In this document: positions 1 to 64,000 of the stretch, piece after piece
Layout: each line of letters begins with the position of its first letter
Numbering within the stretch: position 1 is the first letter of the stretch
Assembly: GCA_046483495.1 (NCBI GenBank)
Contig: JAWODC010000092.1
Coordinates: forward strand, 128,153 to 192,152
Length of the DNA stretch: 64,000 nt
Direction of reading: 5' to 3'
Source of the DNA: Desulfobacterales bacterium
GTDB lineage: Bacteria; Desulfobacterota; Desulfobacteria; Desulfobacterales; UBA5616
Notes under the pieces: model-generated
What the model was told of the DNA's origin: nothing
Databases searched by the model: none
Seen by the model: only the letters and a program-made list of their open reading frames with translations
Program-made: the position numbers and the translations under genes

Positions 1-546
1 TTCCTGAGGGCGGCACGTCACCTGAAATCCGATGTCCAGGTGGTTTTATGCGCCAGTTCGCCGGATACGCCGGAGTTGATGAGTGACGTTTCGGACAGCG
101 TGTCCCGGACCGAAATGAAAAACGGCAATCCGATTATTTGGATCAAGGAAAGCGTTCCTGTTGACGACCTGATCGTGCTGTACAGTCATGCCGACGTGTT
201 TGTCTGTCCATCGGTCTATGAACCGTTCGGCATTACACTCCTGGAAGCGATGGCGTGCGGTTTGCCGGTTGTGGCATCGGCCGTCGGCGGCATCCCGAGC
301 GTCGTTGCAAACGGCAAAACCGGTCGGCTGGTGTCATTTGAAACCGCAGGCGATAACGGCTTCGAGCCGTCCGATCCGGGACGGTTTGCTCGGGATTTGG
401 CCGAGCAGATCGATGAACTGTTGAATTCTCCGGTACTGCTGTCCCAAATGGGAGTCGCCGCCCGGCAGCGGGTGATGAAATACTTTACGTGGAAAAGTAT
501 CGCCGAAAAGACATTCATCTTCTACAGCCGGTTAATCGAAGCATAA
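1..546 (+). CDS. GT4-family (GT-B) alpha-glucan synthase, C-terminal part only (5' end outside window); actinobacterial-type GlgA / GlgM-like
   Basis: Frame 1 is open from base 1 (FLRAARHLKSDVQVVLCASS...) to TAA at 544-546. The block VFVCPSVYEPFGITLLEAMACGLPVVASAVGGIPSVVANGKTGRLV is the typical GT4 C-terminal nucleotide-sugar binding region. The gene lies next to GlgE-pathway genes. Confidence 0.65.
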   Translation, partial: FLRAARHLKSDVQVVLCASSPDTPELMSDVSDSVSRTEMKNGNPIIWIKESVPVDDLIVLYSHADVFVCPSVYEPFGITLLEAMACGLPVVASAVGGIPSVVANGKTGRLVSFETAGDNGFEPSDPGRFARDLAEQIDELLNSPVLLSQMGVAARQRVMKYFTWKSIAEKTFIFYSRLIEA

Positions 547-568
547 CCGGTTATGTGAGACCCATGAC

Positions 569-3115
569 ATGAATCCGCCGATTGCCACTTATCGAATACA
601 ATTCAACAAAGATTTCGGTTTTGAACAAGCCGCCGAACAGGTGAGCTATCTCAAGGAATTGGGCATTTCGCATCTCTATGCATCGCCCTGCCTGGAGGCG
701 GTAAGCGGAAGCGGGCATGGGTATGATGTCGTAAATTTTTCCCGGGTGAATCCGGAGCTGGGGGGAAGGGCGCAATGGGAGCGGCTGTGCGGTGAATTGA
801 AGAAAGCCGGAATGGGGCTGATTCTGGACATCGTTCCCAATCACATGGCGGCTCACAGCCGACAGAATTCGATGTGGCGGGATGTGCTGGCGTTCGGAGG
901 GGTAAGTCCCTATGCGGGGTTTTTCGACATTGACTGGGAGACGCCGGACGCAAAAACGCGGCATAAAATTCTCCTTCCCATTCTCGGAGATCACTATGAC
1001 ACCTGCCTGAATGAGGGGCTTCTCCAGTTTAAGCGGCGGGACTCGGAAATCGTTTTGGCCTATTACGAGCATGACCTGCCGCTTTCGGCACAAACGAAAA
1101 ACAGGCTCCATGCGTCCGCCGTCAGGCAAAATCGCTCGAAGGAGGGTGCGGATCGAAACATAGGGGAAACCCCGGAGCCGATGGACGAGCTGCTGCATGC
1201 GATCAACCGGAATCCGGATCATATTCACGAACTGCTGGAGCAGCAGCATTATGTTCCGGCCTTTTGGCGAACCGCCGCCCACGATATCAACTATCGCCGC
1301 TTTTTCGATATCAATGATCTCATCGGTATTCGAATGGAAAAGGAAGCGGTGTTCAATAAATCCCATCGCCTGATTTTGAAATGGTACACCTGCGGTATGA
1401 TAGACGGTTTTCGAATCGATCATCCCGACGGGCTCAGTGATCCGGAAGAATACCTGAATCGTTTGGCAGCATGTGCACCCAACGCTTGGGTGGTGGTTGA
1501 AAAAATTCTGTCCGAAAACGAACGCCTTCCGGATAAATGGCCCGTGAACGGTACGACAGGATACGATTTTATTCACCATGTAAACGGGCTTTTTGTAGAT
1601 CCGGACGGGGAGAAGCCTCTGAGCCGTTTATACGAAGCGTTTACCGGTGAGTCGGTCGATTATACGGCGGTGGTCCGTGAAAAAAAACGACTCGTTCTCC
1701 AAAAGCGTTTTTCCGGTGACGTGGCGTCCCTTTCCCGCCGGTTGACGGCGATTCGGTGCCGGCACCGGCAATTTCGGGACCTGGTGTTTTCGGATCTTCA
1801 TGACGCGCTTCAGGAAATCATCGCGTGTTTTCCGGTGTACCGCACCTATTGCCGGCCCGCCTTGGGGGAGATTTCGCCGGATGATGTCCGGTGGATTGAA
1901 ACAGCCGTGTCCCGGGCGCGGGAACATCAGCCCCGCATCGATCCGGCAACGTGGGAATTTATCGAAAAGCTGCTGATGCTCGATCTGAAAGGCCCCTGCG
2001 AAGCGGATTTCGTGACGCGGTTTCAACAGCTTACCGGTCCGGCAATGGCAAAAGGCGTCGAGGATACCACTTTTTACTGCTACAACCGGTTGGTGTCTTT
2101 GAACGAAGTCGGAGGGTACCCCGGCGTGTTCGGAACTGCGGTGGACGAGTTTCATGACTTCTGCCGGTATATTCAGGCGCAGTTCCCGAAAGGGCTTTCG
2201 ACCACGGCTACGCATGATACGAAGCGGGGAGAGGATACCCGCCTCCGCATAAACATGCTCTCGGAAATTCCCGAGAAGTGGTCTGACGCCGTTCTGCGAT
2301 GGCACGACATGACGACCGGGTACGATTCCGACCAACGGGTGGACGCCAATACGCTGTACTTTCTTTTTCAAACCTTGGTGGGAACCTGGCCGATCGAACT
2401 CGAACGGATCACCGCTTATATGCAAAAGGCCGTGCGGGAAGCGAAAGTGCACACCTCCTGGACAGAAATCGATGACAATTACGAATCCGCCCTTTTGGCA
2501 TTCATTCGGCAAATCCTGCAGGATAAGGATTTCACCGATGATCTGGAAGCGTTCGTATCGGGGCTGCTGAAGACCGCCCGAATCGGCTCCCTTTCACAGA
2601 TACTGATTAAATGCACGGCGCCCGGAGTGCCTGACATTTACCAGGGAACCGAATTGTGGGATTTGTCCCTGGTGGACCCGGATAACCGGCGTCCTGTCGA
2701 TTACGGCCGCCTCCGGCGGTTATTGTCGGAAATCGATCATGTTCCGTCGGCCGATATCCTTTCCGGCTTCGAAACGGGGCTGGTCAAGCAGTATGTCCTC
2801 CGGTCCGCACTGGCGGTCAGGCGGTCGCTTCCGGCCTGCTTCAATGAAGAAGGCGACTATCACCCCCTGCGGGCGACCGGCGGAAAGGCCGGGCATGTTG
2901 TGGCCTTCATTCGCGGCGGATGCTGCATTACCATCGTTCCGAGGCTGCTTTTCGGCTTAAACGGTGATTGGGATACCACCGTTATCGATCTGCCCCAAGG
3001 TACGTGGAAAGATGTGTTTACGCAGCAGAATTATTCAGGGGGTGAAAACCGGCTGTCGGATATGACGGCCCGCTTTCCGGTGATGCTTTTGGTGCGTCAT
3101 CAGGCCCTTCCGTAA
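569..3115 (+). CDS. treY: Malto-oligosyltrehalose synthase (TreY)
   Basis: 848 aa. The N-terminus MNPPIATYRIQFNKDFGFEQAAEQVSYLKELGISHLYASP is the characteristic TreY start. GH13-like blocks GFRIDHPDG and ATHDTKRGED are present. The length is typical. Confidence 0.9.
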   Translation: MNPPIATYRIQFNKDFGFEQAAEQVSYLKELGISHLYASPCLEAVSGSGHGYDVVNFSRVNPELGGRAQWERLCGELKKAGMGLILDIVPNHMAAHSRQNSMWRDVLAFGGVSPYAGFFDIDWETPDAKTRHKILLPILGDHYDTCLNEGLLQFKRRDSEIVLAYYEHDLPLSAQTKNRLHASAVRQNRSKEGADRNIGETPEPMDELLHAINRNPDHIHELLEQQHYVPAFWRTAAHDINYRRFFDINDLIGIRMEKEAVFNKSHRLILKWYTCGMIDGFRIDHPDGLSDPEEYLNRLAACAPNAWVVVEKILSENERLPDKWPVNGTTGYDFIHHVNGLFVDPDGEKPLSRLYEAFTGESVDYTAVVREKKRLVLQKRFSGDVASLSRRLTAIRCRHRQFRDLVFSDLHDALQEIIACFPVYRTYCRPALGEISPDDVRWIETAVSRAREHQPRIDPATWEFIEKLLMLDLKGPCEADFVTRFQQLTGPAMAKGVEDTTFYCYNRLVSLNEVGGYPGVFGTAVDEFHDFCRYIQAQFPKGLSTTATHDTKRGEDTRLRINMLSEIPEKWSDAVLRWHDMTTGYDSDQRVDANTLYFLFQTLVGTWPIELERITAYMQKAVREAKVHTSWTEIDDNYESALLAFIRQILQDKDFTDDLEAFVSGLLKTARIGSLSQILIKCTAPGVPDIYQGTELWDLSLVDPDNRRPVDYGRLRRLLSEIDHVPSADILSGFETGLVKQYVLRSALAVRRSLPACFNEEGDYHPLRATGGKAGHVVAFIRGGCCITIVPRLLFGLNGDWDTTVIDLPQGTWKDVFTQQNYSGGENRLSDMTARFPVMLLVRHQALP

Positions 3116-4596
3116 ATGACGGCGATTTCCTTCAGCCGATTTCGTGTAAAAGAGGCCATCTGCGTTTTCGATAACCGCCACTGCCAGTTCGACCTGCTTT
3201 TCGCCGGCCGATTCAACCGGGCGTCCTCGCCCAGGCCCAGAAGATCCTGCATGGGAATGACGGTCAGATTCGCCCGGGACATCATCGCGAGACGAACCAA
3301 TTCCCAGGACACATCTTTTTCCGTCGTGCGCCGTCCGATATAGGTAAAGAGCCTTTCTTTATCCTTTTTCGACAACTCCGTTTTGAACCAGCCCCGAACC
3401 GTATTGGTATCATGGGTCCCGGTGTAGGCTACCGCATTCTGCGGAATATTATGGAACGCATTGGGATTTTCGGAAAGGTCGTTTGAAAAGCCGAAAACGA
3501 GAAGCCGCATGCCGGCAAAGGAGTAATTATGCATGATTTCCCGAACGTCGGGTGTAATGACACCCAAATCTTCCGCAATAATGGGCGGAGCAATGAAGCG
3601 CCGCATCAGATGGTCGAAAAACGTCCGGACCGGCAGCGAAACCCAATGGCCGTTTACGGCCGTTTTTTCGTTTGCCGGTATTTCCCAGCATGCGACCAGC
3701 CCGCGAAAATGGTCGATGCGCACCAGATCGAACAGCGAAAGGTTGTGGGCCATCCGGTCCAGCCACCAAGAGAAGCCGCTCTTTTTCAGGGCATCCCACC
3801 GGTACACCGGATGGCCCCAGCGCTGGCCGGTTTTGCTGAAATAATCTGGCGGAACCCCTGAAACCACGTAAGGGCGGTTTTCCGAGTCGAGTTTGAAAAT
3901 GTCCGTATTGGACCAGACATCGGCGCTTTCATAGGGGACATAAATAGGGATATCGCCGAAAATGTGAACGAGACGTTTATTTCCATATGCTTTAAGACGG
4001 CGCCATTGAGTAAATGCAACGAACTGCAGAAACTTGATGCCGTCGATTTCCTCTGCGAATTGCGCTGTATTCCGTTTCAGGGCTTTTGAGTCCCGTTTAC
4101 GAAGGTCTTCGGACCATGTGTTCCAGTCGTCGTTGTTGAATCGATTTTTCAGCACCGTAAACAAGGCGAAATCATCGAGCCATGCCGCGTTTTCGGTTAT
4201 GAACGTGTCGTATTCGGGCTGCCGTCCTGAACGTTTAAATGCCGCGAAGGCGGATTTGAACAATTTTTCCTTATATTTCAGCACGCGGGAGTAAACGACG
4301 CGATCCGTCCTGAACAGGGGCGGATTTGCAATGAGCTTTTTCTCGAGGAGGCCGTCGTCAACCATGATTTCAGGGCTGATGAGAAGCGGATTCAACGCGT
4401 AGGCGGATGCACTGTGATAAGGGGAATGCCCGTGGGCGGGCGATGTGGGATTCAACGGCAGCATTTGCCACACCCGCTGTCCGGTTTCTTTCAAAAAATC
4501 GACGAATGCATAGGCACCCGGTCCCATGTCACCGATGCCGAAATCGGATGGGAGGCTGAATACGGGGAGCAGGATGCCGCTGCTGCGGATTTTCAT
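3100..4596 (-). CDS. malQ: 4-alpha-glucanotransferase (amylomaltase, GH77)
   Basis: 498 aa. SGILLPVFSLPSDFGIGDMGPGAYAFVDFL, WGHPVYRW, VRIDHFRG and YTGTHDTNT are GH77 MalQ signature blocks. Confidence 0.9.
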   Translation of the reverse strand: MKIRSSGILLPVFSLPSDFGIGDMGPGAYAFVDFLKETGQRVWQMLPLNPTSPAHGHSPYHSASAYALNPLLISPEIMVDDGLLEKKLIANPPLFRTDRVVYSRVLKYKEKLFKSAFAAFKRSGRQPEYDTFITENAAWLDDFALFTVLKNRFNNDDWNTWSEDLRKRDSKALKRNTAQFAEEIDGIKFLQFVAFTQWRRLKAYGNKRLVHIFGDIPIYVPYESADVWSNTDIFKLDSENRPYVVSGVPPDYFSKTGQRWGHPVYRWDALKKSGFSWWLDRMAHNLSLFDLVRIDHFRGLVACWEIPANEKTAVNGHWVSLPVRTFFDHLMRRFIAPPIIAEDLGVITPDVREIMHNYSFAGMRLLVFGFSNDLSENPNAFHNIPQNAVAYTGTHDTNTVRGWFKTELSKKDKERLFTYIGRRTTEKDVSWELVRLAMMSRANLTVIPMQDLLGLGEDARLNRPAKSRSNWQWRLSKTQMASFTRNRLKEIAVIYGRA

Positions 4597-4606
4597 GACG
4601 GATTCC

Positions 4607-7039
4607 TTAGGTTTCGTCCGGTATTTCGATCGCCAGTTTTCGGCAAACCGATTGAAACAATTCGATCCAGGTGCGGTTTTTTTCGTCGGTTTCGGGTTTT
4701 TGCTTCACTTCCGGATACACCCGTGTCAACAGGTCATACACCGTGTTCTGAACACGCCGTAAATTCGTCTCGAATGGAAAATAGGATAAAATGGTCAGTA
4801 AAGCATCCAATTCCTGCAGCTGTTCGAGATCATCCGGTGCTCCATACAGGTGGATCGACATGTCTTCCAGGCGGCGACGGATCGCCATCTCCAGTGTGGG
4901 CGCATCCAGGGAGATGCCGGAGAGGTACGCCTCTTCGACGGCCTGATGAATCCGTTCCGGATCAACACCTTCCTGTTCGATCATGGTTTTAAGGTCGAGA
5001 TTGGATATGTATTCCGCGGCCGCCAAAAGGGATTTGGGCGCCGGCATTCCCGCATCCTTCAAAAATCGCAGCAAGGGGGCATTTGCCTCGTATATTTGCC
5101 GGTAAATGCCTTCCGTGGTCTCCAGTGTGGCGCTCAGAATTTGACCGGTTATCCGGCGCTGCTGATCCCGGAACAGGGTTCTTAGTGAATAGCCGGATAC
5201 ATCCAGCATTTTTTCAAGCAGTTGGAGGGTTTCCGGAAAAGCGGCCAGGTTGAAGGTTTCGAAAAGGCGGTGGGTGTCCTCTTCCTTGGGCTCGTCGGGC
5301 AGGCATATTCGAACACAGCCGCTGATGTTGTGATCGCCCCAATGGAGCACGCCGAAGCAGAACCGGTCATGTTCCAGAGTGGTGTCCGAACAGATTACCG
5401 CCCGCCCGAGCGCCAGTTTGGTGTTGCCGACTTCCGCCTTGGTGTAGGATTCCTGATCGACGGTATAGCAAAAAAGTTTTTCCGAACCGGGATTTTCATA
5501 AAACAGGGAGCTGATGGCGTAATGGGCGCAGACCGTTTTTAAATCCACCATTGCCGGTTTGACGAATTTTTCGTAGATGTACCGCCCGTTCTTATATTCG
5601 GGAATATTGGAAGGGACTTTTTGCATCAGCCTCAGAAAACCCGCCTCCAGTTCTTTGGTTACCATATCTTTTGCAATTTGAATCACCCTTCCGGCATACT
5701 GAATCACCTGCACGGTTTCGATCCCCGAAAGTTCGTCGAAAAACCAGCCGCAGCTCGTGTACATGAGCATGGCATGCCGCTGAAGTTCGAGCAGTTTGAG
5801 GGCGTGCCGCGTGTCCGCCTCAGTCATTTCGCAGGCGGCGTGCTTTCGCATGAAGGCGTCGATCGTTTCCGGCGTGCGGTTCAGGATAATGTCGATGTAG
5901 TCGTTTCGAGCCGCCCAGGCGTTTTTCAGGTTTCGTTCGATGCGGTGCTCATAAATCGGAGTCAACGTATCCCGGAGCCAGTCCAGGGCATCCCTCAATG
6001 GTTTGCGCCAGGACTGGTTCCAACCGGGATGGCCGCCGGAACTGCAGCCGCAATCCGCCCGCCACCGATCCACACCGTGGGGGCAGCTCCACGAGCTGTT
6101 CTCGAAAATCTCTACCTCATGCACCGGCGGGTGCTTTTCAAGGAATTCGCCGTAATTGGTCAGCTGGGCGAGTTTTTGAGATTCGATGTAGTGGAGCGCG
6201 TAAGCCAGTGCCATATCCCCGTGGTAGTGATGATGGCCGTAGCTTTCGCCGTCCGTGGCGATATGCAGCATCTGGGAATCCTCGCGCTCTTCTGAAAATC
6301 CGGACATGAGGCGTTCGGCAAACCACTCCCCCTTGCCCAGTATGCCCTCGAACGCAACGGCACGGGAAATGGCGCCGTCATAGAAAAACAGGCTGAATTC
6401 CCTGCCTGAGGGCAATGCAACTTTATAGGCGGTCGTGGGATCGATGCGTCCGCCGCTGACATCTTCCCAGTCATCCGCATCCTCCTTTTTCACCTGGTGC
6501 GCCTGAAAGGGTGAGAGAATGGTGAAGGCAATGCCGTAGTCGGCCATCAGATCCAGGGTGGCCAGGTCGACTGCAGTCTCGGGCAGCCACATGCCTTCGG
6601 GGAGTCGACCGAAGCGGTGCTTGAAATCCGCGATTCCCCACAAAATCTGGGTGGTCTTGTCGTTGTCGGAGGCCAGCGGCATGATCATGTGGTTGAATGC
6701 CTGCGCAAGAGCCGAACCGTGTCCTGAAAAACGTTCGCGGCTTTCCAAATCCGCCTCGAGGATTTTCCGGTAAACGCTCGGCGCATGATATTCCAGCCAG
6801 CTCAGAAGGGTCGGGCCGAAATTGAAGCTGATCCGGCTGTAATTGTTGACGATGTCGACGATGTTGCCGCTGTCGTTCAATATGCGGCTTGCGGCATTTG
6901 CAGCGTAGCATTCCGCTGAAATGCGTTCATTCCAGTCATGATACGGATAGGCGCTGTCCTGGACCTCGACTTCCTCGAGCCACGCATTTTCCCTCGGCGG
7001 CTGATAAAAATGTCCGTGAATGCATATGTATCGGTTCAT
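4607..7039 (-). CDS. GH57-family glycoside hydrolase with long C-terminal DUF3536-like region
   Basis: 810 aa. The N-terminus ICIHGHFYQPPRENAWLEEV is the GH57 signature start. The ATG overlaps the treZ stop (ATGA at 7036-7039). Confidence 0.8.
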   Translation of the reverse strand: MNRYICIHGHFYQPPRENAWLEEVEVQDSAYPYHDWNERISAECYAANAASRILNDSGNIVDIVNNYSRISFNFGPTLLSWLEYHAPSVYRKILEADLESRERFSGHGSALAQAFNHMIMPLASDNDKTTQILWGIADFKHRFGRLPEGMWLPETAVDLATLDLMADYGIAFTILSPFQAHQVKKEDADDWEDVSGGRIDPTTAYKVALPSGREFSLFFYDGAISRAVAFEGILGKGEWFAERLMSGFSEEREDSQMLHIATDGESYGHHHYHGDMALAYALHYIESQKLAQLTNYGEFLEKHPPVHEVEIFENSSWSCPHGVDRWRADCGCSSGGHPGWNQSWRKPLRDALDWLRDTLTPIYEHRIERNLKNAWAARNDYIDIILNRTPETIDAFMRKHAACEMTEADTRHALKLLELQRHAMLMYTSCGWFFDELSGIETVQVIQYAGRVIQIAKDMVTKELEAGFLRLMQKVPSNIPEYKNGRYIYEKFVKPAMVDLKTVCAHYAISSLFYENPGSEKLFCYTVDQESYTKAEVGNTKLALGRAVICSDTTLEHDRFCFGVLHWGDHNISGCVRICLPDEPKEEDTHRLFETFNLAAFPETLQLLEKMLDVSGYSLRTLFRDQQRRITGQILSATLETTEGIYRQIYEANAPLLRFLKDAGMPAPKSLLAAAEYISNLDLKTMIEQEGVDPERIHQAVEEAYLSGISLDAPTLEMAIRRRLEDMSIHLYGAPDDLEQLQELDALLTILSYFPFETNLRRVQNTVYDLLTRVYPEVKQKPETDEKNRTWIELFQSVCRKLAIEIPDET

Positions 7040-8895
7040 GCGGGTATCCCCTGTGTTTCTAAAAATACGAGACAGGCGTAAGCGCCCAAATTCATCCGCA
7101 CGCTTCCGTCCGAGGTCAGTTCATGGTTTTTGCCGGTATCTTTTGCATTTGCCGGGGTGATGGAATCCATCCTTTTTTGCCAATTACCGGCGGGTACGGG
7201 TATGCCGAGGCTTATGGGCCGGTCTGAAAGGTTGAAAATCATAAAGGCGCGGCCGGTCTGCCCCCGGACGGTGAGGCATATCACGGGGTGGGGGGAAATG
7301 AGTTCGCCCATTTTGCCGATTTTTACAGGTCCGGCCGGACCGTAAATGTCGCTTCTCAAGCGGATTAAATCCCGGTAATAGAAAAAGAGATGTTGGTGGT
7401 TTTCGGATGATTGCCGAAGGGTTTGGTTCAGAACGGCGCTGTCAAATGTGGCCCTGTCCTGGGGATCCGGCGGTTCCTCCCCCCATTTGAAGGATTCGAA
7501 TTCCCGTTTCCGGCCTTCCCTCACCGCTTGAACCAGATCGGGATCGGTATGGCTGACAAAATATGGAAAAGGTGCGGTTTCACCGTATTCTTCGCCCATA
7601 AACAGCAGCGGCAGGTAGGGGGACAGCAGAACCATGGCCGCAGCCGTTTTGACGGCGTTTTCCGGAACTAAACGGGTTAGGCGGTCTCCCTTTAAACGGT
7701 TGCCGATTTGATCGTGATTCTGAATAAACACCACGAATTTTTCGGAAGGCATCGATCGGGAGGAATTGCCGTGGCGGCGTTTTCGAAATTCGGAATAGAC
7801 GCCGTCGTATACGAACCCGTCATTCAATGACTTCACCATCTGCTCCGGACGGCCGAAATCCTGGTAATATCCCGCACGTTCACCGGTCAAAAGCGTATGC
7901 AGGGCGTGATGAAAGTCGTCGTTCCACTGAGCGTCCAATCCGTATCCGCCGGCTTCGGGCGGGCGCAGCAGGCGGACGTCGTTCAAGGCGCTTTCGGGAA
8001 TCAGGAAAATGCGGCGGTCGAGATGTTCTGCCAACGTGCCGATCGCATCTCCGAGTTCGTGCAGAAAGGGATAGGCGGAAAAATCGAGAATGGCATGCAC
8101 CGCATCGAGTCGAAGTGCATCCATGTGAAATTCGCTGAACCAGTAAACCGCATTCTCGATAAAATAGCGGCGGACTTCGTCGCTGTAAGCGCCATCGAAG
8201 TTGATGTGCTCCCCCCAGGGCGTTTTGTACCGGTCCGAGAAATAAGATCCGAAATCGCGAAGGTAGTTGCCTTCCGGACCAAGGTGATTGTAAACCACAT
8301 CCAGTACAACGGCCAGGCCTTTCCCGTGGCATGCGTTTACCAGGCGTTTCAAGCCGTTCGGCCCGCCGTAGGTATTTTGAACGGCAAACGGGTAGACCCC
8401 GTCATAGCCCCAGTTCCGGTCTCCGGGAAATTGGGCTACGGGCATCAATTCAACCGCTGTGACCCCCAGGTCCGCGATTTCATCCAGATGAGGAATAACG
8501 GCATCGAAAGTCCCCTCACGGGTAAAGGTGCCCACATGGAGTTCGTAGAAGATGTATCGGGACAACTCCGGTCCGCACCATGCCCCGTCCGTCCAGTCGA
8601 ACCGGGGATCGGTTACCTCGGAAGGGTCGTGTATGCCGTCGGGCTGACTGCCTGAAGCCGGGTCCGGCCTTTCGATGCGCTTGTCCAGGCGGTAGAGGTA
8701 CCGGGTGCCGGGTGAGATCCCGTCGAACTCTCCGGAGAAATAGCCCCGATCTTCCGGTTGAAGAGCGCGGATATCCTCGACGGGGCCGGTAATGTGCACC
8801 TCCGCCGTTTCGGCCGCCGGCGCCCAGACGCGAAATCGGGTTTTGCCGCTTTTAAGGCGAACGGCGCCCAAGGTCCTTGGGGAATACGTTTTCAT
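7036..8895 (-). CDS. treZ: Malto-oligosyltrehalose trehalohydrolase (TreZ)
   Basis: GH13 blocks YELHVGTFT, GVTAVELMPV, DVVYNHLGPEG, ALRLDAVHAI and IQNHDQIGNR are present. I prefer the start at MKTYSPR (ATG 8893-8895), 4 nt after the glgB stop, over the track start at 8943. Confidence 0.9.
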   Translation of the reverse strand: MKTYSPRTLGAVRLKSGKTRFRVWAPAAETAEVHITGPVEDIRALQPEDRGYFSGEFDGISPGTRYLYRLDKRIERPDPASGSQPDGIHDPSEVTDPRFDWTDGAWCGPELSRYIFYELHVGTFTREGTFDAVIPHLDEIADLGVTAVELMPVAQFPGDRNWGYDGVYPFAVQNTYGGPNGLKRLVNACHGKGLAVVLDVVYNHLGPEGNYLRDFGSYFSDRYKTPWGEHINFDGAYSDEVRRYFIENAVYWFSEFHMDALRLDAVHAILDFSAYPFLHELGDAIGTLAEHLDRRIFLIPESALNDVRLLRPPEAGGYGLDAQWNDDFHHALHTLLTGERAGYYQDFGRPEQMVKSLNDGFVYDGVYSEFRKRRHGNSSRSMPSEKFVVFIQNHDQIGNRLKGDRLTRLVPENAVKTAAAMVLLSPYLPLLFMGEEYGETAPFPYFVSHTDPDLVQAVREGRKREFESFKWGEEPPDPQDRATFDSAVLNQTLRQSSENHQHLFFYYRDLIRLRSDIYGPAGPVKIGKMGELISPHPVICLTVRGQTGRAFMIFNLSDRPISLGIPVPAGNWQKRMDSITPANAKDTGKNHELTSDGSVRMNLGAYACLVFLETQGIPA

Positions 8896-8899
8896 GATG

Positions 8900-10849
8900 C
8901 TACTCTCTTTTAAAGAAAACAGCGGCCAGCGGCGGCAGAACAAGGCTCAGGGAATAGGGATGACCGTGGTAGGGAACGGGCGTGGCGGAAACACCCCCCA
9001 GGCTGCCCTGTCCGCTTCCGCCGTATAGGCCGGCATCGCTGTTCAGCAGTTCTTTCCAGAAACCCGATTTCGGCGCCCCCACACGGTAATTATGCCGGGG
9101 TATGGGCGTGAAATTAAAAATGCCGATAATCGCTTCGCCGCCCGCTCCGGCTTTTCGAAGCAGACTGACGGTGCTTTGAATGTTGTCATTGCAGTCGATC
9201 CAGCTGAATCCCTCAGGGCTGAAATCCCTGTCGTGCATGGCCGGTTCGGTTATGTAGAACCGGTTCAAATCTTCCACCCACCGCTTCAGGCATGCATGCA
9301 TGGGGTATTCCAATAGGTGCCAGTGGATACTGCCGTCATGGTGCCATTCATCCCACTGTCCGATTTCATCGCCCATGAACAGCAGTTTTTTTCCGGGCTG
9401 GGCGGCCATGTATCCATAAAGAAGCCTCAGGTTGGCAAATCTCCGCCAGTCGTCCCCGGGCATTTTGCCGATCAGGGAGGATTTTCCGTGGACCACCTCA
9501 TCGTGGGAGAGGGGAAGCATGAAATTTTCACTGAACGCGTAAAGCATGCGGAAATTCAATTTGTTGTGATGGTAACTCCTGTGTATCGGATCCTTGGACA
9601 TGTACTCCAGCGTGTCGTGCATCCATCCCATGTCCCATTTCATCGAAAAACCGAGCCCCCCCACATAGGCGGGACGCGAAACCATGGGCCATGAGGTGGA
9701 CTCCTCGGCGATGGTCTGGACACCGGGATAATGTTGGTGAAGCACTTCGTTCAATTCGCGGAGAAAATCGATGGCGTCCAGGTTCTCCCGTCCGCCGTGA
9801 ATGTTGGGGACCCATTCCCCCTCCTCGCGCGAATAGTCCAGGTACAGCATCGATGCCACCGCATCCATTCTCAGGCCGTCCACGTGATACTTGTCAAGCC
9901 AGAACACGGCGCTGCTGATGAGAAAACTTCGAATTTCATTTCGGCCGTAGTTGAAAATGAAGCTCTTCCAGTCCGGATGGAAGCCCTGGCGGGGATCTTC
10001 GTGTTCAAAAAGATGCGTGCCGTCAAAATATCCGAGCCCGTGTTCATCCGATGGGAAGTGGGAAGGGACCCAGTCCAGTATTACCCCGATGCCGGCCTGG
10101 TGAAGTGTGTCCACCAAAAACATGAAATCCTGGGGTGTGCCGTAGCGGCTGGTCGGTGCGAAATACCCAAGGGTCTGATACCCCCAGGAGCCGTAAAACG
10201 GATGTTCCATTATCGGCAGAAATTCGACATGAGTAAAGTTCATCTGCTGAAGATACGCCGCCAGCTTCGGTGCCGCCTCCCGATAGGTCAGGAAGCGGTT
10301 GTTTTCTTCAGGCACCCGCATCCATGAGCCCAAATGAAGTTCATAAACGGCGATGGGCGATCGGGATGCATCGAAACGGGTTCTCTGCGCCATCCATTCG
10401 CCGTCATGCCATTCATAGGAAAGGTCCCATGTGACTGAAGCCGTTTTAGGGGAAATTTCGTAGAAAAAGCCGTAGGGGTCTGTTTTATCCACCTGATAAT
10501 TCCTTGCATGCGATACGATATGGTACTTGTACAGGGTCCCTTGTTCCATACCGCTGATAAAGCATTCCCAAATGCCGGAATGCCCCCGCTGCTGCAGGGG
10601 ATCGGCATCGTGGCGCCAGTTGTTGAAATCTCCGATTACCGAAACACTTCGAGCATTGGGCGCCCAAACGGCAAAATACATTCCCCGGCGGGCGCCGTCG
10701 GAAATCGGATGGGCACCGAGCTTTTCGTACAGCCGGAAATGGCTGCCCTCATTGAAGAGGTATAGATCGTCCTCCGAGAGCAACGAAAAATATTGCCCCT
10801 TTTCATCTTGTGCGGCTGCTTCCATCGGCGTTTCGTCTGACATATGCAC
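8900..10849 (-). CDS. glgB: 1,4-alpha-glucan branching enzyme
   Basis: 649 aa. YELHLGSW, FTHVEFLPIMEHPFYGSWGYQ, VILDWVPSHF, DGLRMDAVASMLY and SHDEVVHGK are canonical GlgB/GH13_9 blocks. Confidence 0.92.
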   Translation of the reverse strand: MHMSDETPMEAAAQDEKGQYFSLLSEDDLYLFNEGSHFRLYEKLGAHPISDGARRGMYFAVWAPNARSVSVIGDFNNWRHDADPLQQRGHSGIWECFISGMEQGTLYKYHIVSHARNYQVDKTDPYGFFYEISPKTASVTWDLSYEWHDGEWMAQRTRFDASRSPIAVYELHLGSWMRVPEENNRFLTYREAAPKLAAYLQQMNFTHVEFLPIMEHPFYGSWGYQTLGYFAPTSRYGTPQDFMFLVDTLHQAGIGVILDWVPSHFPSDEHGLGYFDGTHLFEHEDPRQGFHPDWKSFIFNYGRNEIRSFLISSAVFWLDKYHVDGLRMDAVASMLYLDYSREEGEWVPNIHGGRENLDAIDFLRELNEVLHQHYPGVQTIAEESTSWPMVSRPAYVGGLGFSMKWDMGWMHDTLEYMSKDPIHRSYHHNKLNFRMLYAFSENFMLPLSHDEVVHGKSSLIGKMPGDDWRRFANLRLLYGYMAAQPGKKLLFMGDEIGQWDEWHHDGSIHWHLLEYPMHACLKRWVEDLNRFYITEPAMHDRDFSPEGFSWIDCNDNIQSTVSLLRKAGAGGEAIIGIFNFTPIPRHNYRVGAPKSGFWKELLNSDAGLYGGSGQGSLGGVSATPVPYHGHPYSLSLVLPPLAAVFFKRE

Positions 10850-10923
10850 GTCCTTTATCTTTCTTCCCTTTTCGGGAAAATCAAGTGGTCAATCACCGCA
10901 AACACGGGCTTGACTCATGGCAT

Positions 10924-13900
10924 TTACTCCGTATGCTCCCGCATCAATTCGAGGAGACCTTTTAACGGGATTCTCAACCACTCCGGTCGATTGTTTAATT
11001 CGTAGGCCAGTTCGTAGAGGGCTTTATCCAGCAGATAAATTTCAAGCAGAATTCTGAATTCGCCGATATTTTCAGGCAGAAATGCTTCCTCCCCGGCTTC
11101 GGACAAATAGGCCTGGAGAAACAGGATGCGAACCCATTGGTACCATCGCATTGCACAGGATTTCAAAAATGCTTCATTTTCGGCGCCATCCGTAATTCCC
11201 CGGCTTTTGATTGAAAAAAGCGCCGCATATGCCGCGTAGTGAAAGGAACGAAGCATACCGGCCACATCCCGAAGGGCGCTTCGCTTGATTCTTCTTTCCG
11301 ATACCGGCCGGGCCGGCTCGCCTTCGAAATCGATAATCTGGAAGTCCTTGCCGGTGTACAAGACCTGGCCCAGGTGGTAGTCGCCGTGGCAGCGGATGCG
11401 CATGGCCGTAAATTTTCGGGTCAGCAGGAGTTGATACCGTTTAAAGATATCCGCTTCGAGACGCACCACGGCATTTGCGTCTTCCTGAAGATCGGCAGGA
11501 AGTTTACCCATGGTTTTCTTTAAAAGCGGCAGCGTTTTTAATGCAAGGGAACGAACGGACTGGTAGAGGCTCCGTTGATAGAGTTTTGTAAACGGCTCCG
11601 GCGAGAAGACGGATCCCTTCGATGCCGATGCCAGCGTGATGTGCAGCTGCGCCGTTCGAATGCCGATCAAGCGGGCCGAGTCCATATACGATCCGATCAA
11701 TTCCAGGGGTTCGGGAGGAAGTGATTCGGATATCAAACTCAATGAGGGCGACTCTGACGATATAAAGGTCAAAAAACGCTCTTTTTCGGCAAGCGCATTT
11801 TCGAACATGGCATTGAGCCGGCTCAGCGTATGGCGCCATGCATCTCCCTGATTTGCGACGTATTCATGAAGGGTCGACAAGGTCATGGGTTCTTCTTTTT
11901 CAGGGTAAAATGCAATGGCCCCCGCCAGGTGCGGCGTGTGGGGAAAATTTTTGCGTGTTAAAAACTGCCCGATTTCGAAGTCCGGATTTATTCCGGGAGT
12001 AAGCCGCCGGATCAGTTTAAGAATCAGCTGATTTCCGAATATGACGGATGTATTGCTTTGTTCCGAAGCGCTGACCATCGTGATCACCGTTTCGGGCAAT
12101 TGCTTTTTCAAATGTGCAAATGCCGAAGTCTTCACCGCCGCGACGGCGCCTTTGCCGACTTTAATGCGTTTGCGCCGTTCGATCATCCGCAGCAACAGAA
12201 CACATACCCGGGTTGCCGCCATACCGTCATGGAGAAGACAAACCGTCTTCTTGCTTTTGTGCTTCAGCCAGGCAATGGCCGCCCATCTGTTCTGCTGGAG
12301 AATTTCGTCGGATTCGGGGGCTTCCGAAAAGGTGACCGGCAGGACGTAAGTCTCGGAGTCGCCTTGCGTATAATCCACCTCTACGAACAAGACGGCAATC
12401 GGCGTTTCCGACCTCCCGACGGGAAAAACATCCCGGATGGTCGTCTGCTTTATGACACGCGCCTTTCCGCCGAACCATCGGGCTTTTTTGATGTATTGTG
12501 AAAGCACTTCTTCCAGCATGGCCTTTTGTGGACCGGAGAAAATGCTGTTGAGTTTTCCACTGATCGTCAACTCCGGTATTGCTGAAGCCGGGGGCTCGGC
12601 GGCAGCCGCTTCGGCCGGTTGTCGGGTTAAATAAAACCAAAAAAAACTATGAGGCCCCAACGACAGAAAATAGGGGGCGGGGCCTATGAATGGAAAAGCG
12701 GTACGGCCGAAAAGTTCCACCGGCACAGCTCCTTGATACGCGGACAGATCGAGTTCCACATATTGCACGAAGCGTGACAGGTTGACTACCACCAGAATGT
12801 TTTCTTCTTCATAGCTTCTGATAAAGGCCAGAATATGATTATTTTCCGGGCGCAAGAACGTAATGGTTCCCCTGCTGAATGCCTTGAATCGCTTCCGCAG
12901 CGTGATAATTCGCTTCATCCACCATAGAACGGAGTGGGGGTTTTGCTGTTGAACTTCTACATTGATGACTTCGAAATGGTATTCCGGTGAAATATTGACC
13001 GGCAGATACAGGGCTTGGGGGTTTGCACGGGAAAAGCCGGCATTCCGGTCACCGGACCACTGCATGGGGGTGCGGACTCCGCCCCTGTCGCCGAGGTGGA
13101 TATTGTCTCCCATGGCGATTTCATCCCCGTAGTAAATAATGGGTGTTCCGGGCATCGAAAACAGCAGCGCATTCATTAATTCGATGCGGCGGCGATGATT
13201 GCCCAGAAGTGGGGCAAGGCGCCTGCGGATTCCCAGGTTCAGCCGCATTTTCCGATCATGCGCATACACCCGGTACATGTAATCGCGCTCTTCGTCGGTA
13301 ACCATTTCAAGGGTCAATTCATCGTGATTGCGAAGAAAAATCGCCCACTGGCAGGAACTGCAGATTGCCGGAGTTTGTTCCAGAATGTCCAGAATGGGAA
13401 AACTGTCTTCCATCTGCAGCGCCATGTAAAGCCGGGGCATAAGGGGAAAATGAAAGGCCATTTGAAATTCATCGCCCTCGCCGAAATAGGCGGCGGCATC
13501 TTCCGGCCACTGGTTGGCTTCCGCCAACAGCATGCGGTTTTTGTATTTTTCATCGACATGCGCCCTGATTTCTTTTACAAATGCATGGGTTTCCGGCAGG
13601 TTTTCGCAGTTGGTCCCTTCACGTTCATATAGATAGGGAACAGCGTCCATTCGAAAACCATCCACGCCCTGGTTCAGCCAAAATTCCAGCGCGTTCAAGA
13701 TGGCTTTGCGGACTTGCGGGTGATCATAGTTGAGATCGGGCTGATGGGAGTAAAAGCGATGCCAGAAGTAGGCCTTTGCAACCGGGTCCCATGTCCAATT
13801 CGATGATTCAAAATCCTGGAAAATGATTCGGGTTTCCGTATAGCGATCCGGTGTCTCGCTCCAGACGTACCATTTCCGGTATTTGCTGTGGGGGGGGCTT

Positions 13901-14280
13901 TGCCGGGCCCTTTGAAACCAAGGGTGCTGATCGGAGGTGTGGTTCACCACCAGTTCTGTGATCACCCGAATGCCCCGTTGGTGGGCGCTTCGAAGAAACA
14001 ACCTGAAATCGGAAAGCGAACCGTAATCCGGGTGGATATCCTTGTAGTCGGAAATGTCGTACCCGTCGTCTTTTTGGGGGGAGGGATAAAACGGCAGCAG
14101 CCAAATGGCCGTTATGCCGAGGTCCTGAAGATAATCGAGCTTTTGAGAAAGCCCTTTGAAATCACCGATTCCGTCGGCATCGCCGTCGAAATAGCTTTTG
14201 ACGTGAAGTTGGTAAATAACGGCATCCTTGTACCAGTATGGATCATTGCTCAATAGCGATTCGCTTTTAGCTGTCTGCAT
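10924..14280 (-). CDS. treS: Trehalose synthase / maltokinase fusion (TreS-Pep2/Mak)
   Basis: 1118 aa. The N-terminal half (WYKDAVIYQLHVKSYFDGDADGIGDFKGL..., DGFRMDAVPYL, FLRNHDELTLE) is TreS. The C-terminal half (RCHGDYHLGQVLYTGKDFQIIDFEGEP...RSALRDVAGMLRSFHYAA) is the maltokinase (aminoglycoside-phosphotransferase-like) domain. Confidence 0.9.
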   Translation of the reverse strand: MQTAKSESLLSNDPYWYKDAVIYQLHVKSYFDGDADGIGDFKGLSQKLDYLQDLGITAIWLLPFYPSPQKDDGYDISDYKDIHPDYGSLSDFRLFLRSAHQRGIRVITELVVNHTSDQHPWFQRARQSPPHSKYRKWYVWSETPDRYTETRIIFQDFESSNWTWDPVAKAYFWHRFYSHQPDLNYDHPQVRKAILNALEFWLNQGVDGFRMDAVPYLYEREGTNCENLPETHAFVKEIRAHVDEKYKNRMLLAEANQWPEDAAAYFGEGDEFQMAFHFPLMPRLYMALQMEDSFPILDILEQTPAICSSCQWAIFLRNHDELTLEMVTDEERDYMYRVYAHDRKMRLNLGIRRRLAPLLGNHRRRIELMNALLFSMPGTPIIYYGDEIAMGDNIHLGDRGGVRTPMQWSGDRNAGFSRANPQALYLPVNISPEYHFEVINVEVQQQNPHSVLWWMKRIITLRKRFKAFSRGTITFLRPENNHILAFIRSYEEENILVVVNLSRFVQYVELDLSAYQGAVPVELFGRTAFPFIGPAPYFLSLGPHSFFWFYLTRQPAEAAAAEPPASAIPELTISGKLNSIFSGPQKAMLEEVLSQYIKKARWFGGKARVIKQTTIRDVFPVGRSETPIAVLFVEVDYTQGDSETYVLPVTFSEAPESDEILQQNRWAAIAWLKHKSKKTVCLLHDGMAATRVCVLLLRMIERRKRIKVGKGAVAAVKTSAFAHLKKQLPETVITMVSASEQSNTSVIFGNQLILKLIRRLTPGINPDFEIGQFLTRKNFPHTPHLAGAIAFYPEKEEPMTLSTLHEYVANQGDAWRHTLSRLNAMFENALAEKERFLTFISSESPSLSLISESLPPEPLELIGSYMDSARLIGIRTAQLHITLASASKGSVFSPEPFTKLYQRSLYQSVRSLALKTLPLLKKTMGKLPADLQEDANAVVRLEADIFKRYQLLLTRKFTAMRIRCHGDYHLGQVLYTGKDFQIIDFEGEPARPVSERRIKRSALRDVAGMLRSFHYAAYAALFSIKSRGITDGAENEAFLKSCAMRWYQWVRILFLQAYLSEAGEEAFLPENIGEFRILLEIYLLDKALYELAYELNNRPEWLRIPLKGLLELMREHTE

Positions 14281-14294
14281 ACTCCGATTTCCGT

Positions 14295-16295
14295 TTAGAG
14301 GTAGTAATCAAAATCTTTCTCCGTTCTGACTTTTCGTCGAATCGCAAAAATATGAGCCGGTATAATCCGGGGATCGAGTTCCACATAATTGCGGTCACCG
14401 TACCAGAGGAAGCGTGCGTCACTCAAAAGATCGTGCATTTGAAAGGATTTTGCCGGATCCAGATGCATTGCGGAAAGCGGGAGATCCACCCAACCGGCAT
14501 GCGTGTGGTGGGGGTCTAAATTAACCACGACAAGGATGGTATTGGACCGGTCGTCGGAACGTTTGCTATAGCAGATCATTTGTTCATTATCCACCGGAAG
14601 AAAGGCCAGACTTCGGTTGTTGTGCAGGGCAGGGTTTTCCTTCCGGATGTGGTTTACCCGGGCGATGAGCTCCTTTAAGCTCATCGGAGAGGAAATATCC
14701 CACGTTTTGGTTTCGTATTTTTCCGAATCGAGGTACTCCTCGCTGCCCGGCTCCTTGGGTTCATTCATGCACAACTCGAAAGCGGGTCCGTAAATGCCGT
14801 AGCTTGCACCCAGTGTGGCGGCCAATACCAGACGGACGATAAAGGCCGCTCTTCCCCCCGTCTGCAGGTATTCGGTCAGAATGTCCGGCGTGTTCGGCCA
14901 GAGATTGGGTCTGAAATAGTCACGAACCTCTGTCCGGGTCAATTCCGTGAAATACTTTTGGATATCATAAGCGGTGTTTCGCCATGTAAAGTAGGTGTAG
15001 GATTGGCTGAATCCAGCCTTCGCCAACCGGTACATGACCTTGGGCCGGGTGAATGCTTCGGACAAAAAGATCGTTTCCGGATACCTGGACCTGACGTTTC
15101 CGATCAGCCATTCCCAAAACGCGAAAGGTTTGGTATGCGGGTTATCCACACGGAAAATCCGTATCCCCTGCTCTATCCAATAGAACGTAACCCGCATCAG
15201 TTCCCGGGCCAGTTCCCGCCATCGGTCCGATTCGAAATCCAATGGATAAATATCCTCATATTTTTTTGGGGGATTTTCCGCGTATTGAATGGAGCCGTCC
15301 GGCCGATGACGAAACCACTCGGGATGTTCACTTACGTAAGGATGATCCGGGGAGCATTGGAATGCCAGGTCCATGGCGATTTCGATCCCGTATTCTTCAG
15401 CCTTTTTGACCAAATTTCTAAAATCCGCCAATGTCCCCAACAAGGGGTGTATTTCCGTGTGGCCGCCCTCACGGACTCCGATGGCCCAGGGGCTCCCCGG
15501 GTCTTCCGGGCCGGCAACAGGAGTGTTGTTTTTCCCTTTCCGATGGGTTCGGCCGATGGGATGGATCGGAGGCAGGTATAAAATGTCGAATCCCATATCC
15601 GCAATATAGGGGAGCCGTTTTTCGCAATCGTCAAAGGTCCCGTGTCGCCGTTCTTCCCCGGCACAGGAACGCGGAAACATTTCATACCAACTGCCGTACA
15701 ACGCCCGTTTGCGCTCGGCCAGGACCAACAGTTCTTTTTCATAAAAGGAGGCTTTTTTTCTGTCGGTGTGTTTTTGCATCAGGTGCAGCAGGCCTTTACC
15801 GAGCGCAAGTGCAATTCGTCCTTTTTGGGGCTTGTCTGAGCGGATATCGCTTGCCCGGCTTCGCAGCCAATCGCCGTCGGATTTGGGTGCCGGATCCGCC
15901 GTTTTTTCGATCAGTGCGGCACCTGTGAGAAGATCGATTTCCACATCCTGGCCGGCGGCTGTTTTTTTGGCCAGATCCCGGCGCCAGGTTTTGAATTCGT
16001 CAATCCATGCGCACAGGGTGTAGACGTAACCCCCGATCTCCTCGATCGAAAAAGCGGCATACCAGCGGTCGTTCAGGAGAAGCCGCAAGGGGGTTTCTTC
16101 CCATTGAACACCGTCTTTCGGGCGATGCATTAAAACGCCGGAAATCAAGTCATGGCCGTCGGTAAAAATATCGGCCGACACCGCCAGTTTTTCACCGAGG
16201 GTTCGCTTAACGGGAAACCGGCCGCCGTCGATTTCGGGTGACACCCTTTCAATGATGACGCGGGGCAAGAAGGTCTCGGTTTGGATGTCAATCAT
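14295..16295 (-). CDS. glgE: Alpha-1,4-glucan:maltose-1-phosphate maltosyltransferase (GlgE)
   Basis: 666 aa. The N-terminus VIIERVSPEIDGGRFPVKRTLGE is typical of GlgE. GH13_3 blocks SWYEMFPRS, DILYLPPIHPIG and IFRVDNPHTKPF are present. Confidence 0.88.
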   Translation of the reverse strand: MIDIQTETFLPRVIIERVSPEIDGGRFPVKRTLGEKLAVSADIFTDGHDLISGVLMHRPKDGVQWEETPLRLLLNDRWYAAFSIEEIGGYVYTLCAWIDEFKTWRRDLAKKTAAGQDVEIDLLTGAALIEKTADPAPKSDGDWLRSRASDIRSDKPQKGRIALALGKGLLHLMQKHTDRKKASFYEKELLVLAERKRALYGSWYEMFPRSCAGEERRHGTFDDCEKRLPYIADMGFDILYLPPIHPIGRTHRKGKNNTPVAGPEDPGSPWAIGVREGGHTEIHPLLGTLADFRNLVKKAEEYGIEIAMDLAFQCSPDHPYVSEHPEWFRHRPDGSIQYAENPPKKYEDIYPLDFESDRWRELARELMRVTFYWIEQGIRIFRVDNPHTKPFAFWEWLIGNVRSRYPETIFLSEAFTRPKVMYRLAKAGFSQSYTYFTWRNTAYDIQKYFTELTRTEVRDYFRPNLWPNTPDILTEYLQTGGRAAFIVRLVLAATLGASYGIYGPAFELCMNEPKEPGSEEYLDSEKYETKTWDISSPMSLKELIARVNHIRKENPALHNNRSLAFLPVDNEQMICYSKRSDDRSNTILVVVNLDPHHTHAGWVDLPLSAMHLDPAKSFQMHDLLSDARFLWYGDRNYVELDPRIIPAHIFAIRRKVRTEKDFDYYL

Positions 16296-16359
16296 AAATC
16301 CGCCCTATTGGATGTGTCGGCGTTGGCATTGTATTGTGTGCGATGGACAACCTCCCGTT

Positions 16360-17904
16360 TCAGACGTAGGGTGAAGCCGGGTAGTTTTGGATGGGCGGCC
16401 GGGGTGCGGCCGGAGCCTTCGTTGCCGGTTTATATTCGACCAGAGGGAAATCCTTTACTTCGTGTATGAATACGGAATTCAGAAAAGCTTCCACCCAATA
16501 GTAAATGTCCTGTCTGCGAATGGCTTTTCTCATCATTTTCATGCGGTATTGGCGCTGGGCCGGCTCCATTTGCGTGGCGGTAAAAAGGGTTTGGGCCACC
16601 GATTCGACATGGTAGGGATTGACCAGCAGCGCGCCCCGTTGAAGCTGGGCGCTGGCGCCTGCGAATTCGCTCAAGATAAGCACCCCGTTTTCTTCCACGT
16701 TTGAGGCGCAGTATTCTTTTGCCACAAGGTTCATACCGTCCTTCAACGGTGTGATGAATGCGACATCCGAAGCGCGGTAAAATGCCAACAGCTCTTGCCG
16801 GTCAATGGAGCGGAACATGTAATGGATCGGCGTCCACCCGGGGCGTCCGTATCGCCCGTTTATTTCACTGATCTTGCGTTCGAGCTGTTCTTTCAGCTCC
16901 AGGTACTTGGGAATCGTAACCCGGCTGGGAACGACGAGCTGAAGCAGTGACATGTTGCCCCGAAGTTGCGGGTACCTGTCGAGGGCCATTTCAAAAGCCG
17001 CCAGTCTTTCCGGAATTCCCTTGGTGTAATCCAGACGATCGATTCCCAGAACGATGTGTTCGACATCGAGTTCTTCTTGAACTTCCCTGACCCTGTCTTC
17101 CACTTCCCGCTTTTCCGCGTTTCTGGCAAATTCATCGAAATCGATGCTGATGGGGAAATTGCCGATGCGGATTTCCCGATCGTTCACCTGGGCGGTGATC
17201 ACCTTGCCCCGCTCCCGGATGACGACATCCCGAAAAAGGGCGCGGATGCACCGAATAAAATTCCTCCGGTCCCGCATGGTCTGAAATCCGACCAAATCGT
17301 AGGACAGCAGGCCTTCCATGACTTCGTACCGCCAGGGCAGTTTGAAAAAGAGATCCGGAGAAGGGAAGGGGATGTGAAGGAAAAATCCGATTTTGGAGGT
17401 CACTCCCATCTCCCGAAGGTTTTTGCCGGCCATCATCAAATGATAGTCATGGATCCAGATATGGTCGCCGTTGATGATGCTTTCATGCGTGCTTTGTGCA
17501 AATTTACGGTTTACCGCCTGATAAGCCTTCCAGTAGGAGGGGTCGAAATTGCAGCGGGTCTGAAGATCATGAAACAGGGGCCATATAATTTCATTGGCGA
17601 ATCCATAATAAAAACTGTCCACTTCCTCGGGCGTGAGCATCACCGGTTCGAAGCTGTACCCGGTGCCGTCCGTCGTTTCATTGAGCAGTTTTTTAATGAG
17701 GTGTTTTTTGCCTTTGGTCGTTCCCGGCCATCCGATCCATAATCCTCCCCGGTTCCGAAGAACCGGCACCATGGCTGTCACCAATCCGCCGGAGCCGTCT
17801 TTTACCTCAAATCTTCCCGAGTCATCCTGCGATATTGTCGAAGGCAGCCTGTTCGATATGATGATGAGACGATTTTTTGCCGTTTTTTCAGTGATTAGAC
17901 TCAT
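16360..17904 (-). CDS. otsA: Alpha,alpha-trehalose-phosphate synthase (GT20)
   Basis: 514 aa. [38 protein letters not shown] and [14 protein letters not shown] are OtsA/GT20 blocks. A Pro-rich tail of about 40 aa follows. Confidence 0.88.
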
Positions 17905-18277
17905 TTGTTCCTTTCCAATTCAAAAATAAACGCATTCATCCCGGGCGCGATATCAACCGGGAAAAACGATTCGGGTCTTCCGGAACAATGCCTCGGCTCA
18001 GTGGCGGTCATCATAATCTCGATCAAGCCGTTTCCGGGTAGACCTTGTCAAACCTGTCGGCGTGAAAAAAGGGCCCGACCTTTGAAAACATCCATTCCGG
18101 GTGCGTCTGTTGCTTAGGTTGTAACCTCGTGAAGACGGGAGCCCCACCGAAAAAAATAAATTTTCAAATCCCTGCCGCTTTTTTCAACGCGATTTTGAAG
18201 GCAACTATAGCAAACAGGTATTTATCCGGTAATGGGGTCAATTATGTATTTTTTGCCGGTGAAATCCCCCTGAGTCG

Positions 18278-18345
18278 GGATCGCTGGGATCGTTGGGTAC
18301 GATCAAAACAATCAAAACGATCAAAACGCTCTAAACGATCAAAAC
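18278..18345. repeat. 9-nt periodic tandem repeat (gggatcgct/gggatcgtt ... then 5 x gatcaaaac-type units), GATC-rich
   Basis: Read directly: gggatcgct gggatcgtt gggtac gatcaaaac aatcaaaac gatcaaaac gctctaaac gatcaaaac. It lies immediately 3' of the ZIP gene stop (18350) on the minus strand. Confidence 0.8.
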
Positions 18346-18349
18346 GCGT

Positions 18350-19066
18350 TCAGGTGTGAGTTGTCAGATGGAGGATGGCGCCCAGGAGTATACCTGCAAA
18401 AAAGGTTGTGATTTTTCCGGTCGTTTGTTGCCTGATGACCATCGGGAGCAGGTGGACGGCTCCAAGGTAAATAAGAAATCCTGCGGAAACGGCCAGAAGC
18501 CGGCCTAATACCGCCGAGGACAGGCGGGAAATGAATGGAAATGAAAATAAAGCCCCCGCGGGGGTGGTCAGGGCCGTGGCCAAAAAGGCGAATACAATCG
18601 ATTTTTTGCGGCTATACCCTCCTTCCTCAAGCAGGGTGAAGATAATCACGCCCTCGGGAAATTCATGCAAGACCATACCGAGAGCGGTCAACGTGCCCGT
18701 AAGCATATCTATGGTAAATGTGATCGAATAAATGGTTCCGTCGATCAGTGAATGAAAGCCCATGGCGGTGATGACCAGTATTCCGATGGGCTGCTGACGT
18801 TTCTCTCCTTTGTCGGCGATCAGTTCGAGCACGAAAAGACCGATAAATCCCCCCAGAAAAAACGCCCCGGCTGAATGGTCCATGGTCAAGGCCTTTGGGA
18901 CGAGGTGAAGAAAGGAAATGCCGATCAGCACACCCGCCGCAAATGCGATGAAATAGGGAGACCATAAACGGGATTTCACTTCGAACCGGCTGATGGTCAG
19001 AATCCCTGCGGTGGTGGCGGCGCACGCTGCTATACCGGCAATAAGTATGGCGGAAAAAAGGCTCAT
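18350..19066 (-). CDS. ZIP-family divalent metal (Zn/Fe) transporter, ZupT-like
   Basis: Multi-TM protein with the ZIP signature HEFPEGVIIFTLL and a HSLIDG block. The start MSLFSAIL (ATG 19064-19066) overlaps the stop of the upstream CDF gene (TGATG). Confidence 0.8.
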   Translation of the reverse strand: MSLFSAILIAGIAACAATTAGILTISRFEVKSRLWSPYFIAFAAGVLIGISFLHLVPKALTMDHSAGAFFLGGFIGLFVLELIADKGEKRQQPIGILVITAMGFHSLIDGTIYSITFTIDMLTGTLTALGMVLHEFPEGVIIFTLLEEGGYSRKKSIVFAFLATALTTPAGALFSFPFISRLSSAVLGRLLAVSAGFLIYLGAVHLLPMVIRQQTTGKITTFFAGILLGAILHLTTHT

Positions 19067-19974
19067 CAGGGGTTTTTTTCCGGTTCGAATTGACACCCCG
19101 TTGCCGGGCACATGGTTTCGCAGTTTTCGATTTCAATGGTCGTATGGCTGATGCCGAAGCGCTCCCGGATAAGTGTTTTTGCACGCTCGAGGCAGAACGC
19201 CCAATGATTTCGTCGGCAGCATTCATCGGAAAGGCCGATATGGACGGTCAAAACCGGCATCCCCGACGTGATGGTCCAGATATGCAGGTCGTGAACATGT
19301 TCGACATGGTCAATGGACAACAGGGAGTCCCTCACTTCATTGTAATCGATATCCTCCGGTGTCGACTCGAGGAGAATGGCGATAGAGCGCTTGATGAAAT
19401 TCCATGTATTCCATAATATGATTACACCCACACAGACGGAGGCCACCAGGTCGGCGATATACCAGCCGGTAAACCAGATGATGATTCCGGCGGCAATAAC
19501 CCCCACGGAACCGAAAGAATCCGCCAGCATGTGCAAGAAGGCCCCCTGAATATTGATGTTTTCCTTCCGGCTTTTCCACAGAACCATAGTGCTGCCCAGG
19601 TTGGCGGCCAAGCCGAGCAGTGCGATGATCAGCATCATGGGCCCGTCGATCGGCTGTTCGGTTCCCAGCCGTTCCCATGCTTCCTTGAAAATAAAAATCG
19701 TTATAACCAGGAGTCCGGCGCCGTTTACAAATGCACCCAGTACTTCGGCGCGGAGCAGGCCGTACGTCCGTTGTTCGGAGGGTGACTTGACGGCCAGTCG
19801 GCCGACCACCAGGGCAAGGCCCAAGGCGGCCACATCACCGGTCATATGCCCGGCATCCGCCAGAAGCGCCAATGAATTGGCCAGGATGCCGCCGATGAGT
19901 TCAACGACCAGAAATGTCAGATTGATGACCAGCGCCCATATGAGTCGATTCTGAGATGTTTTTCGATCGAGCAT
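19066..19974 (-). CDS. Cation diffusion facilitator (CzcD/ZitB-type) metal efflux transporter
   Basis: 302 aa. LLADAGHMTGDVAAL and HMLADSFGSVGV (the TM2/TM5 HxxxD pairs) are present, as is the C-terminal cytoplasmic domain VHDLHIWTITSG. The tail is Cys-rich (CETMCPATGC). Confidence 0.88.
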   Translation of the reverse strand: MLDRKTSQNRLIWALVINLTFLVVELIGGILANSLALLADAGHMTGDVAALGLALVVGRLAVKSPSEQRTYGLLRAEVLGAFVNGAGLLVITIFIFKEAWERLGTEQPIDGPMMLIIALLGLAANLGSTMVLWKSRKENINIQGAFLHMLADSFGSVGVIAAGIIIWFTGWYIADLVASVCVGVIILWNTWNFIKRSIAILLESTPEDIDYNEVRDSLLSIDHVEHVHDLHIWTITSGMPVLTVHIGLSDECCRRNHWAFCLERAKTLIRERFGISHTTIEIENCETMCPATGCQFEPEKNP

Positions 19975-20038
19975 AACACGCTGCTATGAAAAAATGACGG
20001 CTTAAGGCACCTCGATATGAGTAAAAAGGTGAAAGCGG

Positions 20039-20260
20039 CTATCGGACGGCGGAAAGCGGGATATCCGGCAGAATCGCCTCGATTGACCGGACCATGCCGG
20101 CGGCGGTTTCTTCCACGCGGTCAAAATCCTTCTCCCTGCCGGAAAAATGCGACCATTCCCAGAAGTGCTCTTTTCCGTCCGCTTCCTTGTAAAACACATA
20201 ATTGCCTCGGGAAATCTGAATCTCCCGACCGTCGTCACATTTGATCTCTATTTTTGCCAT
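20039..20260 (-). CDS. Hypothetical small protein (73 aa)
   Basis: ORF MAKIEIKCDDGREIQISRGNYVFYKEADGKEHFWEW... lies on the same strand between gap and the CDF gene. No family recognised. Confidence 0.4.
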   Translation of the reverse strand: MAKIEIKCDDGREIQISRGNYVFYKEADGKEHFWEWSHFSGREKDFDRVEETAAGMVRSIEAILPDIPLSAVR

Positions 20261-20334
20261 ACGAAAATGTGCTCCGTTTTTTGTTCTTCATGCCCCGGAT
20301 TCCGAAGTTTTCGTCATCCCATCTTTTGTTTTTT

Positions 20335-21339
20335 TTACAATTGGCTTCCCATCATGGCGGCGAGGTCGACCATTCGGCAGGCATATCCGAATTCGTTGTC
20401 ATACCATGAAAGCACTTTTACCATATCATTGATGACATCCGTGCTGGGCCCGTCCACAATCGAGGACAGCCGGTTGCCTTTGAAATCCATGGAAACCAGA
20501 GGTTGATCGCAATACCCCAGAATGGCCGGAATCTTGTTTTGTGCGGCTTCCTTGAGTGCTTCATTCACATCGGTCACGCTGATGCCGGATTTTTCCACTA
20601 CGGCAACGAAATCCACGACCGAAACCGTTGGCGTGGGGACCCGAATAGCCATGCCGTTCAGCTTTCCGGTAAGCTCGGGCAGCACGAGAGAAACGGCCTT
20701 TGCCGCCCCCGTCGAGGTGGGCACAAGTGAAAGCGCCGCCGCTCTAGCCCGCCGGTAGTCTTTATGCGGAAAATCGAGGAGGCGCTGATCGCTGGTGTAA
20801 GAATGAATGGTCGTCATCAGACCGCTTTTTATCCCGAAATTTTCAAGCAGGACTTTGGCAACCGGCGCCAGGCAGTTGGTGGTGCAGGAGGCGTTTGACA
20901 CGATATGGTGCTTTACCGGGTCATATTGATTGTCATTAACACCTAAAACGATCGTGATATCCGGGTTTTTAGCCGGAGCGGAAATGATGACTTTTCGGGC
21001 TCCGGCCGTCAGATGTCCCGACGCCTTTTCGGCCTCCCGAAAGATTCCGGTGCATTCACAGACAATCGTCACACCGTGGTTCTTCCATGGAATCCGTTCC
21101 GGCTCTCTCTCATTATACAGTGCGATCGAATTTCGATCCACGCGTATCGCATTCTGGTCGGATTCCACCTCCCGGTCCAGAATGCCGTATGTTGAGTCAT
21201 ATTTCAGCAAATGGCCCATCATGGCGCTGTCGGAAAGGTCGTTTATCGCCACGATGTTTACCTCGGGGTGATCCAGTGCCGCCCGCATGATCATCCGCCC
21301 GATCCGGCCGAACCCGTTAATACCGACGTTTATACTCAT
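20335..21339 (-). CDS. gap: Type I glyceraldehyde-3-phosphate dehydrogenase
   Basis: 334 aa. INGFGRIGR, the active site SNASCTTNCLAP, and WYDNEFGY at the C-terminus are all present. Confidence 0.93.
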   Translation of the reverse strand: MSINVGINGFGRIGRMIMRAALDHPEVNIVAINDLSDSAMMGHLLKYDSTYGILDREVESDQNAIRVDRNSIALYNEREPERIPWKNHGVTIVCECTGIFREAEKASGHLTAGARKVIISAPAKNPDITIVLGVNDNQYDPVKHHIVSNASCTTNCLAPVAKVLLENFGIKSGLMTTIHSYTSDQRLLDFPHKDYRRARAAALSLVPTSTGAAKAVSLVLPELTGKLNGMAIRVPTPTVSVVDFVAVVEKSGISVTDVNEALKEAAQNKIPAILGYCDQPLVSMDFKGNRLSSIVDGPSTDVINDMVKVLSWYDNEFGYACRMVDLAAMMGSQL

Positions 21340-21810
21340 AGGTGCTCCTTTTCATTTTCTTGGCAAGCGGTATAGGAATTCACCCGAAAACCGCAGCGCC
21401 GTTCATGCAGTCCGGATTTGAGGGACAGGCATTCGATTCCAGCCGTATCCGTCACATTTCCTTTTAGAACTACGGCAACGGGTTGTCATTTTCAATGGAT
21501 CAAATCGGGTATCCATCGTGAAAAAGCTATGTATAAACCATTACAAGCGGTGGGGCTGCGGCATGGCCGTCGGCTGAAAAGATAAAACATACATGTGGAC
21601 GGCCGCGGGAATGCATGAATAAGCGTATTGTTTCGATTTTGACGCTGTGACAGCATTGCAGTAAATTGCGCTATCGGAAATTATATTTTTTTATGCCGGC
21701 AATCCTGGTGGAAATTGTAAAGACCGGTGAGCGGCAATCATCGGCGGCCGAACTTCGGAAAGACAGGCACCGGGATCGAGGATTTAACCGAAAACAGACG
21801 GGAAAACGAT

Positions 21811-23178
21811 ATGCCGACAAAAAGACTAGTCGTAATCGGAGGCAATGCGGCCGGAATGGGGGCTGCCTCCCAGGCGAGGCGTCAGCAGAACGATTTGATC
21901 ATAAAGGCATTCGAAAAGACGCCCTATCCGTCCTATTCACCATGAGGCATTCCGTACCTGATCGGCCGGGTAGTCGATAATCCTGAAAAATTGATCGTCC
22001 GAACCCCCAGAGTTTTCAGGGAAAAACAAAATATTGAAACCTACGTATCCCATGAGGTCCGGGAAATCGATATCGAGCGTCAGCGAATCCGCGTCCAGCG
22101 CAAGGAGGATGGAAAAACCTGGTGGGAGCCTTACGATCACCTGATGATCGCAACGGGGTCCGTTCCCATACGCATTCCGGTGCAAGGATCGGATTCAGAA
22201 GGCATTTTCGGCGTCAACACCTATGAAAGCGGAATTAAGCTGAATCGGTTCCTGGATGACGCGTCGGCTAAGAACGCCGTGGTGATCGGCGGCGGTTATA
22301 TCGGACTGGAAATGGCCGAGAATCTGATCAAAAGGGGACTGAGCGTTTCATTGGTCGAATTGAACAAAGAGGTGATGTCAACGCTGGATCCGGACATGGG
22401 AAAACTCGTATCCGATGCGCTGATCGAGATCGGTGTGAAACTTTTTCGGGAGGAACGGTTCGAGGGTTTTGAAACGGACAACGGGCGCGTCAGGGCGGTG
22501 GTCACCGATAAACGGACATTGCCCGCCGATGTTGTTGTACTGGGTATGGGGGTTCGGCCGAATACGGAACTCGCCCAAAAGGCCGGTATCCCCATCGGTC
22601 CGTCAAAGGGGATCAGGGTGAATCCGCTCCTGCAGACGGACGTGGAAAACGTATGGGCGGGAGGGGATTGCGCGGAGTCCATTCACCTGGTCAGCGGCAA
22701 ACCTGTTCATATCCCCCTTGGGACGGTGGCGAACAAACATGGCCGGGTGGCGGGGATCAACATCGGCGGCGGGTATGCCACCTTTCCCGGCGTAGTCGGG
22801 ACGGCTATGAGCAAAATATGTGCGGTCGAGGTCGCCCGAACGGGTCTTGGAGAAAAAGAGGTGCAACGTATCGGGCTGCACTATATCACCTCGGTTACAC
22901 GGACCAGGACACGTGCGGGTTACTACCCGAATGCGGATTCTATTTCAGTAAAATTGATTGCCGAAAAAAACACCGGCAGATTACTCGGTGCCCAAATCGT
23001 CGGCAGAGAAGGGGCTGCCAAACGAATCGATATTCTGGCAACCGCCCTGCATCGAAGAATGAACCTCCAGGAAATTATGGATTTGGACCTGAGTTATGCG
23101 CCTCCGTATTCACCTGTTTGGGACCCGGTGGCATTGGCGGCACGGGTGGCCTTGAAAAAACTTCAGCCCGATACATAA
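21811..23178 (+). CDS. CoA-disulfide reductase / NADH oxidase-family flavoprotein with in-frame UGA (predicted selenocysteine) at 21943-21945
   Basis: Track ORFs 21727..21945 and 21991..23178 share one frame and are separated only by TGA, with no other stop. The joined sequence MPTKRLVVIGGNAAGMGAASQARR...FEKTPYPSYSP-U-GIPYLIGRVV matches the family redox-centre motif S(F/Y)xxC(A/G)(L/I)PY(V/L)IG, with U in place of the Cys. Downstream FAD/NAD(P) motifs VVIGGGYIGLEMAE and AGGDCAE are present. ATG 21811 was chosen as the start. Confidence 0.75.
21955..21972 (+). promoter_or_regulatory. Candidate SECIS-like hairpin downstream of UGA 21943-21945
   Basis: UACCUG-AUCGGC-CGGGUA: 6 bp including one G-U pair, with a 6-nt G-containing loop. 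It begins 9 nt after the UGA. An imperfect lower extension is possible. This is the weakest of the three hairpins. Confidence 0.35.
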
Positions 23179-23261
23179 GGCAACCCGCACCGAGCACCGA
23201 AGCGGGGTCCGGAAATCATCGCGCTTTTGGAAATATCCCCGAAAGCTGAGGGAGGGTATGG

Positions 23262-23870
23262 ATGAGAATATGTTGGGCTATTGCCGCCGTCCTGATCGTA
23301 ACGGCCCTTGCGGGTACGGCATATATCTGGTCGGGAGCATACAATATATCGGCAAACGTGCCTCATTACCGGGTCACCTTTCGGCTGATGGAAGCACTCA
23401 AGAATCGATCCGTAAAATATCATGCCTCGGATATTCCGAATGTGCTGTTCGCCGGTCCGCTCGACGGTGCGCATAATGCCGCAATCACTTATTATCACGA
23501 CATGTGCCGTCGGTGCCATGGCGGTCCCGGTATATTGCGGGATACCTATGCCTTTGGACTGAATCCTGTTCCGCCGGACTTGACCACGGGAGAAGAACAA
23601 AAGCGATGGACGGATATTCAGCTCTTCTGGATCGTGGTCAACGGAATTAAATTGACCGGTATGCCGTCGTTCGGAGAAACGCATACCGAAGCTGAAATCT
23701 GCGATATCATCAATTTTCTCAACAGGCTGCCGCAGATGAGCGCCGCAGAATACCTGGCTCTTTCGGGAGCGTTGGAAAAAGAAAAACCCGAACCCCGCGA
23801 TCACCATGAATTCAGGCCGTTTCCACTGGAGCCGGAAATCGGCAGAAGTATCGATTACTTTATTCTATAG
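23262..23870 (+). CDS. Membrane-anchored/secreted mono-haem c-type cytochrome
   Basis: 202 aa with an N-terminal hydrophobic segment (MRICWAIAAVLIVTALAGTAYIW). There is a single CxxCH (CRRCH) and a distal Met block (GMPSFG). Confidence 0.7.
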   Translation: MRICWAIAAVLIVTALAGTAYIWSGAYNISANVPHYRVTFRLMEALKNRSVKYHASDIPNVLFAGPLDGAHNAAITYYHDMCRRCHGGPGILRDTYAFGLNPVPPDLTTGEEQKRWTDIQLFWIVVNGIKLTGMPSFGETHTEAEICDIINFLNRLPQMSAAEYLALSGALEKEKPEPRDHHEFRPFPLEPEIGRSIDYFIL

Positions 23871-24022
23871 AGAAGGAGAGCCGGCTGTCGAGGCTGTTGC
23901 AGACTCCCCGCCGATACGTTAAAATGGCAATACGAAAAGACAAGCCATTGTTTTGATTGATAGAGCTATTCGGCAAAATAATGATTCACGGGTGAAGACA
24001 AAAAGCAAGGAGAAGAGAAGCT

Positions 24023-24931
24023 ATGAAGGAACAGGCATTCGATGTCATCATATTGGGAGCCGGACCGGCGGGATTTCAGGCGGCGCTGCATGCGGTGCGC
24101 AGGAAAGCATCGGTTCTTCTGCTTGGCAAGGCCGCAAAAAGCAGCGCCCACGGTTCTCATATCGAAAATTTTTGCTGCATCCACGGCACGTCCGGTACCG
24201 AAATGCTGAAGCTCGCGAGTGAGCAGGCCCGGAAGGCGGGAGCCGTCGTTTCGGATGAGGATGTCATCGATGTGGAAACCGTCGACGGACGATATGCCGT
24301 TTATGGAGAACGCGGCGGAAAATATACGGCCGCGGCAATCGTTCTGGCGATGGGCATTTCACGCAACAGCTTGAAACTTCCCGGAGAAAAGAAGCTGATC
24401 GGCCGCGGTATCAGCTACTGTGTCGATTGCGATGGGCCGCTGTTTAAAAACGAGCCGGTGGCGGTTGTCGGATGCGAAAGTGCAGCAGGGAGCGGCGCGT
24501 TGACTTTGATGTTTTTCACTCCTGAAGTGCACCTGATCTGCGAGGCGCTTCACATGGATGACTATTTGGCGGAGAAAATCAAAAGCAGCGATATCCGGTT
24601 GCACGAAGGCCGAAAAGTGACGCATATCACCGGTGAAACGGAACTCGCCGGGATCGCATTGGATGATGGGACAAAATTGGACATCAAAGGAATGTTCATC
24701 GAACTCGGGGCAAAGGGCGCCGTCGGATTGGCCGGAAAGCTGGGCGTCAGGATGGATGAAGAAAATATGAAGTATGTAGCCGTCACGAGAAAGCAGGAAA
24801 CGAATCTTCCCGGCGTATATGCCGCCGGTGATATATGCGGGCCGCCATGGCAGGTAGCCAAAGCTGTAGGGGAGGGGTGCGTTGCCGGGCTTGAAGCGGC
24901 GGCGTATGCACGAAAGCCTAAATCCGGATAA
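24023..24931 (+). CDS. Thioredoxin-reductase-like FAD disulfide oxidoreductase lacking canonical NADPH motifs
   Basis: 302 aa. The FAD motif DVIILGAGPAGFQAA, the redox CxxC (SYCVDCDG, compare CATCDG) and the C-terminal GVYAAGDI are present. The second dinucleotide motif reads VVGCESAAGSGA instead of GGGxSA, and no HRRxxxR is present. Confidence 0.75.
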   Translation: MKEQAFDVIILGAGPAGFQAALHAVRRKASVLLLGKAAKSSAHGSHIENFCCIHGTSGTEMLKLASEQARKAGAVVSDEDVIDVETVDGRYAVYGERGGKYTAAAIVLAMGISRNSLKLPGEKKLIGRGISYCVDCDGPLFKNEPVAVVGCESAAGSGALTLMFFTPEVHLICEALHMDDYLAEKIKSSDIRLHEGRKVTHITGETELAGIALDDGTKLDIKGMFIELGAKGAVGLAGKLGVRMDEENMKYVAVTRKQETNLPGVYAAGDICGPPWQVAKAVGEGCVAGLEAAAYARKPKSG

Positions 24932-25066
24932 ACGGAACAGGCGAAGGAATCAAGTTTGGTCAAAAAGTGGACATAAACGCATGGCAAGCAGATGGATTTT
25001 TCCGGTTTTTCAAACGATATATGAAAAAAACCGGCTTGCATCGAAATACGATGGGGTATTTGGCGT

Positions 25067-25468
25067 ATGAGAGAATCACTCGAAGGGGCGGTCAGACTGG
25101 GGCGCCGCATGGGACATATCTTTGTGGCGACGGCCGATGCCCGTGGCGTTCCACACATGGCCTCCTCTGCAAATATCAGAATTGAAGGGGAAGGACTTAT
25201 CGGCATTTCCGAATGGTTTTGCCCTGTAACGCTTTCAAATGTGAGGGTAAATCCCAAAATCGCCCTGCTGGCATGGGACCCCGAGACCGATATAGGGTAT
25301 CAGATGATCGGCACTTGCCGGGAAGTGCAGGAAACATCCATGATGAACGGTTTTTCAGAAGAATTGGATGAAGAGCAGCCGATTCCCCAGGCGGAAAACA
25401 CGCTCCTCGTCTCCATAGAAAAAATCATTCAGTTCAGCCATGCGCCTCACAGTGATGCGGGAACATGA
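25067..25468 (+). CDS. Pyridoxamine-5'-phosphate-oxidase-like (split-barrel flavin-binding) family protein
   Basis: 133 aa. The pattern ...HIFVATADARGVPHMASS...NVRVNPKIALLAWD resembles the PPOX-class split-barrel family. This is a weak assignment from motif memory only. Confidence 0.45.
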   Translation: MRESLEGAVRLGRRMGHIFVATADARGVPHMASSANIRIEGEGLIGISEWFCPVTLSNVRVNPKIALLAWDPETDIGYQMIGTCREVQETSMMNGFSEELDEEQPIPQAENTLLVSIEKIIQFSHAPHSDAGT

Positions 25469-25552
25469 TAACCCGCTTCCAATGGATGTTGTATCCTGTG
25501 GTTCAATTCCCTCCCTGGGTCGAGTGATTTTGCCGCGCTATAACGCAGATAT

Positions 25553-26338
25553 TCAGGATTTCTGGCACGCGGGGCAATAGTAGGCGGACCTGCCTGAAAT
25601 TTTTATACGATGAACCTTACCATTGCATCCGGGGCAGTCGGCATCTTCCTTCCGATGGGAAATCAGAAATTTTTCAGGCATTTTTTCCGGATCGGCACGG
25701 CGCTCGATCGCCGTTTCCAGAACCGATTTCATGGACTCGTACAGCTTTCGGGATTCTTTTTTATCGAGGCCGTTTGTTTCCTTTTGGGGGTGTATCCGTG
25801 CCTGAAAGCAAACCTCGTCCGAATACACATTTCCAATTCCGCACAACGTATTCTGCTTCATTAAAAACGATTTGACCCCTGAGCGGTTTTCGGCCAACAT
25901 TTTTTGAAAAGCATCGTATGTCACGTCCAGTGCATCGACACCCAGTTTCTTTTTTTTCACGAACGTGTCGATGTCTTTTGTCCACCCGATTTTCCCCAAT
26001 TTCCGGGTACAGTCATAGGCCAGGTGGTTTTCGCCGTCAAAATCAATCAGCAGCCGTACGTGCTTGGGCATGCCGTCTTCCGCTTGAACAAACGTGACAA
26101 ACCCGGTCATGCCGAAATGAAGGGTCATCCACTCCCCTTTTTTCAACCGCGCCAGGGCATATTTCCCATAGCGGGCGGTTTCCTCGAATGCGTTGCCCTT
26201 CAATTCGGATTGAATTTTGGTTTTGGAAACGGACTCGAGAATTCCCGCATCGAGTACTCGGCACCGTTCGATGGTCCTGTTAAGGGAGGTGTCGTCGATG
26301 ATTCGTCTGAAGATCTCAACGTCCGGCAGTTCAGGCAT
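25553..26338 (-). CDS. Fpg/Nei-family DNA glycosylase/AP lyase
   Basis: 261 aa. The N-terminal MPELPDVE carries the catalytic Pro2/Glu3. An H2TH region is present, as is the C-terminal zinc finger CPGCNGKVHRIKISGRSAYYCPACQ. Confidence 0.85.
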   Translation of the reverse strand: MPELPDVEIFRRIIDDTSLNRTIERCRVLDAGILESVSKTKIQSELKGNAFEETARYGKYALARLKKGEWMTLHFGMTGFVTFVQAEDGMPKHVRLLIDFDGENHLAYDCTRKLGKIGWTKDIDTFVKKKKLGVDALDVTYDAFQKMLAENRSGVKSFLMKQNTLCGIGNVYSDEVCFQARIHPQKETNGLDKKESRKLYESMKSVLETAIERRADPEKMPEKFLISHRKEDADCPGCNGKVHRIKISGRSAYYCPACQKS

Positions 26339-26445
26339 TTTTACTTCCTTTCGTCACCATCAGTTCGTGGGCTTCGTTTTCGGCTTTTGTATCGCCGATA
26401 GAGAAGTTCTGCCCGTAGTCGGCGCCGGGAAATACATTTCCCGTT

Positions 26446-26943
26446 TTACCCTTTTTCGGACAGCATCTGTTTCAGTTTTTGCTCATCGGTGTGGGCCAAG
26501 GATGCTTTCATGACCTTTCCATCGAATTTTTCGAGCTCCCCGAGAATGTCTGATGCATGTTCGCCGTGAAAAATGAGAAACAGCGCCGATGTGCCGGGCC
26601 GAAGCTCGTCGGCCAGCCTGCGCATGAATCCCTCATCCAGGCCGATGTCCTCGGTCGCCCCGACAGCCGCTCCTGCTATGCCGCCGACGATTCCCCCGAA
26701 CAATGCGAGCAGCGGATTGATAATGATCAAACCGGCCAGAAAACCCAAAAACCCGCCACTCAAAGCGCCGGGGAAGGTGAACTGATGCGAATGATGAAAA
26801 TGAACGCGGTGTTTATTGTCGATTTCCACAATAACGGATTCCTCGAGGTCGACCCCTTTTTCTTCCATGACCCGGTTGATATGCTTTCGAATGTTTTCTG
26901 CTCTTTCCAAGGATTGCGACGTCTTGATGATAAGATCGGGCAT
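26446..26943 (-). CDS. DUF1269-like membrane protein (Gly-zipper TM segments)
   Basis: 165 aa. The central segment GALSGGFLGFLAGLIIINPLLALFGGIVGGIAGAAVGA is followed by DIGLDEGFMRRL...GTSALFLIF, as in DUF1269 proteins. Confidence 0.6.
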   Translation of the reverse strand: MPDLIIKTSQSLERAENIRKHINRVMEEKGVDLEESVIVEIDNKHRVHFHHSHQFTFPGALSGGFLGFLAGLIIINPLLALFGGIVGGIAGAAVGATEDIGLDEGFMRRLADELRPGTSALFLIFHGEHASDILGELEKFDGKVMKASLAHTDEQKLKQMLSEKG

Positions 26944-27616
26944 ACTTCACCTGTTTTTTTTCGCTTCAGATTCAACTTGAGAACCAATGATAATTATTTC
27001 TTTAAAATACTTCGTATCTGTACTCGAAGCATTTGGAAATGGGGTGAATACGTTATTTTGAAAGCGGCCGGCATGTAAATCACGGTGAGAAGACCGGTTG
27101 ACGCGTTTCGCTGTGCTTTACCCATCATGGGATGCCTGTTTTTAAATCGCGATCAGGTTCGATGGCGACACCTATGTCGACACCGATATCGATATTGAAA
27201 CGTCAAAGCGCCGATGGTTCGACGTTCACTGATTCAAAGGATTTCAAAAAAGCGAAAACCTTGCTCTCAGCCGCAAAATGTTTCTGAATGGACACCGAAA
27301 TAATCGGAGTTCGACCACGCCTTACATGGTTTCCCCCATTGTCCGTTTTCAACATCGCAGGTAATAATTACAGCAAGATGTTCGGGACCGGACCGATGAC
27401 GTTTTTTGCCCGGCGGCATTGGGGAAAAGAAATGACGGAAAGAAACCCAACGTAATGCATTACGGTGAGGAGGTGATTCGAAACCCGGATGGGAAAACGG
27501 CAGACAAGCTTTAATGATATGCAGGTGCAGCGGTCATCCGCCAATGGTTTACTTCGAGCGGTCGCCGCGATTTCCAAGCGTCACCAACCCAAAACTCGAA
27601 AGGGAGGAATTTTATC

Positions 27617-28186
27617 ATGAAAACGACATTAATGGGTCTGATTGGCGGCCTTGCAGTGATTTTTTTGGTGACCATTGCAGTGCACTTCGATGGTCCGGCC
27701 ATATCCGCAGAAAACTACCCCGCTCCGGATGCTCAGGAAGTTTGGGAATACATGCAGGAGAAAAATTACACGGAGTGGCAGTCCATACCGGGTTATCCGG
27801 GCATTTTCGGGAAAACAAATGCGGAGAGCCCTCACGGCGCTTTCTTGAAGCTGCATCTCAATGATGTCGCAATATTTTCCCTGCAGAAAGATTTTGAGGA
27901 AATGATCCACCGTTCCATGTTTGTCATGGAGAATTTCTCGAAAGATGATGATGAAACCCCGGAGTTCGTCACGGTACAATATAAATACGAAGGGTACAGC
28001 CCGGATGGCGGAGACTGGTTTTGGGCACAATATGAACCCGATGGCACGGTGATCAATGCCGGAAAAGTAGAAAGCTGCATCCAATGCCATTCCCAGACCG
28101 ATTACAAAGACTATCTGCTTGTCGTGCCGGACCAGAAAATCTGGGAACCGAGTCCTCCTGTCGGCGCTACGGGCGGCGGCCTGTAA
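27617..28186 (+). CDS. Cytochrome P460-family haem protein (secreted)
   Basis: 189 aa with a signal/anchor segment (MKTTLMGLIGGLAVIFLVTIAV). The C-terminal GGDWFWAQYEPDGTV...CIQCH arrangement is typical of the P460 family. Confidence 0.6.
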   Translation: MKTTLMGLIGGLAVIFLVTIAVHFDGPAISAENYPAPDAQEVWEYMQEKNYTEWQSIPGYPGIFGKTNAESPHGAFLKLHLNDVAIFSLQKDFEEMIHRSMFVMENFSKDDDETPEFVTVQYKYEGYSPDGGDWFWAQYEPDGTVINAGKVESCIQCHSQTDYKDYLLVVPDQKIWEPSPPVGATGGGL

Positions 28187-28357
28187 AAGGCATATATAAC
28201 GCGAACACGGCATTCTCGAATACATCGGAACGCCGGACTGAAGGGGCGCCTTTTATTCCGGCACGCCTGCAGGTGACCGAAAATAGGGATGCGGCGACTG
28301 CATGGACGCCGAACGTGCACGGCACAGCGGAAAGGAAAACCGGATGCTCAAAAAGGA

Positions 28358-29110
28358 ATGAATGAAATGAAAGCGGATATCGGTGCAAAAACAGGTGACG
28401 CACTGCTGATTATCGATGTTCAAGTTGATTTCTGCCCGGGTGGAGCGCTGGCGATTCAAGAAGGGGACCAGGTGGTGCCGGTCATCAATGAGTGGATTCA
28501 AACGGCTCTGGAAAGGCGTGTACCCATATGTGCATCCCGCGACTGGCACCCCGGGCAGCACATCAGCTTTCAGGACGAGGGTGGAAACCGTCCCCCGCAC
28601 TGTTTGCAGGACAGCAAGGGCGCATTTTTTCATGAAGATTTGGCCCTTACCGACCAGACCGTGATCATTACAAAGGGCGTTCGGTTCGACAAAGATCAAC
28701 ATTCGGTCTTCGACGAAACCGGTTTCGATGCTTTTCTGAAGCGGCAAGGCATCGAGCGGCTGCTTATATGCGGCCTCGCCTTGGATGAATGCGTCCTTGC
28801 TACGGCCATGGATGCCCGGAAGCTTGGGTTTGGGGTCCATCTCATCCTGGACGGAACCCGTCCCGTGGATTATCACAACGGGTTTGAGGCGGTGGAAAAA
28901 ATGAAATCCGCAGGAGTCGTCATGCACGGATCCTTTCATGCCCCAAAGCCGGAAGAAAAGGGGTATGGATCTACGGAAACGGCCTTGGACATATCCGAGG
29001 AAATCCCCGTCTGTACAAAGGCGCCCGAATGGGCGGAGCATGAGCGGTTGGAGGATGATGATCAACCTTGCGATGACGGGCGCACCGGCAAACTTGACAG
29101 GGACGGGTAG
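28358..29110 (+). CDS. pncA: Nicotinamidase/pyrazinamidase (isochorismatase family) with acidic C-terminal extension
   Basis: ALLIIDVQVDFCPGGALA, SRDWHP and ERLLICGLALDECV (catalytic Cys) are present. The start at ATG 28358 is preceded by AAAGGA. About 60 extra C-terminal residues follow. Confidence 0.75.
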   Translation: MNEMKADIGAKTGDALLIIDVQVDFCPGGALAIQEGDQVVPVINEWIQTALERRVPICASRDWHPGQHISFQDEGGNRPPHCLQDSKGAFFHEDLALTDQTVIITKGVRFDKDQHSVFDETGFDAFLKRQGIERLLICGLALDECVLATAMDARKLGFGVHLILDGTRPVDYHNGFEAVEKMKSAGVVMHGSFHAPKPEEKGYGSTETALDISEEIPVCTKAPEWAEHERLEDDDQPCDDGRTGKLDRDG

Positions 29111-29588
29111 CGGTTCATCATGTGGACCGGGGCAGAAGACGACCGGCGAGATTCTTATCCGGTGCTCTATTACCTCCCAATTGCGGCCTGATGGCGAAAT
29201 ACCTGAAATGCTCGCCGGATCGAAAAGAGGCCGCACCGGGCACAGCTTTGCGTCGCTAAAGTGTTTGGGGGTCACCGTAAATTCCAATAACCCGATTCGG
29301 CCGAAGGTAAGCCGGCCCGTCGGGTTAACCTATTCCATATCGGAATCCTCCGAAGCTTGGTCGATATCCTTCCAAGAATCATCCTTCCAGTCGGCTTTTC
29401 GGCTCGAGCCTGTATGGTTCGATCGAGCCGATGCATAAAAGATCGCTTTACCCGGGAACGAATAGCCGTTAAAATTAAGAGTTATTCAAATTTCAACGTT
29501 GATGTCGAAAGGCGGAACGTTTTGGCCCATCCGCCGGCGTTGGATGCTGTCTGAGCTGAATGGGCTCTAACCGGAGCGCATTAAGGGG

Positions 29589-31448
29589 ATGAATATTTTC
29601 CACAAAGGAGCCGATCTGTATAACAAGTGTAAAGCGGGTTGCGGCATGAGCATGCCGTCCGTCCTATTCATGACCGGATATGTCTTGGGGATCGTATGCA
29701 TGATGGCGGGTTTTCCCGGATTCGGAGCGGCCCAGGATGGCATGATTCGTTACGAGGTTCTGTTTAAAGGGCTTCCCACCGATGATATCAGAGACATTCT
29801 GCGCCAGGTCTCCGATACCGCCGGTCGACAGGATGAGCCGGCATTGTCCCTGGGATTTCTGAAACGGCGCATGCAGCAGGACCTTCCGGCAATAGAAAAG
29901 GTTTTTCGATCCAAGGGGTATTACGGAGTCCGGATCGATACCGAAGTCGACACCGAAGAACGACCGGCGCGTGCCGTTTTCCGGATTGCGCCAGGACCCG
30001 TCTACAGGCTGAAAAAGGTCGAAATCGATCTTGCCGGCCCGCCGGATGAACCATTGCCAGCGCCGCCCGATGTCGACAGGCCGGCGCTTCAACCCGGCCG
30101 TCCGGCGGAGGCCGAATCCATCATCGCGTTCCGCTCTTCGATTACCCGGTATTTCCAAAATCGGGGTTTTCCCCTGGCAAAAACGGCTGAACCGGACGTG
30201 GTCGTCGATCATCAGGACCATGCCGTCTCAGTGACGTATGCGGTCACTACCGGGCCGCGGGCCGTTTTCGGAGCGACTGAAATCACGGGGGCGGAAACGG
30301 TCGAATCCTCGTTTATTCGGGAAAAATTCCCCTGGAAGCCGAGAGATCCCTTCAAAGCCGATCTTCTGGACAGGGTCAGGGCCGACCTTCTTGAAACCGG
30401 TCTCTTCAGTGTCGTGGTGTTCAGCACCGGAGACCGCGTCGATGCACAAGGCCGTTTGCCGCTCACACTGCGGGTGAGGGAACGGAAGCACAGAACCCTC
30501 AAGCTCGGACTCGGATATACGACGGACGAGGATTTCATTGCCCGGGTCAATTGGGAGCACCGCAATTTACTTCACCGGGGAGAATCACTGAGTTTCCGCA
30601 GCCATGTATCGGGAATACGCCTGACACTCCAAGGGGCTTTTGAAAAGCCGAACGTCTTTCGGCCGGATCAGTCCTTTATTTTTGATCTGCGCCTGTCGGA
30701 TGAATATCCCGAGGCTTATACCAGCCGCAGTTTGACCGGATCGGCCGTTCTTAAGCGGAAGCTTGGATCCGGTATGGAGGCCGGCCTTGGTGTGGCGCTT
30801 ACCTACTCGGAAATCGAACAGTTTGACCAGACCGACACCTTTCAGTTGGTTTCCCTGCCGGCCACCTTTAACCGGGATCGGCGAGACAGCATTCTCGATC
30901 CCGCTTCGGGAGGAAACCTCGCGCTTCGAGCCGCCCCGTTCTATGACTTTATCGGCGGGGAAACCGGATTTGTAAAGGGCTCGGGTCTTTACAGCCATTA
31001 TTTGAGGATCTTTTCAAAACCGCGGGCTGTCCTTGCCCTGAAGGGGGTGGCCGGATTTATCGGCGGGAGCCCCTTGGAGGATGTTCCGGCGGATATCCGG
31101 TTTTATGCCGGAGGGGGGGGCTCCATCCGGGGATATGCATATCAATCCGCTGGAAACGTCATGGGAGAAGACAATGATCCGGTGGGCGGGCGATCCCTGC
31201 TCACCCTGTCTTCCGAGTTGAGAATCCGCATCACCGAGAGCATTGGTTTGGTTCCCTTCCTGGACGGGGGGAACGTTTTCGAATCGGCGTACCCGGATTT
31301 CGACCGCAGCCTGCTCTGGGGGGCCGGTCTGGGCCTGCGCTATATAACCGCTGTCGGCCCGCTGCGCCTCGATTTGGCGTTCCCAATAAACGAGCGTTCA
31401 TTTGATGATCCGTTTCAACTGTACATCAGTATCGGTCAGGCATTTTAA
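29589..31448 (+). CDS. tamA: TamA/BamA-family outer-membrane protein (Omp85; POTRA + beta-barrel)
   Basis: 619 aa. The N-terminal hydrophobic signal is followed by POTRA-like repeats and a C-terminal barrel (RFYAGGGGSIRGY...LRLDLAFPI...LYISIGQAF). It lies directly upstream of a TamB-like gene. The exact start is uncertain (several Met in the first 22 codons). Confidence 0.8.
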   Translation: MNIFHKGADLYNKCKAGCGMSMPSVLFMTGYVLGIVCMMAGFPGFGAAQDGMIRYEVLFKGLPTDDIRDILRQVSDTAGRQDEPALSLGFLKRRMQQDLPAIEKVFRSKGYYGVRIDTEVDTEERPARAVFRIAPGPVYRLKKVEIDLAGPPDEPLPAPPDVDRPALQPGRPAEAESIIAFRSSITRYFQNRGFPLAKTAEPDVVVDHQDHAVSVTYAVTTGPRAVFGATEITGAETVESSFIREKFPWKPRDPFKADLLDRVRADLLETGLFSVVVFSTGDRVDAQGRLPLTLRVRERKHRTLKLGLGYTTDEDFIARVNWEHRNLLHRGESLSFRSHVSGIRLTLQGAFEKPNVFRPDQSFIFDLRLSDEYPEAYTSRSLTGSAVLKRKLGSGMEAGLGVALTYSEIEQFDQTDTFQLVSLPATFNRDRRDSILDPASGGNLALRAAPFYDFIGGETGFVKGSGLYSHYLRIFSKPRAVLALKGVAGFIGGSPLEDVPADIRFYAGGGGSIRGYAYQSAGNVMGEDNDPVGGRSLLTLSSELRIRITESIGLVPFLDGGNVFESAYPDFDRSLLWGAGLGLRYITAVGPLRLDLAFPINERSFDDPFQLYISIGQAF

Positions 31449-31469
31449 GGCGATGCTTAAAACAGGAGG

Positions 31470-34400
31470 ATGCAAATATTTCATATGGCTCCACGTCCGG
31501 GTTTTTATTTGAAAAAAAGTGCAAAATGGCTGGGCGTGGGGCTTTTGATAATCATGATCCTGATGTCCATTCTCTTTTTCCTGGTGCAAACGGATACGGC
31601 CAAGAACACCCTCGCCCGGATGATTTCTGAAAGCCTCAGCAGTGACGAAATCGCCATTCACATCCGTGGGTTGGACGGATGGATTCCCTTCAGCATCACC
31701 GTGGATCATCTGACGGTGGCCGACTCTGGAAAAGAAGCGGTCAGCGCGAGGGATGTGCGGCTGCACTGGGATCCCTTTTCGCTGATTGACCGCCCCCTGC
31801 GTATTACCGAAGTAAGCGCCTCATCGGTCCGGGTGGAAAGAATCCCCGAAGCCGGGAAGGATCAGGCTGAAGAGGAGGAGTTTCCTCCCTCTCGTCCCCT
31901 TTCACTGCCGGGGCTTGCCGTCGAGGATCTGCACATCGAACAGTTATATCTGGGTGAACCGGTCATCGGAATGCAGGCGGAATTTACAATCCGCGGGGAA
32001 CTGACATCTTCCGAACGGCGAGGCGAATTCATGAGCCGCCTGATGGTGAAGCGAACGGATCAGCCCGGTACCCGGCTCGATTTTGATCTCAGCGTCCGGG
32101 GAAAGGCGCCTGTCATGACGTTGGATTTCCGGTTTCGGGAACCCGAAGACGGGGTGCTTCACCGTCTGATCGGGTTGAGGGATGTCGGGCCGCTGGATGT
32201 CGAGCTCACCGGGAAAGGCCCGCTTGCCGAATGGCCCGGACGATTGGCCGCACATTTACAGGGAGCGGGTTCCTTGAAGTCCGATATCATGTTGCATGCG
32301 GAAAAGACGTTCACCATCGACAGCGAGGGCACGCTCCAATTGCGGGAAACCATCCTCCCGAGTGCCTTATCTCCTCTTTTTGACACGAACGGTCTGCCGT
32401 TCGAACTGAACCTGGATCTCGGTACGACCGAAAACATTTTCCCGCATGAGGTGCATTTCCGAACCCCTTGGGCGCGAACCCAATGGGTCCTCCATTCTGC
32501 AGAAAAAGGACCGGTGGCCGGCCGCTATGAGCTGGCGGTGCCGGACCTGTCCGTTTTTTCGAGCCTCACGGCGGGGGATGCCGGCGGCAGCCTGCAGCTT
32601 GAAGGGAGCTTCTCCGGCCCCCTCGATCAGCCCGAGCTCGATTTTGCCCTGGCGCTTGCGGATGTGACATTTGGTGATTACCAGGCCGAGGCCCTGCACA
32701 TGAACGCCGTGATCACCCGCCCGCAAAACGGATTGTCGGCGACCCCCCGCATGTTGGTCGATGCAAGCGGGCGCATAGCGGACCTGCGGCAGGTTGAACA
32801 AAAAAAGTTGCTTTTTCCGGATCCTTTCACATGGCGGGTGAGTGCCGATATCACGCGTTCAGCCCCGAAGACCTGGCAGGTGGATTCATTGATCCTGGCG
32901 GCTGAAGAGCAGCGGCTTTCCTTTTCCGGCCGGATCGACACCGACCTTTCCAATGTTGAAGGAAAACTGACGGCGGATTTTAATAACCCTTTATCCGCAG
33001 CTCCCTTCCTTGCCCCGGACGTACAGGGGAACATACACATTGCGGCGGACGTGCGGGCCAATCCGGCTGCACTCAAAATTTTCTCGGACTTCAACGGATA
33101 CACCCAAAACATCAGCGGCCTTCATGCTGAACTGGATCCGCTGCTGAAAGAGCGGGCGGAATTCGGCGGACGGATTGCCTTCGTTGCAGATGAATACGTC
33201 GAAATCGAAGGATTTGAGGTTCAGACGAAATGGGCCCTGCTTTCCGGCCGCTCCGGACTCAACCTGGATACGGAAAGCATTTCGGGATCGTTCGACATTG
33301 CATTCCCCGGGCTTTCACCCTTTTCACCCCTTGTCGGAGCGGAACTCTCGGGCGCTCTGGATATCGACGCAAGCATCGAGGGACCCATCGCGAAACCCAT
33401 GGTGCATATCCATGCAGCATCCAGGGGGCTGTCCCTTAATGGCCGACAGGTAGAACAGGTCGAAGCTTCGGTGAATGTCCGCGGCCTTGGCGCCGAAACG
33501 AAAGGTGCTTTTGCCGTGAATGCCGTTCTCGATCAGAAAGCCATTACGGCACGCGGCGATGTCGGCATGTCTGATGATTGGGTGGACATTTCCGGACTGC
33601 AATTTGCCGCCGACGGGGCGGCTCTTCAGGGGCGGATGAGAATCGGTTTGGATCAACCGGCCTTAATCGGAAGGCTGCAGGGTCGGGCCATGCCGCTTTC
33701 ATCGATATCATCGCTGTATGGATATGCTGCATCCGGTTCGGCGGATCTTTCAATTGAATTGCAAAATCCGCGGGGGGCCCAGGAGGCGATGTTCGAAGTA
33801 TTGGTGGATGCCCCGGCTTCCGAATTCGGTACAGCGGACAACATAACTTTATCCGGCAGCGTGACGGATCTTTTCGGCGAACCTCTGGCCGACATATCGG
33901 CGAATGTGCAAAATTTCAGCAAGGATGACGTGAAAGTCGACAGTCTTTCTTTTTCCGCAAAGGGAAGGGCCGCCGAATCCTCCTTTCAATTGCGTTTCGA
34001 AGGGGCCCATGCGGGAAGGCCCCTTAACCTTGAAACACTGGGATCATTTCGACGGGACAATGCGGATCTCATGCGAGTGCGCCTTGACCGCTTCGGAGGT
34101 AATATAGGGCAATCCGAATTCGGGCTGTCCGAACCCCTTGTATTTAAAAAGCAAGGACCCGAATATGAATTGGAGCCGCTGATCATCGATCTGGGTGGGG
34201 GAACGATTACCGCGGCGGGGCTTTACGGTCCCGAAACGCTCAGAACCGACGTTCGTATTGAATCCGTGCCCCTGACCGTCCTGGCGAATTTCGGCCTGCC
34301 AACATTTCAAGGGGACGTCAGTGGGGTGCTGAATCTTTCCGGTCGGCCCGAAAAACCGAGGGCGGATTTCAATATGCGCCTGCGGAAAGTGCGGCTGAAA

Positions 34401-35873
34401 ATTACGGAAACGGATCTGCCCCCGGTGCGTGTCGATGTCGACGGCCGATATGCCGACGATGCCCTCAGTGTCATTTTGAGTGCGGCGGGATTAGAGGACA
34501 TGGCGATATCGGCCGAGATCCGGGCACCGGTGCGCATCGCTGTAAGTCCGGAAAATTTCATTACCGAGCCCCGCGGGGATTTGGAAGGCCGGCTGTTCGG
34601 GCAGGTGGGGCTCGACAATTTGCCGGCTGTTTGGCATCTGGAAAACCAGGATCTGGCGGGCAGCCTCACAGCGGATCTCGACGTAAGCGGCTCATTTGGA
34701 GCGCCCCGCCTGAGCGGAGCCGTCCGGCTTGAAAACGGAAAATATGAAAATTTAAAAAACGGTATTCTTCTGCGGGAGGTGCGGGTCTCGGCCGAAATGG
34801 CCGGTCGGGAGATTGTACTGGAGGAGTTCGCCGCCACGGACGGTGAAGACGGGAGAATATCGGCCGGTGGGCGGGTTGTCCTTGACCGCGCATCGCATTT
34901 TCCGCTTGACTTGAAGATCCGCCTGGATGACGCCACCCTGGTCCGCCGCACCGACCTTACGGCCGAATTCGAAGGAGGGCTGAATTTTTCCGGCAATCTT
35001 CAGGAATTGACACTTACCGGGCAGCTGGAGGTGGGGCCGGCCGAGTACCGCCTGCCTGAGGAGCTGCCCGTCGATGTTCCGGAGCTGGATGTACGGGAAA
35101 TCAATATCCCGCCCGAGCGGGAACCGGAAAAAGCAAAAGCACCCGAAGATGGAACCCGATTGAACCTGGATATCCGGGTGAGGTCAAAAGGGCAGGTGTT
35201 TATCCGCGGCCGCGGCTTGACATCGGAATGGCAGGGTAAGCTCGAAGTCGGCGGAACCGCCCGGGCACCCGTCCTTATCGGGCAACTCTCGATTGTCAAG
35301 GGCCGCTATATATTTTACGACAAGCCCTTCGAACTCACCGAAGGCGAGATCCGGTTTTCCGGGGGCATTCCTCCTTTGCCGCGATTCAACGTCACCGCAG
35401 TGCACGAACGTCCCGATCTCACGGTTCGAATCATAATATCCGGAACTCCCGACAGTCTGGATGTGGAATTCTCATCGGATCCTGCTCTGCCCAATGACGA
35501 AATTCTTTCCCGGCTTCTCTTCGGAAAAAGCGTTGCGGACATTACCCCTTTGCAGGCACTTCGATTGGCAAACGCCATCGGGTCGCTGGCCGGTGCGGGG
35601 GGCGGGGGTGTTATGGGTTTTGTGGACAGTACGCGCAGGCTGATCGGCGTGGACGAATTGAGCATCTCGCCCGATGCGGAAGGGGACACTACGGTGCGCA
35701 TCGGAAAGTATTTAACCGAAGATGTGTTTGTGCAGGTGGAGAAAGGTTTCGGTCCTGAAGACCGGGAAACGGTTTCCGTGGAAGTCCGGTTATCATCCAA
35801 TCTCACCCTGGAAAGCGAGGCCGGGGTCCAGGGGGAGGGGGGCGCCATCCTGAACTGGCGATGGGATTACTAG
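31470..35873 (+). CDS. tamB: Translocation and assembly module protein TamB (DUF490 C-terminus)
   Basis: 1467 aa with an N-terminal TM anchor and a long beta-rich repetitive body. The C-terminal region (DELSISPDAEGDTTVRIGKYLTEDVFVQV...ILNWRWDY) is typical of DUF490/TamB. Confidence 0.85.
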   Translation: MQIFHMAPRPGFYLKKSAKWLGVGLLIIMILMSILFFLVQTDTAKNTLARMISESLSSDEIAIHIRGLDGWIPFSITVDHLTVADSGKEAVSARDVRLHWDPFSLIDRPLRITEVSASSVRVERIPEAGKDQAEEEEFPPSRPLSLPGLAVEDLHIEQLYLGEPVIGMQAEFTIRGELTSSERRGEFMSRLMVKRTDQPGTRLDFDLSVRGKAPVMTLDFRFREPEDGVLHRLIGLRDVGPLDVELTGKGPLAEWPGRLAAHLQGAGSLKSDIMLHAEKTFTIDSEGTLQLRETILPSALSPLFDTNGLPFELNLDLGTTENIFPHEVHFRTPWARTQWVLHSAEKGPVAGRYELAVPDLSVFSSLTAGDAGGSLQLEGSFSGPLDQPELDFALALADVTFGDYQAEALHMNAVITRPQNGLSATPRMLVDASGRIADLRQVEQKKLLFPDPFTWRVSADITRSAPKTWQVDSLILAAEEQRLSFSGRIDTDLSNVEGKLTADFNNPLSAAPFLAPDVQGNIHIAADVRANPAALKIFSDFNGYTQNISGLHAELDPLLKERAEFGGRIAFVADEYVEIEGFEVQTKWALLSGRSGLNLDTESISGSFDIAFPGLSPFSPLVGAELSGALDIDASIEGPIAKPMVHIHAASRGLSLNGRQVEQVEASVNVRGLGAETKGAFAVNAVLDQKAITARGDVGMSDDWVDISGLQFAADGAALQGRMRIGLDQPALIGRLQGRAMPLSSISSLYGYAASGSADLSIELQNPRGAQEAMFEVLVDAPASEFGTADNITLSGSVTDLFGEPLADISANVQNFSKDDVKVDSLSFSAKGRAAESSFQLRFEGAHAGRPLNLETLGSFRRDNADLMRVRLDRFGGNIGQSEFGLSEPLVFKKQGPEYELEPLIIDLGGGTITAAGLYGPETLRTDVRIESVPLTVLANFGLPTFQGDVSGVLNLSGRPEKPRADFNMRLRKVRLKITETDLPPVRVDVDGRYADDALSVILSAAGLEDMAISAEIRAPVRIAVSPENFITEPRGDLEGRLFGQVGLDNLPAVWHLENQDLAGSLTADLDVSGSFGAPRLSGAVRLENGKYENLKNGILLREVRVSAEMAGREIVLEEFAATDGEDGRISAGGRVVLDRASHFPLDLKIRLDDATLVRRTDLTAEFEGGLNFSGNLQELTLTGQLEVGPAEYRLPEELPVDVPELDVREINIPPEREPEKAKAPEDGTRLNLDIRVRSKGQVFIRGRGLTSEWQGKLEVGGTARAPVLIGQLSIVKGRYIFYDKPFELTEGEIRFSGGIPPLPRFNVTAVHERPDLTVRIIISGTPDSLDVEFSSDPALPNDEILSRLLFGKSVADITPLQALRLANAIGSLAGAGGGGVMGFVDSTRRLIGVDELSISPDAEGDTTVRIGKYLTEDVFVQVEKGFGPEDRETVSVEVRLSSNLTLESEAGVQGEGGAILNWRWDY

Positions 35874-36155
35874 AAAAATGGGTTGACATGATAATCATCA
35901 CATCCGATCGGTCTTCCAGACATCGCATAGCGTAAGTGAGAGGTTAAGCCCATTTTCGCATCACTTTACCGGCTGTTTACGATCAAAATTACGGATTAAC
36001 CGTATATCAAACATATTCGTATGCTGATAAAGCCTTCTTAAGGAATTATGCGGTAAGGGAACGGCTGCTTCGCGCATGGGTTTGATCGGGCGCAAGGCCG
36101 CTTGAGTGCACGAAAGGTGCACTGCTTATCAGGATCGAAACGAAAGGAGTCATCC

Positions 36156-36491
36156 ATGCCCCGATTCTCGGTTATTCTCAGCTTCTTAATTATCCTTTTC
36201 CTGGTTATTGCCGGGTTTCAAAATATCGAAGAGGTGTCGATTCAGTTTTTGTGGTGGAACACGCAAATGGCGCTTACCGGGGCGCTGTTTCTGTCCGCCG
36301 TGGCGGGTGCCGCAGCGGCAGCTTTCTTGAGTCTTCCCAAACTGTTCAGAAAACACCGGGAATCCAAGCGGCTGCGCAGTGATGTGGACCGGTTGGAAAA
36401 GCTTTGCGAATCCAACAAAGCGCGTGCACAGGAGCATCCGACAACCGAACCTTCTCAAAAAAGGGAAATCCGTACCGGGCAGACATCATGA
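36156..36491 (+). CDS. LapA-family (DUF1049) inner-membrane protein
   Basis: Start ATG 36156 is preceded by AAAGGAG. There are two TM helices (FSVILSFLIILFLVIAGFQN, MALTGALFLSAVAGAAAAAFL) followed by a charged coiled tail. Confidence 0.6.
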   Translation: MPRFSVILSFLIILFLVIAGFQNIEEVSIQFLWWNTQMALTGALFLSAVAGAAAAAFLSLPKLFRKHRESKRLRSDVDRLEKLCESNKARAQEHPTTEPSQKREIRTGQTS

Positions 36492-37414
36492 ACATTCTGG
36501 TTACAGGGGGCTTGGGATTTATCGGCCGTCATCTCTCGAATCTTCTGTTGGACCAGGGCCATGAGGTGACGGCGATCGGCACCCGACCGAATCCGCGGAT
36601 GATCGAACACCCGAAGTTTCACTATATTGCCGCCGATACTCAAAAAGAAGGCGATTGGCAGGAGTCGGCGCGGCAAGCCGACGCTGTCGTGAATCTGGCG
36701 GGAAGATCCATTTTTCGGTACTGGTCGAAAAAAAACAAACGCGAAATCCATGACAGCCGGATTTTAACCACCAGGAACCTGGTGAAGGCGATATCCGGCG
36801 GGAATTGCGGGGTCTTGTGCAGCACGTCCGCCGTCGGTTTTTACGGCGACGGCGGTGAAAAAGTACTTACGGAGGACGCGGATCCGGGAGATGATTTTCT
36901 GGCACGACTGTCCCTGGATTGGGAGAGAGAGGCTAAGGCCGCTGAAAACCATGATGTCCGAGTGGTCATCATGCGGTTCGGCATCGTTCTTGCGCATGAC
37001 GGCGGCGCCATGAGCAAAATGATCCCGGCGTATCGGCTGTTCTTAGGGGGGTCGATGGGAAGCGGTCGGCAATGGTTTTCGTGGATTCATATGAAGGATT
37101 TGATCGATGCCGCGGCCTTTGCCGCATCCCGGAAAAATTTCAGAGGGACGTACAATTTCTGCTCCCCCGTACCTGTCCGTCAGAAGGATCTGGCAAAAAC
37201 GCTCGGCAGCTTTCTTCGTAGACCGGCGGTTCTGCACATTCCCGGCTTTTTCATCGAACTTCTGCTCGGTGAATTCGGCCGAATGCTGCTCAACAGCCAG
37301 CGGGCGGTGCCCCGCAACCTGCAGCAGCAGGAATTCGAATTTCAATATCCTACCCTCGATGCGGCTCTTCACCAAGTGGTGGAAAAGGGATTCTGGGTTG
37401 CCGGAGTGGGATAG
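36488..37414 (+). CDS. TIGR01777/YfcH-family NAD-dependent epimerase/dehydratase-like protein (DUF1731 C-terminus)
   Basis: MNILVTGGLGFIGRHL is the Rossmann start. The ATG overlaps the upstream stop (ATGA 36488-36491). GSGRQWFSWIHMKD and the C-terminal FEFQYPTLDAAL match the family. Confidence 0.8.
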   Translation: MNILVTGGLGFIGRHLSNLLLDQGHEVTAIGTRPNPRMIEHPKFHYIAADTQKEGDWQESARQADAVVNLAGRSIFRYWSKKNKREIHDSRILTTRNLVKAISGGNCGVLCSTSAVGFYGDGGEKVLTEDADPGDDFLARLSLDWEREAKAAENHDVRVVIMRFGIVLAHDGGAMSKMIPAYRLFLGGSMGSGRQWFSWIHMKDLIDAAAFAASRKNFRGTYNFCSPVPVRQKDLAKTLGSFLRRPAVLHIPGFFIELLLGEFGRMLLNSQRAVPRNLQQQEFEFQYPTLDAALHQVVEKGFWVAGVG

Positions 37415-37476
37415 CCCATGTTACCCGTTTAAATAGTGCCCATCCATAAATGGCCCTTCCACGCGATTTCTGCGGT

Positions 37477-37536
37477 GGACGCAAGATCGAAATCCTCAAA
37501 ATAGCACACTATTCCTGCGGTTTCGATCTTGCGTCC
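37477..37536. repeat. Long inverted repeat (16 bp perfect, 19 bp with one mismatch) between convergent genes
   Basis: ggacgcaagatcgaaa (37477-37492) and tttcgatcttgcgtcc (37521-37536) are separated by a 28-nt spacer. No flanking U-run. Confidence 0.85.
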
Positions 37537-37559
37537 GCCTTGAACTCGCGCGAAATTGC

Positions 37560-38801
37560 CTATTTCTGGATGGACACTAAATAACCCTCCGGTGCCAGGC
37601 TGGTTGCCAGCATCACGCGGTTGATGTCCTCGTGGTCCATCCAGGTTTTCGAATTCCTGTTCCGGGAATCGAGCCAGAATTGTTCGATTGTTTCGCTCAA
37701 TTCCATGTAAGGCGAAAAACGGTCGATGCGCATGTGCAGCGGATGATCGGCAGGGAACACTGCGATGTTTTCCGAGAGCGTATCCTGAATCCCGGGTACC
37801 GCATGCAGTCCGATCGCCATTCCCAGCTCTCTGAAAGCCAACCGGTAATCGGCCGAAAGTGCCGTGAATCGGCTTTCGGCGACGGCGGTTAACCCTTCCA
37901 GTGCGGCGTCCAGCAGATCGCTCAGCAGGGCGGTTCCGGAAAACGTGCCCTTGACAATCAGCTTCGACACCTTATCGGCATCTCCCAACAGCCCTCCGAT
38001 GCCCAAGGGGTCGTCCGTGGCCCAGTTTTTCCCCCTGCAAAGCGTTTCGAGGTCGGCGATTTCCGATTCGAGCGACGGTGTCGGGGGGTTTGAAAATTCC
38101 AGTGCCGTTGCGCTCAACTGATGATACGTAATCAGGCCATCGAGCGGGTCGTGATGCCCCATCGAGGGCACCAGCGGATAAGTGAGATCGATGCTCATTT
38201 TCCAGAACATTCGCTTTGCGCCCGCCGGTGCCGGGTGAACAAAGCCGGTATGCGCGGCCTTGGCGAGTTCAAGGGCCCAGGTATTGAACATCGGGTTGTT
38301 CGTTTCCCGGCTCACCCGGTTCAGCGCATGCATCCATTTGGTCAGATAGTGGTAGTACTGCCCGTCGCGGTCCCACTCCATTCGATGGTCATAGGCCTCA
38401 TGGGGTCCGCGTTCAGGCAAAGATTTGCCGATCCGCAAGCCACCCCGCGTTGGATGGCGCTTTCCCTCTTCTTCATCGAGGCCGCTGATCCATCCGGTCC
38501 GACGGTCATCCGGGCGATGGCGCCCCAGGACATGATGGACCTGGTCGACAAGGGCCAGGGCGAGCCGGAGGTGGTTTTCATCCGCAGTTTGCCGGTACAG
38601 CTCCAGTAAATTGCATACCGCGAAGGCATCGGTCCACAGATAGCGCCTCGGATTGTGTCGAGGCGGCTCGAGTCCGGTGTCGTGTGCATATGCATGCATC
38701 AATTGCGCAACGGTCGGTAGAGCGTTTTTCGGATCGCTTCCGAGGCCGGTACCGCCGTTATTTGAATTTTTCTTCCGGTCTTCGTTCCGGGACATATTCA
38801 T
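37560..38801 (-). CDS. Conserved-looking hypothetical protein (about 410 aa), family not recognised
   Basis: Long ORF with protein-like composition (YLWTDAFAVCNLLELYRQ..., GQYYHYLTKWMHAL...). The start is uncertain: ATG 38801 or 38795 would overlap the upstream FTR-like gene by about 40 nt, and the next Met is at 38699. Confidence 0.55.
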   Translation of the reverse strand: MNMSRNEDRKKNSNNGGTGLGSDPKNALPTVAQLMHAYAHDTGLEPPRHNPRRYLWTDAFAVCNLLELYRQTADENHLRLALALVDQVHHVLGRHRPDDRRTGWISGLDEEEGKRHPTRGGLRIGKSLPERGPHEAYDHRMEWDRDGQYYHYLTKWMHALNRVSRETNNPMFNTWALELAKAAHTGFVHPAPAGAKRMFWKMSIDLTYPLVPSMGHHDPLDGLITYHQLSATALEFSNPPTPSLESEIADLETLCRGKNWATDDPLGIGGLLGDADKVSKLIVKGTFSGTALLSDLLDAALEGLTAVAESRFTALSADYRLAFRELGMAIGLHAVPGIQDTLSENIAVFPADHPLHMRIDRFSPYMELSETIEQFWLDSRNRNSKTWMDHEDINRVMLATSLAPEGYLVSIQK

Positions 38802-39087
38802 GCGGAATCGTTCCATCGTTCCATGCTCTTGAAACGTAGAGATTGCAGTAGCAGCTGCCGTACTCCTCCACATCCGGCTTTCGGTAAATGCAGGGACAGA
38901 TGATGTCTTTGTCCCATTCCCTGTCACCGGACGCCAGCCTGCAGGGGCAGCACATGTAGCCATACCGGTCCTTGTTCGTTATCAGCCCTTCCAACAGTTC
39001 AAGCGTTCGTTTCCTGTCGGCATTGAAGACGTATCCCCTGGCCTCCTGAATCGGTCGAAGCCTTTCATAAAGCTCTTGAGCATTCAT
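38758..39087 (-). CDS. Ferredoxin:thioredoxin reductase catalytic-subunit-like protein (FTR-like)
   Basis: 109 aa. The cysteine pattern CPC-x14-CPC-x12-CYC (YMCCPCRLASGDREWDKDIICPCIYRKPDVEEYGSCYC) resembles the CPC...CPC...CHC pattern of the FTR catalytic chain. Confidence 0.7.
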   Translation of the reverse strand: MNAQELYERLRPIQEARGYVFNADRKRTLELLEGLITNKDRYGYMCCPCRLASGDREWDKDIICPCIYRKPDVEEYGSCYCNLYVSRAWNDGTIPHEYVPERRPEEKFK

Positions 39088-39172
39088 CGTCGATTACTCC
39101 TGTGTGAAAAATCGCTTCAGCTGTTTGACCCTGTTCTTGTGTCCCAATCATTTCGTTAAAACCACTTGCGGT

Positions 39173-39487
39173 TTATACCGCGGACCGGGACAGCTTCTTT
39201 CCCACTTTCTCCTCGATGGATCGCACGTTCATGGTCAATTTATCCTGTTGACCTTCCTCATCCTCGATTTTTATCGTCGTAATCACGTGGGAAGACCGCT
39301 CGCGTACGGCTTTATGGCATTGTTGGATAAGCGGCAGGACATCATCCCATTCACCCTCTATGGAGGTTCCCGAGGGCGTCAACTGGTACGGCAATCCCGA
39401 CCCGTCCACGATTTTCATGACCTCGGCAAGTTCGATGCTGATGTGGCTGTCGCCGCCGACCGGAATGATGCTCAATTCAAACAGCAT
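39173..39487 (-). CDS. MTH1187/YkoF-family (DUF77, UPF0045) thiamine/HMP-binding-like protein
   Basis: 104 aa. MLFELSIIPVGGDSHISIELAEVMKIVDGSGLPYQLTPSGTSIEGEWDDV is the typical ferredoxin-like DUF77 fold sequence. The RBS GGAAAGGAG lies upstream. Confidence 0.75.
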   Translation of the reverse strand: MLFELSIIPVGGDSHISIELAEVMKIVDGSGLPYQLTPSGTSIEGEWDDVLPLIQQCHKAVRERSSHVITTIKIEDEEGQQDKLTMNVRSIEEKVGKKLSRSAV

Positions 39488-40170
39488 GATGGTTGCTCCT
39501 TTCCTTTTTATCCGGCAATGATTTCGGCCTTTGACTGAGGCCGGAGAAGCGCCGGTTCCTATAAAAAAACGGATCGTTTAAAAAAAAGATTATTGCATAA
39601 CGTCTGAATCGTACTATTTCCGCCAACCGGGTCCGGCATAATGATACGTTTTCCTCTTGACCTGATCGTTGACCCGCCGCTTCGGATGCCGGGTAGACGA
39701 CCGGTTCAGTCACTTCCATGGGGTCTCTCAGAAGGCCCATGGTTTTGTAATCGACGAAAACGTTCGTATATGGGCATTCCGAGCACGAATAATGGCCCAG
39801 GCTGTCTGAAAAACATTTTGGAATCATATAGGTGCAGCCCTCGATTCTCAATACTGTTTTGCGCCTATTTTAAAATGGATTTTTCAGTATGCTTTTTTAT
39901 CCCGCTGTTTGGTCCGGAACGGCTTTTATGGGACAAAGTGCCGGCAAAAAGAACCTGATCGGATGAACGTATCGGACAGGAACCCTGCAGTGACGGAAAA
40001 CGTTTAGAGTTCATTTTCATGCACAATAGGGGTTTCGTCCTATAGTGAAAGGGTTGGGGAGGGTTTATGGTAACTTAAAAGGGAAAAATTGAAATGGAAG
40101 AGTATGACGAACCCATTCAGCCTACGGAACCCGGAGGCCTGTTGACGAAGTAAGCGACAGCCGATGCGCG

Positions 40171-41817
40171 GTGGAACGAATGGGGGCCGGCGTTCCATCG
40201 CTGCTTTTGAAAACAACCGGAGTCGAATCAGTGCGTAACAGATCGTTCAAGGAATACGGCGATGATGCGGCCGAGGAGCATGTCCGTGAGGTCAGAACCG
40301 TCATGTTAAAAGACATGACGGCGATCGGCAGGGTCGGTCGCAGGTGGGCCCAGATTTGGGTGCGCTCCCATATGCCGGGGCAATTGGAGGCCGTCTGGCG
40401 GCCCGAAGACGGCGATCGACCGGAAGCGAAAAAAATTGTAGAAATTCCTGAGAAAAACCATCGCGACAACACCTGTACGTTCAGGATCACCGTCGCAGCT
40501 CCTGAAAACCTGAAGACGCCTGCGCCGCGAAGGTACAGGTTTACCATACGTCACCTGACCGACCGCCATATCATCGGCGAAGGAACCTTTGAAACGGCGC
40601 CGGAAGACATCGACAGCATGCCGAAAAAGTTTTCGGTCGCCATGGTGAGCTGCAATCAGCCGTTCGATAACAACGGCCGACTGCATCGAAAATCGGTTGA
40701 AATGCTGCGTGCGTCGCTGCGCTGTCTTCGCGAGCATGACACGAAATTCGTCTTCATGATGGGAGATCAACTCTACTCGGATTATCCGGAATCGCTTTCC
40801 CTGTTCCATGACGGTTATTTTGAACGGGTTGCGCCGAAGGGTCGCCGGCACATACTCGACTGCTCGGCCGCGGAAGTCCGCAGCATTTACCATCACCGGT
40901 ATCGGTGGTTCTGGAATCTGGCGGACTGGCGTACATTGCAAAATGAATTTCCATGCTATCCGATACCGGACGACCATGACTTGATTGACAACCGGGGTTC
41001 GAAACCCGAGCATCAGGAGTCTGCCTGGCGCACTATCGGCGAAGGGGCTCGATCAGCGTATTATGACTACCAGGGCAGCCGGGTTCTGGCCTGGTCCGAA
41101 CGGCTGCCGAGTTCCTTTCACTATTCATTTTCCTACGGCCATACCGCTGGTTTTGTTATGGACCTGCGCTCCCGAAGGCGTGCCGGAGAAAACGGACGTT
41201 TATACGACGATCGGCAGGAATCGGACCTGTATGCTTTTTTTCAGCGACACCGTGACAAGCATATACTGCTGATCGTTCTCAGTGTTCCGGTGATTCATCT
41301 GCCGCGGATGTTTGCTCGATTCATGGCGCGGCTGCCCCATTCCGCTGAGGATTTTTCAGATCGTTGGTCCTCCGGCGCTCATCTCGCGGACCGTGACCGA
41401 TTTATACGGATCATCCACACGCATCTGAGCGAAAATCCATCCCAGCGCATTATCCTGTTGAGCGGGGATATTCATATCGGCTGTGCGCATCGAATCGAGT
41501 GGAAAGACGGCACCCGCCCGGTTTATCAATTGATATCCAGCCCTATAACACATGTGACCCCCTGGTATATTCAGTCGGGCTCGAAAATTCTGATCCGCTT
41601 GAATCAACGGATTGTGACCGCCGACAGCCGTCTAGATGCAAGGGTGAGACTGCTTAAAGGCGTAAAAGGCGCAAGGAAAAACCCGGTTTGTGGACTGAAC
41701 CTCGGTTTGCTGGAGATCGAAACGCCCTCAAAAGAATCTGAACCCCGGCTGCGGTTTTCACTTTACGGCAATGACGGTATGCGGCCGGTCTGCCGATTCT
41801 GTACGGAATTAGTATAA
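40171..41817 (+). CDS. PhoD-like alkaline phosphatase / metallophosphatase family protein
   Basis: FVFMMGDQLYSDYP, PIPDDHDLIDN and LSGDIHIGCAH are the PhoD-like metallophosphatase blocks. The true start may be downstream (Met at 40303 or 40315). Confidence 0.7.
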   Translation: MERMGAGVPSLLLKTTGVESVRNRSFKEYGDDAAEEHVREVRTVMLKDMTAIGRVGRRWAQIWVRSHMPGQLEAVWRPEDGDRPEAKKIVEIPEKNHRDNTCTFRITVAAPENLKTPAPRRYRFTIRHLTDRHIIGEGTFETAPEDIDSMPKKFSVAMVSCNQPFDNNGRLHRKSVEMLRASLRCLREHDTKFVFMMGDQLYSDYPESLSLFHDGYFERVAPKGRRHILDCSAAEVRSIYHHRYRWFWNLADWRTLQNEFPCYPIPDDHDLIDNRGSKPEHQESAWRTIGEGARSAYYDYQGSRVLAWSERLPSSFHYSFSYGHTAGFVMDLRSRRRAGENGRLYDDRQESDLYAFFQRHRDKHILLIVLSVPVIHLPRMFARFMARLPHSAEDFSDRWSSGAHLADRDRFIRIIHTHLSENPSQRIILLSGDIHIGCAHRIEWKDGTRPVYQLISSPITHVTPWYIQSGSKILIRLNQRIVTADSRLDARVRLLKGVKGARKNPVCGLNLGLLEIETPSKESEPRLRFSLYGNDGMRPVCRFCTELV

Positions 41818-41850
41818 GAATAAACCAATCATTATTAAAGGAGAGTTAAC

Positions 41851-42009
41851 ATGCGGAAAAAAATGCTTATGATGCTGATTGCACTGTCAATGGCGCTGTC
41901 TGCGATAACAGGCTGCCATACCATGGGCAAGGCAACCGGAGAAGCCGCCGAGGAAGTTGAGGAGGGAGCCCAGGAATTTGAAAGGGGATACGAGGAAGGA
42001 AAAGATTAA
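41851..42009 (+). CDS. Small acidic lipoprotein (52 aa), not in the ORF track
   Basis: ATG 41851 lies 5 nt after AAAGGAGAG. MRKKMLMMLIALSMALSAITGC gives a signal peptide plus a lipobox-like ITGC. The mature part is acidic (GEAAEEVEEGAQEFERGYEEGKD). TAA at 42007-42009. Confidence 0.5.
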   Translation: MRKKMLMMLIALSMALSAITGCHTMGKATGEAAEEVEEGAQEFERGYEEGKD

Positions 42010-42084
42010 TCGCCGTTCTCGATAACCTGGAAAATGTGGACAGATCCGGGCTCCGGGGGGCCCGGATTCTGCTTTCAGAGGTGC

Positions 42085-42624
42085 TCACCTTCGTTCCGGT
42101 CTGGCTTCCTGTTCTTCCGCCGCTCCTTTGCGCATTTCATCGTAAATGCGGTTTTCCTGACGGGTCTCCGGAAACGACATCCCGATCAGCATTCCAATAC
42201 CCGCTAGAGCACCGGCAAGATAAAAGGGATTTTTTGTCGCAATTGCTTTTGATTTGTCTTTCCTCTTCAGAGAACTCTCCCGTGCGCGTTGGGTAAATTG
42301 TTTGGCTTTCTCACCGAATCCGGATGCCGTTTCCCGAATTGCGCTTTCGGGGCCGGCTTCGGATGCTGATTCGGAATGCCTGCGCATCAGAGCCGCTGTC
42401 AGCCAGGCAGCTCCCATTCCGATCAACAGTATCGGAAGCAGGTGTTCCTGGACAGCATCATTTACAGAAACGCCGATATCCCGTGCTCCCTGTACGGCTT
42501 TTTCTGCGGCATTCCTTCCCCGTTCACCGGCCGTTCCGACCGTTTCGGAAAATTTCTCGGAAAATTGTTCTTTCATTTCCGCTGCTTTCATTTCAACGTT
42601 CTTTTTCAATTCCTCCTTTTCCAT
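42085..42624 (-). CDS. Hypothetical membrane protein with charged coiled N-terminus and two TM segments
   Basis: The start at MEKEELKK (ATG 42622-42624) is preceded by GGAGG. TM segments are LLPILLIGMGAAWLTAALM and FYLAGALAGIGMLIGMSF. Confidence 0.5.
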   Translation of the reverse strand: MEKEELKKNVEMKAAEMKEQFSEKFSETVGTAGERGRNAAEKAVQGARDIGVSVNDAVQEHLLPILLIGMGAAWLTAALMRRHSESASEAGPESAIRETASGFGEKAKQFTQRARESSLKRKDKSKAIATKNPFYLAGALAGIGMLIGMSFPETRQENRIYDEMRKGAAEEQEARPERR

Positions 42625-42678
42625 GTTTAACCTCCTGAAGGTATTGTTTGGGTTGACCTGCACCGATTCGGACATGCT

Positions 42679-43104
42679 TTACCGGCGATTCTGTGAAGCC
42701 TTTAAGACGCGGGCAAGCACGATGCCGGACGCGAGACTGGCGCCCATGAAAAGCCATGGTTGTTTCGATGACACGTCACGGGCGTCTTCTTTTATGCGTT
42801 CGAGAGGCGTATCCTGCAGGTATGAAGACATTCGATCGATGCGATCGGCTGCCTTATTGATATATTCTCCGATCACCCGCTGATCATCTTCACTGAAACA
42901 GTTTCCCGCGTCGTGGAGACTTTTCGCCGCCTTTCTCATTTTGACGCCGGTCAAGATCACCTGGTCCGACATGCGGGACTTGAGATAAGCCGTTATTCTG
43001 CTTTGAATATCATCCTCCCGTTCCCGTCTGTATGTTCTCTGCGCACCGGACTCCGGTGACGCGGCCTCTTCGAATGCCTGTTCGCCCTGAATATAATCGG
43101 CCAT
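42679..43104 (-). CDS. DUF883 (ElaB/YqjD)-like tail-anchored stress protein
   Basis: 141 aa. A charged helical body is followed by the C-terminal PWLFMGASLASGIVLARVLKASQNRR anchor typical of DUF883. Confidence 0.55.
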   Translation of the reverse strand: MADYIQGEQAFEEAASPESGAQRTYRREREDDIQSRITAYLKSRMSDQVILTGVKMRKAAKSLHDAGNCFSEDDQRVIGEYINKAADRIDRMSSYLQDTPLERIKEDARDVSSKQPWLFMGASLASGIVLARVLKASQNRR

Positions 43105-43239
43105 CTTCCATTCCTCCTTTTCTGAATAGGTTGGATTCGACTTTTATCGTATTCATAATACATGCAATTTTACCTGCAAATACATGGCATTCCCTATTCT
43201 AATGCCCAAAAGCAGGTAATTTTTCGTAAACGATGACAA

Positions 43240-43398
43240 TCAGAATTTCGTTATGACCCATACGGCATGTACGATGCCGGGAATATAACCGAGAAGGGTC
43301 AGCAGTATGTTCAGCCAGAAGTGTTTCCCAAAGCCGACCTGAAGAAAGACACCGAGCGGTGGAAGAAATATGGCAAATATAATGCGAAGAATATCCAT
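43240..43398 (-). CDS. Pmp3/YqaE-family (UPF0057) small hydrophobic membrane protein
   Basis: MDILRIIFAIFLPPLGVFLQVGFGKHFWLNILLTLLGYIPGIVHAVWVI is a textbook Pmp3 sequence. ATG 43396-43398 is preceded by AAAGGAG. Confidence 0.8.
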   Translation of the reverse strand: MDILRIIFAIFLPPLGVFLQVGFGKHFWLNILLTLLGYIPGIVHAVWVITKF

Positions 43399-43809
43399 AT
43401 TTGGCTCCTTTCGTAGACAGGGATCAAAGGAAATGGTGTGCATCCGGAAGTGGGAAAAATCGATTCGGTTCAGGCTTCCGGATCAGCACTGAATACAAAT
43501 TATCGTTAACCATACCCATGGCATCGGCAATACCGCAAAATGTGTAAATACGGCTGAAAAACCCTTATGCCCGAACATGGAAAATCTGATTTGGCCCTTC
43601 GGGCGAAACTTATACCTGCCGGATCCGATTAAAATAAGGGGAAGTTACCATTTCCAACCGACGATATAATGTACAGATTCATTTTTTAAGGTTAATTGCA
43701 ACGAAACTCAGGCCATTCGGCGATGGAGGAGTATCGAGACGGCTGAGACGGGATGCGGGCTTGAATTGAATTTTCGGCATTACCTTGACAACAGGAAACA
43801 GACACTTGC

Positions 43810-44919
43810 ATGATGAATAGGATCGACCAAAACGCCGTCTTTTATGCGGTTCTCATTGTAGTGGGTATTTATTTTGCCGTATCCGGAGTGGTCGCGGCCA
43901 AGGGCGTTCTGATGCCGATCACCGTTGCAGGGCTTTTGGCGATGCTGCTGCTGCCGGTTTCCGGGAAGCTCGAGGCGTGGGGGGTGAACCGTGCCGTGGC
44001 CGCCCTTCTTTCAACGTTCATTCTGTTGATATTGACATTGGTGTTCATTTTTTTCATGACCTTTCAGATCGAAAATTTCAGCGATGATCTGCCGGAAATG
44101 ATCGAAATCGTGCAATCGAAAATAGCAGATCTCGAAGCATGCATTTATGCGAAAACCGGGATTTCTCCGGAAAGACAGGAAGATCGATTCGTATCGATGC
44201 TGCGCGAGCGTGTCAGTATGCTGTTTTCCAATGCGGTCGGGCTCATCGGATCCGTACCGGGTTTTTTGTTCACGACCCTGCTGATCTTCGTTTATACCTT
44301 TTTTTTCGTTTTGTCCCGGCACAAGTTCACGGCCTTTCTGTTAACAATCGTGCCGGAACACAATCGTGATCAAGCAGAGGAAATCATCCTGAATTCGAGC
44401 AAAATCGCCCGGCATTACCTTTACGGGCGTTTGTTGTTGATCCTTTTTTTGTTTGTCATTTATTATGCCGGATTCGTCGTTTTGGGTCTTAAACATGCCT
44501 TGTTCATTTCCGGCCTGGCGGCCGTACTCTCGCTGGTTCCGTATATCGGCAATATCATTGCGCTGTTTGTGGCGCTCGGTATCGGGCTGTTGACCGGTTT
44601 CGGGGGCAGCGGGATGCTGGGGGTGGTTGGCGTTTTCCTTGCCGCGCAATTCATTGAAAGCTATATACTGGAACCGTATGTCGTTGGATCACAGGTCGAT
44701 ATCAATGCCGTAATGACGATTTTGGCGATTGTAATCGGAGGAGCCTTGTGGAATGCCGTCGGCGTGATTATCGCCATTCCGGTCGTTGGTATTGTCAAAG
44801 TGATCTGTGACAGAATTCCTGCGCTGCATCATTTCGGATATCTTTTGGGCGATTCGAAATCGTCGTCTTCCTGGTTTGAAAAACTGAAAACACGGATAAA
44901 GCGTAAGAGGGCTCACTGA
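43810..44919 (+). CDS. AI-2E family (PerM/UPF0118) transporter
   Basis: 369 aa, about 8 TM segments. The C-terminal blocks SLVPYIGNIIA and AIPVVGIVKVI are typical of the family. Confidence 0.85.
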   Translation: MMNRIDQNAVFYAVLIVVGIYFAVSGVVAAKGVLMPITVAGLLAMLLLPVSGKLEAWGVNRAVAALLSTFILLILTLVFIFFMTFQIENFSDDLPEMIEIVQSKIADLEACIYAKTGISPERQEDRFVSMLRERVSMLFSNAVGLIGSVPGFLFTTLLIFVYTFFFVLSRHKFTAFLLTIVPEHNRDQAEEIILNSSKIARHYLYGRLLLILFLFVIYYAGFVVLGLKHALFISGLAAVLSLVPYIGNIIALFVALGIGLLTGFGGSGMLGVVGVFLAAQFIESYILEPYVVGSQVDINAVMTILAIVIGGALWNAVGVIIAIPVVGIVKVICDRIPALHHFGYLLGDSKSSSSWFEKLKTRIKRKRAH

Positions 44920-44932
44920 ACAGAACGGATAT

Positions 44933-45313
44933 TTAGAAAGATCGATTTCGTCTGTTCAGATGTTTTTTCAGAAGACGCAGATTCTTTCGATTCGCCTTGA
45001 ATCCCACATCGAATACATCGCCGAAAAGCGGAATGCTCCCCACCAGCGTATCCAGCACTATGTTCCCGAGCATCCTGGCCTGAGTGGGTTTTGGGGCACC
45101 CATGCGGCGGGCCTCCCAGATGAGATAGAGGGAGAGCAGGGAAGTGGCTGCATCACCGGCTCCCGGGATCAGGCCGACCAAGCCGTCCAATCCGAATCGC
45201 CGGCGGGTGCCGGGTATTCGAAACAGGTCATCCAGGATGAACGACAACTTTTCCAATCGCGATAAGGATGCTCGATGTTTGTCGGAGTTCGATGAGTTTT
45301 GGCGGTTTTCCAT
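44933..45313 (-). CDS. DUF4112 domain membrane protein
   Basis: LDDLFRIPGTRRRFGLDGLVGLIPGAGDAATSLLSLYLIWEA...DTLVGSIPLFGDVFDVGFKAN matches the DUF4112 pattern. Confidence 0.7.
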   Translation of the reverse strand: MENRQNSSNSDKHRASLSRLEKLSFILDDLFRIPGTRRRFGLDGLVGLIPGAGDAATSLLSLYLIWEARRMGAPKPTQARMLGNIVLDTLVGSIPLFGDVFDVGFKANRKNLRLLKKHLNRRNRSF

Positions 45314-45369
45314 GTTTTACGCTTGAAATAAACGTTTTTTTGCGGCCGAAAAGCCGGTAATCGCCGCCA

Positions 45370-45951
45370 TTATAGAAAATAATATATCCCGGTCCCAATG
45401 ATTCCTGCCGCGCATGCAAACGCCAAAAGCGCCAAAAGACCGTCACGCGCAATCAGAGAGAGCCCGAAAGCGGTTAAGGCGGCGCCGGCCAGATTGGCGC
45501 TGAAGGGGATCACTTCCATTACCGGCATGACCGCACCGATGAAAAGACAGGTTGCGGCAATGATCATCGTTCCGGCATCACCGGTCAATTTCACCAGGCG
45601 TGGTCGGGTCATGCGATCTAAAAACCGGCCGACAGGCAGCAGCCATTTTATGGATTTTCGAAGCTTATCACGTGAAACCGAACGTCTGAGAAGCCACCCG
45701 GGCAGCCATATGTGCTTTCGATGAAGCACCAACTGGCCTGCCGTCAGCAGGACAAACACGCCCATGATGGTGGGCATGCCGGGAATGTCGCCGATTATCG
45801 GCGCCAGCGTCACCAGGCCGGGCAGAAGCAGAAAAGGACCGAACGACCGCTGTCCCACCCTCTCGATAACCGAACCCAGGGAAACCGGGTTCATCTCGAT
45901 ACTGCAAACCCGGGTCAGCAGCTGCTCCAGACTCGTAAATTCCTCGCTCAT
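45370..45951 (-). CDS. ExoD-family (exopolysaccharide synthesis) membrane protein
   Basis: 193 aa. RSFGPFLLLPGLVTLAPIIGDIPGMPTIMG...HIWLPGWLLRRSV matches the ExoD family pattern. Confidence 0.75.
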   Translation of the reverse strand: MSEEFTSLEQLLTRVCSIEMNPVSLGSVIERVGQRSFGPFLLLPGLVTLAPIIGDIPGMPTIMGVFVLLTAGQLVLHRKHIWLPGWLLRRSVSRDKLRKSIKWLLPVGRFLDRMTRPRLVKLTGDAGTMIIAATCLFIGAVMPVMEVIPFSANLAGAALTAFGLSLIARDGLLALLAFACAAGIIGTGIYYFL

Positions 45952-46336
45952 GGATGCCTCTGAAGGTTTTCAAAGGAATTTTACACGTACCCGCTCCACA
46001 TGCCGGTTCCCATACCGTCTCGCTCGTCGCAGTCCGTCTCGCCCATCCGTCGCCGAATGGAAAAAAATCGCTCTGCCGTCGAAACCAGAAATACTATCAT
46101 ATACGAAACGGCCGGCCGGAAAAATGGCGTCAAACACCCAACCCGTTCCGATTTCGATGGTAAATCAAACGGCGGCTGCGGATATGCCCATATGAAATAC
46201 ACCGGCGGTCGAATCCGTATAAATGATCTTACCCATTTTACTGCGGACTTATTTTTGAAAACATGGATTCACTTCTGAATTCAACTGAGCGGACAATGAA
46301 TGAAATTCGAATAAAGTACCAAAAAACGGGTGATAT

Positions 46337-46861
46337 ATGAATCTAATGAACAAAAAATCATGGTCCCCCTATTGGGTAGGGGGTGCCATCGGCATTCTGG
46401 AGACGGTGGCGATGCTTACCGCAAAAAGGCCGTTGGGCATTACGACCGCTTTTGAAAACGCCGCAGCCATGGCGGCCGGCAAGCTGGCACCGAAAAAATT
46501 GGGGATCGAGGAATATCGACACCAGAGTGGCCAGACGCCGAAAATCGACTGGGAGACGGGGCTCGTCGGCGGGGTTATGCTTGGAAGTCTGATCAGTGCC
46601 CGCTTGTCCGAAGACTCGAAACCGCCTGAAGTGCCGACTGCCTGGCAGGAGAAAGTCGGCCGGTCAAAGGCGCTCCGATTTGCGGCCGCCACCGGCGGAG
46701 GCGCGCTCATGATGATCGGCGCCCGAATGGCAAAGGGGTGCACGAGCGGTCACGGCATCAGCGGGACGATGCAATTCGCAGCTTCCAGTTGGCTCTTCGA
46801 TCCGATTATCTTTGCATCCGGGGCGGTGGTGTCCAGGGCGCTGTTCGGGAGGAAAACATGA
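46337..46861 (+). CDS. YeeE/YedE-family sulfur-compound transporter component (first half-type protein)
   Basis: 174 aa membrane protein. PLGITTAF and MAKGCTSGHGISG are the YeeE/YedE Cys-containing motifs. Confidence 0.75.
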   Translation: MNLMNKKSWSPYWVGGAIGILETVAMLTAKRPLGITTAFENAAAMAAGKLAPKKLGIEEYRHQSGQTPKIDWETGLVGGVMLGSLISARLSEDSKPPEVPTAWQEKVGRSKALRFAAATGGGALMMIGARMAKGCTSGHGISGTMQFAASSWLFDPIIFASGAVVSRALFGRKT

Positions 46862-47418
46862 CACGAGAATCCATTGGAAGACTTTTGCTCGGGTTCGGGA
46901 CAGGCGCGGCATTCGGTTTTCTGTTGCATAAGGGGCGGGCTTCGGAATATGAGGTCATTTCCGGTCAATTGCTCGCAACCGACGCATCCGTCGTTAAGAT
47001 AATGGCTACCGCGTCCGCTGTCGGCGCCTTTGGAACCCAACTTCTCAACCGGCATGAAAAGGCGGATATCAAAATCAAGCCGCTCAATGCCGGGGGCGTT
47101 GCCGTTGGGGGGACACTTTTCGGGATAGGAATGGCGCTCCTGGGGTATTGTCCGGGGACCGATATGGCGGCCTTGGGTGCCGGCCATACGGATGCGGCCT
47201 TCGGCGCGGTCGGAATGTTCGGCGGTGCACTGGCCTTTGTGGGGCTTTACCCCTATATAAAACCGGTGATCGAAAAAGGTGCCGTCGGAAAACGAACACT
47301 GCCGGAGCTCACCGGCACCTCTCCCTGGCTTTGGGTTTCCGGAATCGCGGCTGCAGCGGCGGTGACTGCCGGGTTTTTGGAGAAAAACGGTTCCCGCCGC
47401 CAATCCGCTGTCGAGTAG
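46858..47418 (+). CDS. YeeE/YedE-family sulfur-compound transporter component (second half-type protein)
   Basis: ATG 46858 overlaps the upstream stop (ATGA). GFGTGAAFGFLLHKG and LLGYCPGTDMAALG are YeeE/YedE-type motifs. Confidence 0.75.
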   Translation: MTRESIGRLLLGFGTGAAFGFLLHKGRASEYEVISGQLLATDASVVKIMATASAVGAFGTQLLNRHEKADIKIKPLNAGGVAVGGTLFGIGMALLGYCPGTDMAALGAGHTDAAFGAVGMFGGALAFVGLYPYIKPVIEKGAVGKRTLPELTGTSPWLWVSGIAAAAAVTAGFLEKNGSRRQSAVE

Positions 47419-47486
47419 GGACACGACGATAAGCCGGACCATTCAGTTCTAAAGATAACCATGCATTTCCCGAAAGGAGGCAAGAC

Positions 47487-48869
47487 ATGGGAAAATTGTT
47501 TCTTGAAACCATACGTTCGGAGGGCCTGTCCCACCTGTCCTATATTATCGGCCATGGCGGGAAAGCGGCTGTCATCGATCCACGTCGTGACAGCCGGGTT
47601 TACGTCGATATCGCATATGAAAAAGGGGCATCGATCACCCATATTTTCGAAACCCACCGGAACGAAGACTACGTGATCGGTTCACTCGATTTGGCCGGGC
47701 GGACAGGTGCGGAAATTTATCACAGCCATGCCACCGAATTCGACTATGGAAATGCGGTATCCGAGGGAAGCCGTTTTCAGTTGGGCAGCCTCGAATTCAG
47801 GGTGCTGGAGACGCCGGGGCATACCTACGACAGCCTGTCGCTTGCCCTTGTCGACAAGAGTTTCGGGGAGGACCCTATTGCAGTCTTTACCGGCGATGCC
47901 CTGTTTATCGGAGACGTGGGCAGAACCGATTTTTTCCCCGACCGCAAGGAGGAGGTCGCCGGCCTGCTGTATGACAGCATTTTTAATAAACTACTGCCCC
48001 TTGGCGACTATGTTATTCTATATCCGGCCCATGGCGCGGGATCGGTCTGTGGCGCCGGTATGGCCGATCGCGAGTTTTCGACACTCGGATTTGAACGGCG
48101 GCATAATCCCGTGCTGCAGAAAACGGACAGGGAGGCGTTCATCCGGTACAAGGTCAACGAGCATCATTACAAGCCCCCGTATTTCAGCCAAATGGAAAAA
48201 TTCAACCGTGAAGGGGCGCCGTCCCTTTGCGAAATTCCGAAACCGCCGCCGTTGGGGCCGTCGGCATTCGAAGAGCGAATGAATAACGGCATGATTGCCG
48301 TCGATACACGAAGCGCGGAAGCCTTTGCCGGCTCCTTTATCCCCGGAAGCATCGCACTGCCGCTTGAAATGATCCCGGCATTTGCGGGATATTTTATTCC
48401 CTACGACCGGGAAATCGGTCTGATCACGTCGGGATATGAGCATGTGGACAGGGCCGTGCGCTTCCTGATCCGCATGGGCTATGATACCATCGCCGGCCAT
48501 CTCGATGAAGGGCTTCATTCCTGGCAGGTCAGCGGACGGAAATACGACCGGATTCCCGCCGTTCACGCCAAGGAGCTTGTCCGGCGTATTCAATCCAATG
48601 AAGACTTCACGCTTTTGGATGTTCGGCGGATTGACGAGGTTCAAAAGGGCCACCTGCCGGGAGCCGTTCACATCTATCTTGGAGATCTCCCGGACCGGCT
48701 GAACGATGTTCCGAAAGAGCGGCCCGTCACCACTTTTTGCGGGAGCGGTCAGCGGGCGATCATCGCCGCGTCCATTCTCAAGCAAAACGGATTTGAGCTG
48801 GTCGAGGACAGTTTAGGATCCATGGCGGCGTGCAACGTCATCGGGTGTCCGATTATAACCAAGGAATAA
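47487..48869 (+). CDS. MBL-fold hydrolase fused to two rhodanese domains (persulfide-dioxygenase-like architecture)
   Basis: 460 aa. The MBL core carries the variant metal motif ETHRNEDY and the block TPGHTYDS. The first rhodanese domain lacks Cys. The second has the active loop FCGSGQRA. Confidence 0.8.
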   Translation: MGKLFLETIRSEGLSHLSYIIGHGGKAAVIDPRRDSRVYVDIAYEKGASITHIFETHRNEDYVIGSLDLAGRTGAEIYHSHATEFDYGNAVSEGSRFQLGSLEFRVLETPGHTYDSLSLALVDKSFGEDPIAVFTGDALFIGDVGRTDFFPDRKEEVAGLLYDSIFNKLLPLGDYVILYPAHGAGSVCGAGMADREFSTLGFERRHNPVLQKTDREAFIRYKVNEHHYKPPYFSQMEKFNREGAPSLCEIPKPPPLGPSAFEERMNNGMIAVDTRSAEAFAGSFIPGSIALPLEMIPAFAGYFIPYDREIGLITSGYEHVDRAVRFLIRMGYDTIAGHLDEGLHSWQVSGRKYDRIPAVHAKELVRRIQSNEDFTLLDVRRIDEVQKGHLPGAVHIYLGDLPDRLNDVPKERPVTTFCGSGQRAIIAASILKQNGFELVEDSLGSMAACNVIGCPIITKE

Positions 48870-48878
48870 GGAAGGGGT

Positions 48879-49658
48879 ATGGACGGGTTTTCGCATGATG
48901 CATCGCACGTTTTCAGTTCCGCAGAAGAGGAGATTTATGCGCAATGGCTGAAAATTCTGGAATCCGCCGAAATCGAATATGCCGTCGGCGGGGCCTACGC
49001 GTTGGGGTTTCACACGAACATCTGGCGCAATACCAAAGACTTGGATATTTTCGTAACGCCGGCCGATCTTCGGAAAACACTTAAAACCATGCAGGAATCC
49101 GGTTTTTGGACCACCGTGAAAAACACGTCCTGGCTGGCCAAATTTCGGTCCGAAAATTACTTCATGGACCTTATTTTCGGCCTGTCCAACCACGCCAATA
49201 AAATCGATCGGTCCTGGATCGAAAATGCCGTACCGGCGGAGATCTTCGGCATTTCCTCCCGGGTGCTTCGGCCGGAGGAATTTCTGGCATCCAAGGTGTA
49301 CGTCATGCGTCGGGAACGGTTCGACGGATCCGACATCGCCCATCTCATTCGGGCGGTGAAAGGCAGGCTGAATTGGGAGCGCATCCTGGAAATTCTTCAA
49401 CAGGACCGGCAGCTGCTCTTATGGCATTTGCTCTTTTTCGATTACGTCTATCCGGGGCACTCGAACTATCTGCCGACCGATCTTATGGCGTACCTTTTCG
49501 ATAAGGCGAAGCGGCGATGGCAGGATGGAAACATCCCCAAAGAGGCGTTTTTCGGCATGCGGGTGGATCCGAAACAGTTTGAAATCGACTTGGACCGCTT
49601 CAGCTACAAGGGCGAAAAGCGGGGCCCGTTGGTGGATGAAAAAGGCAAGGAAATATGA
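48879..49658 (+). CDS. Hypothetical protein with minimal nucleotidyltransferase-fold motif
   Basis: 259 aa. VGGAYALGFHTNIWRNTKDLDIFV fits the hG[GS]-x(9-13)-DhD pattern of pol-beta-superfamily NTases. The rest is not recognised. Confidence 0.45.
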   Translation: MDGFSHDASHVFSSAEEEIYAQWLKILESAEIEYAVGGAYALGFHTNIWRNTKDLDIFVTPADLRKTLKTMQESGFWTTVKNTSWLAKFRSENYFMDLIFGLSNHANKIDRSWIENAVPAEIFGISSRVLRPEEFLASKVYVMRRERFDGSDIAHLIRAVKGRLNWERILEILQQDRQLLLWHLLFFDYVYPGHSNYLPTDLMAYLFDKAKRRWQDGNIPKEAFFGMRVDPKQFEIDLDRFSYKGEKRGPLVDEKGKEI

Positions 49659-50359
49659 AAATTGCGGCGCTTGGAGACCTGCACTACACATCACGTTCAG
49701 CCGGACTCCTGAAGCATCTGCTTAATGGGATGGAGGGCCGGGCGGATGTCCTGGTGCTTGCCGGCGATCTCACGAATATGGGGCGGATGGTCGAAATCGA
49801 ACTTCTGATCAAAGACCTTCGGCAGATTACTATACCGATTATCGCCGTGGTGGGGAACCACGACCATGAAAGTGACCAGCAGCAGGAACTGGTTCAATTG
49901 ATGGAAAAAGCGAACGTCTGTGTACTCGACTGCACATCATGTGTAATCGAGGGCATCGGATTTGTCGGATCGAAAGGGTTCTGTGGCGGGTTTGGGGAAC
50001 GCATGGTCAGTGTGTTCGGGGAGCGGGCCATCAAATCGTTTGTCCAGGAAAGCATTTCAGAAACCGAACGGCTGGCCCGGGCGCTTGCTTCGATGACGGT
50101 CAAGCGCCGGGTGGCCGTTCTCCACTATGGGCCGGTCAAGGGGACGCTCGCCGGCGAACCCGAGGAAATCATTCCGTTTCTCGGCACATCCCGGCTTGCC
50201 GAGGTCTTGGACCAGTATGGGGTGGACATGATCTTTCACGGTCACGCCCATCACGGACGGTACGAATCCAAAACCCCCGGAGGCATTCCCGTGTACAACG
50301 TCGCTCGATTCGTACTGGCGCGCGAAGGGGAGAAACCGTTTCGAATTTTCGAGATGTAA
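49655..50359 (+). CDS. Calcineurin-like metallophosphoesterase
   Basis: MKIAALGDLHY, VLAGDLTNMG, VVGNHDHE and HGHAHHG are the metallophosphoesterase motifs I-V. The ATG overlaps the upstream stop (ATGA 49655-49658). Confidence 0.75.
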   Translation: MKIAALGDLHYTSRSAGLLKHLLNGMEGRADVLVLAGDLTNMGRMVEIELLIKDLRQITIPIIAVVGNHDHESDQQQELVQLMEKANVCVLDCTSCVIEGIGFVGSKGFCGGFGERMVSVFGERAIKSFVQESISETERLARALASMTVKRRVAVLHYGPVKGTLAGEPEEIIPFLGTSRLAEVLDQYGVDMIFHGHAHHGRYESKTPGGIPVYNVARFVLAREGEKPFRIFEM

Positions 50360-50382
50360 ATTTTGGGAAAAGGAGAATGCAA

Positions 50383-50769
50383 ATGGTGAAAATAATGATC
50401 TTCACGGTGTTGGGAATGTTGTGGCTTGCCGGTTCCGTTAATGCAGGTGAACCTGCAGGAAAAAGCGAGATTCCGCGAATCTCTCCCGAATCGGCCCATG
50501 AACAGGTGCAGTCCGGTGAGGCCCTCCTCGTCTGCGCCTATGATGATGAACGATGCAGACAACTCCTCCTGGAGAATGCCATTCTCCGCAGTGAGCTGGA
50601 ATCCCGGCTTCCTTCCATCGATAAGGACCGGGAAATCATTTTCTACTGCGGCTGACCGAGCGAAAAAACGTCCGCCCGTGTGGCGGCCCAATACAGGGAA
50701 AAAGGGTACACCCATGTGAAGGCCCTTGCCGGGGGAATAGACGCCTGGAAGGCCAAGGGATACGAGTGA
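50383..50769 (+). CDS. Exported single-domain rhodanese with in-frame UGA (predicted selenocysteine) at 50653-50655
   Basis: ATG 50383 lies 7 nt after AAAGGAG. The signal peptide is MVKIMIFTVLGMLWLAGSVNA. The frame continues through TGA: ...REIIFYCG-U-PSEKTSARVAAQYREKGYTHVKALAGGIDAWKAKGYE, then TGA at 50767-50769. The post-UGA sequence is a typical rhodanese C-terminus (SARvA...GY..V..L.GG..AW). Confidence 0.7.
50670..50688 (+). promoter_or_regulatory. Candidate SECIS-like hairpin downstream of UGA 50653-50655
   Basis: CCGCC-CGUGU-GGCGG (50672-50686): 5 bp of G-C pairs, plus one more pair after a mismatch, with a G/U-containing pentaloop. The stem starts 16 nt after the UGA. Confidence 0.45.
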
Positions 50770-50851
50770 GGCCCCGGGCCGGCTCGCCGGCTTTGCGGCA
50801 GGACCTGACGTCCATGCCCTGCAAGCCTGAGCCGATGCGAAGCGGGTTTAA

Positions 50852-50894
50852 GCCGTGCTGCGGGCGGGTTTTACCCGCAGGCACGGCCGGTTTT
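50852..50894 (+). terminator. Rho-independent-type terminator between convergent genes
   Basis: gccgtgctgcggg (50852-50864) pairs with cccgcaggcacggc (50874-50887): 13 bp with one bulged G and a 9-nt loop, followed by cggUUUU. Confidence 0.55.
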
Positions 50895-50901
50895 AACCGA
50901 G

Positions 50902-51243
50902 TCAATCATTGTTCCGGTCGTAAGGCGGCTGCCGAACGCCGTGGCGGTCCTCCCAGAAATCCGGATCGTAATCGCCGTCGCCGCGTCCTTGCTCATCTTC
51001 CCAATAATCCTCCTGATCCTCTTCGTCGACACCATAGTAAGCCCTGCCGCGGCGGTCTTCCGTATCATAAGGCGGCTGTCGAACACCGTAACGGTCCTCC
51101 CAGAAATCCGGATCATAATCGCCGTCGCCGCGTTCCTGCCGATCCGCCCTACTATCGGTTCCGTCCTGTCCGAATGCGGGCATGGCGGCAAACAGCGTCA
51201 AGGCTAAAAGAGTGAAGAAAATTGACGTTAGTTGCCCTCTCAT
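50902..51243 (-). CDS. Secreted acidic repeat protein (113 aa), unknown function
   Basis: Signal peptide MRGQLTSIFFTLLALTLFAAMPAFG. The mature part carries two copies of RGDGDYDPDFWEDR(Y/H)GVRQPPYD separated by an acidic linker. Confidence 0.6.
   Translation of the reverse strand: MRGQLTSIFFTLLALTLFAAMPAFGQDGTDSRADRQERGDGDYDPDFWEDRYGVRQPPYDTEDRRGRAYYGVDEEDQEDYWEDEQGRGDGDYDPDFWEDRHGVRQPPYDRNND
50917..51132. repeat. Intragenic direct repeat, 2 x 69 bp (50917-50985 and 51064-51132), 147-bp period
   Basis: The two DNA copies are nearly identical (for example cggtcctcccagaaatccggatc[g/a]taatcgccgtcgccgcg). They encode the duplicated 23-aa module of the secreted protein. Confidence 0.85.
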
Positions 51244-51432
51244 CCTTCAAATCCTCCTTTCATGTATTTCCGTTATCCCGTTAAAGCCGCCCGTGCAGGC
51301 AAATGGGTCGCATTTCACCCCCAAAAACCAGGTAGCGCGTTCGGCCACTACTCCTTACCTATGATATTTCTTCCTAACCGGACAATACCTTCGAGAGGGT
51401 ATTCACGGATGCTGATTCCCTAACTTTTTAGG

Positions 51433-51461
51433 TTGACACAATCTGTTGTATGTTATAAAAA
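51433..51461 (+). promoter_or_regulatory. Candidate sigma-70 promoter (TTGACA ... TGtTATAAA extended -10)
   Basis: TTGACA at 51433-51438 and TATAAA at 51454-51459 (15-nt spacer), preceded by TGt (extended -10). Alternatively TAAAAA at a 17-nt spacing. It lies about 220 nt upstream of the DUF1329 gene in an AT-rich region. Confidence 0.35.
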
Positions 51462-51682
51462 ATAAATGCGATTCATGAGTTGTAATGGGTTCTATTTTTC
51501 CCCTTTATTACGCTGTCTCTTCCAACAACCTCCTATGCTACAGCACCTGAGAGAAAAAAATTATTTCATGTGATGATTTAAATGGCTTCACGATCAAAGA
51601 AGAGGGGTAAATAAATGTTGGACAGTTATTATCTAAACAGGGCATTGAATTAAAAAAAAACCGACATAGAAAGGAGTTTCCA

Positions 51683-52915
51683 ATGACCAAAAAATGGCAT
51701 ATTACAAAAATTCTTTTTATTTTTGTGCTGGCACTGGTCTCCATCTATTTTTCTTCTCGTTCGGCAGCCAGTGCTGAGCCCAAAGCTGGTGATGTTATCG
51801 ATGCCGGTAATGTCGGACAATTTAAAAATTACCTCCCCTATTTTATGGTTCGATGGGTTGAGGGATCTTGGGGATTTGAATCGCCCATCGCTATTACGGT
51901 AAAGAAGCCCGAAGATTGGCCGATAACCAGTGCATTCCGGAAAGCATCGGAGCAAAATATCGGCAAAGTCACACTCACATCCGAAGGGTTGATCGAAGGC
52001 TATACGGGTGTCGGTGTTCCTTTTCCGAATCCTAAAGAGCCGGATCTCGCACTTAAGATTATGTGGAACAAATTTTATATGGATCTGCCCGAAGACTGGA
52101 GCCTTCCGGATAGTTTCCTGGTATTTTCAAAAAGAAAGGGGGGAAGCGTTAGTGTATACAACAGCATTTATGACTGTCTCAAGTTCTCAGGCCGCACAAT
52201 ACGACCGCCCCTTCCGGAGCTTGACAATCCAAACGGTCTTTATTGGGCTACCATTCTCAATTCTAAAACGCCCCCGCTAAAAGATATGGCAACCTTAACA
52301 TGGCGATATAAAGATCCTACAAAATATGATGACATGTGGACCTATGTACCCACATTGCGGAGGACCTTGAGAATGATGTCTTCCGAGAGGGCGAACCCCA
52401 TCCAAGGTTCTCCAAGCACGTGGGATGAGATTTGGGGCTTTGATGGGCTTATCCCCCTGTTTACCTATAGGCTGCTCAGGAAAGAAAAAACGTTAATGAT
52501 AGCAAATATGCACACAACCGCCGATAAGCTCCCCGACGGGATGTACAATCATCCAATTCTCTTCGGTCAAAATGATCCCTATGAACTCGTAGACGCTTAT
52601 GTAATTGAAATCACATCCAAGGATCCCCGATACCCCAGTTCAAAGTGGGATTTTTGGGTCCGGGACAGGCACTGGGCAGGCTTTTATGCAGAGATATATG
52701 ATAAGCGAGGTGAGTTTTGGAAAAGCAATACCACTTCCTTTATCGTCAGGCCGCTCGGCAATTCAAAAACTGATTTTTACGCCCTCAGGTTGGGTGGTGG
52801 GGCTGTAGACTACAAGACCCAATATTGGACCATAAACTTTGTCGGTGATCTTAACACGAATACCGGACTAGACCAAGAGCGTTTTGATCCAAGTATTTTC
52901 GGCGGGGGATGGTAG
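51683..52915 (+). CDS. DUF1329-family exported protein (LolA-like outer-membrane lipoprotein-sorting fold family)
   Basis: 410 aa. The signal peptide (ILFIFVLALVSIYFSSRSAASA) is followed by WRYKDPTKYDDMWTYVPTLRRTLRMMSSERANPIQGS, which matches the conserved DUF1329 core. The RBS AAAGGAG lies upstream. Confidence 0.75.
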   Translation: MTKKWHITKILFIFVLALVSIYFSSRSAASAEPKAGDVIDAGNVGQFKNYLPYFMVRWVEGSWGFESPIAITVKKPEDWPITSAFRKASEQNIGKVTLTSEGLIEGYTGVGVPFPNPKEPDLALKIMWNKFYMDLPEDWSLPDSFLVFSKRKGGSVSVYNSIYDCLKFSGRTIRPPLPELDNPNGLYWATILNSKTPPLKDMATLTWRYKDPTKYDDMWTYVPTLRRTLRMMSSERANPIQGSPSTWDEIWGFDGLIPLFTYRLLRKEKTLMIANMHTTADKLPDGMYNHPILFGQNDPYELVDAYVIEITSKDPRYPSSKWDFWVRDRHWAGFYAEIYDKRGEFWKSNTTSFIVRPLGNSKTDFYALRLGGGAVDYKTQYWTINFVGDLNTNTGLDQERFDPSIFGGGW

Positions 52916-52974
52916 AAAGTCAATTCCCGAAACAGTAGATGTGAATGTGTGTAATGGGTTAGTCTCCAGAACTA

Positions 52975-55284
52975 TTAGAGATTCAGGGCGGCCCTGCCGA
53001 TCACCAGATCCTGCATGTCTTGCGGCAGTTCCACGAATCGAGCACTGAAGCCTGCAACCCGCACCAGCAAATCGGGGTATTTTTCGGGGTTTTTTCTGGC
53101 ATCCATGAGCATCTCCTGCGATAGGAGGTTGCACATCAGATGGGTCCCCCCCATGGAGACCAGGTATGTTTTAAAGAGATTGGCCAGCATTTCGGTTTCC
53201 CCGTCGATGGTCAATGTCAAGGAACCGGTCCAGCTTCTTGCGTGATCCAATTTTGCCGCTGATCGAAAAACGTCGGTCGGACCGCCGTGAAAGGCGCTTT
53301 TTGCCGGGGCGATCCCGTCACTGAGCGGCTCGTGTGCCCTTCGTCCGTCGGCCGTTGCCGCCGTGGCTTCTCCGAAGTTCAAGGCGAATGTCAGGGAGTG
53401 GAAACCGGGAATGGAAGGCCCCGGACGGTCGGGCAATATACGGCATCGATGTTTATCCGCTTCATCGAGCCAGAAGTCAGCCACTTCCAATGCCAGATCA
53501 TCGACATAGTCGTCATCGTTCCCCCATTTGGGCGCATCGTGGAGTTTTTGTCTTAACCCGGCGTATCCTTCGAAATTCCGGTCCAAGGCGTTCAGCAAAT
53601 CGGAAATGGAACTGCTCTTTTCATCGAAGATCACCTTTTTTATCGCCGCCAATGAATCGGCGGCGGTGCCCAGCCCCACGGCATGCATGCCGATCCAATT
53701 GTCTCGTCCGCCGCCGGCCAAAACATCGAGCCCCTTTTCCATACACCCCCGCACGTTGATCGACGCATACGGAAGACATGTTTCATTGCGGAGAACGGCA
53801 TCAGTAAACTCGGATTCCGTGTTCAACATCGTGATGCCGTAGGCAATCTGCTTTTTGAAGGCATCCATTACATGGTCAACATCACGAAACGTCCGGGGAT
53901 CACCCGTTGAAAGCCCGATCCGTTTGCCCGTCAGCCGGTCGACACCGTCATTAAGGGCGAGGTCCAGCATTTTTACCAGATTGACCCAGGCACTGTGATC
54001 CTTCCGGGCATATGTCGTGAAATGCTGACAGCCGTCGATCGAATAATCGCGGGCTTCTTTCAATGGTATGCCGCGGCGCAGCAAGGCCGGAATAACGGCA
54101 TCGTCGCTGTTCAGTTGGGGCCGTCCTCCGCTGACCCGCATAACGTCGATGGCGCGCTTGAGAAGGTGATCCGGCGTCTTCTTGTTGATTCTGAGTCCGA
54201 ACTGCGGCTTGGGAATGCGCACAAGTTCGAGAGCGTCGAGCAGCATATACGTCATTTCATTGGTGGCATCCTGCCCGTGTTCGGTCTGACGTCCGATGGT
54301 GATGCCGTTGACATGCGAATCGAGATCGCTGATCGGGGAGCTGTTCTCGCCGAATTTAAACAGAAAATGGGCCAGCAGTTCAACGGCTTTTTCCCGGGTG
54401 ATTACGCCTTGGTCACGATCGGTTTTGTAATAAGGATAAAGGATAGCATCCAATCCGCCCATGGATATGGAATCCCCTCCGGATTCGATGCTGCCTACAA
54501 GAAAGGCGAACCATGAGGCCTGAAGGGCTTCATAAAAAGAGCGGGCCGGGTTGGAAGGCACGTGTTCACATATGCGTGCGATTTCTTCCAGCTCCTCTTT
54601 GCGCCGATGCTCCGCGTGACGGGATGTTTCCCGCGCCAATCGAGCATAGCGCAAGGAAAAATCGGCAACCGCATCGCAGACGATTGCTATTGCCTTGTAG
54701 AAAAACTGCTTGTAGACGGCATCCGTCGATTCGAGATCGATGCTTTCAAGCTTTACTTCCGCATCCTGCTTGATGCCGGAAAATCCCTTGGCGAGAATCG
54801 TCGGCAGATCGATAAGATAGCGCCCCCTTCGATTGCCCGCAACACCCATGTGCCAATACCACAAAGAAGCCTCTCTTCCGGCTTTCACGTTTGCCGGCAA
54901 ATGCGCACACAGCCTGTCCGTGCAGTTTTTTCCATTCCAGTAAGCCATCAGGGATTCGATTTCCTGTCTGGCTTGATCCGTTATGACAGGCATCAATGCG
55001 GGATTGACGTGAAACCCCATCTGGTCGGGTGTGGCGCCGAATTCCGGCCACAGGGGAATTCCGCGAAAGAAGCTTGCCCAGTGTCCGAGCAACCGTTCGT
55101 CATCCAAAATCCAAACGCTCATGCAGTCAAGAACAGCCTCGAGCATTCGGGCCGCCCGAATGACGCCCGGTTCGGAAGCATAACGCTTGTGGGCATCCAT
55201 GGCAATCAGCGCCCTTTGGGTGCAGAGCTGGGGCTTTTTTTCCCGGTAATGCTGCAGTAAGGAAAATATTCCGCTGTTCATCAT
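52975..55284 (-). CDS. Glycyl radical enzyme (PFL2/glycerol-dehydratase-like clade), substrate unknown
   Basis: The C-terminal glycyl radical motif is LVRVAGFSARFVEL. Family blocks include GGLDAILYPYYKTD. The Cys loop reads DYSIDGCQHFTT. The start was chosen at MMNSG (ATG 55282-55284) after GGAGG; the track ORF extends to 55701 without support. Confidence 0.88.
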   Translation of the reverse strand: MMNSGIFSLLQHYREKKPQLCTQRALIAMDAHKRYASEPGVIRAARMLEAVLDCMSVWILDDERLLGHWASFFRGIPLWPEFGATPDQMGFHVNPALMPVITDQARQEIESLMAYWNGKNCTDRLCAHLPANVKAGREASLWYWHMGVAGNRRGRYLIDLPTILAKGFSGIKQDAEVKLESIDLESTDAVYKQFFYKAIAIVCDAVADFSLRYARLARETSRHAEHRRKEELEEIARICEHVPSNPARSFYEALQASWFAFLVGSIESGGDSISMGGLDAILYPYYKTDRDQGVITREKAVELLAHFLFKFGENSSPISDLDSHVNGITIGRQTEHGQDATNEMTYMLLDALELVRIPKPQFGLRINKKTPDHLLKRAIDVMRVSGGRPQLNSDDAVIPALLRRGIPLKEARDYSIDGCQHFTTYARKDHSAWVNLVKMLDLALNDGVDRLTGKRIGLSTGDPRTFRDVDHVMDAFKKQIAYGITMLNTESEFTDAVLRNETCLPYASINVRGCMEKGLDVLAGGGRDNWIGMHAVGLGTAADSLAAIKKVIFDEKSSSISDLLNALDRNFEGYAGLRQKLHDAPKWGNDDDYVDDLALEVADFWLDEADKHRCRILPDRPGPSIPGFHSLTFALNFGEATAATADGRRAHEPLSDGIAPAKSAFHGGPTDVFRSAAKLDHARSWTGSLTLTIDGETEMLANLFKTYLVSMGGTHLMCNLLSQEMLMDARKNPEKYPDLLVRVAGFSARFVELPQDMQDLVIGRAALNL

Positions 55285-55658
55285 CCGGCCTCCTTTTGTT
55301 GGGGGATATCGAACAGTAAACGTTATGGGGATCTGCATTACAGAATACGTTTTTAAGAGAGATGTCTTATTAGTCACATTATCATCACTTGCCGCCTCGA
55401 TCAAATCCTTTTCTACGTTCAGCACGTGGTATGCTCGATAATCGGCTTTTCGGCATTCGGCATGAACGGCGGTTCGAATTAAAGGAGTGTTGACAAGAGC
55501 ACCCGGAAAAGTGGTATTAAACCGAAAACGGTTGGACGGCGCCGCTCTCTTTCCCGTTGACGTTCGTTCCATGGCGCCGGCGAATGGCCCAAACCGCTTT
55601 GCCTTCGATGAGAAAGCCGAATCATTTCTTATAACGCGTGTAAAAAAGGAGTGTGGTG

Positions 55659-56471
55659 ATGCAGGTAAATGATAAAGTGATCGTCGTGACCGGCGGCGCA
55701 AACGGGATCGGCGAGTCCCTCTGCCGGCGATTCGTTAAAGAAGGTGCACGTGCGGTTGTGGCCGCCGACCTCGACGAGGAACGGGTGAAAGCCCTGGCGG
55801 ATGAATTGGGCATCCTGGGGATGAAAACGGACGTGGCCGACGAGTCGGACATCGTTCACCTGGTTCAAACAACCGAAAAACAGTTCGGTCCGATCGACCT
55901 TTTTTGTTCGAACGCCGGCATCACTTCATCCGACGCGCCCGGTTGGACCGCCGCTTCCGCAGAGAACGAAATCTGGCAAAAATCCTGGGAAATTCATGTC
56001 ATGGCCCATGTCTACGCCGCAAGGGCGGTGCTGCCGGGAATGATTGCACGGAAGAGCGGATATCTTCTGAATACATCTTCGGCAGCCGGTCTTCTCAACC
56101 AGATCGGAAGTGCTCCATATTCTACGACCAAGCATGCCGCTATCGGTTTTGCCGAAGCGTTGGCCATCACCCATGGGGATGACGGCATCAAGGTCTCGGT
56201 GCTGTGCCCCCAAGCGGTCCGGACCCGCATGATTGCGGGCGCCGAGGAAGGGTCGGCCGCGGTAGACGGCATTCTGGAGCCCGAAGAGGTGGCCGATTGC
56301 GTGATTCGGGGGCTTGCTGAAGAAACGTTTCTCATTCTGCCCCATCCGGAGGTGAAAACGTACTACCAGCGAAAAGCCTCCGACTACGATCGCTGGATCA
56401 ACGGAATGCTTCGGTTTGCCCGAAAAATCCTTCCCTACATGAAAGGGCGCAGCGAAAACACGCGTGAATAG
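55659..56471 (+). CDS. Short-chain dehydrogenase/reductase (classical SDR)
   Basis: VIVVTGGANGIGESL (TGxxxGIG), NAGI and the catalytic YSTTKHA (YxxxK) are present. ATG 55659 lies 6 nt after AAAGGAG. Confidence 0.85.
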   Translation: MQVNDKVIVVTGGANGIGESLCRRFVKEGARAVVAADLDEERVKALADELGILGMKTDVADESDIVHLVQTTEKQFGPIDLFCSNAGITSSDAPGWTAASAENEIWQKSWEIHVMAHVYAARAVLPGMIARKSGYLLNTSSAAGLLNQIGSAPYSTTKHAAIGFAEALAITHGDDGIKVSVLCPQAVRTRMIAGAEEGSAAVDGILEPEEVADCVIRGLAEETFLILPHPEVKTYYQRKASDYDRWINGMLRFARKILPYMKGRSENTRE

Positions 56472-56559
56472 GCTCCATCAGTAAACGGGAAAATTCGATC
56501 CCGATCATGCTGAAAAAAAATAGAACCAATGGTGCCGTAACGCCCCATGAGGGCTGAAT

Positions 56560-57363
56560 TTATCTGCGAACCAGGTTTTCCAGCTTTTTTCTGCCATCGG
56601 CACTCAATCCCAGGAGGTCGATTTCGCGCGACAACTGATCGGCGGTTCCGTTTCCGCCCGCATATCCGTTGAGGTGCGCCACGGCCGTAGAGTCAATAAA
56701 ATCCATATGATCCGGATAGATATTCGCCATTTCGCTATGCAGGACGCGATGGGATTTCAGCAGGTACTTTTGGTGATAATCCTCGGCCGTCGTAAATGAG
56801 CGGACCGGCAGCACCTCGGTTTTTACGGCACGGCCGAAGTCGTTTTCAACGCCGGTCTTGGAGGCCAGTGCCTGCCGGCGCTGCTCTTCAGTGTGATGGA
56901 AGACAGCCCGCCTATACTGCGGCGAACGGTGCTGCCGGTTCGGATTGTGGCTTTTCCAGAAAATGTCCAGTAGTTGGTCATAACTGATGCGCTGAGGATT
57001 ATAGTCCACCTGAACGGTTTCGGTATGGTCCCCCATATGGTAATACGTCGGCGAATCGATCGAGCCGCCGGCATAGCCCACACGTGTTCTCACGACCCCC
57101 TCGATGATCCCGAACCGGGATTCGATTCCCCAGAATCAACCAAGGCCGAAATAGGCCGTTTCAAGGACCTGAGGTACGGCCGCATCGATTGGTGGAAGCT
57201 TCGCCGACTCGGTTTCGAGACGATATGCAAGGTTCATGGAACGCTCCTTTTCATCAAAAGCAAGATCCGCCTGTGCCGTTGTCGGCGTTACGGCAACGAG
57301 CAGCGTCGATATGATGCCGAATAATAACCCCATAAGGTCATGTGCAACGTTTCTTCGTGTCAT
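56560..57363 (-). CDS. msrA: Exported peptide-methionine (S)-S-oxide reductase MsrA with in-frame UGA (predicted selenocysteine) at 57136-57138
   Basis: Track ORFs 57136..57369 and 56560..57093 share one frame and are separated only by TGA. The joined sequence ...ETAYFGLG-U-FWGIESRFGIIEGVVRTRVGYAGG matches the MsrA motif G-C-F-W-G..E..F....GV..T.VGYAGG, with U at the catalytic Cys. The N-terminal signal MTRRNVAHDLMGLLFGIISTLLVAVTPTTAQA is present. ATG 57361-57363 overlaps the receiver-gene stop (ATGA); GTG 57369 is the alternative start. Confidence 0.8.
57101..57125 (-). promoter_or_regulatory. Candidate SECIS hairpin downstream of UGA 57136-57138
   Basis: Minus-strand RNA: UCGA-AUCCCG-GUU-CGGGAU-CA-UCGA. 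The upper stem is 6 bp with a GUU apex (or 5 bp with a GGUUC loop), there is a 2-nt bulge, and the lower stem is 4 bp. It begins 10 nt after the UGA. Confidence 0.55.
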
Positions 57364-57830
57364 CTGCACGTCTTTCTTTTGCTGCTTATATCGGAAAGGT
57401 TCGATTGCACCTTTTGTGCAAATTCGATCAACTCATTGAAGCTGCCCGGTTTGGTGACAAAATCCGAGACGCCGAGTTCGGAACAGTACATCCGGTCCTG
57501 TGGTGAATCCGACGTTGTCAATACGATGACGTCCAAATCCTGAAATTCCGGGATCGTTCGGATTTCTTTCAGCGCTTCCCGGCCGTCTTTTCGAGGCATG
57601 TTCAGATCGAGTAAAATGCACAGCGGTTTCGGATGCGAGCCGGTCCCGTTGTTTTTCAAATAGAGATCAAGCCGGTCCACCAACTCTTCACCGTCACCCA
57701 CGAAATGCAGTTCCACGGAAAGCCCGCTCTCCGCGAAAGCCTCCTTGATCAATAATTGATCGTCCGGATCATCTTCAGCGACTAATATCGGATACCGGCC
57801 GAAATCAATGTGTCGTTTTTCCCGGTTCAT
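57360..57830 (-). CDS. Stand-alone response-regulator receiver protein (CheY-like, no output domain)
   Basis: ILVAEDDPDDQLLIKEAF, ILLDLNMPRKDG (phospho-acceptor Asp) and VIVLTTS...KP are present. ATG 57828-57830 overlaps the kinase stop (ATGA). Confidence 0.85.
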   Translation of the reverse strand: MNREKRHIDFGRYPILVAEDDPDDQLLIKEAFAESGLSVELHFVGDGEELVDRLDLYLKNNGTGSHPKPLCILLDLNMPRKDGREALKEIRTIPEFQDLDVIVLTTSDSPQDRMYCSELGVSDFVTKPGSFNELIEFAQKVQSNLSDISSKRKTCR

Positions 57831-59497
57831 TTGTTTTGCCTCCTGGGCAATGTTACGATAAACCGTGCACCTTCTCCAGGCCTGCTTTGGGCCGTGATGG
57901 TACCATTGTGGCGTTCGGCGATCCTTTTGCAAATCGCCAGTCCCATGCCGGTGCCTTCATACTCGCTGCGTCCGTGAAGCCGTTCAAAGGGCAGAAATAT
58001 TCTGTCGAGATATTGCATGTCGAAACCGATGCCGTTATCTTCCACACACAATTGGCAATGTTTGTTCTTGTTTTTTGCCGTACACGAAATTTTGATGTTC
58101 GGCCCCTTGTCTTTTTTGGAATACCTGACCCCATTTGCAATCAGGTTTTGCAGAAGTTGGGCAATTTGAACGCGGTCTGCTTCTATTTCGGGCAGGTCAC
58201 CGATTTCGACAACCGATTTTGTGAAATCATACGGCAACGCCAAATCGTTGACCACTTCTGATGCAATCGTTTTCAAATCAATGCGTTCAAAAGGATTGGG
58301 CTTCGTGCTGATACGGGAATATGCGAGCAATGCCCTTATCAAGTTCTGCATTCGTTCGGCTGATTTTACCATGCGTAATAGATAATCCCTGGCGGTTTCG
58401 GGCAATTCCTCGGCAAATTTGTATTCGAGCAGGTTGCCGAAGGACTGGATCTTGCGCAGGGGTTCCTGCAGGTCATGGGAAGTGATGGAGGCAAAATTCT
58501 GCAAGTCCCGGTTCCGTGCTTCAAGCAGATCGATATAGTGATCGATTTCTCTTTCGGCTGCCTTGCGATCTGCGATGTCGATACCGATGCCGATATATGT
58601 TCCATCCGAAAGCCGAATATTCGCCCAGGAGCTTTCCAGCGTCTTGCCCTCTGCAACATGCATGGTGATATCTTTCCAGCCGGGCGCTGCAGCCGCCATA
58701 AAGTCCCATACTTCCCGGCGATACTGCTCGTCAGGGTAGCAGTATTTCATAATATCGATATTCCGTGCTTCTTCGAGGCTCAGGCCGAGCACGCGCTCCG
58801 CTTCGGGATTGATGAAGCTCAAATCGCCGTTGGAATCGTAAAAAACGATCATCACCGGTATATTGTCGATGATTTTTTCGGTTTTTTCTTTTCGGGCCGC
58901 CAGTTCCGCCCTATTTTTTCTAACATCTTTTTGAAGCTCGGCGCGGGACCTGCGAAGTTCCTCCTCCATTTCTTTGGTCTCGGAAATATCCGTCAATGCC
59001 AGGTGGAACCGAACCAATCGACCATCATCAAAATGGGCGCCGATATAAAGACGGACATACAGCACCGCATTCCGGTCCCTCACAATCCGGAGTTCGATCG
59101 ATTCTCTGGCCCCGTTTTTTTTCGAACGGGCGATCTTGTCGATGGCGTGTAAAAACGCCGGCAGGTCTTCCGAAAAGATCAGAACTGAAAATTTCAGTCC
59201 CCTTAGCCGCCGCTCCGGAAGATGAAGAATATCCAGGGCGGCGGCATTGAGCCGCTGTATCACCCCTTTTTCATCCAGGGTGATAAATCCCACGGGAGTG
59301 AACTGGTACAGCTCGGCATAGTCATTGCGGGATGATTCCAGATTTCGAAGAGCGATTTGAAGCTCCTCTTTTTGCTGATCGAGCTCTATCTGATATACCT
59401 CGTGATCATTGGAAACGTCATCGGTTTTTTCTCCGCTCCGGTCAGGAATTGGGTCAGCCATTTTCCGCAACTCGGCATTGCGACGATTTGCGGTCAT
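57827..59497 (-). CDS. PAS-domain sensor histidine kinase (cytoplasmic)
   Basis: An N-terminal coiled-coil is followed by two PAS-like regions, the H-box ITSHDLQEPLRKI, the N-box NLIANGVRYS and the G-boxes DNGIGF/GTGMGLAICK. Start ATG 59495-59497 follows AAGGAGG. Confidence 0.85.
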   Translation of the reverse strand: MTANRRNAELRKMADPIPDRSGEKTDDVSNDHEVYQIELDQQKEELQIALRNLESSRNDYAELYQFTPVGFITLDEKGVIQRLNAAALDILHLPERRLRGLKFSVLIFSEDLPAFLHAIDKIARSKKNGARESIELRIVRDRNAVLYVRLYIGAHFDDGRLVRFHLALTDISETKEMEEELRRSRAELQKDVRKNRAELAARKEKTEKIIDNIPVMIVFYDSNGDLSFINPEAERVLGLSLEEARNIDIMKYCYPDEQYRREVWDFMAAAAPGWKDITMHVAEGKTLESSWANIRLSDGTYIGIGIDIADRKAAEREIDHYIDLLEARNRDLQNFASITSHDLQEPLRKIQSFGNLLEYKFAEELPETARDYLLRMVKSAERMQNLIRALLAYSRISTKPNPFERIDLKTIASEVVNDLALPYDFTKSVVEIGDLPEIEADRVQIAQLLQNLIANGVRYSKKDKGPNIKISCTAKNKNKHCQLCVEDNGIGFDMQYLDRIFLPFERLHGRSEYEGTGMGLAICKRIAERHNGTITAQSRPGEGARFIVTLPRRQNK

Positions 59498-59561
59498 TTT
59501 CCTCCTTATTGAGTGTTGTATTATGAAATACGGGTTCTCCGCTGCTGGTTGATGCCGCAAT

Positions 59562-60461
59562 TCATTCTATACATTTTTTTTGTTTTGCCGTGAACGCCAT
59601 CATGCGTTCTATGATCTGAAACCAGGGACCGTCGTGGGGCACATCATGGCCCATGCCGTCGATGATCATAAGTTCGGCATCCGGAATGGCGGCTGCAATA
59701 TCATGGCTCGCATCCACCGGTACGATGGGGTCCTCGGTGCCGTGGATGACAAGCGCGGGCACCGTTACCGAGGCCAAAGCCGCCTTTCGGCTGCCTGCCG
59801 TTATGACCGCTGCCAGATTTCGTGACGTTCCCTCGGGATAATAGCCCCGGTCAAACGCCCGAGCGGCCAAATCGCGGTGCCACGGCTCATCGAATGGAAA
59901 ACCGGAGCCCGCCAGGATCTTGAAATCACGCACAAGCCTCTCGACAAAGGCGTCTTTTTCGTCGGGAATCGGTTCGAAAAAGATGTTCATCGCTTCGGGA
60001 TCGGGGCCGGGAAGACCGGGGTCGCCGGATGATCCGTAAATCGGAATCAGGCTCAATGTTCTTGCCGGATACCGAACCGCGAAATCCATAGCGATGTTCG
60101 CTCCCATGGACATCCCGCAAATATGAGCCTTTTCGATACCCAGTGCATCCAGAAGACCGGCGGCATCATCCACCATATCATTCAACGTATAGGCCGTATT
60201 CGCGGATTTGCCCTGCATCAGGGCCTTCATGATCGCCTCCATATCCGGTTCACCCGCGTCGTCGAACCGTGTCGACAGGCCGGTGTCTCGGTTGTCATAG
60301 CGAATCACGAAAAGGCCGCTTTCCGCCAGCCTTCTGCAAAGCGGCTCGTCCCAGTATATCAACTGGCATCCGAGACCGATGGTCAGCAGCAGTGCGGGAT
60401 CGGATGGGGCTCCATAGGTTTCATATTCGATACGAATACCGTTGACCCTTGTGTTTGGCAT
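59562..60461 (-). CDS. Alpha/beta-fold hydrolase
   Basis: 299 aa. The nucleophile elbow HICGMSMGANIA (GxSxG), the C-terminal GMGHDVPH (catalytic His region) and the N-terminal LLLTIGLG oxyanion region are present. Confidence 0.8.
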   Translation of the reverse strand: MPNTRVNGIRIEYETYGAPSDPALLLTIGLGCQLIYWDEPLCRRLAESGLFVIRYDNRDTGLSTRFDDAGEPDMEAIMKALMQGKSANTAYTLNDMVDDAAGLLDALGIEKAHICGMSMGANIAMDFAVRYPARTLSLIPIYGSSGDPGLPGPDPEAMNIFFEPIPDEKDAFVERLVRDFKILAGSGFPFDEPWHRDLAARAFDRGYYPEGTSRNLAAVITAGSRKAALASVTVPALVIHGTEDPIVPVDASHDIAAAIPDAELMIIDGMGHDVPHDGPWFQIIERMMAFTAKQKKCIE

Positions 60462-60775
60462 AGGTTTCTCCTTTTGTTTACTTGTTTTAACCCAATAAAG
60501 AAGAGACAGTCAATAATGAACGGCCGCATTCGGGATCTTGGACCTGATTGATGGTTTTGAAACCACTCAATCCATTTCTGAATGGGCACCGGTAAAAATT
60601 GCTGGAACCGAATGGAAAATAGGTTTAATGGATGAAAAGCGGCCTAAACGGCTCGGACGGCATCCGGCGCCGGATAGCGGCCGTCCGCCCTTCGGCGGGA
60701 AAGCCGAAAATGAATTGAAACATGGATTGCGAATGGTCCGCGAGTTCGTTTGAAGGCATTCGAGAAAGGTTGAAT

Positions 60776-61189
60776 ATGGCGATTTGCATGGAACCCATCG
60801 GCGTTGTCCATACGGATTCGAGCCGTGTTCCCCGGCATTGGACATTATCCGATGTCAAGGGAACGCTTGTCATCGATGAGAAATACCGCGAAGGAATGAA
60901 AGACATCGAGGTCGGCCAACGGATCGTGGTTATTTTCTATTTCCACAAAAGTCCGAAGTTTATACCTGAAATGCTTGCCCAGCAGCCGCCGCACCGCGAT
61001 CGAAAGCTGGGGGTGTTCAGCATTTGTTCACCCCAAAGGCCGAATCCGGTGGGAATGTCGATTGTGGATGTGCTTGACGTGGAAGAAAACAGGATCCATG
61101 TGCAGGGGCTCGATATGTTCGACGGCACTCCGATTCTGGATCTGAAGCCGTTTGTAACCGGGAAGCACGATTGCCCAAGCCATGGATGA
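60776..61189 (+). CDS. trmO: TsaA/TrmO-family tRNA (m6t6A37) methyltransferase-like protein (YaeB/UPF0066)
   Basis: MEPIGVVHTD...GVFSICSPQRPNPVGMSIVDVLDVEENRIHVQGLDMFDGTPILDLKPF is the TsaA-like beta-barrel domain. The start was chosen at ATG 60776. Confidence 0.8.
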   Translation: MAICMEPIGVVHTDSSRVPRHWTLSDVKGTLVIDEKYREGMKDIEVGQRIVVIFYFHKSPKFIPEMLAQQPPHRDRKLGVFSICSPQRPNPVGMSIVDVLDVEENRIHVQGLDMFDGTPILDLKPFVTGKHDCPSHG

Positions 61190-61386
61190 AAAGCTCCTGC
61201 CTGCACATCGACTTCGATAAATCACCGGTTGACCCGGTTGCTTCCGATATTTACAGGTGGATCTTGGAAAGGGACATCGCGAAGCTCAATGTCGCCGGCC
61301 CCAGAGCATCCACGGATCCACGCATTAACGAAGCGGTCAGGCACACTATAGAGGAGGTCATCCGCTTATCGCAATCGGGATCATGA
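61171..61386 (+). pseudogene. Possible remnant of a 'putative molybdenum carrier'/YpsA-like (SLOG-type) gene, C-terminal third only
   Basis: A 71-aa ORF overlaps the trmO 3' end. ...IAKLNVAGPRASTDPRINEAVRHTIEEVI resembles the conserved LN(V/I)AGPRES..PGI C-terminus of that family. The N-terminal two-thirds of the family domain is absent. Confidence 0.3.
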
Positions 61387-61498
61387 GTGGGGCGGCTTCC
61401 GAGCGGACGCCGCGCAGACGAACCCCGCCTTGATGTTTTCAACGCCATTTATTTCCTGGATACCCTGCCATCGGGCATATACCGCCGGGCAACATGCG

Positions 61499-62221
61499 TC
61501 ATGTGGGCGGTTCGGCACCCGTGGACATCGCCTCGTGAACGTGGGACGCATCATTGAACCGCCGCACACGGATCATGCCTTCATGAATGACGATGTGGCT
61601 GATGGAGGCGTTGTCGGCTCCCAGAAAGGCGAAGGGGCGGGCGCCGGTCGCGTGGGCCATGATGCGGCCGATCACACCGCCGTGCACCACGGCGACCACC
61701 ATCCGGTCCGGATGATTATCGGCGATATGATGGACTCCCCGCTGAATGCGCTCGTCGAAGACCTCCGGGGGTTCGGCACCGGGAATAATGTCCCAGCGCT
61801 CCTCAAGCATCATTCGAACATACAGGGGATCGTTTTGGGCGGCCTTGATGCGAAAAAGGCCGCCTTCCCAGTCTCCGAGAAACACTTCGTGCAGGTTCGG
61901 CTCGACAATGGGATTCAAACCCAGGTATCGGCAGAGGGGTGCCGCTGTTTCCTGGGTGCGCCTGAGTTTGGTGACATAAACGGCCTCGATCGGCAGGTGC
62001 CTCAATCGTTCGCCTACGAGCACCGCCTGCCGTCGGCCTTCCTCCGACAGTTCCGGGTCGCCATGGCCGTCGACCAGTGGGAATGGATTCCCAGGTCTTG
62101 CGGCACGTGATTCGCCATGACGCACCAACAGTATTTCCGCGGCACCTGCCGGCCGCTCGAAGCGCGCCTGTGGATATTCTTTTTCCGTCACGGGTTCCTC
62201 TTGCACATGTGGAATAGGCAT
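61499..62221 (-). CDS. Histidine phosphatase (phosphoglycerate-mutase-like) family protein
   Basis: ILLVRHGESRA carries the RHG catalytic motif, followed by PELSEEGRRQA and VVAVVHGGVI. The start was chosen at Met 62221; the track ORF starts at 62341. Confidence 0.75.
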   Translation of the reverse strand: MPIPHVQEEPVTEKEYPQARFERPAGAAEILLVRHGESRAARPGNPFPLVDGHGDPELSEEGRRQAVLVGERLRHLPIEAVYVTKLRRTQETAAPLCRYLGLNPIVEPNLHEVFLGDWEGGLFRIKAAQNDPLYVRMMLEERWDIIPGAEPPEVFDERIQRGVHHIADNHPDRMVVAVVHGGVIGRIMAHATGARPFAFLGADNASISHIVIHEGMIRVRRFNDASHVHEAMSTGAEPPT

Positions 62222-62585
62222 CACGGTTTCTATCCTTGATGCGTCACTGTTGTCAACGCAATTATTCAGTGCCCATTCAGAAATGGCTGATTCGCTCCAT
62301 TTCGGCGTTGGCCGGTAAATTTTAATCCTCAAAATACTCAATGTAGTCCTGTGGTTTAAATGTACCGGCCGCCTTGAACGGAATCGAATTTTCTCATTTC
62401 CGGATGGGCAATATTAAAAAAATTCGCTTAGGCGTTTCACCCCGGTTGGCATTTCAGGGTTCGCCTGTCGTTTTGCCTTGCCGCAGATATTGATAATATA
62501 TTCCATTGAAAATTCTGCATAAATAATATATATACCAGAAAATTGTGTATATATTGAGCAAATTATACCTTTTAAGCGCCTGATC

Positions 62586-63614
62586 ATGTCAATCGGAGGC
62601 TGCGTGGAAAGACACGGTTTTGTCGAATCGTTCGAGGGAAAAGATCGCCGGAAAAATTGGCGGCTCAAAAACATCATTGGGCGGGATGTCAAGATGCTCG
62701 ACATCTTCGAAAAAATCGCAGGCGTCGCCGCAACCGACAGCCTTGTCCTGATCACCGGTGAGACCGGGACAGGCAAGGAACTCGCAGCAGAGGCGATTCA
62801 CTTCGAGAGCCCCAGAAAATCCGGCCCCTTAGTGCGGGTCAACTGTGCGGCGTTTACCGAGAGCCTGGTCACCAGTGAACTTTTCGGGCACGAGAAAGGG
62901 TCTTTTTCCGGTGCCATCGCCCTGAAAAAGGGGTGCTTCGAACGGGCCGGAAACGGCAGTATTTTTTTAGACGAAATCGGTGACATTCCTGTTCGAACCC
63001 AGAGCTGCCTGCTGCGGGTCCTGGAATCGCGCACCTTTCAGCGGGTCGGCGGCAGTGAAAGTCTGAACGTCGACGCCCGGATCATTTGCGGCACGAACAA
63101 GAACCTCTGGCATGAAGTCAAGCAGAAGCGCTTCAGGGAAGATCTCTTTTACCGGATCAATGTGGTTCCGATTCACCTGCCGCCCCTGCGGCAGCGAAAA
63201 ACGGACATTCCCCTTCTGGCATCGTACTTTTTGAAACGATACGCCGACCAAAACGGAAAGGAGATTCGCCGCATATCCGGACCGGCCGTCGAGATGCTGC
63301 TCAAACACGATTGGCCGGGAAACGTGAGAGAGCTGGCCAATGCCGTTGAGCAGGCGGTCGTTTTCTGCAAAAAAAGGAAAATCACCCCGGTGGATCTTCC
63401 CCGAAAACTGCATGAAGGCGCTTCATCCAAGCCGTTTGCCCTCACCCTTACGTCCCGGTCGCTTCCGCAGGCGGAAGCCGCCCTGATCGTGAACGTCCTG
63501 GAAGAATTCAACTGGAATCTGAAGCAGGCGGCCGAAAAGCTGGATATCGCCAGGGGCACCCTTTACAGCAAGATCAAAAAACACGGGATAGCAAAACCCT
63601 TTTCCGTTGATTGA
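62586..63614 (+). CDS. Sigma-54-interaction-domain transcriptional activator (AAA+ plus Fis-type HTH), no N-terminal sensory domain
   Basis: Walker A GETGTGKE, ELFGHEKGSFSGA (a variant of GAFTGA), Walker B IFLDEIG, RFREDLFYRINV, and the C-terminal HTH NLKQAAEKLDIARGTLYSKIKK. Only about 35 residues precede the AAA+ core. Confidence 0.85.
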   Translation: MSIGGCVERHGFVESFEGKDRRKNWRLKNIIGRDVKMLDIFEKIAGVAATDSLVLITGETGTGKELAAEAIHFESPRKSGPLVRVNCAAFTESLVTSELFGHEKGSFSGAIALKKGCFERAGNGSIFLDEIGDIPVRTQSCLLRVLESRTFQRVGGSESLNVDARIICGTNKNLWHEVKQKRFREDLFYRINVVPIHLPPLRQRKTDIPLLASYFLKRYADQNGKEIRRISGPAVEMLLKHDWPGNVRELANAVEQAVVFCKKRKITPVDLPRKLHEGASSKPFALTLTSRSLPQAEAALIVNVLEEFNWNLKQAAEKLDIARGTLYSKIKKHGIAKPFSVD

Positions 63615-64000
63615 TATTGAACATGGAAGAAGGGCCGGGGTTCATCCCGGGATATCATCAGGTGTATGCCTCCCGCCAAAAACCGATGCACAACCCCCAT
63701 GCCCGGATTTAAACACCCTTGCCGCTTTTCACGTCCTTTAGCGCGGCAATGCTTCACAGCCCCATCAGCCTTATCCTGAACCCATCTAAATTACCGGCAT
63801 TCCACGATCGACAACGGCAGCCTCGCTGAGAGGTCCTGTTCCGGATTAAGCGCCTATCCCGTTGTTTTGAGCCCGGCCGGTGTCCTGTTTTGAACATGAA
63901 CCCCCTTTGCGGAATAAAACTTGAGTGGATCTCTATGCGGGGAGTCAGTGAATAAGTTCACAAGTACCCGATATTTATAATAAAACCGGTTATACTTGCG

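Follow-up and report, generated by a model that had tools for sequence, protein, structure and literature searches.

Does a glycyl radical enzyme (GRE) gene with an atypical catalytic loop and no activase gene beside it encode a working enzyme, and for which kind of reaction? GREs carry out chemically hard anaerobic reactions. They are oxygen-sensitive and have no activity before a radical-SAM activase, a separate protein, has taken a hydrogen from their Gly residue. The gene considered here lies in a 64-kb stretch of DNA (the window) from a Desulfobacterales MAG, and its product, MFO7965907.1, carries the NCBI name "pyruvate formate lyase family protein." From the sequences of this protein and its relatives, we consider it likely to be a working GRE that depends on an activase encoded elsewhere and belongs to an uncharacterised subfamily, with a pocket rebuilt for another substrate.

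A preliminary description of the window had placed the gene correctly, the minus-strand frame translating into 769 residues. Its Pfam scores (PFL-like, PF02901, 530.5 bits, E = 9e-159; Gly_radical, PF01228, 60.9 bits) rule out a chance ORF. A 908-aa ORF starting at a TTG was discarded as an upstream read-through of the same frame and not the gene itself. The Shine-Dalgarno sequence precedes two candidate start codons, an ATG at 55284 (4 nt away) and another at 55281 (7 nt away), the latter encoding the Met at which homologues begin. The frame is full length and undamaged, it retains all residues invariant among its close relatives (see below), and its composition (GC 54.5%, GC3 62.7%) is in line with that of host genes. 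Judging from this composition and the strong ribosome-binding site, the gene looks native and expressed. It is monocistronic, with unrelated genes on either side.

Features of the GRE locus, in window coordinates
Feature	Position	Strand	Remarks
GRE gene	52975..55284	-	769 aa + stop; from translation, Pfam, AlphaFold2 and Foldseek
Shine-Dalgarno AAAGGAGG	55289..55296	-	read off sequence; strong
Gly loop R742-V-A-G745-F-S-A-R-F750	53035..53061	-	G745, presumed glycyl radical site; clade-invariant
Cys loop D417-G-C419-Q420-H421-F-T-T424	54013..54036	-	C419, presumed thiyl-radical Cys; loop invariant in all 13 clade proteins
Arg155	54820..54822	-	at glycerol dehydratase His164 (general acid); HMMER alignment to 1r8w
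Asp271-Ser272 (GGDSIS)	54469..54474	-	at glycerol dehydratase His281-Ser282
His430 (RKDHS)	53995..53997	-	at glycerol dehydratase Asp447
His629 (PGFHSL)	53398..53400	-	at glycerol dehydratase Tyr640
GRE-SDR intergenic region	55285..55652		presumed promoter region
SDR gene	55653-56471	+	divergent from GRE across 368-nt spacer
DUF1329/LolA-like gene	51683-52915	+	convergent to GRE; GC 45.8% vs ~55%

By its domain content, the protein is clearly a member of the GRE superfamily, with the PFL-like ten-stranded barrel, the RVxG[FYW] motif and the Cys of the Cys loop all found. The intact RVAGFSARF motif noticed earlier corresponds to residues 742 to 750 in the PF01228 match, and the G-C-Q-H loop to DGCQHFTT at residues 417 to 424. 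The AlphaFold2 model (pLDDT 92.5, pTM 0.93) aligned in Foldseek with glycerol dehydratase 1r8w at a TM of 0.95. The best matches in both sequence and structure were eliminases, namely CutC, glycerol dehydratase, HypD and propanediol dehydratase, which have the same fold (TM 0.94-0.95, rmsd ~2 Å).

All curated cut-offs were missed. The NCBIfam equivalog models gave scores, relative to their cut-offs, of 453/1100 (HypD), 415/1050 (CutC), 431/1000 (HpsG), 420/1000 (HpfG) and 329/1109 (PflD type), and the PFL2-3 subfamily model gave 513 for a cut-off of 678. Pyruvate/ketoacid formate-lyase chemistry was rejected because the Cys loop reads G418-C419 and the adjacent Cys-Cys pair is absent; TIGR01255 scored 116 for a cut-off of 994. 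X-succinate synthases (BssA/MasD type), among the weakest PFL2-type PDB matches (238-268 bits, TM 0.88-0.92), were set aside, and no small ORFs with FeS motifs, as would be expected for their accessory beta/gamma subunits, adjoin the GRE gene in the window. Membership in the arylacetate decarboxylases (HPAD/IAD/PhdB) was not supported either, the scores being far under the cut-offs (IAD, 308/1100; HPAD, 220/1150) and no small-subunit gene lying next to the GRE gene. In the phylogeny, the protein fell in a clade, called here C-Q-H after its loop, that was monophyletic in 60/60 bootstraps. Placed by these scores and the tree, it is within the PFL2/eliminase-like branch and outside every characterised GRE class, as had been proposed; the solved structures closest to it are only ~30% identical.

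The radical Gly and Cys align with those of the Clostridium butyricum glycerol dehydratase (1R8W/1R9D), which is likewise a single large subunit and whose Ser282 is kept. C419 aligns with C433 of that enzyme and with the loop Cys of HypD and CutC, and its column is among only 9 that are invariant across 108 homologues. The rest of the pocket differs. The general base E435 of glycerol dehydratase is aligned with H421, and H164, D447, Y640 and H281 are replaced by R155, H430, H629 and D271, respectively, these equivalences being taken from sequence alignments and not from structure coordinates. In the alignment, none of the general-acid His164, Asp447, Tyr640 and Tyr339 of the glycerol/propanediol dehydratases is matched. 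Our protein has neither the Tyr339 loop nor the LFNQKFHP (NQKF) loop of glycerol dehydratase, both being deleted. Its Cys loop, counted from Cys419 to His430, falls 3 residues short of that enzyme and of the median homologue. A census of position 155 in MAFFT columns found mostly His in homologues, and Arg in the C-Q-H clade and the sister protein P0124; the Arg155 segment is modelled with moderate confidence (means of pLDDT 75 and 87 for 10-residue blocks). Thus, as far as alignments can tell, the catalytic pocket is rebuilt, with His and Arg in place of the usual Glu, His, Asp and Tyr.

The loop C419-Q-H421 lacks the C-X-E motif, whose Glu, at +2 from the catalytic Cys, hydrogen-bonds to the substrate hydroxyl and deprotonates it. 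According to a 2026 GRE review, this motif is kept by all characterised eliminases and isomerases, and those of the best solved structures that were aligned residue by residue read G-C-V-E. The preliminary description was correct on this point and overstated the rarity of a Glu-less loop, since C-X-E is missing from 82 of 268 sampled homologues (~31%) and the characterised decarboxylase PhdB has a C-x-Q loop (C482-x-Q484). A full-text literature search for GCQH, DGCQH and GCQHF returned no GRE paper among the matches listed.

The C-Q-H clade comprises 13 clusters, 57 to 100% identical, in all of which G745, C419, Q420, H421, R155, D271, H430 and H629 are invariant. Among 1.84 billion representatives, searched exhaustively, it formed a single 50%-identity cluster, and the next match was 39% identical; its nearest relatives have 39 to 45% identity. 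It was found in 6 of 185,579 species genomes, with a patchy taxonomic spread over Desulfobacterales, Dehalococcoidia and archaea. Two Desulfobacterales-like relatives of our protein (P0002 and P0003, 74-76% identity) are solo genes and fully conserved. Conservation across such hosts speaks for a working active site kept by purifying selection. By these sequence criteria, the clade is a small, rare, previously uncharacterised GRE subfamily. Its sister group in the tree, the metagenomic proteins P0124 and P0125 (41-45% identity), shares Arg155, Asp271, His430, His629 and the G-F Gly loop; the Cys-loop Glu is absent there too, the loops reading G-C-S-T and G-C-S-I. The Archaeoglobus fulgidus PFL2 (2F3O), a stand-alone PFL2-type GRE of 776 aa with no assigned function, scores 354 bits to our protein and differs from it in standing outside the clade, at ~30% identity in Foldseek.

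How the enzyme would be activated was addressed by searching for radical-SAM activases. None is encoded in the 64-kb window, as previously noted: the only CxxxCxxC motif in a real gene or any credible ORF of the window is CVLDCTSC inside a calcineurin-like phosphoesterase, Pfam scans of ~50 window ORFs found no Radical_SAM domain, and tblastn of the window gave no match to either of two cognate activases taken from orthologous loci (best E, 0.8). A canonical activase gene stands immediately downstream of the GRE gene in seven distinct orthologous loci (L001, where it occupies positions 12300-13277, L003 [= L010], L016, where it occupies positions 2594-3535, L025, L026, L028 and L029), at 4 to 23 nt in L001, L003 and L016. 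[quoted passage not shown] The adjacent activase occurs in the archaeal and one other branch, and the Desulfobacterales and Dehalococcoidia copies lack a nearby one. Activases 55 to 56% identical to the clade's own occur unlinked to any GRE gene, indicating that trans-encoded activases of such a type exist. Most likely, the genome encodes the activase elsewhere, beyond the 64-kb window. In locus L024, a protein encoded upstream of the GRE gene was considered as a divergent activase and rejected, being a ferredoxin-domain protein in which the radical-SAM motif is absent.

The neighbours of the gene offered little help. The convergent low-GC DUF1329 gene and the divergent SDR gene are as had been reported, and the loci of the other clade members have neither as a conserved neighbour. 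A comparison of all window neighbours with the genes around other clade members returned only generic SDR (26-28%) and sigma-54 AAA+ similarity, and they were therefore dropped as functional clues. Calcineurin-like phosphoesterase genes within 3 kb of the GRE gene in the window, L017 and L008 are non-orthologous (best E, 2e-4 over 73 aa), a coincidence. In the 368-nt region upstream of the GRE gene, we found no Rfam match or riboswitch, no sigma-54 -24/-12 box and no sigma-70-like match. In sister-clade loci, a sigma-54 activator stands upstream.

We weighed this reading of a working GRE with another substrate against three others. The protein might be an ordinary dehydratase (of diols, glycerol or hydroxyproline) or lyase (of choline or isethionate) that acts on the usual kind of substrate with His as its base. 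Its closest sequence and structural matches and the retained Ser272 would fit, yet identity to those enzymes is ~30%, the equivalog scores are at most 40 to 45% of the cut-offs, and the pocket has four more replacements and lacks two loops. In published mutagenesis of CutC and HypD, Glu-to-Gln or Glu-to-Ala exchanges abolish activity, and window ORF scans found no microcompartment or aldehyde-processing genes near the GRE gene. We thus regard an ordinary eliminase as very improbable. The idea that the gene is decaying or silent, having been acquired horizontally without its activase so that the active radical enzyme is no longer made, seems at least as improbable. The missing activase, the patchy taxonomy of the clade, which suggests transfer, the monocistronic position between unrelated genes and the compositionally foreign DUF1329 gene next door all speak for it. 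Its intact frame with every clade-invariant residue, strong ribosome-binding site and host-like composition do not, and the full conservation of other solo copies (P0002, P0003 and many from Dehalococcoidia) is unexpected for dead genes.

A radical decarboxylase like PhdB or HPAD, in which the thiyl radical would oxidise or abstract from a carboxylic acid and His or Gln would take the place of Glu, is a less remote alternative, and still an unlikely one. PhdB also manages without the loop Glu and uses other pocket residues, His and Tyr, for proton transfer; by numbering offsets, its putative proton donors His327 and Tyr691 come near D271 and H629. The G-F of the Gly loop is the same as in HPAD (RVAGFTQ), Arg155 is present throughout the clade, and the setting of the Dehalococcoidia copies resembles amino-acid fermentation. 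However, the IAD and HPAD models score below HypD, our protein reads C-Q-H and not C-x-Q, with Q and H at +1 and +2 from the Cys, and it shows no detectable specific sequence affinity to decarboxylases. The Arg-bearing P0049, P0192 and P0230, which score higher to IAD, are not sister to the clade in the tree. No small-subunit gene lies beside the GRE gene, and the 64-kb window offers no aromatic-acid gene context. Arg155 had been considered as a decarboxylase-type carboxylate anchor. In indoleacetate decarboxylase, however, the essential Arg226 touches the indole ring through a cation-pi interaction, and the scores and tree show no closeness to decarboxylases, so that this idea was downgraded to the rival just described. 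The equivalence of Arg226 and Arg155 is itself an estimate from numbering offsets, and an Arg there is no proof of anion binding.

In the favoured reading of a functional GRE with a rebuilt pocket, a radical-SAM activase would abstract a hydrogen from Gly745, and the glycyl radical would then generate a thiyl radical on Cys419 that attacks the substrate, by homology with other GREs. His421 stands in place of the Cys-loop Glu, which deprotonates the substrate hydroxyl in all known eliminases and isomerases, and His might perform this acid/base work. The pocket replacements and the two deleted loops make a different substrate most likely. It may be anionic, probably a small hydroxy-, oxo- or dicarboxylic acid, as suggested by Arg155 and by organic-acid genes around some relatives, with His replacing Glu as the acid/base. 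More tentatively, and with somewhat less than even confidence, we suggest that the C-Q-H clade and the sisters sharing its R/D/H/H residues catalyse an undescribed type of GRE reaction. The substrate might, for instance, be a C3-C5 hydroxy- or dicarboxylic acid that undergoes a radical elimination, decarboxylation or rearrangement, with histidines and not the canonical Glu handling proton transfer.

The organic-acid genes belong to several contexts. In 12 distinct loci of the Dehalococcoidia type, two family III CoA-transferase genes are convergent to the GRE gene, and in L008 the convergent gene encodes an acetyl-CoA hydrolase/transferase-type enzyme, a CoA-transferase of another family. Dehalococcoidia copies have 2-oxoacid:ferredoxin oxidoreductase genes on one side and a 2-hydroxyacyl-CoA dehydratase/CoA-transferase operon on the other, an arrangement characteristic of amino-acid fermentation. 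In L016, the operon combines GRE, activase and GlcD/GlcF-like 2-hydroxyacid dehydrogenase genes, L017 has PrpD-family and mesaconyl-CoA-hydratase-like genes, and the sigma-54-regulated island of P0124 encodes a CitE/RipC-like lyase, an activase, a TRAP DctPQM transporter and an MFS organic-anion transporter. Across the clade, the contexts are heterogeneous, with no conserved pathway context. The Dehalococcoidia CoA-transferase genes are on the strand opposite to the GRE gene, and it may be that shared ancestry alone explains this synteny.

Characterised eliminases and isomerases all rely on the Cys-loop Glu, and the C-Q-H clade replaces both this residue and other acid/base residues, which makes it a candidate for new substrate chemistry. 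To our knowledge, every newly assigned GRE clade so far has led to a pathway not described before (choline to TMA, hydroxyproline, isethionate, anhydro-sugar phosphates). If the reaction type is indeed undescribed, the six or seven functional classes now recognised would gain a further one. Expectations are tempered by the lack of a conserved pathway context and by hundreds more uncharacterised GRE clusters without C-X-E. The clade occurs in lineages of sediments and the subsurface, about whose carbon metabolism little is known. For an experiment there are now a cognate activase sequence, taken from orthologous loci, a set of residues to mutate and a brief list of substrate classes.

The glycyl radical enzyme (GRE) gene of the window encodes a 769-aa protein, whose homologues begin at the second Met. 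The 908-aa TTG-started ORF given for it in a mechanical ORF list was rejected as upstream read-through. Translation confirmed the Gly and Cys loops read in the preliminary description, which was accurate overall; the finding is real. The protein is identical to NCBI MFO7965907.1, from a 193,114-bp contig of a Desulfobacterales MAG, and matches Pfam PFL-like (530.5 bits) and Gly_radical (60.9 bits). Its AlphaFold2 model, built with 108 homologues as input, is confident (pLDDT 92.5, pTM 0.93) and, at approximately 30% identity, gives TM scores of 0.94-0.95 when superposed on the structures of glycerol dehydratase, propanediol dehydratase, HypD and CutC. The composition of the gene is that of the host genes (GC 54.5%, GC3 62.7%), and no riboswitch or sigma-54 box was found upstream of it.

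Features of the GRE locus, activases without a GRE nearby, and pocket equivalences between glycerol dehydratase (1r8w) and the window GRE
Feature	Position	Strand	Remarks
GRE gene	window 55284 to 52975	minus	translation begins MMNSG
Shine-Dalgarno AAAGGAGG	window 55289-55296	minus	4 nt before first ATG, 7 nt before second
Cys loop	GRE residues 417-424		DGCQHFTT
Gly loop	GRE residues 742-750		RVAGFSARF
DUF1329/LolA-like gene	window 51683-52915	plus	convergent with GRE
GRE-less activase	L098 1983-2948		directly after Zn-ADH gene
GRE-less activase	L099 3409-4335		directly after Zn-ADH, itself after E1-alpha/E1-beta (TPP) genes
Glycerol dehydratase C433	C419
Glycerol dehydratase E435	H421		general base in glycerol dehydratase
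Glycerol dehydratase H164	R155		general acid in glycerol dehydratase
Glycerol dehydratase D447	H430
Glycerol dehydratase Y640	H629
Glycerol dehydratase H281-S282	D271-S272
Glycerol dehydratase GGYPMYQN loop	deleted		carries Y339
Glycerol dehydratase LFNQKFHP segment	deleted

A search of 5.8 billion clusters returned 13 proteins at 57-100% identity to the window GRE, followed by a sharp fall to 39%. The motif DGCQHFTTYxRKDHSxW is invariant in all 13 proteins of this clade, the next relatives having GC[AV]E. When 1.84 billion 50%-identity representatives were searched exhaustively with HMMER, yielding 1,948 GRE representatives at E < 1e-30, the entire clade was covered by one representative (1021 bits), and the next match scored 529 bits. 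The clade was monophyletic in 60/60 neighbour-joining bootstraps. The C-Q-H loop characterises the clade as a whole and is no isolated oddity of the window protein. The clade is rare, with 6 loci among 185,579 species genomes, in Dehalococcoidales/Dehalococcoidia, a Chloroflexota tar-biofilm MAG, an uncultured archaeon and a bin labelled Saccharibacteria; 12 further loci came from JGI metagenomes.

The placement of the protein outside all characterised GRE classes was borne out by its scores, far under the cut-offs of the NCBIfam equivalogs (score/cut-off: HypD 453/1100, HpsG 431/1000, HpfG 420/1000, CutC 415/1050, PflD-type 329/1109, IAD 308/1100, HPAD 220/1150, PFL 116/994), and by the lack of C-X-E. 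It falls below even the broad PFL2-3 subfamily model (513 versus a cut-off of 678), which the nearest C-X-E outgroups exceed (699-827 bits). According to a 2026 review from the Drennan laboratory, C-X-E is kept in all six C-O eliminases, CutC, three C-S lyases and three isomerases, its Glu being hydrogen-bonded to the substrate (PMC13450708). By the absence of this defining feature, the window GRE falls outside the known kinds of eliminases and isomerases. It also lacks the Cys-Cys pair of the formate-lyases and the accessory subunits of the X-succinate synthases, which are among its weakest PFL2-type matches.

The unusual Glu-less loop is real and invariant in the clade, but its exceptional character had been overstated in the preliminary description. 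C-X-E is present in 186 of 268 sampled homologues and other loops in 82, comprising the 13 clade proteins and others with CMR, CVY, CAS, CVH etc. A precedent exists in PhdB, which is characterised yet has no Cys-loop Glu: its loop is C482-x-Q484, activity is lost in the Q484E variant, and His327 and Tyr691 have been proposed to donate protons (PMC7079210). Two homologous GREs, P0124 and P0125, were sister to the clade in 39/60 bootstraps, and either one alone in 12 more. R155, D271, H430, H629 and the G-F Gly loop are common to them and the clade; their Cys loops differ, reading G-C-S-T and G-C-S-I, respectively. Among the other PFL2-like proteins (alignment A3), P0030, P0037, P0063 and P0077 have Thr at the radical-Gly column and no C-X-E, matching an 'aminoacyl radical enzyme' type that was described in 2024 (PMC11528403).

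Pocket residues were mapped on glycerol dehydratase by HMMER alignment and cross-checked with a 268-sequence MAFFT alignment; the equivalences are thus alignment-based rather than derived from model coordinates. In the model, the 10-residue pLDDT block means around R155 are 75 and 87. At the mapped columns, glycerol-dehydratase-like homologues read H-H-S-C-V-E-D-Y, versus R-D-S-C-Q-H-H-H in the clade, and the segment between the Cys and H430 is 3 residues shorter than in the median homologue. All mapped pocket residues of the window GRE are invariant across the clade. Judging from these alignments, the pocket is remodelled well past the loss of the Cys-loop Glu.

The absence of an activase from the 64-kb window, already reported, was confirmed: the only CxxxCxxC in credible window genes is CVLDCTSC, within a calcineurin-like phosphoesterase, tblastn of the window with two cognate activases from orthologous loci gave no match (best E 0.8), and Pfam scans of approximately 50 ORFs across the window detected no Radical_SAM domain. 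Being an orphan is nevertheless not a family trait, as a canonical activase lies directly downstream of the GRE in seven distinct orthologous loci (L001, L003, L016, L025, L026, L028 and L029; L003 and L010 are the same contig and were counted once), and orphan status carries no weight as a functional clue. Those activases, 313-325 aa long, carry CPLRCLWC as their motif and a ferredoxin insert with two clusters. An activase was missing from the available flanking DNA (at most 10 kb) of 12 distinct Dehalococcoidia-type loci, and likewise from the available flanks of L006, L008, L017, L019, L024 and the window GRE. Activases that have no GRE in their vicinity, 55-56% identical to those of the clade, were found in L098 and L099, directly after Zn-ADH genes and, in L099, with E1-alpha/E1-beta genes ahead of the Zn-ADH gene. 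Since they stand apart from GREs, unlinked activases of the clade's lineage exist, and these two are candidate trans-encoded partners for the activase-less lineages. It is most economical to assume that the window GRE has its activase encoded elsewhere in the genome.

Three gene arrangements were found across the clade. In arrangement A, in archaeal-type loci, GRE-activase is flanked by an Fe-repressor, an unknown gene and UDG on one side and by a class II aldolase on the other. Within this arrangement, L016 (268-8250) additionally has GRE, activase, FAD_binding_4 (GlcD-like), CCG/FeS (TfrB/GlcF-like) and a second FAD_binding_4 (GlcD-like) gene in one co-directional operon, and is the one clade locus whose GRE seems to be co-transcribed with candidate pathway enzymes. 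In arrangement B, the GRE is convergent with two family-III CoA-transferases, whose best matches, all under cut-off, are succinate-glutarate, formyl-CoA and succinyl-CoA:mesaconate transferases. In L002, L004 and L005 these are directly followed by ACP, PlsX, 2-hydroxyacyl-CoA dehydratase and activators, DegV and SDR, and 2-oxoacid:ferredoxin oxidoreductase genes are close by in this arrangement. It may reflect shared ancestry, and the transferases are on the strand opposite the GRE. No partner genes are conserved in arrangement C; in L008 a CoA-transferase of the acetyl-CoA hydrolase/transferase type is convergent, and L017 has PrpD-family and mesaconyl-CoA-hydratase-like genes. In the sister group, the P0124 locus (L013, 150-13855) comprises a CitE/RipC-like acyl-CoA lyase, activase, TRAP DctPQM, sigma-54 activator, GRE and MFS organic-anion transporter, interrupted by IS elements, and looks like an organic-acid catabolic unit. 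The recurring theme is small carboxylic, hydroxy- or dicarboxylic acids as CoA esters, with no single link strong.

The window protein has an intact GRE fold with the radical Gly and Cys and a conserved rebuilt pocket, and its orthologues have a dedicated activase. A dead gene is a less likely explanation, because every catalytic residue is conserved clade-wide, activase-less lineages included, and the composition is native. In a working enzyme, a trans-encoded activase would place the radical on Gly745, and Cys419 would form the working thiyl radical. H421, H430 and H629 might take over the proton transfers performed by Glu, His and Asp in dehydratases, and Arg155, together with a loop rich in Thr, Ser and Lys, would suit an anionic substrate. 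Elimination on a hydroxy acid with the assistance of His fits, as does decarboxylation in the manner of PhdB, and a new GRE reaction type is possible. No pathway context makes the substrate of the window GRE obvious; the clade protein is a variant inside a known enzyme kind and a reasonable target for enzyme discovery.

The DUF1329 and SDR neighbours, pointed out earlier, carry no weight as functional clues, as neither recurs beside any other clade member. The DUF1329 gene is a compositional outlier (GC 45.8%, GC3 47.9%, versus approximately 55% and 63% in the genes around) and it is this gene, not the GRE, that looks like a recent acquisition. Pfam further identified zinc transporters, GAPDH, sulfur-transport, rhodanese, MsrA, a PAS histidine kinase and response regulator, a hydrolase, TrmO and a sigma-54 activator in the window, as well as the translocation-assembly pair TamA (Omp85/POTRA) and TamB (1467 aa) at 29589-35873. 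A contiguous alpha-glucan/trehalose cluster at 569-17904 encodes an amylase-like 848-aa protein, GH77 4-alpha-glucanotransferase, GH57+DUF3536, two CBM48/amylase enzymes (one GlgB-like), a 1118-aa TreS-maltokinase-type fusion, GlgE maltosyltransferase and GT20 trehalose-6-P synthase, a GlgE-pathway set in a Desulfobacterales MAG. At 50902-51243 (minus strand), a 113-aa ORF without a Pfam match has an N-terminus resembling a signal peptide; within it, the two copies of a 92-nt direct repeat (50918-51009 and 51065-51156, 84% identical) each encode the acidic motif DYDPDFWEDRxGVRQPPYD.

Follow-up and report, generated by a model that had tools for sequence, protein, structure and literature searches.

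Methionine sulfoxide reductases of the MsrA type with selenocysteine (Sec) in a GUFWG motif constitute a listed family of prokaryotic selenoproteins, which is also represented in a deltaproteobacterial symbiont (PMC13188914, PMC1976440); the motif has been cited for Sec-MsrA as GUFWG/H (PMC13188914). The only characterised relative of the gene considered here, CoMsrA from Clostridium (Alkaliphilus) oremlandii OhILAs (PDB 4U66, 4LWJ-4LWM and 7C13), is a verified selenoprotein of 209 residues with no other Cys and no N-terminal leader, which thioredoxin does not reduce and glutaredoxin regenerates (PMC4479559). Bacterial Sec-MsrA is a known selenoprotein family that already has an experimentally verified member, and an earlier note on the DNA analysed here went too far in presenting such an enzyme as unusual.

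Outside the cytoplasm, MsrA domains are found behind a signal or lipoprotein leader in PilB/MsrAB of Neisseria and in MsrAB2 of S. pneumoniae with CcdA/Etrx, and these systems are Cys-based, with thioredoxin-like reductants that are fused or adjacent. In E. coli the two-component system HprSR, made up of the membrane sensor HprS and the OmpR-type DNA-binding regulator HprR, controls periplasmic Met-O repair and is encoded beside a reductase for methionine sulfoxide that works outside the cytoplasm; its target is the molybdoenzyme MsrP, together with MsrQ. Bacterial SECIS elements of the E. coli fdhF type are hairpins within the coding region just 3' of the UGA, the fdhF element itself having a spacing of 11 nt, a single bulged U and a GGUC-type loop whose G and U are essential.

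In the window, by which we mean the whole 64 kb stretch of Desulfobacterales DNA that was analysed, a predicted Sec-MsrA gene would be the last in a same-strand string running, possibly from an alpha/beta hydrolase gene, through a PAS histidine kinase and an Rcp1-type receiver to msrA:

59562..60461, minus strand: alpha/beta hydrolase gene, 64 nt upstream of the kinase gene (Pfam Abhydrolase_1)
57827..59497, minus strand: soluble PAS-PAS-HisKA-HATPase_c histidine kinase, 556 aa, whose stop TGA overlaps the receiver ATG (Pfam)
57360..57830, minus strand: single-domain response regulator of the Rcp1/RcpA/RcpB type, 156 aa, whose stop TGA overlaps the msrA ATG (PF00072 only)
56560..57363, minus strand: msrA, 267 codons for the precursor of a 1-Sec selenoprotein MsrA, ending in TAA at 56562-56560 (translation)
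57268..57363, minus strand: predicted signal peptide, residues 1-32, with cleavage predicted after A-Q-A (reading and hydropathy)
57136..57138, minus strand: codon 76, a UGA predicted to be decoded as selenocysteine in the catalytic Cys position of G-C-F-W-G (translation and comparison)
56749..57159, minus strand: PMSR catalytic domain, residues 69-205 (Pfam PF01625 match)
56563..56748, minus strand: C-terminal region, residues 206-267, probable counterpart of the helical domain that selenoprotein MsrAs typically have (CoMsrA alignment)

Minus-strand translation of the msrA frame (57363..56560) gives a single internal TGA at 57138-57136, in the context ETAYFGLG-*-FWGIESRFGIIEGVVRTRVGYAGG. With Cys in place of this stop, the product matches both Pfam PMSR (PF01625; 7e-42, 143.7 bits against a cutoff of 23.7) and TIGR00401 msrA (134.8 bits against a cutoff of 108.1). 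In the PDB, the sequences closest to it are those of the C. oremlandii MsrA structures 4U66, 4LWJ and 7C13 (E = 2e-50, residues 65-265), which are 41% identical to it over an ungapped stretch of 201 residues, and the TGA codon aligns with the catalytic Cys16 of the Sec-to-Cys CoMsrA structures (PMC4479559). These alignments uphold the assignment of the gene to the MsrA family that had been made from the translated frame. The helical-domain model (PF20939, MsrA_helical) reaches 16 bits against a cutoff of 23.7, and passes in the homologues P0012 and P0043; the phmmer alignment to CoMsrA continues unbroken across the helical-domain region to residue 265.

The two proteins thus share a catalytic Sec in GxFWG, a 1-Cys/1-Sec make-up without any other Cys (0 Cys and 1 Sec in the 267 residues of the window MsrA) and a PMSR domain beyond which the C-terminal region aligns with the CoMsrA helical domain. 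They differ at the N-terminus, where the alignment starts from residue 5 of CoMsrA, whereas the window MsrA has a 64-residue extension with a predicted signal peptide; and while CoMsrA has its glutaredoxin, no glutaredoxin-like partner was found near the window gene. Our main reading, to which we assign a probability of roughly 0.8 on the basis of these and the following comparisons, is that the gene would encode an exported selenoprotein methionine-S-sulfoxide reductase A of the "1-Cys/1-Sec" subfamily, and that its juxtaposition with the kinase and receiver is specific to this lineage.

TGA occupies the exact catalytic codon in 77 of the 80 closest genomic loci, two having TGT/TGC, and the loci that conserve it come from Desulfobacterota, Chloroflexota, Nitrospirota, Planctomycetota, Firmicutes, Actinomycetota, Acidobacteriota and Synergistota. 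The in-frame peptide upstream of the TGA (PPID...ETATFxxG) is also conserved among the related loci. The occurrence of TGA at this codon is, as judged from the aligned loci, far beyond chance, and together with the match to Cys16 of CoMsrA it bears out the placement of the TGA in the catalytic Cys column of MsrA by the earlier note. Elsewhere in the window, an NADH oxidase/CoADR homologue likewise has TGA in place of a catalytic Cys (21943-21945), which may lend indirect support to Sec decoding in this organism. No selA, selB, selD or tRNA-Sec gene was found within the 64 kb window.

Beginning 10 nt past the UGA, the minus strand folds into a hairpin of the form that had been described for it:

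57101..57125, minus strand: SECIS hairpin (fold and covariation among relatives)
57125-57122 / 57104-57101, minus strand: lower stem of 4 bp (fold)
57106-57105, minus strand: 2-nt 3' bulge (fold)
57121-57116 / 57112-57107, minus strand: upper stem of 6 bp (fold)
57115-57113, minus strand: G-U-U apex (fold)

By itself this fold (-10 kcal/mol) is statistically ordinary, with z = -1.6 and 14 of 200 shuffles folding as well, and its significance comes solely from comparison with relatives. In an RNAalifold consensus of 78 sequences columns 18-23 pair with columns 27-32 as a core of 6 bp, capped by a G24-U25-U26 apex that all 78 share without variation. Three of the six core pairs show compensatory changes; the pair types are CG 33, AU 18, UG 6 and UA 4 at 18-32, UA 49 and GC 12 at 19-31, and GC 55 and AU 9 at 23-27. 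The covariation score is 0.220 as against 0.097 in shuffles; none of 500 shuffles attains 0.220, which also lies above the scores of all slid registers. Of the 19 Desulfobacterales-like rows, between 15 and 19 retain any given pair of the lower stem. Codons within the stem are practically frozen (Arg CGG 53/53, Gly GGG 76/77, Ser UCC 50/50), while a Gly codon outside it uses all four codons evenly, and the apex G is lost in five of six Cys-form homologues. A search of Rfam returned no family matching the msrA hairpin. With its invariant GUU, covariation and frozen codons, the hairpin that the earlier note had singled out proves to be a conserved SECIS. It resembles the fdhF type in lying within the coding region just 3' of the UGA, in an apical loop that opens with G-U (invariant in the msrA clade) and in a stem kept by covariation, but differs in having a GUU tri-loop (or GGUUC penta-loop) and, across the clade, a 2-nt 3' bulge in place of the single bulged U. 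We propose that SelB with Sec-tRNA(Sec) would bind this hairpin via its G-U-U apex, upon which UGA codon 76 would be decoded as selenocysteine to provide the catalytic residue. The selenenic acid formed by Met-S-O reduction, following the chemistry of CoMsrA studies, would be resolved by an external reductant, since the mature MsrA lacks any Cys and hence has no internal resolving Cys.

The leader of the precursor can be divided into an n-region MTRRNVAHD, an h-region LMGLLFGIISTLLVAV and a c-region TPTTAQA, with DLAF following the predicted cleavage. Its hydrophobic stretch has a mean Kyte-Doolittle (KD) value of 1.98 over 19 residues, and reading and hydropathy together reveal the features expected of SPase I-type peptides, namely a positively charged n-region, a hydrophobic h-region of at least 10 residues and small residues at -3/-1. 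Among the 77 related Sec-MsrA loci, 65 encode an N-terminal hydrophobic segment (about 84% having a hydrophobic or lipobox leader) and at least 26 a lipobox-like motif; hence export appears to be the norm in this clade, and the proposal that the window protein has an N-terminal export signal is borne out. The signal peptide, most likely of the Sec/SPase I type, would take the enzyme out of the cytoplasm, and as the Desulfobacterales organism is didermic the exported MsrA would be periplasmic. The predicted placement is like that of PilB/MsrAB and MsrAB2, and some members of the Sec-MsrA clade adjoin a leader-bearing MsrB (SelR) gene. Unlike those Cys-based systems, the window MsrA has a catalytic Sec and no Cys, and neither a thioredoxin-like nor a CcdA/DsbD gene was found in the msrA neighbourhood, nor is any other extracytoplasmic reductant encoded near msrA. 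We found no description of an exported bacterial Sec-MsrA clade in the literature searched.

Two alternatives bear on this account of the product. Were the TGA a genuine stop, msrA would be a pseudogene or split gene, or just a downstream fragment of 177-188 aa would be made; the NCBI annotation of the metagenome-assembled genome (MAG), which gives only a 188-aa product starting after the TGA (P0001), and the lack of Sec machinery within the window would fit this. However, such a fragment would be without the catalytic residue, the TGA recurs across many phyla, as do the peptide encoded in frame ahead of it and the covarying hairpin, and the orthologous C. oremlandii enzyme is a proven selenoprotein (PMC4479559), all of which makes a genuine stop extremely improbable. 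We regard the recoding as real because the TGA is present in 77 of the 80 closest loci, the hairpin covaries and the synonymous codons are frozen. The other alternative concerns the route of export, with the protein leaving the cytoplasm folded as a Tat substrate instead of as a Sec substrate. The leader had been called twin-arginine-like, and to the extent that T-R-R-N-V-A (residues 2-7) fits a loose Z-RR-x-hydrophobic-hydrophobic pattern this stands; canonical motifs also occur in a few distant clade members, e.g. NRRSFMKLLG (L036) and KRRAFV (L025). Yet the leader of the window protein has a very short n-region, a strongly hydrophobic h-region and a c-region devoid of basic residues, and the leaders of the closest relatives bear KKR plus a lipobox and no Tat motif; nor, to our knowledge, does MsrA need any cofactor that would demand folding ahead of export. 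We thus consider Tat export unlikely.

The kinase gene starts at ATG 59497, with AAGGAGG just ahead. Its product is devoid of transmembrane segments (maximum KD over 19 residues 1.22), which rules out direct sensing of the periplasm; a Desulfobacterales MAG protein at NCBI matches it at 100% identity, and homologues of the kinase carry the JGI label "sensor kinase Cph1" family. A pattern search recovered an H-box-like string (SHDLQEP) and G-box-like strings (DNGIGF, GTGMGL). The receiver has signature-like strings EDD at 19, LLDLNMP at 73, LTTS at 104 and TKP at 126, its phospho-acceptor being only putatively assigned, by reading. Its best PDB matches by sequence are 5TE9, RphyB, Rcp1, RcpA and RcpB (1e-17 to 4e-20); the earlier note had seen an oddity in this bare receiver, which instead falls in the common class of Rcp1-type single-domain regulators, as known from Cph1/Rcp1-type pairs. 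The kinase is unlike Cph1 in having two PAS domains only and no phytochrome GAF/PHY module, and as only PAS-family domains lie N-terminal to HisKA this is not a phytochrome system, merely one with the same class of regulator.

As had been reported, ATGA overlaps can be read from the sequence at 57830-57827 (kinase stop and receiver start) and at 57363-57360 (receiver stop and msrA start), chaining the three genes by 4-nt overlaps. Given these overlaps the kinase, receiver and msrA genes are most likely co-transcribed and probably translationally coupled, although msrA may be driven from a promoter inside the receiver gene. The 64-nt gap between the hydrolase and kinase genes contains no terminator-like site, and the alpha/beta hydrolase gene is possibly the first of the same transcription unit.

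Conservation of this arrangement is confined to its first two partners. At the 77 related Sec-MsrA loci, the gene directly upstream of msrA never encodes a kinase or receiver, and 17 of the 18 closest have no kinase- or receiver-like gene within 3.5 kb; the few matches at other Sec-MsrA loci lie on the opposite strand or at a distance of more than 1 kb, and the closest metagenomic MsrA relative (L081, 73% identity) has no such neighbor. Conversely, msrA occurs in none of the 80 loci of receiver relatives, 63 of which have a kinase-like match somewhere in the locus. A 54%-identical kinase forms a homologous kinase-receiver pair (L082) with no msrA, in which the two genes again overlap by 4 nt and which precedes a convergent gene for a P-type ATPase, unrelated to msrA. 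The juxtaposition is, by this comparison of loci, peculiar to this genome or lineage and not a conserved regulatory design: the kinase-receiver pair is the conserved unit, with msrA most likely having just landed behind it.

It had been suggested that the PAS kinase and receiver provide dedicated control of periplasmic Met-O repair by the Sec-MsrA, on the lines of HprSR and MsrPQ, where a two-component system likewise neighbors the reductase gene. The organization of the three genes on one strand with ATGA overlaps speaks for such control, as does the presence in kinase and receiver of strings that intact catalytic and phospho-acceptor motifs would have; redox state or O2 is also a frequent signal for PAS domains. 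Against it stand the distribution of neighbors at both the Sec-MsrA and the receiver-relative loci, including those of the 73%-identical relative and of the pair preceding the ATPase, and the architecture of the components themselves. While HprS is a membrane sensor, the window kinase is soluble, with PAS-PAS-HisKA-HATPase alone and no membrane or periplasmic part; where HprR binds DNA, the window regulator is receiver-only and lacks an output domain; and the reductase is MsrA rather than MsrP with MsrQ, encoded within the same probable operon and not as a separate target. We accordingly find no support for the parallel with HprSR/MsrPQ and rate dedicated control as quite improbable, having found no evidence for the kinase or receiver sensing or regulating methionine oxidation. 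An unconserved linkage does not prove that a functional link is absent in this organism, but the kinase/receiver neighborhood adds no new regulatory principle.

The favored reading of the gene as an exported, lineage-specifically placed Sec-MsrA invites a broader one, which we advance only tentatively and hold to be somewhat less probable than its opposite. Here, the window MsrA would belong to a large, cross-phylum clade of exported 1-Sec MsrAs of anaerobes that need an extracytoplasmic reductant, and in this genome it would have been captured into a PAS-kinase/receiver operon, with its synthesis following that module. Since there is no resolving Cys and cytoplasmic glutaredoxin recycles CoMsrA, the one relative that has been characterised, the clade would need another, extracytoplasmic reductant. 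As part of the same reading, the exported forms in the clade may be periplasmic, lipoprotein or membrane-anchored. The leaders on most clade members would imply selenium-dependent Met-O repair outside the cytoplasm in strict anaerobes.

The public MAG entry for msrA, the fragment minus its catalytic residue, is a mis-annotation that is shared by many of the closest database relatives, which are likewise truncated (about 160-195 aa). The conserved hairpin (columns 18-32 of alignment A1, apex GUU) could serve as a simple signature for correcting such annotations, as well as the few full-length database calls that show "W" at the Sec position.

The msrA gene of the window is an open reading frame whose internal stop is flanked, by direct reading, by the residues ...PPIDAAVPQVLETAYFGLG-*-FWGIESRFGIIEGVVRTRVGYAGG...:

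57363..56560, minus strand: msrA, a frame of 267 codons interrupted by one TGA, at 57138-57136 (from translation)

With Cys substituted for the stop, its product gives a Pfam match to PMSR (7e-42, residues 69-205) and reaches 134.8 bits with TIGR00401 (MsrA), against an NCBI equivalog cutoff of 108.1. Among solved structures, the MsrA of Clostridium oremlandii (CoMsrA; 4U66, 4LWJ-M, 7C13; E = 2e-50) is nearest in sequence, and the window protein aligns with it without gaps over residues 65-265 at 41% identity. CoMsrA, 209 residues long and of the "1-Cys type", has been verified experimentally as a selenoprotein; it has a C-terminal helical domain, is regenerated by glutaredoxin and cannot be reduced by thioredoxin (PMC4479559). 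The window protein, with no Cys and one Sec, shares with CoMsrA the presence of Sec as the sole Cys-like residue, and differs from it in possessing an N-terminal extension. In Pfam the "selenoprotein MsrA helical domain" (PF20939) is passed by homologues, while the window protein scores 16 bits against a cutoff of 23.7. Sec-MsrA as such is already known, since reviews list MsrA with the GUFWG/H motif as an established prokaryotic selenoprotein, which is also present in a deltaproteobacterial worm symbiont (PMC13188914, PMC1976440); the window msrA is a new, mis-annotated member of this family.

That the in-frame TGA occupies the position of the catalytic Cys of MsrA, as the earlier note had claimed, is confirmed by the translation and by the presence of TGA in exactly this codon in 77 of the 80 closest loci, with TGT/TGC in two (one genome per species). 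These 80 loci are spread over Desulfobacterota, Chloroflexota, Nitrospirota, Planctomycetota, Firmicutes, Actinomycetota, Acidobacteriota, Synergistota and other phyla, and the in-frame peptide 5' of the TGA is conserved among them. This recurrence, together with the conserved upstream peptide, rules out a sequencing error, a true stop codon or decay into a pseudogene. An alternative reading of the TGA as Trp is implicit in certain metagenome gene calls (P0002, P0005, P0017 and P0064), which show W in place of Sec (GLGWFWG); it is rejected given that the kinase and receiver genes of the window themselves stop at TGA, and that the column is Cys in non-Sec homologues. The protein search recovered "MsrA" entries by the hundred, about 160-190 aa long and starting just past the TGA position, i.e. 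truncated at it, along with genuine Cys forms and a few calls that are full-length but carry W there. Mis-annotation of the family hence appears to be systematic. The NCBI annotation of the window gene in a Desulfobacterales MAG (P0001) is a protein of 188 aa with 99% identity to the window protein; it covers 57126-56560, starts at a non-canonical ATC just past the TGA and lacks the catalytic residue.

The hairpin that the earlier note had proposed as the SECIS element folds as described:

57125-57101, minus strand: predicted SECIS hairpin starting 10 nt past the UGA, with a 4 bp stem, a 2-nt 3' bulge, a 6 bp stem and a GUU apex (-10 kcal/mol)

Single-sequence folding was uninformative on its own (z = -0.43 for the 76 nt after the UGA and -1.6 for the 25-nt hairpin), and we therefore resorted to comparative analysis. 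Rfam gave no match in the whole window at the gathering threshold, nor in 56900-57300 at E up to 10, which says nothing against the hairpin because bacterial SECIS elements are evidently not captured by Rfam. A gap-free alignment of the TGA/hairpin region from 78 sequences, folded with RNAalifold, yielded a consensus 6-bp upper stem (columns 18-23 with 27-32 of this alignment) enclosing an invariant G24-U25-U26. Three of the six pairs display compensatory changes, namely 18-32 (CG 33, AU 18, UG 6, UA 4), 19-31 (UA 49, GC 12) and 23-27 (GC 55, AU 9), the last of which combines an Arg (CGG) to Gln (CAG) replacement with a synonymous change of UUC to UUU in the codon that follows. The covariation score of 0.220 exceeds that of every slid register and of shuffled alignments (0.097; 0 of 500 reach 0.220). 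Synonymous sites in the stem are frozen, with Arg encoded by CGG in 53/53 cases, Gly by GGG in 76/77 and Ser by UCC in 50/50, in contrast to the Gly codon outside the stem, four positions past the UGA (GGA/GGC/GGG/GGT = 23/22/15/16). Each pair of the lower 4-bp stem is retained in 15-19 of the 19 Desulfobacterales-like sequences. These features are those expected of a SelB-binding bacterial SECIS such as the fdhF element. The covariation, the invariant GUU and the frozen codons thus bear out the proposed SECIS. The apex G is lost in five of the six Cys-form homologues. Two of these (L085:1205-1264 and L086:1205-1264) still form a perfect hairpin of some 11-12 bp where the SECIS would lie, with a CUU apex, as against the GUU of all 78 Sec forms, and this stem looks like a fossil SECIS remaining from a recent Sec-to-Cys conversion.

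No tRNA genes were found in the window, nor SelA, SelB or SelD among the window ORFs scanned. A second candidate selenoprotein is encoded elsewhere in it:

21811-23181, plus strand: NADH oxidase/CoA-disulfide reductase homologue (E = 2e-109 to 6RUZ) with an in-frame TGA at 21943-21945

This TGA aligns with the active-site Cys in the ...CG(L/I)PY motif of 6RUZ (...YSP-U-GIPY versus ...YGA-C-GLPY), and the gene would lend indirect support to the use of Sec in the host; among the selenoprotein families listed for the deltaproteobacterial symbiont is "NADH oxidase" (PMC1976440). A 6-bp hairpin (UACCUG/CGGGUA) begins about 10 nt past the TGA, and ORF lists contain only the 395-aa part of the gene downstream of it.

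The export signal attributed to MsrA in the earlier note likewise stands as a prediction, made by eye and hydropathy only:

MsrA residues 1-32: predicted signal peptide with n-region MTRRNVAHD, h-region LMGLLFGIISTLLVAV and a c-region ending in A-Q-A

The h-region is strongly hydrophobic (mean KD 1.98 over 19 residues), and the leader is more likely to be of the Sec/SPase I than of the Tat type. Given that an N-terminal hydrophobic segment is present in 65 of the 77 Sec loci, export is predicted to be the norm in the Sec-MsrA clade; about ten loci have no leader. The export route seems to vary within this one clade: at least 26 of the 77 have a lipobox-like motif, including L001-L006, to which the window gene is most closely related and which have lipoprotein-type leaders (...LMGC, ...IVGC, ...LGAC), and a few distant members have a canonical Tat motif (NRRSFMKLLG). 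The twin-arginine signal ...NRRSFMKLLG... was seen in L036 and L052, from Syntrophorhabdaceae/UBA6106.

Outside the cytoplasm, an exported 1-Sec MsrA would need a reductant. Near the window msrA there is no gene for a thioredoxin-like protein, CcdA or DsbD, and no thioredoxin/CcdA-type partner came to light when every ORF lying up to 4 kb from one of the 77 Sec-MsrA loci was clustered. The biggest cluster consists solely of antisense ORFs of msrA itself, and the sole recurrent real neighbor in the clade is a leader-bearing MsrB (SelR) at 8 of the 77 loci. No relevant paper came up in a literature search for a bacterial Sec-MsrA that is exported or periplasmic, which is no proof of novelty; the mildly novel aspect would be a Sec-MsrA clade that is mostly exported and has no obvious reductant. 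In the four related Desulfosarcina genomes (L003-L006) a convergent gene on the opposite strand, about 0.6-1.8 kb downstream of Sec-msrA, encodes a sulfite-oxidase-family molybdoenzyme of 347 aa (Oxidored_molyb + Mo-co_dimer) with no obvious leader. One of these four, L005 (NZ_AP021874.1, 4,807,902-4,820,705), belongs to a relative in culture, Desulfosarcina alkanivorans PL12.

Upstream of msrA lie a kinase and a receiver gene, chained to it by overlaps:

59497-57827, minus strand: kinase of 556 aa, with two PAS, HisKA and HATPase_c domains (Pfam), its ATG at 59497 preceded by AAGGAGG
57830-57827, minus strand: ATGA overlap of kinase stop and receiver start (direct reading)
57830-57360, minus strand: receiver of 156 aa, with overlaps at its start (57830-57827) and stop (57363-57360), receiver domain only (Pfam)
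57363-57360, minus strand: ATGA overlap of receiver stop and msrA start (direct reading)

Both overlaps are exactly where the earlier note had placed them, and its observations on the TGA, hairpin, overlaps and domains are correct in every detail. Pattern searches found H-box-like and G-box-like strings in the kinase and signature-residue-like strings in the receiver. The best solved relatives of the receiver by sequence, Rcp1, RcpA, RcpB and RphyB, are a common class of single-domain regulators partnered with Cph1-type kinase cores, and JGI labels on the kinase homologues agree with this assignment. Because of the four-base overlaps, kinase, receiver and msrA are probably co-transcribed, perhaps together with the alpha/beta hydrolase gene that lies 64 nt further upstream; the overlaps do not in themselves imply that kinase/receiver and msrA are linked in regulation. 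In none of the 77 Sec-MsrA loci is a kinase/receiver directly upstream of msrA: kinase-like genes occur in six of them, adjacent in none, and 17 of the 18 closest loci have no kinase/receiver-like gene within 3.5 kb, the few other matches lying at a distance of over 1 kb or on the opposite strand. Neither gene is found beside the msrA of the closest metagenomic relative (L081, 73% identity). There is no close orthologue of the kinase (the next-best match is at 62% over 72% of the protein), and a homologue at 54% is likewise part of an overlapping kinase-receiver pair, behind which lies a convergent P-type ATPase. Among 80 metagenomic loci with relatives of the receiver, 63 have a kinase-like match and none an msrA. 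The conserved unit, as judged from these gene neighborhoods, is kinase plus receiver, with the msrA behind it a lineage-specific juxtaposition. The suggested HprSR/MsrPQ-like two-component control of methionine sulfoxide repair is accordingly not upheld: the linkage is unconserved, the kinase lacks a transmembrane segment (KD19 at most 1.22) and the regulator is receiver-only, so that the locus departs from HprSR/MsrPQ in every defining feature open to testing.

Several other genes of the window may be mentioned:

46337-46861 and 46738-47418, plus strand: adjacent half-size YeeE/YedE-like "sulphur transport" ORFs
47487-48869, plus strand: metallo-beta-lactamase-rhodanese fusion, following this pair
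24023-24931: thioredoxin-reductase-like gene
25553-26338: Fpg glycosylase
52975-55701, minus strand: glycyl-radical enzyme (PFL-like + Gly_radical)

The YeeE/YedE-like ORFs were considered as a possible third recoded gene and rejected, as they look like two ordinary half-size genes; no recoding signal was seen in 46337-48869, possibly a module for the handling of sulfur or selenium. A large alpha-glucan/trehalose block (569-17904) encodes GH13 enzymes, a GH77 4-alpha-glucanotransferase, a GH57 enzyme, a branching-enzyme-like protein, a TreS-Mak-like fusion (1118 aa), GlgE and a GT20 trehalose-6-P synthase. The glycyl-radical enzyme ORF starts about 140 codons upstream of its domain, and since this lead-in is a low-complexity, Arg-rich stretch, the true start is probably further downstream.
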